A program made the translations under genes and the position numbers. Of a stretch of 64,000 bases of DNA, positions 1-64,000 are shown piece by piece (within the stretch, counting starts at the first letter, position 1; every line of letters begins with the position of its first letter). The DNA lies in contig OZ316894.1 of NCBI GenBank assembly GCA_973895155.1, forward strand, positions 6,782,234 to 6,846,233, read 5' to 3'. Below the pieces are notes generated by a model, which saw nothing but the letters and a program-made list of their open reading frames with translations, was not told the origin of the DNA and searched no databases. Origin of the DNA: Marsupella aquatica (Eukaryota; Plantae; Marchantiophyta).

Positions 1-1129
1 AGAAACGTTGTAGTGAGTGGAAGCTTGTTATGTAGGCTTGCAAGGAAATCAATTTGCCATTACATGTTTGTGGGGAAGGTTCCATGTGCAATTTTAAACT
101 GCTTGTGGGACATGGTTTCTCCATCCATTTGATAGAAAGAATTTAGATCAAAGGTGCATTTTTGCAGTTAGGATGTGTATTCTTGTGCAATAATTGTTTG
201 TCTTATACGTTAGGTCTTTAGTTGATTTGATCGAGTCCTTTGAAAGAGACTAAACCTATCCTTAAAGGTTGTGCATCTTTTTGTGCAAGTTTAGATTAAA
301 AAAAATCTATCCCTGAAACTCAACCAGGCATGAGTACGTGGTGCAGATAGAGTTTTTCAATCTAAACTTTCAGAAACACTAAAACTTTGCAAGACAAGTA
401 GAAAGAAGTACGAAAAGCTTTCAATTTCAAAAATAGCTCAATTTCTTTTTGCCACTCACATATCAAATCCCAGTTTTTCAAAGCTATATAGTCTGAGTGA
501 CTTGGAAAGGTGCATCCCTGATGCACCATTGATTGAATTTCCAAATAGGTCTATTATGTACTTATATCCATTTCAACTCCTCTCAAGGATAATCTTCTTG
601 AAAATATAGATTTTATAACTCCAATGTCCCTCTTCTCTCTACAGTGAATGAATGTTGCTTGAATGTCATGCAACCACCACCCACTCAAAATTTTCTATTC
701 ATTATTTTGATCATTGTCAGACTCATTGTAAGGTTATGAAGCTTGCATTATTTTAGCCAAAAGGACTTCGATACTAGAAATCCTGCCAATTGCCGGAGTG
801 AAATCGCCATTTCTTTGGTCTGTCTCCAAAAAGGACTACTCTTGGGATTCTAATGTGGAAATTTGATCTCTAATTTACTTTACATAAAAGCTTATATTAT
901 TAGAAGCTACTATCTTGCTGGGGTGGTGGATTGCCAAAAACTGTAAAACATTGTGCTATCCAAATAGGTTTTGTTTTGTGACATTAGCTAAAATTTTGAA
1001 AAGCTAAGAATGTCAAAATGTTAGTTATCCTCGATAAATCTATAGTAGAAATATGGGATTTAATTTTTGCTTTGATTTAGAAAAATGTAAATTATGAAAT
1101 TAGGTATTGAACTTCTAATATTTAAAGTG

Positions 1130-1345
1130 AGCTTGACTCACAAAGTTATAAGTCAATGCATCTTTCAAATTGGCAACATGAGGCTTAGATTGTCTGGGCA
1201 CAAACAATCACAAAAAAATAAAATTGCTGGCAAATGGAGCACAGGCATGGAATTTTGAGATGGCGCATCAAAAGCTCAAGGAGTAGCAAGTCTGCCTAGC
1301 ATTGGATGACAATATGGCACCCTACTGCTATGGTAGTATGATTTA
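1130..1345. repeat. Dispersed repeat, copy 1 (degenerate TE fragment)
   Basis: Aligns by eye with about 30007-30360 (TTGACTCACAAAGTTAT...CAAATTGGCAACATGAGGCTTAG...GCTGGCAAATGGAGCA...CTATGGTAG). The second copy has an extra ~150-bp internal block. Confidence 0.7.
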
Positions 1346-2552
1346 ACAGGTAGTTATTATTAAGTAGTTATTCAACTTATTTTCACTGGTAAACACTTAC
1401 ATATATGCTTTTGGTGAAATAAATTAGGTGTTCCAATTAAAATTTTGGAATGAATTTTAATTTTTTGCTGAAATTACAATTGTAACTAAAAAAGTTATAA
1501 GTGAACTTTAAGTCATTTCATTCTTTGCATTTTTAATTTTCTTACATCCTCTTTTGAGAGCATGGCTCCTAACATGATGGAGGGCAGTTATTGGACTCAC
1601 AAATATGAATATTTTTGTTTGTTGCAAGTGCTGCTGATGTGGCACACTCCTGTGCCAGTGAATTGCAAAGGACCCCTCATAGGGGTCCGTAAATATTATT
1701 TCTAAATGAGCTCAGCAGTTTTTATTGGGTAAAAACTGCATTTATGTTTACGTGAATATGTATTTATGGAAGTAGCATGAAGAAAAAAATTGAAAATTTA
1801 TTTGTGAAAAATGAAGTACACTTTTTCACAAAATTTGATATCCCAACTATAGCACACGTTTCACATATTAAGAACTTTCCACAACCATGGCCTTTTTTCA
1901 CCGTCGCCACTAACATAAATAAGGGGTAGTACTACTTAATAATCATGATCCATCATCAACCATGTGTAAGTACAATATTGGTGGTTTTCATTAGCTTCCA
2001 ATTTCTTTTAAAGGGGTTGGTTGAATATGGCCAGTTTGCATGAGAAAGATTGGTCAGGCCGGAAGTTTTCTTAGCCTTATCGTCATAAGGTGAAGAAAAC
2101 ATGAGCCACCTGTAAAATTAGAGCTCTCTATTCAGGTCGCCGCATCTGTCATTCCTTGAGAGATTAACTTGCAGAAACACTGCTGAGAGACTGCCCATTC
2201 CACGCTCGCATTTTCAGACCCTGTCGGCAGGAACTAGTCTAAGGAATTTTAAAACAGGGATTTCAAGTTGGACAGCTAGGACAGCGAGTGTTTTCTTATG
2301 GGAACTTCACTACAACAGTGGCAAGGCCAATTTTGGTGGTCTCCACAACATGCAATGCGAGCCACCTCTGAAGATACTCTTCTCTGTCGATTGATGAAGT
2401 TTGGTCACTTCCAATCAACTGGGTGAACCAAAAAATAATATTTTGAACACAGTCTGCATAAAAAGTGGGGGATCTTGAGGCTGAGTCGTGGCAATTCTGT
2501 CAATCAAAACCCAGAACTGCTGGAAAGAAGTACTTCACATGAGGACTTTTGC

Positions 2553-5232
2553 TTACGCTCCTAAGCCCAGTAACAGGTTCAGAGCAATGGCAAAGGGAAA
2601 GAATATCGCGGTCTGGAACCATACCCTGCACAGCAAGACATTATTCAGTTCTAGACTGGACTTGTTGAGAATGTATGTATCTCATGTTTCTAGCGGCAGT
2701 TCCTTTTCATCATGCACTCACTGTTGAATTTCCTACTATTCCATGCTAAGACTCGACGTCGTTCCTTTCTCTTACCGGGTTAGTTACAAATCCAAGAAAT
2801 GAACAGTAAACAGAAATTATAAACCGTAGACTAGAATCACTTGACTAAATGTGAGAAGGAGGGAGAACGTACGCAGTACTTAAGATGTCAGCATGGACGT
2901 TGTATTGGCTTGCCAACACGAAGCTCATGAGCGCTTGGGGAACCATTGCCTGCATTAGAGAAGGTAAAGACCGGATAATTATTAGGCGAAAGTTGATAAT
3001 TGGAATTCCATTCTTCAACTCCTTATTTCGGTTGGGACCAGCCTTTCTTCATCAACCTGTACGTAATTCAGTTCACTTCAAATCAATGTATTTCTCCTTT
3101 ACGATGTATTCCGTTTCAATGTGAAAAAAAATTTAAAATAAATTATAAAGTGAACTGATTGATGGCGTCGATGGTAAGTCTCTTGCCAAGCTTTCTGCTA
3201 CCTTAGAAAATCACTTACTTGCAAGACCGCGACACGGAACATATTGCCACGGAGACCAACGGCACAGGAGATCATGGCCATGCCACCAGGTGCTACTATG
3301 AACCGCAAACCTACACCCAAAAGGGTCTTCTGTATCCCACCAGCAAAGAGTTTTGGCGCTACGCACATGTTCATACCTTCACATAGGAAAATAGACCAGC
3401 TTATGATCAACAAGTCAAGTTACAATTACAGGTCTAATTCGGGAAGACTTTAATAGACTTCAGAACCTCACGCCGTGTGCAAGCGTCCTCTCCAATGATT
3501 CCGCATGAAAATGTCTCTCAATCTATATCGAATGGCTCTTTAGCTTAGGACGTTAATGAAGTCCCTTCTTTGTAACAAGAGTACTATCATGGAGCAATAG
3601 TTTCCCTACTCGAGACTTTAGTACTAAGAGATAAGTACGCAAAGCTTTCGCTGGTGCAAATGCGAAAGCTGGTAGAATTTCAGAAGGCGGATGATTCTAA
3701 AGACGTCCAACATCATTTGATTTACAACGGAGCATATTCGAGAGCTTTCCAACTTACCGACCATGAACATGCAAATTCCAAGGGAGCTATCGGCCATCAG
3801 ATCAATAAATGACTTCAATATAGCTGGTAATGCTTTTCCCTCATTGAATCTGGAGATGAAAAGAAGCAACTTAGTAATTCCGAATTGTCTCTAGATAATG
3901 TGAGAGATCATGATGCTCGAACGACTTCTACCTGTGTTAGATTTCATCCTCCAAGTGTCTTCTGTAATAATCGGAGCTCAAAGCTGATCTATATATTAAC
4001 CACCTAGTCGAGTAGACTCGGACTTGGCCTGGGCCAGGCCAATTTTGGTTTTGAGGATAGTTAAGCGGAGGGAATACGTGCTGTCCAGAGGTCTTTCGCG
4101 TGCATACCATAATGCCACGAGAGCTGGCCCCAGACGCAGGGCCCTTTCCATACAGATACATTGAGCCATCACCCTGGTAACGTGTCTGATCGGGTGACTT
4201 AGATCATTGGTTCAGATTGCATCCTGAGGGAGTCTTAGTCACCCCATAAACAGAGAATCTAGCTTTCCCAGAACTCAAACATGCAGACTGCAATTTCAAA
4301 CCTCTCATAAATGCACAGAACAATTATGTTACCGAAGGCAGGTCACTAAGGTCAGACCAACAGACGCTGGATAATCCTTGGAAAATTAAGTACCAACATT
4401 ACTAATTGTATCCTTACTTGAAATTTAAAAGCGAATAGGTAAATCCGACGATGCTCGCCCACACAATCGGCGCCCAAAGTAACTTTAACAACACAGTCTG
4501 CGCAATCTTCTTGGCAGCTTGGCTTTTTGTCGACTTTACCTTCACCACACCTGTCTCAGCGTAATTTGCGTGCAGCCCTTCAGGCTCGGTCCCAGCATCT
4601 TGTGGTATGTGTATGACAATTTTACCATCCGCTACCCCTGGCTGCTGCTGCTGCCCTTCACCTTGTTCACGATCTCTCACTGAAGAAGAAATCTTTTGCC
4701 ACTGATCAGTAACAATATCCACCTTCACCTCAGATTCTTTCGAGCTTGTGTACACAGCTTTCTGGATTTCCAATAGGAGGATGCAGACACCATACCACAG
4801 CAAGCCCTGCATGAAGACCAGGGCAGAGACATCTTTGGCACTGCCTGGGTAGAGGGACGTCAGAAGAGGAGTACCGATGAGTACAGTATTTGTCATTGTA
4901 GCCAGATTGAACAGCAAACTCACCCAAGCCAAGGATTGATGCGATGACGTTGATCGACAGAAGCAGCCGATACACAGAACGAACAACACGGCAACTTTGA
5001 AAATAGTATCTGCGGCGATGAGCTTCAGGTCCATTTGGTAGGGATTGTTGGTACCGATCATGCGGAAAACGAGAAACGGAAGTGAAAATTTGCTAACAAA
5101 GCCACCAATGCCCCCATAGGTCTGCTCATGAGGAAGGATTTGCAGCTTTGAGGATGCATAGCCCAGCCCTATGCACAGATACAAGGGAACAACTGCATTC
5201 ACAAGATCAACTAGAGCCGATCCGCTCACCAT
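2553..5232 (-). CDS. PIN: Short/non-canonical PIN-FORMED auxin efflux carrier, 404 aa. Exons 5232-4418, 3849-3758, 3376-3219, 2949-2873, 2625-2553
   Basis: N-terminal TM block has PIN motifs (VPLY..LGYAS, FSLP.L.F..I..NNPY.MDLKLIAAD, TNTVLIGTPLL, FMQ.LLWY). Downstream exons splice in frame at GT-AG sites to give LPAILKSFIDLMADSSLGICMF / LRFIVAP..M...AVGLRG..FRVAVLQ / AMVPQALMSFVLASQYNVHADILSTA / VWFQTAIFFPFAIALNLLLGLGA*. The 158- and 77-nt exons are the usual PIN sizes. Confidence 0.95.
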
Positions 5233-7480
5233 GATTGCAATTGAGCCCTTCCTCGGCAGATTCCTGAACCATAAGCTTGCCGCTTGGACAATTCCACACG
5301 ATCCTACGAATTTCGCTTTACCGTTAATTGTGGTGACGGCCTAAGTTCGTAGGATTTGTCTTACCGGTACGTAGTTCAGACCACGTTCACTTTTATAGTC
5401 ATGTCATTCTAACAGTTGTGGACTCTGCATTGAAAGTGGGAACCGCCTCCATGGACGAAAGCGTTCTCCACGTACAACTCGCGAATTATATCCATCTACA
5501 GGCAAAAATGCACCCACCTGTTATCCTGCATCAGAAATATAAAGAAAGAACTCAAGGAGAAGGTTGTTCGTTCTCGATAACGTCAGCTAAACTTCTGTAC
5601 GGCTAATCTTACGGTGACGGGCCTCACCATAAGAAATTCACATCTATGGAAAGTTGGCATCCATCCTAGGGAAGTATCTTCTTACCACACCTTTTATTCC
5701 GCAACAGAAACTGTGATACTAAAGAAAATCATATGTTGTGCATCTTGCAACTCGGTAAGGGCAACACCTGGCTAGTCTGGAGCGCGTTAGCAGTGGACTC
5801 GGAACAAGCAAACTTTGAATTCCACAGATACTTGAAATTATAAGAATGCAGAAAGCCACAGGATGAATAGTTTGACTGCTGTATGTCGTCCACATGATGC
5901 TGTATCTTCGACACAAGCCAGATTTTACGGAGGAGAATATTTTCTGCTGGATCCTTTAACCGAGCCGTGGCCCCCGGCATGCTCTGTCACGCACAAACAT
6001 GAAATGATCGAATCGCAGTATGAACACATCAGGCTTACGCTGAAGATGGCAAGGCACCATTCCAATACCAGCAAAGCACGGCAGGCATGTTCTCAAGGTG
6101 GCAAGCGGCCTTTCAAATACCGGACGAGTACAGTTTGAGAAGGGGAAACTGAAAACGCGCTAGAAACCTTTCGAGTCAGTAACTTGTAGCCCTGATAGTT
6201 ATTAGTTCCTAAGATTCCGATTTACTTTCATGTTCAATTTATCAATTCCAACATCATTTGAGTTGACATTCTTCACTCAATCACCTCAAAATCATGAAAT
6301 ACACAATTGATAAATTAAGATTGAAAATGGCCATGATCAGCAGTATTAATCAAACAAAGAATTAACTTCCTGAAGATGTATAGTACATGTCCATCAGCCC
6401 TTACACCGATAGCACAACTCTATGTAGAATAGACTCATTAAATCTAATTAAACAACCCCATCATCGTAAACTTCCTTCAAATCTGTTCCAAAATTTCCGA
6501 TGGATGTCGAAAGCCAGAGAGACGTGATCAATAGCGTACTCTCACATTCAATCAAACAGTCCATCGCCGCAAAAGTTGCATCAGAGATTCACAATCATTA
6601 TGGGCAATCCGTCCATCTTCTCCTGCATGGAGTACAGCTGCTTACGAAGCTCCCCAGTCTACCGCAGCTGCGCACCATTGGCTGCTCAAATACCAGCGCA
6701 CCGCTATTTCAAAGCTGCAATGGCGACAAATCAAGAATATATTGTGTACCATTAAAGGTAATCCTTTGGCCCTCAACAGATGAGCAGTTCGAACGATCTA
6801 TGAGACTGCGGGACCTAAAAAGTGGGAAAAGATCATTCAATCATCAGTTCATCATTGAGATACCGAAAGCCAGGCACTGTTCGTACTGAATCGTCAGGGC
6901 CCTAAAAGTATCGGTTCTTTGTCGGCACGGACTAATGAGCTCCACTCGGCATGTCGAGGTTCGAACTTGGTTTACGGGAAATGAGAAGATGCTTTCGAAG
7001 ACGTACGAGTGACATTTTCCGGTCGCACGACTGTCAACGATCGGTGGATATGTAAATGTGGCCGAGATCTCGTGTCTTGACCAATCAACCCCTTCACTCA
7101 GGCCGTCATATTTTTTCCCCCTTGACATGACGAGTCGAATGTCGTACTTCCCAGCGCAAAATTGATGCAACCTTCCAGTTCCCCAAAAAGGTGACCTCTA
7201 CTTTTGCATCTTTTGCATCTTTTGCAAGTGGGTGTTGTGTTTGCATTCAACACTATCGACATGTGCAGTATGGGGGAACGACGGTAGTGTCAGCCTTTTT
7301 GCATGTCAAGGGCACTACGAAAGTCAGTTCTACCTGCTCCCAAAACAATTGGCTTTCGCTCATTCCCAGAAACTTGCAAGCAGGGTACAAAAGTGGCACG
7401 ATGACGGTATGCCAGAAAATCAAAATTCTATGACTGTGATTGTATTCAAGTGAACTGGACCGGGAAAACTAGTTAAATCC

Positions 7481-7870
7481 ACTATCCCAATCCCTATGCG
7501 TTGCCAGTCTCACACGGTAAGGGTCATTAGCCCAATGACTTTGTGTTGCACATCAGATGCCAAGTGAATATGTGAGAAAAGATGTTGAGAAAGAAAAAAA
7601 TTATATTGAAGTGAGTAAGCAATGTCTAGGTAAGAAAAAATATCAATTATAAGAGAAAACAAGTCCAGGTGAGAAAACAATGGTGGAATGAGTAAAAGAT
7701 GTCCAGGACACAGAACCATTTCAAAGAGACAAAATGATATCCAGATGAGAAAACAATGTCCAGGAGACAGAACTATTTCAAAGAGACAAAATGATATCCA
7801 GATGAGAAAACAATGTCCAGATGAGAAAAATATGTTGAGACAATAAATATGTCAAATAAATTAGGCAAAG
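7481..7870 (-). mobile_element. Probable Helitron 3' end (minus strand) with subterminal minisatellite, including a 57-bp tandem duplication (7701-7815)
   Basis: Reverse complement of 7481-7504 reads GCAACGCATAGGGATTGGGATAGT, similar to the 9426-9450 terminus GCAACGCAAGGGCATGGGGCTAGT. It is followed by degenerate GATGTCCAGGTGAGAAAA units. Confidence 0.4.
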
Positions 7871-9199
7871 ATTTCAAGATAAGGCAAGAAAATATAGGCC
7901 TGCAGAGATAGTTGGGAGATAGTTGTAGATGCTGTTATGTGTCATATATCCAGGCCATAAAATTGTTGTGATCATGTTCAAAACTTGTGCCTTGCAAAAA
8001 AATGTAGTTGCATAAAAGATAGATACAGCTTCCATGTAATAGGTGTGTCACATGTTTCATTTTGTAATTAATAGCCATTTATTATTCTATGATATAATTC
8101 GCACATGCACCACATCCCCTAGTAGTCTTTGGTACATAGCTCCCCTTCATTATTGGCTGACATAAATTACACAGGTATCACATCCCCTAGTAGTCTATGG
8201 TACATAGCTCTTTTTTTTTGGGGGGGGGGGGGGGGGGGGTGCAGAGGCGGCGAGATCAATTGCTGCTGCATTGGTGGCATCCAAAGTAGAATAATCACAT
8301 CAACAACATTTAACATATGGTGCTGTCATCTCTGTCTTAAAAAAGAAGAATCAAGAGAATCAAATCTCAACAAGTGGGAAAAGTAACCTAGACTAAATTT
8401 GCGAACTAGTGTCAACAATCTTTGGTGTAGAATTCAATGGCAGGTGGAGGACAGAGTTGCAAGGAAAGCCCAAGTGGGTGAGAAATATTTACTTTACAAT
8501 TATTGATGTTACTACCTGAAACCCTGTGCAAGCTCTCCTCTTTACAGTTTTTGATGCCTATTTTTTATGCCTAGGTAAATAGTAAATCAAATCATTGATC
8601 ACCCTTGCTATTGCTATTTTTCAAGCCTTCAAAAGACGTTTGCACCATTAATAGTATTACCAATACTAAACATTGGGATGACTAGTGTCTGGAATAATTG
8701 ATCTCCCCAAAAAAGGGGGCCATTAACGCACAGTTTATCTACATCTATAATTGCCTCGAAAAAGGACTTTGGGTCTGCTTACAAACTTGGAAATGGAGGG
8801 AATCAACCTAAGCAGTCAGACTACTTTTTAAGTTTTTTGTGTACTCTTGGATTGATTGACCAGAAAGAATACAGACTATATGAGATGATTCTTATGTACA
8901 TTCTTATGTGACATCATCTAAATGTATTTTTCTCTTTTATTAAATTACACACATCCCAACTAGAAACTTTTGGGGTATGTCAAAATTTTTGGATTTTGCA
9001 TAGAGTATGATTATATATTACTCTCCCAGGTACCTATCCTGAATACTAAGATAATGGGGAAAAGCCACAAGGAGTGAGGGGGGAGAGGGTTGGTTTCCTA
9101 AGATAAAGGGAAAAAAGAAGTAAAATAAAGTTGAGTACATGGAAAAACTACAAAGCAAGAAAAGGATCTTTCCTCAACCCTCATCTAAACATTTTTGCC

Positions 9200-9450
9200 T
9201 CTCCTTGACATCTTTCCCTCCCCTCGACATCTTGCCCTTGCCTGGACAATTTTGCCTCTTATTGACATCTAGCCCTTGCCTCGACATCTTGCCCTCACCT
9301 CAAAATGTTGCATTCACCTTGACATCCAGCCTTCTACCTCAACATCTTGCCTTCACCTAGAAATCGCCCTTACCTCAACATCTTGCCCTCACTTGAAATC
9401 TTGCCCCTCACCTCAACATCTTTCGAGCAACGCAAGGGCATGGGGCTAGT
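9200..9450 (+). mobile_element. Probable Helitron 3' end preceded by a ~19-20-bp minisatellite (CCTCRACATCTTGCCCTCA)
   Basis: About 10 degenerate units, then TCGAGCAACGCAAGGGCATGGGGCTAG|T. This matches the plant Helitron 3' pattern (GCAACGCACGGGCA...CTAG followed by T). Confidence 0.5.
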
Positions 9451-9949
9451 ACTTTATAATTATTAAGTGAACCTCTTCTCAGGTCAAAAATATGTAGTCA
9501 AATTGTCGCATTGTATTCATAAATTGTGATGAACCAAGAGTTGGGGTTTAGGCTTCTAGAGTGAAGCCTCTAAGTAGACCATGACACTAGAGCCCCACCA
9601 AAATGAATGTGGATGTAAAGAATGCTATGTGTGTCAAAAGAATGATCATGCATGAATTCTTTTCATTTCTATTGACATTCGGGTTTGAATGGGCATTCAT
9701 GCTTGTCTGTAAAATCACCTCTTAATCACAAAATCAGTTTGGTCTTTGTGTACGACTGTGACAAATCTTTTACTTCGCACTCATCTGTAAAATCAACTCT
9801 TTCTCACAGAATAGATTTGTTCTTCCGTATCACAATGAAGACCTTTGCTTACCACGGCAGTGCCTCTACAAAGAGGTGATGACATTGTCAAAAAACTTAT
9901 TTGGACACATGCGGAGTCAAATTATGTTATGTTCATACTAGCTTGATGT

Positions 9950-10660
9950 TGCACAAAAGATGTTGAGGTGAAAAAAGAAAAGATGTCGAGGTGAAGCAAA
10001 AATGTTGGTATGAAAAAATTTGTCGATGAGAGAAAAAGTTGACGACGCGAACAAAAGCTATTGGTGTGAAAACAGTTGTCGATGAGAGAAAAAGACATCA
10101 AGGTGAAAAAAAAAGTTGAGGAGAGAAAAGATGGCAAGGTGAGAAAAAGATGTAAAGATGATGAAAACATGTCGAGGAGAGAAAATATATCGAGGGTGAG
10201 GGAAAGATGCCCGAGATCCTCACTTCTTTTCTTTTGAATGACCCATCACGCGCGAATAATTATAGGGTTTTTTATTGGGTTTAGTGAAATACTTTTAAAT
10301 TTTTGTTGAAGAACATTAGGGTTATTTTAATCCAATTTTGAGAATTATAAGAATCATAAGAATCATAGGGTTTTTTAAAATCAAATATGGGAATATTCTT
10401 TGAATATTTCATTAAGTTAAGGGTAAAAAAATTCAGAAAAAAAAACTTTATTGACTTAACTTTTAGGGTGTTTATTCCCCCAAAACTTTGAGCGTGATCT
10501 GAGACACCCCTTGGATTGAGGCCCCAGAGGAAAGATGTCATGGTGAGGTAAAGAACACAAAAAATGTCATGCATTGCACATAAGATGTTGAGGTGAAGAA
10601 AAGATGTTGAAATGAGAAAAAAATGTCAAGGTGAGACAAAGTTGCCGAGGAAACACCAAA
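9950..10660 (-). repeat. Opposite-orientation array of the same minisatellite (AAAGATGTYGAGGTGAGAA)
   Basis: Repeated GATGTCGAGG/GATGTTGAGG cores at ~20-bp spacing in 9950-10210 and 10530-10660; reverse complement of the 9200-9420 units. Confidence 0.65.
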
Positions 10661-11507
10661 AATTGCAGACAAACTCATTCCCCTATGCGCCACAAAAGTT
10701 GCATAACAAATGTCACTGTTTGATGGTATTAGTCATTGTTGCAAAAATATTGTCATTTTGGTCATTATTGTGAACCTGTTATTGTTGAGGATGATGAAGG
10801 TGAGAACATGGAGAGTTCGCTTTAGCTTTCCTACTTTGCGTTTCTGTTTGACAAAAGCTAGAAAATTACTCTGTATGTCCCGTTATTACATCCTTTTTTT
10901 CATGTGCTGCTCGCTCGAGGGATAATTTACCGCTACCCAGCTGGGAAAAAAAGGGGAGACGTGCCATTTTTGGCTATCGGGAGGCACGCCTGTCGTCAGA
11001 GTCCATGAGTGCTAGATTTTCTTCTCGTACTGGTCATTAAATAAGTTAAAGGGTTTTTTGGTTAAAACACATGCTAACCAAAGGCCCGTAGGGTATGTGA
11101 TTTACAACTTCGCAAACTTGTAATCTGGTTGGTAATCATAGTGTCCTGTCATTGCAAGATGGATGACAGTGGCCATTACCTCACAGAGTCATAACATGAT
11201 CAACCAAAAAAAACAATGTAATTTTTATTAAGATTAAAAATATAATATTTTTAATACTTATATTTACGTACATACTTTTTTTTTAAATGGAGAGGAAAAT
11301 TAAAAATTATCTCACTTTATACTCTTCTCTATTTTTCCTACCCTTTTGATTCTCCTCTTCCTCAATTTTTGTTCCTTTTATTCCCTTATCTGTCCCTTCT
11401 GCATTTTTCCCTTCATGCCAATTTCTCATTACCTTCTCCCTGACCTTTGGATAGTACTTTTATCTTTATATCTTTATGAGAGTAAAAACGGCAATGTAGT
11501 TCAATTT

Positions 11508-11621
11508 TGTGATAATGTGAATGTCAATAAGTGTGTATAGAGTTTTGAATGGTGTGTACATATAGTTGTGTCGGGTGACCGACTGGTCTGGTCAACGGGT
11601 AAAGTTGGGTAGAGTCTAACA
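11508..11621 (-). repeat. 3' LTR of the Bianca copia
   Basis: TGTGATAATG...GTCTAACA; direct repeat of 18243-18356; adjacent to the PPT at 11622-11630. Confidence 0.95.
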
Positions 11622-11989
11622 CTCCCCCTTGGATATATAGTGACTACTATGTAGACAACATAGACTATACCTATCATATCATGTTCATAGGAAATACATG
11701 GTATGAGTACAAGCGAGGTAGACTGCCTCGTTAAAAAACCTTTATCAACTCAGATAGCTATGTAAAAACTCTACCAGTGTAGCAGAGAAAAAGTATGAGT
11801 GTTGAAGGAAAAAGAGTGCAGCCTAATAGTCCTCGTCATAATAAATGTTAATACTAAATAAAGTCAGATGCTATAGTAAATCTAGCTTTAACATCTATCG
11901 CAACAGTAGGTCATCAGCGTCATGTCGTCAGCATCATGTCGTCGGTATCATCAATCATCATGTGGAGCAGCAGCCTCCACGGACATCAT

Positions 11990-14900
11990 GTGTCGCATGC
12001 TCTATAGTCCAATCGCCTGGCAGTGTCGGTGGTGAACGACTGGCGATAGTGATTTGGTGAAGAGATCCGCACAGTTGTCTGCACTTGAAATTTGTAAAAT
12101 GTTGATCTCTGTTCCATGTAACTCATGGGTGTAGAAAAACTTTGGAGCTATATGCTTCACGCGATCTGCTTTATACATGCTGCGTTATCCTCAAAGATGT
12201 TAGTAGGCTTCGTTAGTGTTGGTAGGTCGCATTTGGTGTTGATGTGATTTATAAAAGATCGTAACCAAACGGCTTCATGACTAGCCTCATGTAGAGCTAA
12301 AATCTCTGAGTGATTCGATGAGGTTGCTGTTAGGGTTTGTTTCACGCTTTTCCAAGAAAAAGCGGTACCCCCTATAGTAAAAACATATCCGGTTTGGGAT
12401 TTTGCGGTGTCAGTGTCGAAAAGATATCCGGCGTCCGCATATCCTATGAGTTTGTGGTTTGCACCGAATGGGTAAAATAACCCGGTATTGGTGGTGCCAC
12501 GCAAATACCTAAATACGTGCTTAACTTCGTTCCAGTGTCTGGCTGTGGGGGTTGCACTATGTCTAGCTAGTAAGTTAACTGCAAATGCAATGTCAGGTCG
12601 AGTCTGATTTGCTAAATACATTAATGCTCCTATCGCAAAAAGATACGGAGTTTCCGGTCCTCGGGCCGGTCCTAATATTGGTTCATGTTCTTCGCGCTTG
12701 CGGAAAACATCAGTATTATTTTCTAATGAACGTACCACCATTGGTGACGTCAATGGGTGTGCTAGGTTTATATTGAACTATTTTAGGATCTTTTCAGTTT
12801 GTGTTGTTTGATGGAGCATCATGCCAGTAGACAAGATCTCCAATTGTAAGCCTAAGCAAAAGTTTGTATGTCCAAGGTCTTTCATCTCAAATGTTGATTT
12901 GAGACGAGTAATAATATCTTCTGTAATTTGGGGTGTCCCAAATATGTTTAAGTCATCGACATAAATAGAAACGATGACAAATTCATCATCCACATGTTTA
13001 ATAAATAAACATGGAGTAATTACATCATGAGAAAAACCCATGGCAATCATTTCATCAGTGAATCTTTGATACCATACTCTGCCACTTTATTTCAGGCCAT
13101 ATAATGCCTTCAACACGCGGATAGCTAGTCCACGGCAAGTATGTCGTACGGTTGACACAGGGGTGTCATTGTTATGAGTTACATGTGTAGATGACACATG
13201 AGATGTAATTTGAGGTAATTGGTTTATAATCTTATGTAAATATGGAATATGCGATGTAGTGCCTTGAGCTAAAGCTCGGCAACGTTGCTCCAACTCGGGA
13301 GGTGATCGCATGTATAGACAAGTGTCTAAAGTTGCACATAGATATGCGGTTGCGACATCCAGTTGTTGCATCTTAAGTTTATGGAAAATGGCAAATCCGA
13401 TAAGGTATCAAAATGTTGTGCTATCCATAACCGGTGAGTAAGTTTCATCGTAATGAATTCCCGGTTGTTGGGTAAATCCTTTCCCTACCAGACGTGCTTT
13501 GTAGCGTACAACCTGGCCTTTATCATTTCTTTTGCGGACGAAGGTCCACTTGTAGCCAATGAGATGTACGTCTTGCGGTGTTGGCTCAACTGGGCCAAAA
13601 GTGTGTCTGCTTAGTAGGGAATCTAATTCTCCGTTGATAGTTTTTTGTCATTCAGGCCAATCTGGTCTGTTTTGGCATTCTAAGATGGATATTGGTTCGG
13701 GTGTATCATCATTGATATGTGTTGCCACCATTAATGCAAAAGCATCATCTATTGAAGTAGTATTTCTATCCCACATCGCATCCATCGGTGTGTGCGTAGT
13801 GGATAGAGATCTCTTCATGAGTTGTAGATTCGGTATGATCGACATCAGGTGAAGGGGGTATAGATGAGCCATGCCTTCTTGGTTGTTTATCTTTTGATCC
13901 CAAGGGTCTACCACATTTGGCACGAGGCTGGGATGTACTTGCTGGCTCACTTGATAATTCGATGCGAGCAGATGCTCTCACAACTGGAATATGTGAGCGG
14001 GTAACTTTTGGTGTATCAACAAAAGCGTCTGGAAGTTCTTCCACAATCTTGTGGAGTTGCAAAATTCGTTAAACTTCTTTCTCTCCCTGATTGGTTCTAA
14101 GGTCTTGCCAAAATGGCGAATGTCTCTCCCACTCCAAAGGTGGTTGTGGGTGTTCAGGGGTTATTAATGGTGGGTAAATATGCTCATCAAAATGGCAATC
14201 TAGAAATCTAGCTTTAAAAACGTCGCCCGTTGTAGGCTCCATATATCTGATGATAGACGGTGAGTCGAATCTGATATATATCCCCAACTGTCATTGGGGT
14301 CCCATCTTGGTTTGTTTGGGTGGAGTAATGGGGACCATTACTTGACATCCAAATGAACGAAAATGGGATAGATCGGGTTTGATACAGTTAGCAATTTGGT
14401 ATGGACTATAAGTATTGAAAGCTGATGGGCGGTATTGAATTAATGCGTTAGCCTGTAATATGACATGTCCCCATGCTGAGACGGGTAGTTTTGACTGCAT
14501 TAGTAGTGGGCGTGCAATTAGCTGAAGGTGTTTAATGACAACTTCAGCTAATCCATTCTGGAAATGCACATGGGGTACGGATATTGTACATCGATGCCAA
14601 GTGATGTACAAAAGTCGTCAAATGTTTCAGATGTGAATTCCCCTGCATTGTCCACCCTTAGTGTCTTAATGGGGTGATCTGGAAATTATGCCTTCATGCG
14701 CAAGATTTGCGCCAAGATGCGAGGCATAACCATGTTCCTCGTTGAAAGCAGGGTCACATTTGACCATTTGGTTGATGCATCGATCAATACCATAAAGTAG
14801 CGAAATGGTCCGCTCGCTGGGTTAATTGGCCCGCAAACATCTGCATGTATGAGTTTCAGGAATTTTGGTATCTTGGTTGGCAATTTTGATGTCGTGGGCC

Positions 14901-16599
14901 TTGTTATTAATTTGCCGCGTGAGCATGCAGTGCATGGGGTGCTAGCTAGAATGTGGCGTATATTGGTTGGGATGCCGCATGAATTCTTAATAATTTTGCT
15001 TAGCATGGATTGGCCGGGGTGGCCGAGGCGTGCATGCCAGAGCGTGGGCAATTCGCTTGGTTGTGCATTGTTATGCAAACATTCAATTTGAGTTACGTAA
15101 AACCCGCATGGGTACGAGAAAAGAGTCTCTTTAATGATTTTCCCCGTAGGGGTATTTTTGACCAAATGGATTACTTCCTGGTCTTTTGTATCGCCTGCTT
15201 GAACGTATAGTCCATTTGCTCGTATATCTCTAAAACTGAGGAGGTTACGGGTTGCATTCGGGGCGAAGATAGCAGATTCTATGTGGATTTTTGTACCCTA
15301 TGGGAGTCTAATAGAAGCTGGGCTGAAGCCCTCTTCTATTTGGCTAGGGCCATTGATAGTGGTCAGTGATCTACGTGAAGGTGTGATCTTGTGGAAAAGG
15401 TGTCTATCCCGGAGGATAGTATGCGTAGTCGCACTGTCAATAATGCATGTGCTAGGGCTATTTAGGCCTGGGGTTGTGGAGCTACTTGCCACTAAATGTG
15501 CCTCGGGTTGGACAGGTGGATTTGAAAAGTCTTGGAATGGGTCGCTAGACTCCATAAACGCCCCGTGGGTCTCACGGGGTGGTGCCCTAGAGGTTTGTCC
15601 ATCCTTGAGTGACTGTTGATATAGGGATCTAAGATGTTGCAGGATTCTGCAGTTTCTTGCTAGGTGGTTTGTCATGCCGCATTTGTGGCATTTTGGGCAT
15701 TCCCGTTGTTGTCGAGATTGTGACCAATCATTTCTTCGGTTGTTGTTATATGTTCTCCCATCGGCGCGTCCTCCGCGTCCGCCATGTCCTTCACGTCCTC
15801 CGCGTCCTCCACGGCCTCCACGTCCTCTAAGGGGCCGTCAGAAATTTTGTTGTGGACGTTGGTTAAAGAAACTCCCCCTGTTGGGAGTGTTTCTCCGGTT
15901 GCCATTCCTGGTGCGCTTAATACCCTGCCTTGATGTGGAGGGTTCAACGATTTCTATATTATGGGTTTCACTTTGTGGTCCTGGGGTTAGTGTACCCGCA
16001 AGGCGTTTTCTAGAGTTAACTAAAAGAAGCTCTTGGTTTCTTTCTGTTACTAGGAGGTGGACGATGAACTCTGAGTATTGCCCGAACTTCATGTTCCGGT
16101 ACTGAGTTGATAGTAACACGTTCGAAGAATGAAATGTGGACAAGGTCTTTTCTAGCAGGTCCTTGTCGGTGACTGGCTCGCCATAGAGTGCAAGGGTTGA
16201 AATGATTCTGAAGAGCTCGCTATTGTAGGTTGAAATAAATGTAAAGTCATGGACCCGTAGGTTTAGCCAGTCTTGCCTGGCTCTAGGTAGTTCGACCAAT
16301 TTTTGGTGGTCGAATCGGGTCTGAAGCGCTGTCCATAGTTCGCGAGGGGTTGAGAGATGCATGTATTATCTTTGCAAGAACCTATGGATATGGCTTCTAA
16401 GAAATACTAGGGCCTTGGATTCATTGGCTTTGGTTAACGGGTCTGGTTGGGGTTCGCCAGCTAGTATGGGTTGAGTTATCTCTATAGCTGGGAGTAGGGT
16501 TAGCGAGGTTAGGTTCTCCTTGAGATTCATGGACCATTCTAGGTAATTGCTACCATCAATTTCTAGGGCTGGAAAAGTTAATTTCTCGAGGTTGGCCAT
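11990..16599 (-). pseudogene. Copia gag-pol polyprotein, disrupted by stops and frameshifts
   Basis: ORF fragments show Gag (ELWTALQTRFD, CHKCGMTNHLARNC zinc knuckle), protease (CIIDSATTH), integrase (WHARLGHP, CTAC, IHADVCGP, QNGLAE), RT (LDVATAYL, LYGLK, IYVDDL) and RNase H (GYADA, SNHSE, IFEDN). Confidence 0.93.
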
Positions 16600-18227
16600 C
16601 TAGGATTGCTATGTCACTAGCTTTCTAAGTTCCTTTTAATGGTAATTGGGGTGTATGTACTAGGACTTACCTATAGTAAAAGTCAACAAAGCACATTTAT
16701 GCGGCATGCAGGGTGTGTCTTGGTGAAGAGGGCATGCAAATCTGGAATTCAATTTTACGGTTTGCACTTAGGATTTAGGTTTTCCTTGTTATTTGGTTAA
16801 CTACAAAGTGTCCTTTGTATTGTTTCTTTCCTTTGTTAAATTGTGCAGTAATGGATTTTTGCAGTGTGTGCAGTTATGGGTGATTATTTACTCGTGCCCT
16901 GGTTAAGTGCACATGCAGCTTTGTAAAGTTAAGTTTTCTTTGTTACGGTGTGCAGTTATGAAGGTTTTGCGGTTATGTGTGCTTATTTGGTTAAGTGCAA
17001 CATTTCCCTTTGTAAGTGAGATCTCTTTGACGGATTGTGCGCTTAGGTATTTTGCACTTAAATGTGCGTTTATGGTTAAGTGCAACTTTTCCTTTGTATC
17101 TGAAATCTCTTTGACGGATTATGCAATTAAAGAGGGTTATGCATTTTCGACGTTCCCTCGACGTTTTTCGATTGAATGTTGTGAGATTTATCTAGTGGCG
17201 GTTGTGCCCCTTGTGTTCTCGTTCGGCCTTGCTTTGGTTCTTCAGGTTCTCTTATGGAGATCCTCCTCTTTCTTTTCTATCTCTTCTCTTATGTTTCTAC
17301 ATTTCTGCTTGTAGCCTTTGCTTTCGCTCTTCGCCTTTGTTTATCAGAGGGCTCCTTCTATTTCTTCAGTTCTGTCTTATTCCTGAATCCTCTATAATTG
17401 CTTCTTGATGCCTTTGATCCTTCTGTATCGTCTTACTCAGTGCAGCGAAGTGGGTGTTTCTAAGGGCATTCCTTAAGCTTCGATTTCGTGTAGCGCCTTT
17501 GGTCAGCCTTATCCTTTGATCCTTTATGATTTGCAATCTGCTGCTCTTATCCAATCAATCGACACCTCTTCGCCTTCCATCCTTATTCTCTTTCCTCTCG
17601 AGTTCTTCTTGTTTCCTATGGGATTTTTGAATGTGTCCCTATTTTTCTTATTCAGACTCCCTGCATTTTGTCTTATCCTTTCTCCTCTTTCGTTTCTGGC
17701 AATTTTGATCTCTTCACTCTCAAATTTCTTTCGGATTCCTACTATGTCCTTCGATCTCTCTCGGACTTTTCCTATCGGATTTGTTTTGCCTATTTTCTTT
17801 CGGATGGCTTCATCTCAATGTCTTCTCTTGTTTCTATCTACCTTGTTGATCTATTGCATCCTTATCGATTTACTTTCTCCCCTCAAAATTCTCCTTCTGC
17901 GCTATTGAGATTCAGTGGATTCAGATTCGATTGCACTTTTCAAACCATTTTTCCTCTCTTCTATTAGAGGGTTCATGTTTGATTCCTCGCTCCCTGTTTT
18001 CTGCAATCTCTATAGCCCTTCGAAAGTTTCTTAGCCTCCTTTTACTTCTGTGTGCTCATTCTTCCTTCTGTGATCTCGTTTGCACTTCTGCTTTGACTCT
18101 TCATTCGCCTTCATTTGCCTTCATTCGCCATAGTCTTGTTCAATTAGATTTTTCACCATTCGCCACTTAAAATTGCTCAATCTTTCATAGTTTTCTTTTC
18201 TTTCTCCTTTGCTCCTGTGGTTGAGCT

Positions 18228-18242
18228 CTCGTGCTGATAACG
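18228..18242 (-). other. Primer binding site complementary to the anticodon arm of tRNA-Ile(IAU)
   Basis: Plus strand CTCGTGCTGATAACG abuts the 5' LTR. Plant tRNA-Ile(AAU), recalled from memory, reads ...GTCGTGCTAATAACG in this region, with G here at the wobble position. Confidence 0.8.
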
Positions 18243-18356
18243 TGTGATAATGTGAATGTCAATAACTGTGTATAGAGTCTTGAATGGTGTGTACATATAG
18301 TTGTGTCGGGTGACCGACTGGTCCGGTCAACGGGTAAAGTCGGGTAGAGTCTAACA
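18243..18356 (-). repeat. 5' LTR of the Bianca copia
   Basis: Direct repeat of 11508-11621; adjacent to the PBS. Confidence 0.95.
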
Positions 18357-18835
18357 AATTCATAATTTTAGTCTCAAGTAATTGTTCTATTCATAATTGT
18401 AGTCTCAAGTAATTGTTCTTCAGAACATAGGTTACTGCAATGTCATTATGGGTTTGTGTACCTTGGTCACGCATATATGATGTATGACACCCGTGCATAC
18501 CGTGATAACCCTAGTTTTTTTCTTTCAATCAATGAATGCAGCCACATTTTGATGTGTGATTAGATTACCAGCAGGGCTTGGTCACGGAACCATAATGGAA
18601 TCTTTCATAATTGTAATCCCAAGTAATTGTTCAATTCATAATTGTAGTCTCAAGTAATTGTTCTTCAGAACATAGGTTACTGCAATGTCATTATGGGTTT
18701 GTGTACCTTGGTCACTGAACCATAATGGAATCGTACATCTTTTCTAATATTAATTAATAATCAAATGTGTACCTTGGTCATGGAACCATATTGGAATCAT
18801 ACATCTTTTCTAATGTTAATTAATAATCAAATGAT
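18357..18835. repeat. Compound local tandem duplications
   Basis: 31-bp unit CATAATTKTAGTCTCAAGTAATTGTTC (x4); ~55-bp block TTCTTCAGAACATAGG...GGTCAC at ~18416 and ~18661; ~66-bp unit GTGTACCTTGGTCA...ATCAAATG at ~18701 and ~18767. Confidence 0.8.
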
Positions 18836-19187
18836 TAAAAGATATTTCCCAAACAATCTAACAGCTATCGTTCATTCCCATCCAAAATATATTTTGTAAT
18901 GTAACAAAAGACAAAAATGAATCTAAGACCTTTCGTTCATTCCTGTCCGAAATGCATTTTGTAATGGAACAAAAAACAAAAATGAATGGAATTTAAAGTT
19001 GTAGATGAAGATCATTAACAAGATGACACCCACCTTGGGGATCTAAATGACAGGTTGTATGCGCGTTTATGATCTGATGTTCAAACCCTCATGTGAGAGT
19101 TGCTGCCAACAACTCTGAAACGATAATAGTTTTACAGAATATGGGTCTTCTAATATTGTAACTGCCCGTAGACGCCATCAGTTGGGA

Positions 19188-19345
19188 ATTTATGTGGAGC
19201 ATAGGTGTAGAACCCTTTCCTAAGCTTAGAATGTATGAAGAGGATGAAAGACATTTTAAAACTTCATTTGGGCATTTATGTGGAGCATAGGTGTAGAACC
19301 CTTTTCTGAGCTTAGAGTGTATGAAGAGGATAAGACATTTTTAAA
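19188..19345. repeat. Two-copy tandem repeat, ~86-bp period
   Basis: ATTTATGTGGAGCATAGGTGTAGAACCCTTT...GTATGAAGAGGAT starting at 19188 and 19274. Confidence 0.85.
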
Positions 19346-20172
19346 AATTTAAACGAGTACAAAATGAGGTGCAAACTTCCCTAATGAGGTGCAAAATTCC
19401 CTGAACACATTGTATGTACTCTCAAACAAAGGTAACCTGCCAAGTTCAGTGGATATTGTAAGGCATGCTTGCCATAGTAGTACACCATTCTATCAGCACG
19501 TACGGCATCCAGGAGGATTGCTGTCCAGCTCATATAGGGACTAGTTGAGGTCTGGATAGACCCCAAAAAGACCTGCATAAAATCAGAACTCGAGAAATGA
19601 TCCCTGACAAGGAAATAAACCCTAAACCCTAAACAGCATCTGGCATTCGTGCGCAGTAAAAATTTTGAACAACATTTCATACATCTCCCGTCAATTGCCC
19701 GGCTTTTCCTCTAATATACTAATTCCCATCGGGGACAATCCAGATATTCAGTCCTAAGCCCCTACAGCCCAATGCCACACAGCAAACACGTAGAAGTATT
19801 ACAAATTCCGAAGCCAATACAAAAGAATGGAACTAGTGAAAATTTCTAATTGGTCATAACCGTGACGTTGGGTTGCTTGGTGTGTTGGACCGGTACGTGC
19901 CATAGTCCGCAACTTTTCCACGAGGCTGCCCTAAGAAAAGATTAGCTACACCCCTATAGGCCTACAGGAGACCCTTCACGGAACCAAACGACTAAGTTCG
20001 GGCCTACATCAACCGTCACAATGTACTGTACAGTGCAAATTTTGCACATTGAAATAAATCCCTGGAACAAATCTGGTTGTATCCTCTTGGAAAGGAAGAC
20101 TGGTCAAAAAATCCTATACAGCTCCAAAGTAAGCCTAAACACATGTACAGAAATGGACAGCCCAGCCAAGGC

Positions 20173-22805
20173 CTAAAACGGTTTGTCGTTGAGACCAGTA
20201 GCACGGTACTGGGATGGTATTCGCGATGTCACTTGAGGAAGTAAACTATCTTTCTTCTTTCGGAGAGCATTGAGACAACTTAAAAGCGTCCCTCGTGTCT
20301 TCTTTCCTCCTCGCATGTGAGATGGATCAGCATCTGCAGACAAGCAAAGGTCAGTGCGTATTGAGCCCCGCTAATAAATAGGAAGTTGGAATGAACTACA
20401 CATCTCATATGATGAATTCGCGTCTGGAAACATACAAGCTCATTCTGAACCACAAGATTCAAGTCCAAGGGAAGTCAGGAAATAGCCACAGATCAGCTTA
20501 GGTGCACTATCAGATACGAAACAGCAAAATCTGAGAACTTTGAGTTATGGCTACGAACTAGACCAACAGAGCAGAGCAAGCAGAAGTGCTCTTACCATGA
20601 CGAACATAACCTTGATAAGGACCACCTGCTCCTGGAAGAACACTCTCATTCGCAGCGAGGGAGATGAAGAAAGCAAATGGTACGATCCACAGCGTCACCA
20701 ACATAAAACCAAGCACCCATTCAATACTGACATGTGCGCACCGCGGATCTTGGAGAAAGAACCGCAACCAAGCGATATGACTGATGACGAGAAGACCTGA
20801 ACCACAATCGTAGATATCCTTAGGTAGGTAAAATTCCAGTGGAAGACGTTGATTTACTACCCAGGAAGCACTAGATTCAGTCGATAGGTGTAGCCTTAAT
20901 CCCTTTCCAAAAAACCTTTCTAACTAACACAATATAAAACTTACATAGGGGAATATCACAGCCACCTTAACGTTCTACTACATTCCTTCCAAATCACTAA
21001 AACAAACCCACTTTGTTGATATGTCAGAATCTAAAGACTTGTCACCCCGTTGCATCAGCAACTAGGTTCGTTTTCGGGTGACCATTAATATTGCTTGGGG
21101 TGGATTTAAATTTTCCCTTTAAATAAAACTAGGCACGTGAGCAGGCAGAATGCATTCCATGGCAAGCACGATTCACTTGGCACCGTCATCGATTACACAA
21201 AGGTCAAAATGTCAGTCAGAACTGACCTCTGGAACTCGATAGGATGGAGACAGAAACCATGCAAATAGCCTAGGTGCATCTTAAAACTGTAGAACAGCCC
21301 TACCAACGTGACTATAATTCTTTTCCCAGTGTTCAGACTTTTAATTTCAATGCACTGTGGCGAGAATTTAAATTCATGGTAAGTCTAGAAATTTTTATAA
21401 AATGATTACCCAAAGCAGAGAGGGACACACAACTGGAAACAAATTTACTTACTGACGCTAGCAATAAAATCATGGGAAGTAAGACTGATGTACGGGAACG
21501 TCTTCAGCATTCGATAATAGAAAACGTGCGCAGCTATGCCTAGGGCAATGCAAAGAAACGGCAAGCGATCCCATAGAAGAAGCACCACATGAATGCCAAT
21601 GACGCCCTGCAAGGAAACAAACTGCAGATAAGGATTTTCGTCTTCCACCCATAGCGTCTTCTTGTCAATAGCTGAAGAAATTCTTACGTCAGCCCAAAAC
21701 AGATCACCGGCTACTTCCAATGACAACAAGCCAGGGGATCTGGTTGAATCCTCCGGCTGAACTGCACTTGGCAGTGAAATTGATTACTTAATAAGGGGCC
21801 AATTTCTTGTAAGAAGGTGATTGATCAGGACGAAGAGAATGATGCCTGACAATGCCTCACCACCAAGACGAGACAATTTAGAAGAAGTAGAAACCTTAAT
21901 TGTATAGTTGATGATACGCTTGGTCAATCTAGTATACTCCTCCACAAGCTCTGCCACGTAGTAAAGACCCGTCGCTGCAACAAGACGGCAACTGGTTAGC
22001 TACAGTCAACGGAAGAGTCCAGAAAAAGGAGAAGGTAGCCAATAGTGTGGAGAGGCTCCACTTCATGAGACCACAAAATCTGTTAACAATATAGAATTCC
22101 TTACCATGAATGCATCTACAGCACTAGATGCAAATTCCCGTTTCAACAGATTTTCACAGGTCCAGACCGAAGAACGAGCTTATGTAGATGTAGGGATGGC
22201 AGTGCGAAGTACTTTCTAATAAGACATCGAACCCCAATGTGGAAGTACCACTCTACACCGTCTACCACAATTACTCACCAGCCAAGGAAGGAAAAACTCC
22301 AACTGGCCTTAAAATGCACTCAGAAAGGGAGAAATTGTCGTAGCCTCGGGCACGGGGTCTACACGAGATTCCTCAATCATGGTCTGCTATAGGCCATGCT
22401 CTCTTCCGCTACCTGGCTAATTTGCAAACCAGCTGAGAAAAGCGAGACTGCGAGACCTCAAAGTGGTTGCTCAGCCCACTCGTCAAGACAACGTAACACT
22501 CCACTACCATTTAGAAGCCTTCCAATTATTGAATTAGTTCATCCGACGGAACCTTTCACATTAAATACTACCCAAGAACCCTAGATCCCTTTTCAGACCC
22601 AACATATGAACCCAAAAAGCAACCACCATCAGCCACTCTGCGACACCAAACACAGTATCAGCCAGCCCACCAACCAACCAACCTAAGTAACACCACCGGG
22701 GTAGAGTTCGCAAACGACGGAACGAACATACTCACCGAGGCAAACGGCAAAAAAGACAAGAAAGAGATAGAAGCCGGCGTAGACGACCACCGGGGCAGCT
22801 GCCAT
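20173..22805 (-). CDS. TEX261: TEX261/Svp26 (Erv26-family) ER-Golgi cargo receptor, 221 aa. Exons 22805-22736, 21974-21895, 21606-21453, 20796-20596, 20333-20173
   Basis: GT-AG splicing gives 666 nt in frame: MAAAPVVVYAGFYLFLVFFAVCLATGLYYVAELVEEYTRLTKRII...LKTFPYISLTS...WIVPFAFFISLAANESVLP...RKKKDSLLPQ...KPF*. GLYY.AELVEEY and W.VPFAFF.SL.A.E.VLP are family hallmarks. Confidence 0.93.
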
Positions 22806-23043
22806 TGCTGCAATACAGATTCCAGTCCTATCTCGTTGCACAATGTCTCATCCAATTCGCGGAATTAAGCCAATGTTTATGGCAAATTCCAGTGAACTCC
22901 GCACCAGCCAAACACATACCACAATCCAGATCCAACGTCAGCTCCGGTGCTCTATTATGAAACCCGACCCACCTCTTTCCCCTCCGTAAATTCTTCTCGT
23001 GAGACGGGACACTACTGACAAGTCAGTGGTGATCTCCAACGCG

Positions 23044-23052
23044 AAACCCTAA
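23044..23052. promoter_or_regulatory. Telo-box (AAACCCTAA) upstream of TEX261
   Basis: Exact motif about 240 bp upstream of the ATG; function inferred only from known plant promoter usage. Confidence 0.4.
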
Positions 23053-23647
23053 TCATACCCCGTTGCGCTCTTCTCTCCCTCTGACCCCCGTGCTCTCAAC
23101 GGTCCTCTTTTTCCAGAATGTCAGTGTCAATTGCAGCCCGCGCCAAATGGAATCGATTGTAACAATCCGGATTTCAGAAATTATTCACACAGACTGCTTC
23201 GATCCAGCAAACTACATTACACCACTGTACACTAACTCGCCTGCCACATTATGTCCTCCTTCTACGAGGACCTGTGCTAGCTTGCTGCTTGCTTGCTAGA
23301 CCGCGACTTGAGAGCCACAAACACTGAGTCTGGGACCGATGTTTTCGTTTCACCTGGTCATTCCACGGCACTGATTGGTTGGGAGCCGTAGATCGACGGT
23401 CTCAATAGCCTCGAAAGAGTATCGCTGTGTCTTCAGGACCTTGACATCATGCTACAGTCGAGGGGAATGATGGACAGGAACGGATTCCACGAAATTCTCT
23501 TTTGCTTCAGCTGAATAGATCGGCGATTTTTGACGGTGAGCAGACTAATCATAATACACCACGTCAGCTGCATTCATAGTGACTTACATGTACACAGGAG
23601 TTTGTAGATAGTTTGTAGATAGGAAGATTTTTTCCGACATTGCTATA

Positions 23648-23725
23648 TGGCCAATACCTTCTACCTTATTTTGTCTTATTAGAAATGGCTAATACCTTCT
23701 ACCTTATTTTGTCTTATTAGAAATA
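23648..23725. repeat. Two-copy ~38-bp tandem repeat
   Basis: TGGCYAATACCTTCTACCTTATTTTGTCTTATTAGAAA twice. Confidence 0.85.
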
Positions 23726-24994
23726 TGAGTTCTGAATTTTCTTTTAAATCTGGCCTAGTGTATCATTTCACTTTGTATTGGTTTGAATTTAACAAATTAT
23801 CTAACCCCTTTAATTATATGATTTGATATGTTTTATTGTGATAGCTTATCATGTATTTGATGAGATTTTTTTCTGTCATTCATCCTCTATTGCACGAGAT
23901 GGTCAGACTCACCAGGATGCACCCAGTACAAAAACCAGAGATGCCCTGTAGGTTATATGTCCATTGGTGAAAAACTTTCCGACCCTTATGGTTTAGAGGC
24001 TAACAGGTGTCACCTAAATAGTGAATCTTTCAATAGGGCCTACAAGTAGAGTACAAAGCTAGAGTATAAAGCTAACATACTTTTTTGTCAACCACAAAAT
24101 ACTATACCTCTAAGATACATTGACTTATAAGTTATGTATTTGTTTTTCACCTAAAAAGTACGATAGTTTCTTCACTTTAAAGGTGTGCATTTTTATTCTA
24201 TTTATTTATTTGATTCCCTGTTTTAATGCATTTGAATACTATGCTATAATTACTATTCGATATTTACATAGGATACAATTGACATTATTGTCAATAAGTT
24301 AAAATAACTGTGTCTTAGAACGAACATGCTATATAACAACTTCTTAAGAGGGCATTTTGTCCATGGACCACATTTCTGAAAATTTGAGATTTAGCCCTAA
24401 TAACTTGATATTGATTCAAATATTCTATAGTTCTAGGGATATGCTAGTGGAGTAGCTAAGCTACACTTCCATCAGAGTAAGATGTCATTGCACAAAAGAC
24501 TGGCTATGATCACCACAAAAGTATGACAAAATAAGAGGTGCTTTTTTGTTTTCTTTCTTTTTTACCTATTTTTGTTTGTGTTCTTTTTAAACCTTAACCC
24601 TCCCTTTTCCCCCATTTTCACTATTTTTTGTCTCCTTTTTTTCTCATTCACCATCACTCGTCACCCCATGCCACACCCATGCGTGGCTGGAGCCCTTCGA
24701 GGAGCTGCCCTACATTGCGAGTGTGCCCCTTGCCTGACACCTTGCCATTAACGCTTGTGCTGTGCTCTTCACTATGTCTTTGGGCTTTAATATTGCTTTT
24801 GTTTTTTGCATTGAAAATGACAATGCACATGTCTGTAAAAATAACATAAATATTAGGAAAATAGTTTTTTATTTATTAGTGTATGCAATTCCTCCTATCC
24901 ATATTAGACAAAACTATGTTGCATCACAATATTTACTTGTATGAGAAAATATATAATACTTACTTGTATGTGAGAATATATATATATATATATT

Positions 24995-25240
24995 ACTTCC
25001 TTGCATGGATCATGGAGGGAGGATCCTCCTTGATCCTTGTGCTTTATGTTAAAGTGTTTCATTTGTTTGTGGTTGTCCAGTGTGATTATTTCTTTCTTGG
25101 ACAATGGTGCAACTACAAGACTTACTTGCATGGATCATGGAGGAGAATCCTCCTTGACCCAAGTGCATCACGATAAAGTCCTTCATTTTTTTGTTGTTGT
25201 CTGGTGTGATTATTTCTTGCTTGGACAATGGTGCAACTCT
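24995..25240. repeat. Two-copy ~125-bp diverged tandem repeat, followed by CCCTAGAAAAA units (25270-25360)
   Basis: CTTGCATGGATCATGGAGG...GTGTGATTATTTC...TTGGACAATGGTGCAACT occurs twice. Confidence 0.7.
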
Positions 25241-26790
25241 TTTTGAGTCACACTAAACCAAATTCACACTTCGCCCTAGAAAAAAATTCCCTTAGAAAAA
25301 AGTTTCGCGCGAAAGTTTTCCCCAAAAATTCCCCTAGAAAAAAACTTCGCCCTAGACAAAGGGTATTATCTGTTGAAGTGAAACCCAAATAGTTTTGGCT
25401 AGGTACAAGTAGAACAATAAAAACGTTTTTACTGGGAAATTGAAAATGCCACTTTTGAAAGCTGTAAGCAAGAAAAAAATAACTTTTCCCTACTCAGAAT
25501 TGTAGTGGTAAACACTGGTTGGAACACTGACTCTTCAAGTACTATACTTAAGAGTCACTAACTGGAGGCAACATCTCATGAGATGTTCTGAGGTCTCATA
25601 TGCATTAATCTTAAGAAATAGATTTTTTATTTTTTTAATCCTGAACTAATTTGTAATATCTTTAAATTGGTTGAAGTGACACTGTCTTCTCTCACAAGTG
25701 TCAAAATTATATTTTAAAAACCCTATTGTTTTTACTCAAAAATAAATAAATCTTAATTTCAAGGCTGAACTTGTGAAATTTACTACATTATTACAGAAGA
25801 GACATCATCTTATTTTCAGCAACGTCAAAGTGAAAAACAAGTGAACAGCAATATGATTAAAATCCAAAACATTGGTGCGAGCAAGTGTCAGAATGTCGTT
25901 GTGTATGTGCAGAAAACGATGGTACTTTATTCATTATGTGCAATCCCTCGAACTACAGGTAGCTACTGTATATGGCAACTACTTGAAATCCTTGGTCAGC
26001 ATTATCTCAAGTTGTACAAAGGTAGTAGATTGGTTGGTTTCTAGAACTAGCACTTCAATTTCATTTAATTCGTCACACATCAGAGTTTCTCAGCAGTTCA
26101 TACTCCGTGAAATAGTATTTCATGTCTAGATCAAGAGTTTCCCTCCATGCACACCGAAGTATCCTAATATCCCAGCTATCTTCCCTATCTGCAACCGAAG
26201 TATGTAAATTTCAATCCTGTCGTTCATTCTTCGCTGCGATCTGTCTATTACTGCAACCCTTTCTATAGCTGAGTCTCTTCGCTGCGACATCAGCATTGCA
26301 CTTCGAATTCGAATGGATCGCCAGCGATGGGTCTCGATGTCTTCGAAGTTTGCCCGGGTGTGGATAAAGAACTAGGATCGAATGTTTAGAAACCCAAGCC
26401 CCCTCAATTTGCCTAAATACTTCAGTCGATATATAAAACACTTCAATGGCCACACGGTACGATCCTGTCCTGAAGCCTCGCTTAACCAAATTGTCCCTGG
26501 CTGTCATGTCTAATGGCTGTACCAGTAGGCTGAGCAATTCCTATCATGCGAGAATGAGTTGATGGACAAGCATTTATTCGAGTACTCTCAATGAGTAATT
26601 TTCCAAAGCTTGGAAATTAAATTTACAGTTGATACTTCTGATGGCAGACAGGAATTCCCGAAATTGTATAGGCTACTAGATTGCTAGCTTTCAAATAGAG
26701 AGCATTCTCTACGTTTGCACCGTTATTCGTTGTCGCCTGAGAACAGATTGTTGCTGGAAAAAATAAATTTGATCTAGCAAAGCAGATTTA

Positions 26791-27978
<1,188 letters not shown>

Positions 27979-28362
27979 TTAATCACCTGCCCAAAGCACA
28001 CAACAGCGTTTGAATTTAAAAAATGAAGGAGGCCTTACCTTCAGAGAAATTCGTTATTGAGCAACGGAGAAATGAATTGCAGCTCGATCCTGTCAGCAAC
28101 AGTAGGCGTCCCGTAACAGCAGCTGAATCACAGAGCACACAGGTATAGCAAGACAATGCTGCTTTTTAATTGAGCTTGTCCTTCAGAATCGAGCGTCCTG
28201 TCCCAATACACACACGGATCCTAACGAATTCGCAATCTGATGAGACCGAGACCGAGACCGAGAAAAATAGCATCGGCGAATGGAGGTGGGGCCGAAGGAG
28301 TGCAATGCGGGATGGAAGTTTTGAAGGCGACGGCGATAAAGGATGTAGGGACCACAGGGAGG

Positions 28363-28559
28363 ACTCGTTTCTTGCACATTGATACCAATTTCTTCGTTCA
28401 TTCGTCGGGCATTGTTGTCGTGCTTCACGACGACAAATTGTGTGGGCCAGGGCATCTGCCCACTCGTTTCCTGCACATTGATAAAATCAATCCTTTCGTT
28501 CATTCGTCGGGCATTGTTGTCATGCTTCACGGCGACAAAATGTGTGGGCCAGGGCATCT
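28363..28559. repeat. 99-bp tandem duplication upstream of GGPPS
   Basis: ACTCGTTTCYTGCACATTGATA...TGTGTGGGCCAGGGCATCT starting at 28363 and 28462. Confidence 0.9.
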
Positions 28560-30006
28560 TGTTGGGCAGGAGAGTGTAAGGGTATTTGGCCGGACAATCC
28601 GAGGGGGTTTTTATACCCGACTGGTGGACTGATGGACAGGAAGTGAGAAAACACTTAAACAGCCAATATTGTGGCACGAAAGTTAATCCATGGACCCCCT
28701 AGCTTAGGGTTCAGTTGAGCTAAAACATTACTGCTTGTAAAATGTATAATAAAATGTATAAGGACGCAACTAGGGATACTAGAAAATCCCAGTGAAAAGG
28801 AAAGATTCATGAGACATAGGAAGATGTTTGAGACTAGGCAAAGCTTTAGAAGGTCTTACTTTGAATATCTAAATTTTGAACTCTACAATTTGACGGATGA
28901 AATCAAAAGAAAATCTGAGCGCTGCCACCTATAAACAAGTTGGGCAACTGATAGAACAATATGATATCTATCCAACCATTCATCTACCCAAAAGTATGAC
29001 AAAATAAAATATGCTGGTACTTACTTCTAAACAGAATTGAAGGACTTCTAGCACATACTTTGTCTCATCTGTAATTGTGGAACATTTCCTGAAAGGCTGA
29101 AATTCAGTTTCAAGTACTGTAGCTCACTTCTGGAGTGGAGAGCTTTGGTTCTAAATGGTTGAAAATCTTCTGGTAAAATATGTTTGCTAGAATCTTCTAG
29201 AGGAAACCACAGAATATCTTAGCTTGTATCACTTGCAAATAGTATAAGCAAAACAATCAAGTTTGGTGATGTAAAGTGCTCAATAGAGGTCACTAAATAA
29301 TCCTGGGCTGAAAAGAAGATGATGTCCCGCTTCCTTGGGCACTAAGAGTTGAGAAGTATTGGTACCCACTGAGTTAGCCAGTGAGGTTTGACACGCAGAA
29401 AAACAGAAAAAATAGCTAGGGTCGCCTTATCATGAATTCTCTGTCCAACCAACATAGTGGGAGGAGTTGTAAAAGTGGTAAAGAGAGTCTAATAGGGGTC
29501 ACTGGATTTGTTAGCATGCAGCTCTATACAACTTTGTATCAGCTCCCTCAAAAAGGACTAAAGCAACATATAAGTCAGATAATTATTTGCAGAATATTGA
29601 GAATGCTACAAGCATTGCTAGCTTATGATAGCCCAGAATGCGCGATATATAGCCACCGCGGGTATAAATTCATCATTTCAATTCATTCTATCAAACAAAA
29701 GCCAATTCAAATGTCCCCTAATTTCTACCTGCCAGTAATGTCCAAAATTACCTATGCAATTGTTGGTTCAGGAATATCAGAATCTCTTCTCTGAATGAGC
29801 TGAAAAGTAATGACTAAGAAAATGTCAAATGGACCTAGGTGGTGACACCTAATAAGGATTCTATGATCTCAAAATGTGTGAACAACCTCAGATGCAATAA
29901 ACTGAATAAATTGAGAAGTGGAAAGCAAGACCAGAATTTCCAAAGACTAACCTGTGTAGAGGGTCTTCCTTTCAATGATCTTTGTGTAAATGCTACAACT
30001 TTGCTG

Positions 30007-30360
30007 AACTTGACTCACAAAGTTATCTTCAAATTGGCAACATGAGGCTTAGTTCTTCTCCTTACAAAATCCTCAATGAAGTTATTAGATGTTCTATAGA
30101 CGACACAGTTCCAATACAAGGATGAAATGACGAGCCTCTTTATCCAACTATAGGACTGCAGAAACTTCCATGATCCACAAGAAGATATGGTGGCACATGA
30201 GGTCTGGGCACACATGATCACCAAAAAGCTATGCTGGCAAATGGAGCAGGGGCATAGAATTTTACTAATATCTTGAGATGGGGCTCCAAAAGGTCAAGGA
30301 GTATCAAGTTTGCTAGGCATTGAATGACATTATGGCATGCTACTACTATGGTAGAAATGT
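30007..30360. repeat. Dispersed repeat, copy 2
   Basis: Homologous to 1130-1345. Confidence 0.7.
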
Positions 30361-31128
30361 GACTGACTGAACAGCTCAAAGTAGTTATGATTTTTTTTAA
30401 TTTTTAATTTTAATAATTTTTTGGGATCAAATTAGGCATTTTATTAGAAAGGGAATGACTCACTCATCCATACATTTTGGATCATTTGAAGAAAATTGGT
30501 CATTCAAATTCCTTCTTTCATGGAATTGAGGTAACTATGTTAACATAGTTAGTCATTTTGGGATCAAATGGTTCTTTTTCTTTGTTTTTATCATTTTCCC
30601 TTTTTTCCTCCTTTTCCCCTAACCCTAATCTTCTCCTCTTTTCAAAATTTCTTGGTCTCCTTTTTCTCTCATTGATTACAAATGTGCACTACGTGCCTAC
30701 TATGTAATACCTTCAATTAAGCTCCTATCAATATTCCATAGGACATCATGAAACCCTATGGAGAATGTAGCACTGCTTAATTATGCATAGACGGTAGAGA
30801 GAGGAGCACTTGAGCCTATTGCCAAAGACAATTTTTTTTCTTTCCTTCACATTCATTCACTCTTTCATTCACATTCATTCACATTCCCTCCAATTTCTTG
30901 CAACCTTTTTGTTCACCCAAGATGCCCTGCCAAATTTGAATGACGATCATCTTTAAAAAAAACACAACCTTGCATTGTGGTTTTTGATTTAGAGTCACAG
31001 CCTAAGTAAATTTTACTCTGTACATAGTAGGCCTAAGCCCAAGCTTCACTCTAAGTAGACATATGTACACATTTAGAGTCACAATCTAGAGGCTGCACTC
31101 TAGACACTAGGCCCAACTAAGGAGCTTA

Positions 31129-33780
31129 GTTTTTTTTCTTTCTTGAAAGGAGCACTTTACTTAACAGGAAGTAAATCCCAATAAAAAACAAGGAATCACC
31201 GGCCAGACCCAGCAAAGGGACAAGGACCAAAAACCACTCAAAGACCAGACACATCTAGTCATTAGGGCAAAGAATGACAGGAACGGTGAAAAGTTTAAAA
31301 AACAACAATCACCCACCACAAAAATAACCTATGATCCATGTGGTATGTCACATATGTAAGAATCCTTAAAAATGGAAGAATAAATGGTTGAATGACGAAC
31401 TTTCAAAACTTTTTGGAGCTTTTTGATTGCATTTAAGTCATTTGGTGACTTACAACAGGATATCACTAAAGCTCCTATTTATTTGAAAACCTTCAAGAAC
31501 TTCAGTTCAGCTTGAAATTTGCAAGCATGATCTTTGGAGTATAATCTACTTGTTGGCATAGTTCAAGACTTTTTGGAGTTGGTTTACTTGGTTTTTGATC
31601 TGGTCTATGTTAGACGATTCATTGTTATATTGGTATTTAATTACATCACGTTTTAATTAGGTCTACTTTGTTTTACATATTACTTTTCTTTGGAGGATGA
31701 AGAGGTATGTCTTTTCATCTTTCCAAGGATATCCTTAATATTTATTTTAGTTAGTTTTTGGTTTTCAAGGAGTGAAAAGTTACACCTTTTCATTCCCTCT
31801 TGACCATCATTGCTTGAGGCATTATATAAGGAAGGGTGATACACTAGTTAGGTAAGTTAGTTCTTGCATATCTTAGCCGAGAGATTGTCCCTTTGACACT
31901 GATTATGGAGACATTTAAGACATGTTTTGAATGTCGCTCCTTAGGTGAAGAAAAGGAGACTAACTTCCTTCTATATTAGATTCCATGAGGAATTTGGATA
32001 TGGAAGTAAAACTACATAAATACATGTGATTTGTATCTTGGATCATAGATAACATTGGCTTGGGATCCAATATATGAAACTCTTTCCTTATGAAACTCTA
32101 GAGTTGTCCAAAATATCTTTGACCATGTATGATTGGTAAGAATTTATGGAAGTCTAGAGGAGAATTCATTTCAAGCTTTATAGGGTAAAAGTCATTCTCA
32201 TAAGTTTTAGTACCGCCATTGGCAAACAAAGACTAGTAGCATTCATACCAAGTTGCGCATCGCCAGAGTATTGAATCCTATTGCCGACAGTTTACTAGTT
32301 GGGACTACGCATAATGTCCAGAAAGATCTTTGTGGGCTTGGTGAACTTACTAGAATGAGGAGAAATGAGAGTATAAATTTAGGAAGCAGTCAGAGAGGGG
32401 TTTTGTGTACCTTTTAACATCTTAAAGTGGCCATATCCTTCCCTAAACTATGGTGATGGAGGTAGCGCAATGCTGAAGCCTGGTTTTAAAAGTCCTAGAG
32501 TTATAGTCTATGAAAGAGAATTGTGCATTTTGGTTTCAAATGTGTAAGAGGTTGAGTTTCCTTGTTAAACCACTCATTTGTGTTAAAACATTCCATTCCC
32601 ATGATTCTATTTTGCTCTTTAGGGGAATGAATTTTGAGTTTTTACTTTTGTTATATGCATTTTATGCATTGACCCTATACAACAATCCAAAAGCAAATAT
32701 GAGGGCTAACTCACACCTAAGGCCAGGCAGAGAACCAGCCATGAAACTGAAACTGAAGCACTGAACCAGGACAAAAATCCAAAATGAAGAGGATATAATG
32801 TGCATTTGTACAGATCCTAACTACCGGACCAAGAAACAATCGCCAAACAGCGAATCCTAGTCAAAGAACTAAAATAAATCACGGGGGATTAAAGAACCAA
32901 AGAGGCCTAACGTCGAGTACAAACTATCCATCTTGCAAACAGTAGAGACCTCCATTATGCCCAAAATTGCGTTGCATCTTACCCAAGAGCTCCCTTCTGC
33001 CGGGCCTTCTGCATCGCCCCTCATCCGTAGCCCGAGCCCGACCCTCATTCCAGGCAATTTTCATATGCATTCGGAGCTCATGCCACATTTTAAATAGAAT
33101 GCCCACACTCGAGATGCAAACTTGTTCTTTTTCCAACAAACATTGTGCTTTCCAAAGTTGCCAACAAGTAATCCCTCGAGCAATGTTCCATAGCTTTATC
33201 CGAAAAGGGCCTGAGCGGGATTAATATTGAAATATAAAGCCCAGGGTCCAACATCTTGAATGAGAACGCATTTTATCCAATTCCAAACCCTATGCGACTC
33301 TGGACATCCCCATAAGCAATGAAGTATATCTTCATGAGCATGATTGACACATCACAAACACCATCATTCTTCTGCACTGCATAGAAATGGAATGATTACC
33401 CCGTCTTCGTCTCTGCGCATTGACCTTCTCCCAATGTAGTGCTTTGTAGCGATAATTCTCTGTGCAACCTGCCATAAGAAAAAAATTATTTTTTCTTCCC
33501 GATAGGACTTCCAAATACTTTTCCAAATGTAGGTATTCCCAGGAACAGCGCGAAGCTCCATCCTCCATTTACTAAGGCCAAGTGACTCCAACAAATCTCT
33601 ACCTTGCAGCAGTTTTCGGAAGTACGTTGTAGAAGCATGAAAGAATTTATGATCACCTTTCCATTGAAAACAATCAACAAAACCCAATGTAGAGCATGAA
33701 GGACCTTTTACTCCAATCCCGTATTTTTTTACTCCAATTTTTTTCACTAGAAGTGATAGATCTTCACCATGGTACATACT
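31129..33780 (-). mobile_element. 5'-truncated L1-type LINE remnant (C-terminal zf-RVT region), interrupted by a solo LTR
   Basis: Minus-strand fragments read WKSIWKSYREEKIIFFLWQVAQR...C..C...EDILHCLWGCPESHRVWNW...CWQLWKAQC. A T-run at ~31129-31137 would be the poly(A) tail. Confidence 0.8.
31339..32684. mobile_element. Solo LTR, 1346 bp
   Basis: Starts TG, ends CA, flanked by perfect 5-bp TSD ATCCA (31334-31338 and 32685-32689). TATA-like TTATATAAGG near 31822. No coding domains; splits the LINE 3' region. Confidence 0.8.
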
Positions 33781-34806
33781 TAAGTGACTTTGGCTTCCTA
33801 TTTGGCTTGAAACACTCTCTCTATTACTCGTGATATTCTAGAATCCTCATCAAAGACAACTTGTCTTGAATGTTTTTGTTGACTTGACCTCCTCCTTCTT
33901 TGGGGCTCTGCAAGGCCATATAGTTCTTAGTTGATCTTCTACAAAGCACCATAATGTTGCAAGTGTTCCCCTAACTAGTCAAAACAACTTTCATTAAATA
34001 ACAGAAAACCACATATACTCATCAACATTTTACGTATGGTGAGGGAGTCTGGAAAATACCAAGCCAGGTAACTTAGACTCAACATTACTTAATTTGAGAT
34101 GATTTAAGATGAAGAATCCGCAAGGATATTTTTAAAAATGAATGTTTTACTATGATGGTTTATTAAAGTGTCGTCAACATATGTTAACTTTTCCTTCCAA
34201 GGTACTAAGTTATAGGATTAACAACCAATCACTTCAGCATCCAATTGGTACTTTGAGTCACAAATATCAAGCACCATCATCAACAACTTAAAGTTATAGG
34301 TAATTCCAGGATAAAATTCTTTGCACTTCGTGCACAAGCAATGTTATGCCAATAACATATGCATCAAGAACTCAAGAATATATAGCCTTCATCAATTAAG
34401 GAATCTATTTCCATACATTCAAAAGATTCATCAATCACAAAATTTTACTTCTCTGGTATGAAATCTCAACATTCAAACACAAGGAAGGGGAGAAATTCTT
34501 TGTATTAAGTATTCAACAACATAGAGTGCTTACTACAAATGAAGGTAACAAAATTGCAGACTTGCAATTGAGTGCTCATAAAATTTCTTCACACAAGAAA
34601 TGACATGAGAACTACTACTTACATGCTAGCAAGAATCAAAGGGAAAAGAGATAATGAAAGGACATGCCCTTTCATATCTCAAGGGTCATGGGGTAAAGTA
34701 AAAGTAACAAAACTACAAGAGTACCTATGGTTCACATGAATAATTCTAAAATATAAAACCAACTAAAAGATATTTCAAATGTTAATTATTGTAATAGGGG
34801 TTCTGT

Positions 34807-35552
34807 CCTAATTTTAATTTCTAAACTAAAAGTCATAAAAATATGAGACTTTGCTGTGTATCCCATTTCGCATTCAATGTTGAGGTTTTGACATTTAAAA
34901 ACTAAGATGCTTCATATTTGGAGGATGGATACGATATGGGATACCCCGTATTCCACTTCGCATCCAATCTCTTTTTTTTAGCTAAAGAGAAACAAAAACT
35001 GGACATTTGAAGGTTGAATCTCAAACGGGATACACCGTATCCCATTTGGGATTTGTCCTCGCCATTTTCATAAAGATTCTCACGTTAGTCAAATCTAATT
35101 TTCAGGGAATATGAATTTGTATAGACGGTGTGCATTCGTCAAGAGGAAGAGGATACGGAGCGAGAAAAAATGAGCGGAAAATTTTGAGTGTGGATCTTCT
35201 GTTTATAGTTTTCTCCCTGACCGTGGTTAGTTTTTGACTGTAGTTGCATCACAGTTGGTTAAATGTTACCATTGATAAGAATCGTTTGGGAATATTCTTA
35301 ACGGGTAAACCGATATCGGCACTTTTACTGTGTTTGTTTTATCTTTTTTTGGAATTCCGCGGTTCCAAAATGGGATACGCCGTATCCCACCTTTGTATTC
35401 GTGTCAATTTTTCCCATTTTTTAAAATCTAAAAACTAGTTTTTAGAGGGAATACTAATTCCGTATCCAAGACTTTTTTGCTTTAGAAACTTTTTCCGCTG
35501 CGGACAAAACAAGAATTGTGGTCACACTTCTCTTTTGGTCCGTCACTATGTT
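34807..35552 (-). mobile_element. Terminal fragment (copy 1) of an unclassified DNA-transposon-like element with palindromic GGGATAC-N3-GTATCCC boxes
   Basis: About 35020-35552 aligns with about 54285-54826, and both end at ...GGTCYRTCACTATGTT. Multiple GGGATACNNNGTATCCC palindromes. Flanked by GGGGTTCTGT at 34797-34806 and 35553-35562. Confidence 0.6.
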
Positions 35553-38500
35553 GGGGTTCTGTGATAACATGGTTAAGAAAACAAACAACAAAGAAAGTGA
35601 AAAAAATTAAAATTAAAATTATTAAAAGTCTAATTAAAGACCCTTTAAAAGGCTATGAGAAAAGAAAAAGGCTCAACTAAAAAAGTATGTTGAAACAATA
35701 ATGCAAGGAGGCTCTTCCCTTCTAGTTGAGGATCGTGGGTCCGGATTATATAGGATCATTTCTAGTTCCTATGAGAGCAAGGTGTAAGAGAACATTGACA
35801 GACTTGTGTGAGGTGACAACCTACTCTTAAGCATGGAAGATCTTACACTAAGACGGACACTAAGACTCTCTTCTTGGTTGGTAGATGACAGAAGTTCCTC
35901 TCTCACAATTCCAAAAGATTGTCCAAGCTCGACCTGAAGCATGGACTAAGTCATGGTGTGAGAGAAACTCTATAGCTTCTAGTGAAGGGGAGTGGATTCT
36001 GCTCCAAATGAGAGAATCTGATAGTAAAATACTTTGGTGGCAAAATGGATACCAAAGAAGGATGGATGATCAACCAGTGCACCCACAAAGATCTAAAAAA
36101 TATGATGGTCTTCCTAGTCCATTGAACTCAAATTTTGATATTGATACTATTTTTGAGTTCTTAATTTAAAATATCAGGTTTTAAAAATTTTATGTGGAAA
36201 ACATGTATCAAATCTGTAATGAAAAATACAAAATGTCGATGTGTAAATTATAAATACTATCATTTTCTTTCTTAGTTTTTGAATACATTTTGAAAAATTC
36301 ATAAAATCTGGAAAAACAAATTAGTGTATTGGACACATTTTTCAAGGCTTCTTGTTTCAAGCGCTAACATAATTGTTTTTGAATGATTTTTAGGGGTAGT
36401 GAAAGTCAGACAACAAATTGACACTTTGGAACTTTAAACTATAAAAATGATATAAAATGACATGATATTTTTTACAAACTAAGATATTAATAAAACATGG
36501 AGAGTTATATGGGTGCACCTAAAGTTCTTGTGATGTGAAGGAAAAACATATATTATTATTTCAATTTTAAATTTAGCAAATGCTATCATGCGAGACAGAG
36601 AAGAGGAAGAAGATGGAATGGATGCTAATTGCTTATAATTAACCATTGATTGGTTTGTGAAGGAAACTAATTTTTCCAATTTTTGATTTGAATTCTAAAA
36701 TCAGATTAGAATTACTTGGAAGATGATATGTTAAATTTATATAAATTTGAGCCAAAATTGATTAGAGAATTGAGAAATATGATCAATTTAGTTTCGACGA
36801 AAAACTTCATGGATGGCGTGAACAATCTGCGTGTAAGAACATCCAGGACGTCACTTTGTTGACGGCTCAGATAGCCTCCATGTAAGAACGTCCAGAACGT
36901 CACCAAATTTTGAAGTGATCCAAGACGACAATGAAAAGACGTCAGAATGGTTTGACATCCTAGAATAAAGCCGTCCAAAACATCAACTTTGACAGCCCAT
37001 AATTTTTGCACCACTTGGCCAAAAATTTAAAAAATTTAGTGCATTATAAAGGTATATATTGTAGACCACTACCAAATTCTTTTGACTCCAAGCAAAAATT
37101 GAATAATCACGACTTTTCATTCTTGGAGAATCATTCTAGTATCAATGAGAATGACAAATCAAAATTTTCAACTTCTAAGAGTACAATTATCAGTTTTGAG
37201 ATTTCAAAAGATTAGATTCTTCTTGTTGCATTAGAATTGAGGTATGAGTGAGAGGGGAAAATCTATTGACCTCAAGAAACCTGAGGAAACGATTATACCT
37301 TTTGAAAGTCAAGTGTTGAAACTTACTCGATTGCAACCATATTTCAAAGCAATCAATAGTCTTCCTACCAAAATTGTGACACACAGATGAAGCACATTGA
37401 ATGCAATAGGAAGTTGGACTATTGATCACCTCACGAGTAGTCGTTCTACTAATATCAATTTGCGATTGGGCCAAAATTGGTGGTATCGCAATAAAACAAG
37501 ATAAGATATCGAGTTTGTGCTCCTATTTTGCTTGATAGCAGACCAGGAAAAAAAATTGAAAAGAAACCCGTGTTAAGGATTGAATCATCCGTGCCAGAAA
37601 GATTAGAAATTGGGGTATTTACACCAAAAAATTTGGATTCTACGTCAGATATCTCAAGTTCCAATTCAGATTCTAGCGGAAGTATAGTGGTTAGCACTCA
37701 AGGATCAATCAATCATTTTGTATCAATTTTTCTTAATCTAGCATCTATCTAAGCAAAATTTCAACTACTGTCTATACCTCTTACTTGGTGACTCTTACCT
37801 CCCACCTCCATAATGGCTAAAAATATAGTAAAGTTTGATAAATTTTATGGGAAGGAGAAGGAAGATGCGAAAACCTACCTTAAAGAATATGAAGCATCAA
37901 CTGCCACAAACAATCAAAATACAGATAATGAGAAGGTAGTAAACTACCTTAATTACAGAGAGGAGATAGAAGAAAAAGATTTGTATGAATATAATAATAT
38001 ATATGCACTTCAAACTCAGAATCTAGACCTTAGTATTTTTCTATAGCATAACTTGGACCTTCTCAAAGATCGGTACCAAGACCACCGATGGGACCTTCAG
38101 GAGGTTATCCACCTAAGGGGAGGTGGATTACATTTTTGTTGATGAAAAATTAATAGTAAATCGAGTGGTAGACACTATTGGTAATACTGAAAATCTGGAA
38201 GAAGAACTGCTAGTAAAATCCACACCCTTATCTCTAGAAGTTTTTGGGCAACCCTTGATTGGAAACGTTGTTGACACGGAAGTGAAAGATTTAGTCAAAA
38301 CGGGAGTAACAGGTCAACCAAATACTAGGGTGCACAATCGTGTCACATTTTGGATACTTTTGCAACCACTCGATCTAAAGAAAAAGGGGAAGAAGAAAGA
38401 AATATTGATTATAAGAATGGAAAGAAGAAAAAACCCTCTAAGAAGAAGAAGACCTCCTTTGAGGAAGGTTTACCTAAAGATCAAGATCCAGTCTATGATA

Positions 38501-41500
38501 GTCATGATCCTAAATATTTTGTACCTGACATCTCAGATGATATAAGGGATTACTTAGCAAATGAGATTTTGGAGAAAATACAAGACCCAAAACATGATCC
38601 ACTTGAGGTGAGTGTACCTAAGAAATTGATTTCTGAAAAGAGATCTCATTATGACATAGTTCAAGATGTCACGAATCATCTTGCCAATATTACAATAGGA
38701 GAATTGTTGCAAGATAATTCTATCTACCGAAAACAACTGAGAAGTTTACTAGTGGGAAGGAGAAGACCTGTCAAGTTACCTACTACTAAGATTTTGAGAA
38801 TGGAGTGGAAAGACCAAGAACCACCTACAATCTACCTTCTAGTAGAAGGTTGTGTAGTCAAAAGGTACCAATGGATGGAGGTTCAAATGTCAACCTTATG
38901 ACCAAGACGGTAGCTTTTGACCTTGGGTTTACAACATTTGAGCATACCCCTAAAATTTTGAGAATGACAAACCAATCACGAGTTATTCCAATCGGAAAAC
39001 ACAGTAAGGTGCCAACTAATATAATAGGACTTAATTTTTATCTTCATTATGTTGTGATAGATCATGAAATCCCATCAAGTTTTCCAATTCTATTAGGCAG
39101 GCCATGGCTCTATAAGGCCAAGGTGGAAGTTAATTGGGAACAACAAGAATCATGGTCTGTTAAAATGAATTGGGGACCGGAACCTTACCTCGGAGAAACA
39201 TCTACTGAAGAGGGGTACACTTCTGACTATTCCGACTCTGGGCTAATAACCGCATTTCACAAATTCCAAGACTACTCAAGTGTGCATTACATAGAAATCT
39301 ATGAAAAAGGTGAGTTATCGCAAGAAAATGAACATTCAAAATTCTGACTTGTGAAATTGATGACCACCAACAAGAGTGAAACTTCAAGGTTGCCACCGAC
39401 AGAGGAAGACATTAGGGAATCACAAGGAGTTGAAATGACTGAAGGTATGGTAGATCCGCAGCAAGCACAAAAGATTGAGATTGAACCTGGAAAGTTTATC
39501 AATATTGGTAAGCATATCCAATGTGAGTTAAAAGAAAAGTAGATTGATTTGTTGAAACAATACAAAGATGTATTTGCATGGAATCATCAGGACCTTAAAG
39601 GCATACATCCATGGCTTGCGGAACATCGAATTGACCATAATGAAGGTGCAATACCAATTTGGCAAAGGCAATACCGTTTTAACCCAAAATATTTTTTAAT
39701 GGTGAAGAGAAAAATAAACAAGTTGTTGGAGACAGGATTCATTTATCCTGTGCTTAGCAGTGAATGGGTGTCTCATATAGTAATTTGCCTAAGAAGGCTA
39801 GCCCCGATGGAAAACTTAAAATCAGAGTTTGTCAATATTTTAGAAAGCTTAATGTCGCAACTCAAAAGTATCATTATCCTTTACCATTTATTGATTTAGT
39901 ACTTGACATAATTTCACAACATGAGTTCTATAGTTTTCTTGATGGTTATTCAAGATACAATAAAGTTCCCATACGGAATGAAGACCGTGATAAGACCACC
40001 TTCACTACCGATTGGGGAACTTTTGCCTTCAATGTTATGCCTTTTGGATTATGCAACGCCCTAGGAACATTTTAGCAAATCATGATGATGATCTTTCAAG
40101 AATATTTGAGACATTTTCTTAAGATTTTTATAGATGATTTCTGTGTCTATAGCTCCATGACACAACATCTTGATTGCTTAGAAAAGACTTTTGAGAAATG
40201 TAGAGAAACACAACTCTTCCTACACCCAAAAAAATGTTATATAGGGATGAGAGAAAGAATTCTTGTGGGTCATTTTATATCTCAGAGAGGTATTGAAGTG
40301 GGCAAAGATAAAGTTAAGGTTACTGTGGAATTTACTACCACCCAAGGACTTAAAAGAACTTTGAGCCTTCTTAGGCCATATTGGATATTATAGACGATTT
40401 ATTCATAAGTATGCTGACATTGCAATGCCCTTTGTCGGATGCCAAATTAGGTAGTAGTTTTTAACTAAAGTTAAAAATGGACTAACTATAGTTAGAAATA
40501 ACCCCAGTTAGAAGTAGACGTAAGGTTAAAGTAAGTAAACTGATGCACAATGGGTCAAGGAGATTAAGTAGGGATAGTTAGGAAGGTCTTAGTTAAAGTC
40601 TAGTTGAATTAGGATAGGTTAGGAAATCTCAAGAAGTAAAAGTAGAAAGTGACAAATGGTCTACCCTGTAGAATTATAGAAAAGTCTCCAAATAGAGTTA
40701 GACCTGGAAATCCAGTAAGTAGATAGTCTTAGGTTCAAGGGTCACACTGGCAAAATTTCAGACAAAACGAAGGGCAGGGCACAATGCTGGAGATTTATGA
40801 AACTGGAGCTTTGTTATAAGTACACTTAAGACGGGATACCATAGAAGTAGGGGCGAGTTTTGAGTACAAAGCAAGTAGTGCTACGGGAGTTTCTCTAGGA
40901 GCCAGGTGTCATCATGGGAGTCCTTCTCATAAGGATACAAAATGCAGGGACAATCTACGTAGAAGCCAAGGAAGGAGCAGCAACAATCAGGCAGAAATTC
41001 AAGGGTGTAATTAAGGGAAACGAACATCCTTCTATAAGGACAATGTGAATTGACTCGGGAGAAGCGAAGGAACCACAGAAATTGCTTGAAGGTAAGGCAT
41101 GAATTGAATTGAGCTACCGGGAGAAACTCTGTGGTGTTGGAAGGAACTCTTGGGATAAGAAAATCTCATCCCCCGGGCAATCTAGTGGTGGCAAAAGATT
41201 CAATTTCGTGCCGCTGCAATTGAAGCTTGGTTGCTAATGGGGAAATTGTTGGTAATTGCCTGAAGCTTTGTATTGTTGGAGTCCGCTGCTGGGGAACTCG
41301 CTGCTGAAGAGAGTGATGTTGTGCTGCCATTGAACTCATTATGATTGCTGCGCTGTTGAGAAGTCCTGGTCCTACTTCACTAAAGCTTGATGCTGCTGAA
41401 GGAAATTTGATCCTGCTACTCGCTGCTACTTGAACTTGAAGCTGTTGTCCTGGACATGCTACTGTGGACTGGAAGCAACCTTACTGCTGGCTCGAAGCTA

Positions 41501-41519
41501 TTGGAAGATTGAATGCTGC

Positions 41520-42289
41520 TGTGACACGGGTAATGTGTCACTTAACCAAACGCAGGTCCTAGATTAGGACTTATACGGTCATTAGGACCGTAACCGTAGC
41601 GTAGAATAGCACGAGTAGCCGTCTTTGCCATTATGAATAGATTAGGAGTAGGTTAGTTGATCGAATGATTACAAATTAAGAGAGGATTATTACGCTCGAC
41701 TGAGGTACGGTGGATATGGCGAAGTAAAAATCCGTTAGGGGAATCACGCTTGGACCAAGATGCCGACCTCAGCTCATTATCAACGACCAAAACGGCTTTG
41801 CCCTCTCACGCTGGAGCTCATCCTGGCACCTCCCTAAGAGTAGAGTCGATGGAGCTGCAAGTCATTTGCTCATTTCCACCTTTCAAAATTTGCGGACGCT
41901 GCCATTCTCTCGCCTTTTTGGCTCGAATCAAGCTGACCTTTACGAGGAGATCATCGAGGGATAAGGGCAGATTGTGGCAAGATTTAGTCAGGGCGAGTAA
42001 GGCCTCCACCAGTAAGCGAACCGGTCGGGCGGGAACGCGGGCTCGACGAACCAGACTACAAAGGTTAGTATGACCCTTACAGCCTTGGGATTTTGGACCT
42101 TGTTTGGCGAGGTAGGTGCTAAGTTCTCCAAGACTTACTGGTACTCTTGTCCCGAGAAAGCCGCTTACGAAAGAAGATACGCAAAGTTGGTGGCCAAGGT
42201 AGCACAAGTTAACTGCGAGAAGACAGCCATCACCAGGGATTCCAGCTACAACGAGCTACGAGACTACATCACCGAGCTATATCTCACCG
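41520..42289 (+). repeat. Remnant (first 770 bp) of the 5' LTR of element C
   Basis: Roughly 94-95% identical by eye to 46118-46887. Similarity stops at TCACCGA, where the sequence jumps to the gag/protease linker (SPKYRQQLKEMLIGKRR, homologous to element A NSIYRKQLRSLLVGRRR). Confidence 0.9.
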
Positions 42290-45200
42290 AAATATCGGCA
42301 ACAACTCAAGGAGATGCTGATAGGGAAGAGAAGGTGACGGCTTCCTCGGGTAAGCACCTTAGCCGATTGTATGATGATTTACCAGGACTTGGGAGCGCCT
42401 GAGGTCTCTATCGAGATAGCGGGTTGTACTGTTCGGTTTGTACCGGTAGATGGTGGTCCAGAGTAAATATCATGACGAAGGACACTTTCGTGAGGTTGCG
42501 ATATACATCTTATCAACCTACGGCCCGTGCCATTCGGTTAGCAAACGGCGCCCAAATCATGCCATTGGGGATGTTGACCAAGATATCCACGTGGATTGGA
42601 GGCCTCAAGTTTTTTCTAAATTAGCTGGTGATGCGACCAGTCCGACCCTCGTCTTATCCAGTACTGTTGGGCAGACCCTGGTTATACGGTGCCCGAGTCG
42701 TTACTGACTGGGGAAGGAAGGAGTTACGATTCGGTAACCCGACTACTATGGTGTCATGGAAGGAAGAGGACTATCAGGGTATCAGGGAAAAACACCCCAG
42801 GGATCGGAGGAATATGACTCGGAGGAGGAAATCTCAGAAGAAGAGGTAAATATTTTGGAGTTAATCTCTCAGCTTGACGAAGAGGAAGTCTTTGGGGTAA
42901 ATGCCACCCGAGAGGCCCATATTCTGAACCAGCCCAGACCAACAACCCCAATCAAAATGCCAAGGACGTCAGCAAGTGATGATGCAGCGGTGGGTGAAGA
43001 ACCCCCCGTAATGGTGAGCCCTACGATGGTCGTTGGCCAGGGCACCTTACCACATATACTTGAGGGGAGCGCTACCAAGGCCGCCACTCCTCTCACAAGA
43101 AAGACAGTAACATGGAGCCCCGATGTGCCATCCATAGTGGAGGAACCCAAGGAGCTCCCCAAGGTGCAACCGACAGTCTGGGAACCTGTGACCTACGATG
43201 GCACCAGACTCAAGGAATTGGAGGACCATCTCCACCGGGCCACCAGAGACCATGTGGATGTAATCCGCAAAGAACACTATAGCAAGTACACCACAAGGGG
43301 GGAGAGGACATTCAACGTTGGTTATGGCCTACGAGCCCCGGAGGAGAACTCTATCCAAGAACTCCTATCAGAATATGAGGACGTCTTTGCATGGAGTCAT
43401 CGAGACTTAACCAGAATTTCACCGGCCTACGGCGAACACGTCATTGATCTAAACTTGGGTGCTCATGCCGTCCGAGAGAGACAACGAAGACTAAATCCAA
43501 GACATTCCATCTTGGTAAAGGAGGAGTTAGATCAACTGATCGTGGCGGACATCATCTACCCTGTCTTATCTAGCGAATGGGTATCCCCCATTGTGGTGGT
43601 TCCTAAGAAGGTAGGGCCCGATGGTAAACCCAAGATTCGAATATGCCAAGACTATCGGAAGCTCAACGACGCTACTCGGAAAGACCATGACCCGCTTCCC
43701 TACACGGATATGGTCCTTGACATGGTAGCCCGAAATGAGGTATACACCTTCCTGGATGGATATTCGGGTTATAACCAAATTTGGATCAGACTATCGGACC
43801 AACTCAAAACTACGTTCATCACAGAGTGGGGAACCTACGCATTCAGACGGATGCCCTTTGGCTTATGCAATGCCCCGGCTATGTTCCAGCGAATCATTAT
43901 GAATATTTTCATGATTTCTTACGAGAATTTTTGGAGGTCTTCATAGATGATTTTGCCATCTTTGAAACAATCGCTCAGCACCCAGAACACCTAAGGCGGA
44001 CTTTTGAGCGATGTCGAGAAGTAGGGTTGAAGTTACACCCGGGTAAATGCTTCTTTGGGGTAACGAAAGGAGTGCTGCTCGAACACCGAGTATCCAAACG
44101 AGGAATCGAGGTGGACCACAAAAAGGTGGCCGCTTGGATGAATGTCCCTTACCCAACGGACCAAAAGGCAGTGCGATCCTTTTTAGGCTGCGTAGGATAC
44201 TACCGATGATTCATTCAAAATTTTGCCAACATAGCCCTACCCCTCACAGAAATGATGAAGCAAGAAGCAGTCGTAGAAATGACTCCCCGCAGAAGGGCAG
44301 CCTTTGATGAACTAAAAAACCGGCTAACTGTGGCTCCGATCTTGACTACCCCTGATTGGAACAAGGAGTTCCATGTGTATGTCGACGTATCTGGGTTTTG
44401 CATCGGGTTAGCCCTGAGCCAACTGGACGACAAAAAACACGACCACCCCATATACTATGCAAGCCGACAACTGTTTGCAGTGGAGAAAAACTATTCGCCC
44501 ACTAATCGGGAAGCCTTGGGGATCATCTACTCGTGTAAGAAGTTTCGCCATTATCTATTGGGATATAAGGTGGTGTTCCATACTGATCATGACAGCCTGA
44601 AGTACATAGTAAACAAAGCGGACTTGACGGGGAGAATAGCCCGTTGGGTCCTACTGCTCCAAGAATTTGACTACAAAGTCAGAGTACGACCTGGAAAGAC
44701 TCACGTGAATGCAGACTTCTTCTCAAGGATTGAAGGGGAATCGGACAACGCACCTGTCGATGATGCGTTCCCTGATGAAGAATTATTCCGCGTGGAAACG
44801 GACCAACCGACTTGGTACGGGGACCTAATCACCTTCCTCTTAACGGCCCGCATTCCCAGTAACATCAACCAGGAGGCCACGTCAATCTTCCTGCGCAAGG
44901 CCGCACCGTACATGATGATACGCGGACATCTGCATAAGGAGAGCGTCGATGGGAAGATCCGCAGATGCCTAGATTATAACGAGACGATCATTGTCATGCG
45001 AGCTATGCACGAGGAGGAGGTAGGGGGGCACTTCGCCCCAATCACCACGGCTCACAAGATCTTGAATGTAGGTTACTGGTGGCCTACGCTTCATCACGAC
45101 GTAGCCCATTTTATCCGAGGTTGCGACTTGTGCCAACGCGCGGGCAAACCCCGCAGATCAAGTAATCACCCTCTTACCTCGATCTTTCCCCTTGCCCCGC

Positions 45201-46078
45201 TTGAGAAATGGGGCATTGATTATATTGGACCATTCACCCCTGTAACCCGAGGTCGGCGTTGCCGGTACATCCTTCTCGCTATCGACTATTCAACTAAATG
45301 GGTGGAGGCCCAGGCAACGGTCAAGGATAACGCGGCCACCACCGCCAGGTTCTTGTTCGAACAGGACTTCACCCGTTTCGGACCTCCCTTGGAGTTAGTC
45401 AGCGACCGCGGGACTCACTTTTTGAAGGAAATGGTCAAAAAACTGACTAACCGTTACGTTGTCAAGCACAGGAAGACTATCCCTTACCATCCCAAATGTA
45501 ACGGACTAGTAGAGCGGGCTAATGGCATCATAGAAAAAATCCTCAATAAAACCGTGGCCGCCCACAAAACGGACTGGGACGACAAGCTTTTTGCGATGGT
45601 CTATTCTTACAACTTGGCATTCAAGACTACTACAAACCATAGTCCATATTTCTTGGTATTTGGACAACATGCGCTCGTACCCGTCAAGTTCAAGGTCGAG
45701 ACTCCTCGGGTAAGCATCCCCCATAGGTTACCGGAGGATGCTAGTTTGTCCGATCGAGCATATAAGATCGACAGTCTAAAAGAAAAGAGACTCTGGGCAT
45801 CGCGACGCGTGGCTGCCAAGCAGAAAGCAACGAAGAAACAGCACGACAAGGGACTGCGCCAGGTGAACATCGCTACGAGAGATCTCGTCCTTCTGTACGA
45901 CAGTAGGTACATGTACTTTCCAGAAAAGTTACACACACGCTAGCTGGGACCTTTCATTGTCCAATTGATGTACCCGAACGGATCCTTGCAACTATCAACG
46001 TACGCCGGCGACCCCTTTCCCAATTGAGTTAGTTACGATCGTGTGAAGAGGTACTTTCACCAGAATGACGAGCGTAAT
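42290..46078 (+). pseudogene. Element C pol (protease, RT, RNase H, integrase) with several stops and frameshifts
   Basis: VDGG..VNIM, VLLGRPWL, WVSPIVVVPKK, FLDGYSGYNQI, FIDDF, YVDVS, NREALG, HTDH, GGHF..CDLCQ, WGIDYIGP, VSDRGTHF, NGLVER. No chromodomain seen after integrase. Confidence 0.93.
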
Positions 46079-46117
46079 GATGTTCGCGAGGACGCTTCAC
46101 ACTTGAGTGGGGAGCTA

Positions 46118-49100
46118 TGTGACACGAGTAATGTGTCACTTAACCGAATGCCGGTCCTAGATTAGGACTTATACGGTCATTAGGACCGTAATCGTAGTGT
46201 AGAATAGCACGAGTAGTTGTCTTTGCCATTATGAATAGATTAGGAGTAGGTTAGTTGACCAAATGATTACGAATTAAGAGAAGATTATTACGCTCGACCG
46301 AGGTACGATGGATGCGGCGGAATAAAAATCCGTTTGGGGAATCACGCTTGGACCAAGACGCCGACCTCAGCTCATTATCAACGACCAAAACGGCTTTGCC
46401 CTCTCATGCTTGAGCTCACCCTGGCACCTCCCTAAGAGCAGAGTTGATGGAGCTGCAAGCCATTTGCTCATTTCCACCTTTTAGAATTTGCGGACGCTGC
46501 CATTCTCTCGCCTTTTTGGCTCGAATCAAGCTGACCTTTACGAGGAGATCATCGAGGGATAAGGGCGGATTGTGGCAAGATTTAGTCAGGGCGAGTAAGG
46601 CCTCCACCAGTAAGAGGATAGGCCGGGTGGGTAAGCGGGCTCGACAAACCAGACTACAAAGGTTAGTATGACCCTTACAGCCTTGGGATTTTGGACCTTG
46701 TTTGGCAAGGTAGGTGCTAAGTTCTCCGAGACTTACTGGTACTCTTGTCCCGAGAAAGCCGCTTACAAAAGAAGATACGCAAAGTTGGTGGCCAAGGTAG
46801 CACAGGTTAACTGCGAGAAGATGCCATCACCAGGGATTCCAGCTACAACGAGCTATGAGACTACATCACCGAGCTATATCTCACCGAGGAAGGGCTTAGA
46901 TTGGTAGCAGAGGCAATTCTTGAAGTCCCCGCGAAGTTCTTTAGGCTGAAGGGCAACCAACGGCTTACTCAAGCGGAGTTTGACAAGATCCCAGGGTACC
47001 TCCACCAGCAGATCACAGCCGAAAAGTGCCAAGAAGATATCAGCAGACAACGGGAAGCAGCGCGTAATCTTACGTTCCTCGGGGAAAGCTCCAATGCCTT
47101 CACCCGAGATATGGCTACCCCAACACCACCAGCCCCTCAGCCAATGACCACTGGCGTACCTCCAAACCGGTCCCAAGTCCGTCCCGTGAACAACACCGAG
47201 TGTTCCTCGGACTCCGAGTGTGTTAGTCCGCAGCTTGAGCAGCGTTCTTGGAAGTGGGCAAGGATGACGCCGGCCCCCAAAGCAACAATGCGAACCAATG
47301 CCGCCCCTGCACCTGCCCCGGCAAACCCCCCAACCAACCAGACCCGACGGCCCACGGATAACCCGAAGTCCAACTTATTATAGGTAATCCGCGTCCCGGA
47401 AATAGTCTGGATTGCAATCAAGAAACTCGACCACGCGGACTATCTCAAGGAGCATCAGTTGGAGCAGTTCGCTCACTTGCTATGGAGACCGTGCGCAGCC
47501 GGGCCAAAGGAGATTTATGAGTTCATCTCCAATTTTGACACTGACGCATCAACCACCAAGGTTTTAGGGCAGACCTTATCACTCACAGAGCATCGGTTAG
47601 CATAGATTTTATGTCTGCCCATCGGGCCGGTGTCAGTTGAACTCCGAATTTGGTATAAGGAGTATACGCCGCGGCACTTCAAACCCGAGGGTAAGACAGA
47701 CAACGGATACAAGCAGGGGTCATGCACCAATTTAATCTGTATGGAACGGCTTAATTTCATACGGACTACCCATCACATGATTGAGCCACGATCCGAGATC
47801 TCCCTCTGTACGATCGTACGATAAACAATACAAACGACAAAACTGGGCCCAATTCTTTTACCGTAGGTTTTCGGGGGAGCTTAAGCAGGCTCAGGGAGGT
47901 ATGGCTATCGGGGGGAAGACTTACTTGGGAAGTCATATAGCCATCATCCTCGCCTGGTACAAAGCGCGGCAGGAGGCCAGGGGAAAGAACATGGCCACCT
48001 CAGCCCCGACTAATGTCACCCCCGCTACGGAGGAGGCTACCCTGAGCAAGCGGACTACCGTGCCTCGGGCAAACCCCAAGCCGGAGACCCCGACAAATAC
48101 TCCATCACCCCCTCCTGTTGAAATTCTGCCGCCCCCTTCCATGGAGCCTCCGCTACCTGCAGTACAACCACCCCAATCCCTCCACCACCTGCAAAAACCT
48201 TCCCCTCCCCAGTACAGACTACGGAGGAGCTTACCGCCCCGCCCGAGGAACCACCGGTGTCCGAGAGGATGGAGGACTACCAAGTAGCCCCGGGGACCAT
48301 GGCCTACGACCTGGTCCAGAAGTTTAGTCAGACTTTGTCAGGGGAGCTGGCGACGTACATCGGACAACAAGTCTCGGCGTACTTTCAACCAACCTTCTTC
48401 ATGTTAGAGCACCAACCACGGATCGTAAGCCGCTTGGAGGAAGAACTCATGGCGAAGGGGAATGAGATCGGGCGCCTCCAAATGCTGGTAGAACACCTCG
48501 AGGAGGAGGCCACTACCCGCCGTGAGGAATTAGTCCGCACCGTCGAACAGCGGGACGGACTAACCCAGGAGTTGAGCGGGGCACAAGTGGATCTCAAGAA
48601 GCTGGACGACACCGTGCTTCAGTTGCACTCAGAATCCTTGGCTTGGGTTACCAGTCTGACCGACCTCAACAACCAATTCCTACAAGCAGCTCTACAGGTG
48701 GCTAGTCTCTCCGCCGAACGGGATAAATTGCTAACGCAGGACCAGACCTATCGTGACTCCATCGACCAGCTCAACCTGGAGGTAGCACGGCTCCAGACAG
48801 AGGCCGATGAAGCTACAAACAAGGCGGAGAAGGTAGTGCGGGACAACAAGGCCTTGCAAGACCGCGTTACCCTGCTCGCCGTCTAGCGGGGAAGACCAGG
48901 GCCCACCCCTGATCAAGGCGGCTTGAGGTCTCGCCCCAACAGGGGGACAAACCCTGGTCCAACCACAGCACGCACGTAAGGGGTGGTTAGCAAAGGGTGT
49001 GAGCAGGCACCGCGCGGGGCAGTGGAGTCAGCGGCATCTTTTTGATTAGGCTTAACAACAGAATAACTGTCATTAGGCGCCGATTAGCGGTGCAGTAGGA

Positions 49101-49948
49101 AGAATTAAGATAGGATCAGCCGACGTGGGTCCATCAATGGACTAGATTTGGTTAGTAGATTAGCTGCTGCCACCCCGGTCAGTGCCCTTGCCGCCGACAG
49201 TCAATCGGTCAGCGGAATATAGCCGGTTAGTCAGAAGTTAGTTAGCCAGTAGGCATTACCCCGGGAGGTAGTATCTTCCGGTTCCTTTCCGCAAATGTAG
49301 TATTTAGGCTTCCCCTTCCGCTGTGGGAGGGGGAGAAGGCTTAGTTATTTCAGCATACAAAAAGGCAAGGCACAGGGAGTCCCGGCCTGAGCAGGGTCAG
49401 AGTGCACTAAGGAGTGAGAGCCAGAGTCGAGCTTGCTGGGCAAGTGCGGGACGGGGCCTCGTAGAGACTGGGCATCGACTGCCTTAGGCCTGCTGACCCC
49501 CTTAACAAGTCGAGTCAATATGTAAACTGATTCTTTGCTGAGTAAATTTAGTCTTTTCCCTCTAATGTTTCCGCGAGTAACTGGTGTTGTGTGTATGCTT
49601 TGTTTGGGCAAAGGCGCCATTTCAAGGGACGTACCGGGTGCGGACTAATGGTAGGGATTGCCACCCATTGCATGTCACAAGGTTCTGTCGCGTCGATGGC
49701 TTGAAAGCCCCAAGCCGGGAGTTAGTCCGAGTCACTAACTGTGGGAATATTCTAGCAGTGGAAAACAAATATACCTATGACTAGTGCGAGTTGCGTAAGT
49801 GTTATACAAGTAAGTATATTACCTTAGCCCAACTTAGGGCTAATCGTGGCCACTACACACCTCCTTGCCCGAACCCTCACCCCTATTGGTGGTCAACGTC
49901 ACCCCATGGAACTAAACTGGATTTAAGGCCCGGGTTAGGGGCGCGATA
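46118..49948 (+). repeat. 3' LTR of element C (3831 bp)
   Basis: Begins TGTGACAC directly after the PPT, identical to the element's 5' end, and ends at the TSD. Confidence 0.75.
46668..48886 (+). pseudogene. Accessory ORF (~740 codons when repaired) within the LTR: N-terminal helical part, Pro-rich linker, plant-transposon-protein-like domain, Pro-rich linker, C-terminal coiled coil
   Basis: Consecutive ORF-track fragments 46668, 46901, 47630, 47781 and 48257 join through 2 TAG stops and about 3 frameshifts. The 5' copy (42070-42289) shows the unshifted N-terminus. Motifs EFISNFD..TKVLGQTLSLTEHRLA.ILCLP.G and NWAQFFYRRFSGEL; heptad-rich last ~160 aa. Confidence 0.75.
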
Positions 49949-52900
49949 GCTGCCCTGATGTTGAGGATAGTTTAGTGCTATGAGAAGCTCAATGCTGGAG
50001 CTTCATGCTGCTGATCAGTCAAAGCTCTGATAGGAGAAGCTCTAATCAAGAAATTACTACTGAGCTCTTTGCTGCTAAGCTATGGAGAGCCGCTGCTGCA
50101 GCTAAGATTGGCTAAAAAGCTACACTGCGGGATAGAGCTGACTCGTTGCAGCTTAGTGCTGCTAAAGGAAATCAAATAGAGCTGGCTAAGTAAGGTTGCT
50201 GCTGAATAAGAGAAGCTATGTTGCTTCTATGCTGAGAATTGTGGATAGAGCATACTGCTGCAAGCTTCTCAGTAAGCTGCTGGAGCAGCTTCATGCTGTT
50301 GAGTAGCTATGGAGAAGTAGAGCTTGGGAGCTAGGCTGATAGAAGTCAATGTTGTGGAGGTGAGCTTGCTGATTTATGAGCTATGGAGTAGCTGCCAGGG
50401 AGAGCATGAAGCAGCAGCACTTCGCTGCTGCTCGCGACTTGTGAAGGGAGGAAAAAAATTGCATTTCACCAGCAGTCTTCGTGAAAGGAGGAAAAGGGGG
50501 TGGTCTTTGCCAAAACTTACCTGGTAGTTGGCTGTCGGTAACTGGGCTTGAACTCGCAACCTGCTATGTGCTAGGCACTTCATTTGGGATACCAAGGGAG
50601 TGTTCTTAGCTCTTCGTTTAAGGAGTTCATAGAAACTCTACTTAAGCTTGCGGCAGCATCGGTTCTGAGCCGTTTGAAGGACTTTGAGGCCGGGTCTAGG
50701 CCAGCAAGGGGACCAGGGAGACCAGGGGAGGGCCCAGCAGGGGTGCCTCAACTTCATGGAGGCCCGGGAAACCATTTTTTTATCCCAATAGGATATGCTA
50801 AGGAGTTTTCATGAAGGCTTGAAAACCACTATTTGTAATAAGTTGTCGGGCTATTATGAAGCCCAACACTTGAGGGGTGCTGGTATACAATGAGTTGTTG
50901 CTAGATAGCTTGGCCTTGCACTCGCACAGTAGCCATAGAATAACTGCTAATGCCAATATTCTAGTTGGAACCAACTCAAGCGGTAGTTGTACTATTCGGG
51001 TAAGTTTACAACTGTGTAAAAGCTGAGATAACCCTACTTCTGTGGTAACCCGAGTCTCAGCGGCAAAACCCGAGACTCAGTGGTAACCCAAAACTCAGTG
51101 ACGTATTAACCCTCAGTTGTAGGCCAAACTTGGAGTTGTTACCGTGAGAAATATTATGTTCCAGTTAGTTTACAACTTGCGCGGTTAGTTGTAAGAGTTA
51201 CCGAAGGGGGTACCCCGGTTACTCGTCTCGCCGAGAGGCTACCGCTGTTCAGGTCTTGTGTGGAAACCTGAGTACTGGTTGTAGTTAAGTTAACCTGCGG
51301 TAAAATAGAGATTTAACCCAGGTTAAACTTTAGCAAGAAAGTAGTGAGTTTGCCGTAACTACTAACCTGAGTTAGCACCTTAGGCTTGGTTTGGTTTGGC
51401 GTGGGTTTGGTTTGGAGCCCTGAGGTGTGGAAATAAAGAGGAGAAGCAGGGGGCTGTCTCCTCACTTGTTCAGCTGTCCACTTTCTTAGAGGCTGGGAGC
51501 TTGGGGGCTGGGCTCTTCCTTGGAGAGCAGCAGCATGAGCTTGAGGCACTAGGAAGGGGGGAATAGTGAACTAGTCCACTAGGTAGGCAGCAAGGAGAAG
51601 GTCAAGGGAGGTGTTGTGATCTAAACTTGTTTCTATTCTCTCTAGTAAAGACTTGCGTGTAACCCTTAGTCTTGAAGCAGCTGTCTAGTGAGATGTCGAA
51701 CCAGTGAGCATGTATGTGGACTCAAGTGTGATTTGATACCGAAGAGGTGAAGCTTGAAGCTTGAGGATGAGAGCAAGGTCAGCACTTGTCTTGTTGGGAT
51801 AGCAAGTGGTAATCCTGCAATCCTTTGTGAAGGAAACATGGTACTCTCTTGGGTGAAGGTTATGTAAGGAGTCTGCGGGGATAGCTTGTGGGTGTCCACT
51901 GACCGTGTTGAGATCGGGAGTGGGGTGTTGGGAGTGTTTTCCAGTGGGAGAGCAGGGGAGTGATAACCACCCTTCAAGGTTATCTTTCCAGCGGTGGAAG
52001 TAAAATTATCCAGTTGGGTGTGTGAGTGAAGAAGAAGAGAGAGATTAAGGGAAAGTGACCTACTGTCCTGCTATTCGCCCGTCCTAGGAACCCGAACAAC
52101 GATAAGAAGGGGCAATAGTGGTAGATTTAACTCTAGTGAAGAGTTAAGCCCCATTGCAAGGTGTTGACACCCCTCATCAAACTTCTCAAACAAGATGTGG
52201 AGTATGTTTGGACCAATGAGAGAGAGACTACTTTTCAAGAGTTGAAATCAAGACTCATCAAAGCACCAATACTTCAACCACCAGATTGGACCAAGACTTT
52301 TCATATTTTCATTCACTCTTCAGTTTTTGCATGGGAGTAAATTTAAGCCAAAAAAATGAGCAAGCGCGAGATCACCCTATTTATTATGCAAGCAAACAAC
52401 TAAGTGCTTCAAAGAAGAATTGTTTGGTAACTGAAAGAGAAACATTGGCTATTATTTTTGCTTGTAAAAATTTTTGCCATTATCTCCTAGGTTACAAAGT
52501 TATTTTCCATACTTATCATAATTCTTTGAGATATCTAGTAAACCAAGTGGATCTATCAAGAAGGGTGGCGAGATGGGTCTTACTTTTGCAAGAGTTTGAT
52601 TATGAAGTCCATGTAAGACCGGGCAAACATCATGAAAATGCAGATTTTCTCTCAAGACTATCTGGTAAGGAAAGCAAAGCTAATTTAGAAGACTCTTTTC
52701 CTGATAAAGAAATTTGGCATATAGAGGGTGAAACTTCCATCTATTATGATATTGTGAACATGTTAACCCATGGAATGATGCCAGAAGGCTTAAATGCAAA
52801 GAAAAACTTGTATTTTTACAAAAAGTTGGACCTTATACTTTTTAATTAAAGGTACCCTCTTTAAGTTAACTCTAGAGCAGAAGCTGAAGAGATGTCTTGA

Positions 52901-53099
52901 GCCTAAGGAGAGTATGAAAGTTATAACAGCCTTACATGCTGAGGACTTCGGGGGCCATTATGCAGTGAATACCACAGTTAATAAGATTTGGGATGCTAGC
53001 TATTGTTGGCCAACTATGCATAAAGATATTCTCGACTTTATTAAATGATGCGATCCTTGTCAACAAATAGGGAAGCCAACAACAACTTCTAGGTGGCTG

Positions 53100-54826
53100 A
53101 GTCTTTCTTAAGCTAAGATCTTGGAAGAATCAAATTCGTCCTCAATGCAAGAAACTTTCAAAATGGGCCATATGCACGTTTCAACAATCTCATCAGGAAG
53201 TCCATCCAAAAGTAGTCTAGATTCCCTTCGGCAACGTTTCTACTCAATTTGTTTCTTTTTTTCTTTCTCAAATATGGTCACTAACCTTGCAAAGACAAGG
53301 TTTTGAGGGACAGTCATTCCAAACCAGTTTGACACAAAAAAGGAATATCTGGAACGATGAGAAAATGGAGAAGTTCTATTTTTGAGGAACCTACAAAACA
53401 GGGATCAAAAGAATTACTTTATTTCTTTGATCAAAAGTAAAACATCATGTCAAAATATTTGTGAGCCAAGAATACTCAACAAAACTCCAAATATTTGTGA
53501 GCCAAGAATCAAGAAGATTCAATGGGAAAAGTTAACCCAAGGATCTTTGATCCAAGTCCGAAAACACAAGTATGTCAATCGGTGATACTTGTTTTGATCA
53601 TCACAATAATAATTACTAAAAATCAACAGAATGTAGACAACCACTCAAAATAGTTCTTGATCGAATTGGAACTCCTTGCTCATTCTTTTTGCAAAACTCA
53701 ATTCAGAGAAAATTTAGACTATCTTGAGGATCTACGCCTCCCATCCAAACGCAGTAAAAGGAAGCACTTTGAGTTCAACTAATCTCTTATACAATCGACG
53801 AGCACGTTTATCTTGGTTTTAAATTTTGACCATCATTGAACTCACTAGAGAAAATGTAAGTTTGAAAGAAAGGTAAAGCTTTAATAGTTTGTCACTCCAA
53901 AATGGCCGGCTCGAAGGAAGCAAGAGCTTCTGTCGAAGTTGATCAGAATCTAGCCTGCAAAACAATCACCAATACTTAAGATATCTTTTGCTATTGCAAA
54001 AAAGCTATTGCTGAATATCCGAAGGGATACGCGATATCCCACTTCGCATTCAACCTTTGCCTTTTAGACCTAACCTGATTGATATTCAGAGATTGAATAC
54101 CAAATGGGATATTGGGTATCCCGCTTTGCCTTCAACATTGAAATTTCTACCTTTTGATTCTGAAATGAATGTGATTTAGTAGTGGAACCCTAAACCCTGA
54201 GCGCATTATCCCATTTTTAAAATTTCTTGCATTTTCCAACCAAGAGCTTCATATTTAGATGTGGGATGCGAAGTGGTATACCCGCGAAGTGGGATACGCC
54301 GTATCCCATTTGGGATTCATCCTCGTCATTTCCAAAAAGATATATGACTCTCATCTATTTTTGTAGTCTGATTTGGGGGATATGAATATGCATACAGAGT
54401 GTGGATTCCTCGGGAGCAAGCAAATGCAGGAGCGAGAAGAAATGAGCCAAAAGTTTTGAGTCGGGGCTCTCCTATTTATAGTTTCTCCCTGACCATGGTC
54501 AGTTTCTAACCATAGTATTGTCGTAGTTGATTAAACGTGACCGTTAAAAGGAATCTTTTAGGAATATTTTTGACAAGTAAACCATCCTTACCCCTTTTAC
54601 TGCGTTTGTTGGTTTTGTTTTTTTAATTGCGGTGGGATCCAAAATGCGATACGTCGTATCCCTGCTTCGGATTCAAGTTATTTTTTCCCATTTTCAAAAT
54701 CTAAAATCTAGGTTATTAGAGGGAATACTAATTCCGTATCCAACACTTTTTTGCCTTAGAATTTTTTTCCGCTGCGGGCAAAACAAGAAGTGTGGTCACA
54801 CTTCTCGTTTGGTCTATCACTATGTT
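53100..54826 (-). mobile_element. Terminal fragment (copy 2) of the unclassified element, carrying a TATA box and a decayed gene
   Basis: Shares its ~540-bp end with 35020-35552. Palindromic boxes at ~54024, 54106, 54291, 54645. Minus-strand CTATAAATAGG at 54471-54481. Confidence 0.6.
53110..53390 (-). pseudogene. Decayed exon encoding an F-box-like motif
   Basis: After acceptor TTTTGTAG: FLKNRTSPFSHRSRYSFFVSNWFGMTVPQNLVFARLVTIFEKEKKKQIE*KRCRRESRLLLDGLPDEIVETCIWPILKV. LLDGLPDEIV..IW..L fits the F-box LPDE(I/L) pattern. Confidence 0.5.
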
Positions 54827-54829
54827 TAA

Positions 54830-56999
54830 GCAGAAAAACTTACCACAACATTGTATAAAATGGTATCCCTATCACGATGCAACAACATCTGTGACAAGGA
54901 CTAGTAAGATGAAGGGCAATGAACTAAGAAGTTGTAGTGCCTTCTTTTCATCATTCAATTCCTTCCCAAAGTATCCACATGATCTTGCTCCTGCAATTTT
55001 GTATCGCTATCTTTCATCCTACAAACTGATGCCGGTTTGACAAATCCATGCTATGATATTTCTTTTACAACACTGCAAATAAGGACATACAGTCCTTATG
55101 TGCACCCAATTGCTTGATGATGGGAGACAGGACATAGAGAGTAACACACCACACTCCCTGGTTCTGCATGACATCCTAGTCTTTCTTATCAACATCGTCT
55201 TCACGAGGCTTCAGTAGTTGGCCCATCCCCAAAGCATAGAGCACTGACTTCAACTTCTTCTCCTGGAGCAAGTAGTCAGAGCGCCCATCAAACCTCATCA
55301 CTTCATACTTGGATCTCCCAAGTTTGAATGTCCCATCTTCTTCTTTTGCACTACCATTAGCTCCTGGAGCAAGTAGTCAGAGCGCCCATCAAACCTCATC
55401 ACTTCATACTTGGATCTCCCAAGTTTGAATGTCCCATCTTCTTCTTTTGCACTACCATTAGCTTCGGTAGTAGAATTGCCTCCATCACATGCCGCATTGA
55501 TGATGGTACCGGTGTCACGTGCTCTTCCTTTTGCTCCTCTCTCTCTATCTCAGACCGTCGCGATGATCCTAATACTTCAAGTTCCACGTCTTTGAATTGC
55601 TCCTCCAAATCACTCATATGATAAAATCATAAAAAGATATTGTTTTTTGCAACTACTCAAAAAACTCAAAACTAATTATCACCACGTAGCCCACAATGCT
55701 AGGAATCCAACACTAAAAACCAAAATCAAAACCAAAATCCGATGAAAAAATTATTCAAATTTTGGTTGGGGTGGGTAAAACCTTGGGAAACTCCCCCATT
55801 TTGACCACCTCAGGGAATAACCAAAATACCAAGTACAACCCGTCATTGGAATTGCAATTCAATCGATGCGCCACGTTGCTAACCATGAAAGAGCTAAGAA
55901 AGAAAAATAAAACTCGACTCTAAAGGAGTTTTTTAAGCCCCTTATGCAAAAAACCATATATAACGACTGGGGCCAAAGTACTAAGAGGGTTGCAAGCAAA
56001 GGCAACAGGCCTTGTACAGGCGGCAATACATTGTTGTGTATAGGCGGAGGGTTGGGCCGGGGCCAAGTAAGTCGCGGCTGCGACTTAACGGAAGTCAATC
56101 GGGAGGGCTCACAAAGGGAAAGCAAGTGGGAGGGAGGGCCAACAACCAGGGAGAGGTGAGACAACAAAAAACCCATTGTCCAATGCTGTGTGAGGTAGCC
56201 AACCATGTACGAGGGAAAAACAAGCACCATAACTTGTTAAAAAAACCAGAACTCAACACCTACTCGTCACATCGCACTCATACTGCAAATGCCAACAAAC
56301 CAGGTACCGAAATGACCAACTCGCTTTAATCTACAACGACCTGAGTAGTAACATGCAACACCTCGCGCACCGCATAGCTCACACCATTGAGAAGACAAAT
56401 TGCTGGTCTCTCCCCCAAAAACCGTCGAACACAAAAGAATCCAGAACAATGCAAACTCTAATTACTCCGCACCACGGATACCAATCAGTGAGTTCTATGC
56501 ACCAAGAGAAAACCTTCTCACTAATCTATCACTCTGTTCAGCCCATAACATTCAAGTTTCATTCAACAAAATTCTAAATGCATCACAGACACTAAACGCT
56601 GGAAACCCGTTATGAAAAAACCTTGTCACCTCCCAGACATGGTCTGATACCAATTTTTGAGCATAGACAACAATCGCAACGGCAAGCCCATGAACCATCC
56701 AATGCACAAGTATTGACACCCAGAAATACGTGGTTCACCTCCACGTGAGACTACGTCCAAGGGAACACACAAGAGCTTTATTGCACTCTAGGTCGACCGG
56801 CCATACCAAACATCCACAGCACAAGCTCTCCCTATCTCTCAACTGGCTCTGTAACAATGAGCTTGACTTCCTTCTCTCCAAGCAAACACCGCTTGGGTAT
56901 AGAGTGTGCACAACATGACTAACCTAACCTAGTCTGCGACTAAGGTTAGCCCTAACTACAATATAGTCATTACTCTAGACCTAAGAGTAAATCCTAACA
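54830..56999 (-). mobile_element. Truncated Ty1/copia: 5' LTR (~56656-56999), tRNA-Met PBS and gag fragment
   Basis: PBS TGGTATCAGACC (plus strand 56641-56652). LTR starts TGTTAGG on the minus strand. Gag reads SKYEVMRFDGRSDYLL..KLKSVL...KALQLLSSLP. Contains a 101-bp tandem duplication at 55260-55462. Confidence 0.8.
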
Positions 57000-57788
57000 A
57001 AACACAGGTCCGAAGTGACCACTAGACATTGTCAACTGCACCAACCCTATACCTTTACAAGCCAGATTGTCCGAGTTTTATATAAATTTAATCTTCCATC
57101 TAGCAGCTGCATGTGTAGGATAGTTTTTGCCTTGTCAATGTCACAACATCGGGCAGCTCAAGACTGGATTTGCCTTTTCAATCTTGTTGCGTGAGGCAAC
57201 AACATCAGCCTTGCGTTTGCAACTGTATTTCCTACTGATGTCAACTCGAAGTTGACCCTGAGACCACATGACAAGGAAACGCTGAAATTTTTGTGAACAC
57301 AATTCACTAGCAATTGATCCACAATGTGCAGATTGAGATTGGAAATTCACCGATAAAATTCTGCGACAACAAAGGACAGGTGTTGAGGGGCAAAATCTTT
57401 CACATGTATGTGACAAGTCTTCACAAAATAAGACTGGCTACAACGAACTGACAACCGGCTAGAATGGACAGAATGGACAGATTCCCTACTGTAGCTGGTG
57501 TGCACTTATTTAGATGTCACTAACTGAATTTTAACACGTGTTATATCAACTAACTTTTCTTGATATATTGCTTTGGTCCATTTGGGTTCTCAAAGTTCAG
57601 AGACATCTTTGTCCACCCGGGCTTCCATTTTGGCTTTTGTTCCTATATTATGTTTATTGTGAAATTCAGGAGCTTTTGACTCAAGTATTTTATCTTGTAC
57701 AAGTATTGATTGTACGCATTCATGTAGATAGAGAACCTGCCCTGGCAACCAACCCTAGACCAATCAGATTCTTCTGTGTGACAGGTGC

Positions 57789-57931
57789 ATGAATAAATGC
57801 ATCGGTTTCTTAGTTTATCAACAACTATTTGGAGCGATGGGTTATTTAGGGCGGAGCGGTGAATGAATAAATGCATCCTTTTCTTAATGTAGCAACAAAT
57901 TTCGGGCGATGGGTCATTTAAGGCGAAGCGG
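57789..57931. repeat. Two-copy ~74-bp tandem repeat
   Basis: ATGAATAAATGCATC...GCGATGGGTYATTTARGGCGRAGCGG at 57789 and 57863. Confidence 0.8.
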
Positions 57932-58908
57932 CCTCATTTATGTGCTAAACTGACGTCTGCATTCCTGTCAGTAATTGTAATTATGATCGACGATGGTCCA
58001 CTGCAGCCTTTGATGTGCTCGTCACTGTCTAGTGTCTACCGCTAGATGAATGCTTTCCGAGGGAAGCTTGCGACAGAGGTGGTAGATGTACGGGAATGCG
58101 ATGCGTGTAGTAGATCAATATTGCCTGCAACATTGACGGCGAATTGACAGTACGTTGACATTTCGAATGGTGGAAAAAAATGTGAGTGAACTGGAGCTTG
58201 ACAGATCTCCGGGCAGCAGGCCCGTGTTCCAATTTGGGGTACCTGGAAGGCAATGGAAGAGGGCAGTGTGTACTGTGGTGACCTGTCCAATTGTCCGACC
58301 AGCTGGAATGATGCTGGATTTCCGCTGATCAATTGTTGGATGGTAAGTGATGCAACTCCTGAGCTATGTGTTGTGCATCAAGACTACTATACAGTAGCAT
58401 GCAAGATGAGTTGCTCACTGTGCTGGACGGTAGGTACTGGAACCTGGTACAGGGTTTATTTGCGCCCTCAAATTCATGCAGGGTGGCAGAGCGTGATGAA
58501 TCTGAAAACTCCAGCGTAGGGTGGGTTTGTTGGGGTTCAAACTCATCTAATTAATGAGATTGTACGTTTATTGGAAGAGGTTGACAAACGGCTGCTTCTC
58601 CTTCGTTGGTCTGGTGCAAATCCAGTACTGGTATAAAGAAGTCAGAAGTGTCTCTCACTTCACGTAACCAGTAAGTTTGAAGACGGTGTCCTGTGAACCG
58701 TTGGTGCTATTAAGTGCAGGTACTTGAAACTCATTCTAGAGTGGGACATGTGCAGTGGTCCACAATCTTGCAACAGCGTACCTGTTTTGCATCATTTGAG
58801 TAGAATCATTCCTCTTCCAGAATCGGACATGTGCAGTGGTCCACAACCCGTGCAGCGAGTAATTTCAGGCAAAGTCCTCCATCTGGAATTCTACGCAGCT
58901 GTAGCACA

Positions 58909-59001
58909 GAATCGAACAAATATTGCTCGACTCCTTGACTGAGTACATTGAATCGAACAAATATTGCTCGACTCCTTGACCGAGTACATTGAATCGAACA
59001 A
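58909..59001. repeat. 41-bp tandem repeat (2.3 copies) just upstream of the LLG start
   Basis: GAATCGAACAAATATTGCTCGACTCCTTGACYGAGTACATT at 58909 and 58950, partial at 58991. Confidence 0.9.
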
Positions 59002-59143
59002 GTAGCTCTTGGCTCCTTCGCTGAGTGGGTGCTTTATTTACGCTTGTGAGTTGCGACTTCTGGGCAGTTAGCCAGAAAGAAGGGACTACTTCACCCTGGG
59101 GCTTGTTCGAACCATCAGACTGCAAGGTTCTGGATTGGATAGA

Positions 59144-60326
59144 ATGACCGCTATGACGGATTCAAGGACTCCTTTCTCGTTGCACATTTGCATCTTGGCT
59201 CTATTGGTCGTAGCAAGCCCTTGTAAGTGTTTTTCATTTATGGTTTCCACAATATGAATGCATAATGCCGATGCTGAATTCTTTAGGACGCTAGGACTAC
59301 TTCCTCCTGGACTCACTTGTGCTTGAGAGCTCCTTTCGATTCACTTGGATATGCAATGGCCAATGCAGGTTCAATGTAGGATACCAGTGATCTGTGGCCA
59401 ACAATGCAGTTTGAATGAAAATCATGTGTATATTTTGAAATACTAGAACGGGATCTGCGGTGTAGAAGGTAGGGCTGACGCTGGCTGCCTATTGCTGTCC
59501 TGGGAGGTGGATAAGACATGAACTACTGTTCTTTCTAAAACAGATGTGACAGTATACTTGTATGTACATGCGATTCCAGTTCATTTAAATAGGAAACTCC
59601 CTGATCTATTTCCTGTGGTCATCCTTCAGCTATTGTCTGGGCGAGGTTGAGCGCGTCTGTGGCGGGCGGCACAGAACTGGCGCAACTTTCAGTAACTGAT
59701 CGCGCTGGAAGTCGAGGTCTCCTGCAATCTGGGAGTGTCAATCAGTGTGTGTACTCTCCTCACCTTGCGTCCGTTCTATCCTTCTTCTTGCAAGACGTGG
59801 TCACATGTGTCGCTTTGAGAAGTGGGATATGTTCCGGGTTGTCGACAGGCATGGCTTGTTGAGTCGCATCGTTTTGGTCTCGTTTGAATACTCTAGAATT
59901 ACTGATGTGTACTTTATAGCCTGCAGATGTCTGTATGATCATTTAAGTAAATAGTTGACATTCGTGCCATTGTCTCCTCTGCTTTTGATTACCAGTCGGT
60001 CATCTAATTTCTAGTGCAGGAGGGGAAATACTGCGGAGCTGCGGCTCACTAGAACTGTCCGTAATTTGGTTCCAGGTCCATATGACTTCTCGAAATTGGA
60101 CTTCTCCAGCGTGACGTCCGTCTGCAAGGGTCCACACTACGATGCGAACACCTGCTGTTCCCCTTTCAGTAAGCTTGCATGCGGTTTTAAACCTCTAATC
60201 AACAACTACAACAGTCTTTGCCCCATTTACTTCCTGTCATACCTGGATGTGGCCGGGGGCTACCCCGCAGGAGTCTTTGTGGGTGACGGCCGTTGCAACA
60301 ATGGGAACAACCTCTGTTCTTCCTGA
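59144..60326 (+). CDS. LLG: LORELEI-like (LLG/LRE-family) cysteine-rich secreted protein, 148 aa, no GPI signal. Exons 59144-59222, 59630-59746, 60076-60326
   Basis: Spliced product MTAMTDSRTPFSLHICILALLVVASPSIVWA...RGLLQ..CPYDFSKLDFSSVTSVCKGPHY...CCSPFSKLAC...C..FLSYLD..GGYPAGVF...C......CSS*. It has a signal peptide, the RxLLQ motif, all 8 family cysteines and the CKGP.Y / G.YP.G.F motifs. Confidence 0.9.
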
Positions 60327-61368
60327 CTGATTCTATATTTGGCTGTGTCTAAAGCTTCTTTCGATGGTTCGCCTTAGTTAGCACCTAGCACGTATGTGGC
60401 AGTGATGCTCTGATGATAAGATCTTCAAAATACCTGGCTTTCGAAACAATAATAGTCTGTTAAACTTCTATAGAGCATAGAAATTGTCACTTCGTAAATC
60501 TCTGGAATGTAGTGTAACTTTGATTTTTGTCCGCGGACTTATGTAACTGTGTTTAATTGTGGAGCAACTCAACTATTTCTATTTCTATTCGTCTATCTTC
60601 CTCGATCTTATTCCTGTTTATACAGTCTTCACAGATCATTTGCTTGTCTTCTACTAATGTAAAATGGACTCCCAACCAAGTCTTCCACTGGATGATAATC
60701 TACAAGTTGAGAGTGGAATAAGACCTCAACTTGTAGTTATTCTCGTGCACCCTAATTTTCCTTACCCTAACTTTCCTTGTCTGTTGACGGGTTAAGTTCG
60801 AGAGATATATGCTGATTGTTTTCCTGCCCAAAGTCCATGAAATCAGAAGACCATGAAATCCCCGAAACCAAAGCACCCAAGATCAGAAATATTGATTTAA
60901 GGTTGTGGGGAGCCAATTGTGCGTCTGCACTTACTATTTTTTACCGGTTCATGAAAGGTACTTTCAAAGGAAATATATCAAATGAAATCTCTGGTTCTGT
61001 GTGGGTCTAAGCAGGCCCCTGAAATCTAAGGCCGTAAAGTCGAAGCTCCTCTGAATTAAAGGACGCAATCAGTAACGAAAATAATCTATGAAGGTTTGAG
61101 AAATTTTGTATGACAATGTCCGGGAAATCTTACCGAGACCTGTATTACCACGAATACAGGAGACGAATACACAGGAGGAAGCAAACTGGTAATGAGCACT
61201 GCAATAAAACCCCAATTTCATTTTATGACAGAACGTTCCTTGTAAAATCAACACGAAGAACATTGGTGTCACAATTAGCTTTTGTAGAAGCAACGTTAGA
61301 ATCATCTGTACCTCATGTCACCGGCAAATGCCTGTAGAGATCATCTGCGCTGCGCGTTGACGAAATAC

Positions 61369-61890
61369 TGCAATCATACCTACGAGGATTTACAGGAGAA
61401 ACGAACATTGCAATCATACCTACAAGAATTTACAGGAAGAACGAACCTTGCAAAAATGAAATTATACTGCGATCACAGGTGCAAGAATTTACAGGAGACC
61501 ACACCTTGCAAATGTACAAGCAAGGCAATGAACACATTCGAGCCGTTAATCCCAAGACATGGGAATGATTGATGGAGATCTAGCAAGGGTTTTGTCCACG
61601 GGTTCAGCACCAGAGTTTACATGCTTGTGCTGACAATTCATCCTTGAGAAGAGAGCCCATCCATTTCGATATATCCTGTAGCAATCAAAACCTCCGACGA
61701 TGTACAGGTAGATCAAACCCGCAAGTCTACAAGCTGGTCAAGTGGGTAAGTCATTTTCGAGCAGTCAGCTTGTCCCTAATCCATCCCGATGGTAGAAACA
61801 CGGTAATGATTGATGGTGAAACTATGAAGGTAGTTGTCCACCTAGTCGAGCACAGTAGTCTACATGCCTGTGCTGACAATTCATTGCATC
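61369..61890. repeat. Diverged duplication (~240-bp period) plus short ~40-bp repeats
   Basis: Cores 61564-61641 and 61805-61884 share AATGATTGATGG, TTGTCCAC and TACATGCYTGTGCTGACAATTCAT. TGCAATCATACCTACRAGRATTTACAGGA repeats lie upstream. Confidence 0.75.
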
Positions 61891-63207
61891 CATCCAATTA
61901 GGTGATTCCATACAATCAATTCCACTGTCAAATCCATAGCCAGTCCCACTGCAATCTGCCATGGTAACCCTCTGAACGCGTATAACCAAATGAGCTGAGA
62001 AAAGTTTTATATCAAGTACCACTTGGATGACTGCATCATCAGCAGCATTTAGACTGATTCACTTGGGACCTGTGGGACGCCCCAAGGAATTGATATAAGT
62101 TCCGTCCGTGGGTGCAAGAAAGCATGACAGTCACGAACGAAAACCTACTTTGACGCATGCGTGTGAAGGTTTGAAATTTAAAAATTGGTCAAAACAGTGC
62201 CGTGCTGGGAGGGAGGAGGCAGGAAGGCATCGTCAGACATCGTATGGCATTTCATCGCACTTGTTTGCCTCGAAAGTGCTGCGAGCTCTCGAAAGCAGCA
62301 GCAGACCCGAGACTGCCATTGCACGCTTTGAAATTTCAAAAACACTCGTGTAATAGCGTACATGGATAATCCCCATCAACCCTCACGGAATTTGTTCCTG
62401 GCGATGTCGTGTATTTGTATTACGGGTTTCCACCACAGAAGACGGAGATTCCTTCCGTCAGGATCTCCCAATTTGCTTTCCGGGCCCGCCGGCCGGATTT
62501 GCTGGAGGTCGGGGATGGAATGATGGATGGTCACACAGTTCGGGAAGCGCACACTTCTCTGGAAGAGCGTCGAGCAGTAGAGTGGCCGATTGTAGAGCCC
62601 AGCGGCTCATATGGTACAGAGGACAGAGAGCGAAAGAGTATTCAGCCATTTCAGCGCGCTGATCCGCACCCACTGTACACAATGACGCAGCCCAATCAAA
62701 AATATGTTCCGACGCGCAACGGCCCGCTCCGCCAGGAGTTCCGGGCTTCCGGCACGTCCGTAGTGAACCGCCTGGTCCTCCAGATATGGATGGAAGAGAC
62801 AAAACATGTCTGCCCACGTTCACTTTCGTGCGACAAACTCCCGGCAAGCTTCACTGACCTCCTGCCAGAGAAGTTTGCTGTATCCATGGCATGTCTCCAT
62901 GCACGACAAGCATCATGCTTCTTCTTCCCAACTTATTCGGCGTTCCGTTTGAATATTTGCCTTTTTCGCAGGCTATAGCCTACTCCTATAATCCACCTCC
63001 TATCTCGCTCGGCTGGGTCTACCACTCTACCCAGAGGGAAGTGGGAACCGACAGACTCTCCGATTCTCTACTCTCTCGAAGCCTGGAACAATTCCGTTCC
63101 CAGCAATCGCACAGCTTAATTGTCAAAGGGCGACCGAAGATGACGGAGTTGGTGCCATAACAGTTGTGTGAGGAGCGAGCACCCACTCCCCAAACCCAAA
63201 GGATAAT

Positions 63208-63241
63208 AAATGTCGTGGATTGGCACCAATCCACGACATTT
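63208..63241. repeat. Perfect inverted repeat, 16-bp arms, 2-nt spacer
   Basis: AAATGTCGTGGATTGG-CA-CCAATCCACGACATTT. Confidence 0.95.
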
Positions 63242-64000
63242 TCTTTTGGTCTCTCTTATGTTGTTCGATGGTTTAGTCGTTCGTGTCGACGCTGTGCGTC
63301 TGATATCGAGACTACGAATACCCTGAATGTGGTGGCTGGACGATATGAGATTTAGTCGAGGGTGAACTCCCCTTCGCCGGCGATCAAATAATCGACCTTT
63401 TGTCTATCAAGATCAAAGCATGCTGGAGCGTTGGTGCTCTATGGTCGAACAGGATGAGGATACGTTTAAAGATAATATTGCACAAGGGAATCGGAAATGT
63501 GCAGTGGTAGTGATAGGATTTGGAAACAGTTCAATTGTCGAAGGCAAAGCTCTTGTCCCGTGATGCCATCAATATTGAGGAAAAATCTTTAATGCAATTC
63601 GGCGTCAACAGGTTTACTTTTTGCTCGCGATTGCTGCAGTCGTTTCCAGCTCATGGCAGTGCAGTGGTGCAGACGAGATTATACGGGTATTTAGAGAGGT
63701 TGGGAGACAGAAATCGACCTGAGTGAAGAGGTAGGCAATAGGCTTGGCCTCGAGATATGCAGGGATTGCTAGATGCAAAGCCATTGAAATGCGCGAAGGT
63801 TCTCCAGGCGCATTTGGTAAGCATGCCACAGATATCTCGAGATCCACTTCTGAATTCCAGGAAGAGAGAGGGAATTATATGGGATCAATGCTCAAGGTTG
63901 GACTTGAGATGGCGAACTAGCTGTTGACGGGTATTCGAGTCATATTTTTCGGAACGTTAGAAGTATACAGTTTTATCGTTCACAATCCGCTCCGGGTAGC

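What the first reader, a model, noticed from the sequence alone, without database searches (positions are those of the whole stretch)
46118..49948. Ty3/gypsy with a ~3.8-kb LTR that itself encodes a large accessory protein
Seen: the 3' LTR starts right after a PPT with the same sequence as the element's 5' end and runs to the matching GCTGC TSD 3831 bp later. An ORF starts ~550 bp into it (46668) and continues through a few lesions to 48886. Its start is also in the 5' LTR remnant (42070), and no LTR-end motif or PBS occurs upstream of it, so the ORF lies inside the repeated unit. The repaired ~740-aa protein has Pro-rich linkers, a domain resembling plant retroelement accessory ORFs (EFISNF..V.G....L..IL.LP, NWA.FF...F..EL) and a long C-terminal coiled coil. 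Established: plant LTR elements usually place extra ORFs upstream of gag (Ogre) or between pol and the 3' LTR (Athila, SIRE), whereas U3-encoded genes are known from retroviruses (MMTV sag, HIV nef). Inference: each insertion would carry two gene copies and every solo LTR would retain one, which could disperse an anti-silencing or targeting factor. The function is unknown.
Basis: partly seen in the sequence, partly recalled or inferred. Interest (0 to 1): 0.85.

Follow-up and report, generated by a model that had tools for sequence, protein, structure and literature searches.

The report
Anti-silencing-like gene inside retrotransposon LTR
A plant jumping gene carries, wholly inside its unusually long 3.8-kb terminal repeat, a decayed copy of a conserved protein gene whose core is predicted to fold like the transposon anti-silencing protein VANC21, so the repeat likely carries both the element's control DNA and a protein that would shield it from host silencing.

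The parts
41515..41519 (.). left target-site duplication (GCTGC)
   Evidence: empty site holds one copy
41520..42290 (+). 5' LTR remnant, first 771 bp; ends at a deletion joint
   Evidence: 94.2% to 46118-46887; K2P 0.060, 31 of 36 transitions at CG/CHG
42070..42290 (+). 5' LTR copy of the start of the accessory ORF, open over its about 73 codons
42291..46066 (+). end of gag, protease, RT, RNase H, integrase (broken); rest of 5' LTR, PBS and about 700 codons of gag-pol deleted upstream
   Evidence: Pfam RVT_1, RT_RNaseH, Integrase_H2C2, rve; collinear with P0007 residues 703-1954
46105..46117 (+). polypurine tract, about 40 nt behind the integrase end
46118..49948 (+). 3' LTR, 3831 bp
46668..48886 (+). 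accessory ORF inside the LTR, about 740 codons, three frameshifts and three stops in this copy
   Evidence: collinear with unbroken homologue P0153, E 2e-33 and 2e-8
46668..47089 (+). N-terminal conserved, predicted helical region, no family
   Evidence: P0153 residues 5-50 and P0149 residues 27-104 align here; fold of a homologue low confidence
47381..47963 (+). core domain, predicted VANC/plant-mobile-domain-like fold
48431..48886 (+). C-terminal coiled coil, no transmembrane segment
   Evidence: only sub-threshold coiled-coil Pfam matches; maximum hydropathy 0.57
49325..49620 (+). candidate main promoter, R and poly(A) region (inferred from recalled plant LTR anatomy; untested)
   Evidence: purine run at 49325-49339, A-rich TATA-like stretch and T/GT-rich tract seen; no RNA data
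49949..49953 (.). right target-site duplication (GCTGC)

Best explanation
This is a broken copy of a multi-copy non-chromoviral Ty3/gypsy family whose 3.8-kb LTR contains a whole accessory gene; the gene's core is predicted to have the VANC/plant-mobile-domain fold, and it likely encodes an oligomeric DNA-binding factor that would keep the family's own LTRs active against host methylation. Shown: LTR limits, true TSD, ORF inside the repeat, conserved four-part protein. Predicted: the fold. Inferred: the gene came from the usual position between pol and the 3' LTR and was absorbed into U3, by an upstream shift of plus-strand priming or by recombination into the U3 of an ORF-less relative; it would be read from its own promoter in the first 550 bp or by splicing; reverse transcription would copy it to both ends, and solo LTRs would retain it and could act in trans.
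Confidence: 0.5

Rival explanations
1. Same LTR-internal gene, but the protein is a chromatin-tethering, integration-targeting or particle/RNA-handling accessory factor, as proposed for Athila and Ogre extra ORFs, and does not remove silencing.
For: Weak in-register profile matches to an ATHILA ORF-1 protein (E 0.031) and Transposase_32 segments (E 0.12; reversed control 0.48); PMD occurs in 57% of Ogre elements with no known role (PMC6317226); no VANC-type motif arrays.
Against: The only solved structure with this fold is a sequence-specific DNA-bound anti-silencer; neither profile match is significant.
Confidence: 0.25
2. The ORF lies in the LTR but downstream of the main start site (U5/leader), so it is translated ahead of gag like Ogre ORF1 or Retrosat2 ORF0.
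For: No RNA data place the start site; the first 550 bp could hold the main promoter; Retrosat2 has LTRs over 3.2 kb and an ORF0 upstream of gag-pol (PMC3485330).
Against: The homologous ORF of L021 lies 3' of integrase; promoter- and poly(A)-like features appear after the ORF (recalled anatomy); a U5 over 3 kb would need a very long minus-strand strong-stop DNA (inference).
Confidence: 0.1
3. The gene is a passenger: captured into U3 once and carried along since without benefit to this family.
For: Six lesions in this copy; closer relatives L051 and L052 (51% and 48% identity) have the PPT right behind integrase and show no 3' internal ORF in the short stretch held.
Against: Contigs of other copies carry indels or loose ends at each of the three frameshift places, and the 5' copy is open across the first two lesions, so these lesions are largely copy-specific; ORF bins are as deep as the rest of the LTR.
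Confidence: 0.08
4. The locus is a tandem or recombinant; in intact elements the LTR is short and the ORF is internal.
For: Only 771 bp is seen twice; no complete element was retrieved; the PBS was not resolved; L011 and L013 have a short LTR (about 390 nt) behind an internal ORF of similar layout.
Against: True TSD by empty site; no repeat of either LTR end inside 46118-49948; the lowest LTR bin exceeds 13, 13, 14 and 14 of 14 internal bins; the 15 joints shown of 94 are all low-depth; the ORF start itself lies in both repeats.
Confidence: 0.07

Closest known systems
VANC21 of VANDAL21 (Mutator-like DNA transposon; PDB 9LNK; DUF1985)
   Different: 10% identity, no DUF1985 Pfam hit in 24 homologues; encoded by a retrotransposon, inside the LTR; homologues in a liverwort, whereas VANC is described as dicot-specific (PMC13547354); no tandem target arrays seen.
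Plant mobile domain (PF10536) in Ogre extra ORFs and in MAIN/MAIL1
   Same: Same fold family by published VANC-MAIN structural homology and an Atlas lead; gypsy-encoded PMD-A clades are known (PMC5418596).
   Different: No PF10536 hit; the published phylogeny covered angiosperms only; Ogre ORFs are internal; this element has no aRH.
Athila 3' extra ORF (ATHILA ORF-1 PF03078, Transposase_32 PF20167)
   Same: Sense accessory ORF 3' of pol with a globular domain and coiled coil; weak in-register profile similarity.
   Different: Here inside the LTR; no transmembrane segment; RH-INT falls outside the angiosperm Athila clade.
Retrosat2/RIRE3/RIRE8 ORF0 (Tekay chromoviruses)
   Same: Plant gypsy with LTRs of about 3 kb and an extra ORF.
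   Different: ORF0 is described as upstream of gag-pol; different lineage; no homology tested.
U3-encoded retroviral accessory genes (MMTV sag, lentiviral nef; recalled)
   Same: A gene inside the LTR, duplicated at both ends after reverse transcription.
   Different: Unrelated proteins, much shorter; they act on host immunity.
L021 and L011/L013/L008 metagenome gypsy elements (40%, 40%, 36%, 40% RH-INT identity)
   Same: Accessory ORF with domain, Pro-rich linker and coiled coil; L021's domain is homologous (iE 1.2e-6).
   Different: ORF lies between pol and the PPT; L011's LTR is about 390 nt; L011's domain is only weakly alike (HHalign E 0.026); L021's contig ends before any LTR.

Membership tests
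Ty3/gypsy LTR retrotransposon | order PR-RT-RH-INT | tested here: met
Ty3/gypsy LTR retrotransposon | PPT before 3' LTR, LTR termini, 4-5 bp TSD | tested here: met
Ty3/gypsy LTR retrotransposon | PBS behind the 5' LTR | tested here: inconclusive
   deleted in this copy; loose ends behind the LTR end are mixed, agreement 0.48-0.64
Chromovirus | chromodomain behind integrase | tested here: not met
   none in P0005 (it stops short of the last 40 codons) or among P0007's Pfam domains; the PPT follows about 40 nt after the end
Tat (TatI-III, Ogre, Retand) | additional archaeal-type RNase H (aRH) | tested here: not met
   no extra domain in the Pfam scan; collinear with P0007, which shows none
Athila (OTA) | RH-INT inside the Athila clade | tested here: not met
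   quick ML tree of 39 rows: angiosperm Athila-type rows form their own clade (SH-aLRT 100); the window groups with P0007 (97), P0008 (98) and Riccia proteins (99); midpoint root, careful search unfinished
Athila (OTA) | extra ORF of PF03078 or PF20167 type | tested here: inconclusive
   no Pfam hit; HHalign E 0.031 and 0.12
Phygy / Selgy | clade membership | not tested
   no reference sequences on hand; both are described as short and without extra ORFs
VANC anti-silencing proteins | VANC core fold | tested here: met
VANC anti-silencing proteins | DUF1985 sequence domain | tested here: not met
   not among the Pfam families listed for 24 homologues (25 of 93 families shown) nor for 12 hits; Atlas lead 0.86 only
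VANC anti-silencing proteins | encoded by a VANDAL/Mutator-like DNA transposon | tested here: not met
   lies in a gypsy LTR
VANC anti-silencing proteins | tandemly amplified short target motifs in the element's non-coding DNA | tested here: inconclusive
   no tandem array; RTTAG 9-14 per kb against 3 per kb in coding DNA, not significant after correction
VANC anti-silencing proteins | sequence-specific binding and family-specific loss of methylation | not testable with these tools
   needs biochemistry and methylomes
Plant mobile domain (PF10536) | profile match | tested here: not met
   Atlas lead with 18% PMD members
env-like ORF | transmembrane segment | tested here: not met
   maximum 19-residue hydropathy 1.26 or lower in 6 of 6 proteins or pieces tested, incl. 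full-length P0153 and P0158
LTR(U3)-encoded accessory gene | ORF wholly between PPT and LTR end | tested here: met
LTR(U3)-encoded accessory gene | lies upstream of R and is transcribed | not testable with these tools
   no run on record as RNA was listed

The most novel reading that the evidence does not exclude
A liverwort-grade gypsy lineage has turned its LTR into a self-contained anti-silencing cassette: promoter, target DNA and a VANC-fold sequence-specific anti-silencing protein in one 3.8-kb repeat, which survives in every solo LTR and acts in trans on the family. The VANC/MAIN fold would then be an ancient retrotransposon accessory fold, older than angiosperms.
Probability: 0.35. Interest if true: 0.9.

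Novelty: new variant of a known kind. Interest (0 to 1): 0.76.

Why it matters
Surveys and a review of plant extra ORFs place them in the internal region (PMC6317226, PMC7264820), and host removal of the interior normally leaves gene-free solo LTRs; here that route would leave the gene in place. Sequence-specific anti-silencing proteins are described for DNA transposons (PMC5735166); a retrotransposon candidate makes the same question testable for LTR elements. A VANC/PMD-fold protein in liverwort-grade gypsy elements bears on whether the plant mobile domain began in a gene or a retrotransposon, a question called fully open in PMC5418596, and offers an alternative to the proposal that VANC arose by capture of MAIN-like genes (PMC13547354).

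Tried and rejected
No whole genome is held, so intact copies and solo LTRs could not be counted. No RNA holder listed. Coiled-coil piece P0003: no homologue among longer proteins. Pfam: no family for the core domain. Sequence search of PDB: only coiled coils, or nothing. Foldseek on PDB and BFVD: nothing at E 0.001; second look: 0 of 71. Second model (P0141, N-terminal region) had mean pLDDT 41 and was not searched. No close full-length element in viral contigs, species genomes (three loci, two short contigs) or metagenome contigs (50 loci, best 51% over a long match); A4 was too diverse to scan with. PBS not resolved; one 255-nt loose end and one PBS-like consensus were too weak to use. Motif enrichment not significant. 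P0144 was dropped from the 12 hits as a repeat artefact; P0171, P0172 and P0176 were left out of A4. No Atlas result exists for the window's own domain or for the N-terminal region. An env role was rejected (no transmembrane segment). No age is given because no host rate is known. No complex was predicted.

Full report
Anatomy. The element starts at 41520 behind GCTGC and ends at 49948 before GCTGC. Its first 771 bp recur at 46118-46887 with 726 identities, right behind a purine tract. At 42290/42291 the 5' copy jumps into gag-pol: the closest unbroken gag-pol protein, P0007 (1954 aa, 69% over RH-INT), aligns from its residue 703 at 42284 to its end at 46066. So the rest of the 5' LTR, the PBS and about 700 codons are deleted in this copy. 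Pfam finds RT, RNase H and integrase in gypsy order, and no chromodomain or extra RNase H. The two LTR copies differ by 36 transitions (31 at CG or CHG) and 8 transversions over 770 sites, K2P 0.060, the pattern expected of a methylated, decaying copy (inference).

Is 46118-49948 one LTR? No genome is held, so I used contigs of four public runs (two studies, at most four samples, kind not on record; one may be the window's own source). First, in 4 of 4 runs one contig continues left of 49949 with the window's own left flank, so other copies of the host repeat hold the empty site with one GCTGC. The insertion is therefore exactly 41520-49948. Second, depth falls 21-, 14-, 20- and 38-fold between bins 49940-46 and 49947-53, and 4, 4, 3 and 9 contigs leave at 49946 with the canonical end followed by unlike sequences (agreement 0.48-0.64): this is the family's end. 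Third, over 42291-50150 the median depth of 14 LTR bins is 6.1, 8.3, 9.7 and 7.5 times that of 14 internal bins, the ORF bins are as high as the non-coding ones, and the lowest LTR bin exceeds 13, 13, 14 and 14 of the 14 internal bins. The tool warns that summed contig depth is no copy number; I use only the step and its position. A ratio above 2 would fit many solo LTRs or non-autonomous partners (inference). The 15 joints shown of 94 are low-depth. Not obtained: a complete element or the PBS. Since reverse transcription makes both LTRs alike (established knowledge), an element that starts with the PPT-adjacent sequence and ends at 49948 had this whole stretch at both ends, unless later rearranged.

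The gene. The frame runs 46668-48886 with three frameshifts and three stops. The 5' copy is open across the first two lesions, and contigs of other copies show indels or loose ends at all three frameshift places. Reading the middle part with X at stops, phmmer over 1.84 billion proteins gave 12 hits at E 0.001 or better; I dropped one repeat artefact. Cluster listing gave an unbroken 906-aa member, P0153, and a 787-aa one. P0153 aligns in order from 46677 to past the ORF end (E 2e-33 and 2e-8), with the same layout: N-terminal region, linker, core of about 190 residues, Pro-rich linker, coiled coil. A profile built only from natural homologues hits the window at 47381-47818 (iE 7.6e-35) and, in the next frame, at 47829-47963 (iE 1.8e-6), a piece that was not in the query. 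All named homologues are from the liverwort Calypogeia fissa (3; 17 of 17); the closest named pol proteins are from Riccia sorocarpa. The host is probably a seed-free plant; this is not established. A quick ML tree of 39 RH-INT rows groups the element with P0007 (97), P0008 (98) and the Riccia rows (99), apart from the angiosperm Athila-type clade (100) (careful search unfinished, no Phygy, Selgy or Tat references).

How it got there. Of 50 metagenome loci, one, L021 (40% RH-INT), carries a homologous core (iE 1.2e-6) in an ORF about 500 nt behind integrase, with an AT-rich spacer and no PPT-like tract between; its contig ends before an LTR. L011, L013 and L008 have an ORF of like layout behind pol, in L011 and L013 followed by a PPT and an LTR of about 390 nt, with only weak similarity (E 0.026). 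Closer relatives L051 and L052 have the PPT right behind integrase, as here, but their contigs end within 250 nt. Two routes fit: priming moved to a tract upstream of the ORF, so that the 3' internal region became U3; or the ORF recombined into the U3 of an ORF-less element such as Diaspora is among Athila relatives (PMC1142308, passages). I cannot tell them apart.

Mechanism and odds. Architecture about 0.9; real conserved gene about 0.97; VANC/PMD-like fold about 0.75; action as an anti-silencing or activating factor on its own LTRs about 0.5 overall. Position in U3, own promoter, retention in solo LTRs and action in trans are inferred.

Literature. Read: PMC7264820 (parts 1-2 of 3, the main text); passages of PMC6317226, PMC3485330, PMC5418596, PMC5735166, PMC13547354, bioRxiv 10.64898/2026.08.24.746577, PMC1142308. 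These place plant extra ORFs in the internal region. Nine searches listed no title or abstract opening that describes a whole gene inside a plant LTR or a VANC-fold protein in a bryophyte gypsy element; most listed papers were not opened. The VANC21 structure paper (Tanaka 2026), Sasaki 2022 and Wright and Voytas 2002 are not held, Steinbauerova 2011 was not seen, and no supplements were read; these may already report either point. MMTV sag and nef are recalled. Earlier unchecked scan notes describe LTR-internal genes in gypsy elements of other genomes, mostly fungal, so the arrangement may recur among gypsy elements; none matched this sequence or P0153.

Verdict. A real feature, new variant of a known kind: a known type of accessory gene and fold in an unusual place and lineage, with a specific and testable function. 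Interest 0.76.

Noticed in passing
window 35027-54826: An older gypsy element of the same broad lineage (LTRs 35027-35552 and 54291-54826, 77.7% alike) encloses the locus; its RNase H is split near 40425/52152 by an 11.7-kb insert with an 8-nt direct repeat at its ends, and the studied element sits inside that multi-copy insert. The insert's nature is unknown.
   Followed up: partly
L003:2-7375, L004:1483-9234: Gypsy polyproteins of 2450-2580 aa with a second aspartyl-protease domain behind integrase (Pfam counts 2 stretches).
   Followed up: no
window 46118-46667 and 48887-49948: RTTAG words occur at 9-14 per kb against 3 per kb in coding DNA, clustered at 46161-46250 and 49045-49241; not significant after correction. 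Candidate binding sites.
   Followed up: partly
window 49325-49339: A 15-nt purine run 0.6 kb before the LTR end could be a relic of an older PPT or part of a hairpin; not followed by a canonical LTR start.
   Followed up: no
window 4414-5340 (-), 26791-27978 (-), 12157-16365 (-): Frames that look like a PIN-type auxin carrier exon, an intronless GGPP synthase and a decayed Ty1/copia element (names recalled from motifs, not scanned).
   Followed up: no
window 7661-10635: Degenerate arrays of about 19-nt units (families D2, D3, D5).
   Followed up: no
L051, L052: Plant-type gypsy RH-INT contigs (48-51% identity) filed inside a cyanobacterial MAG, likely host-plant contamination.
   Followed up: no
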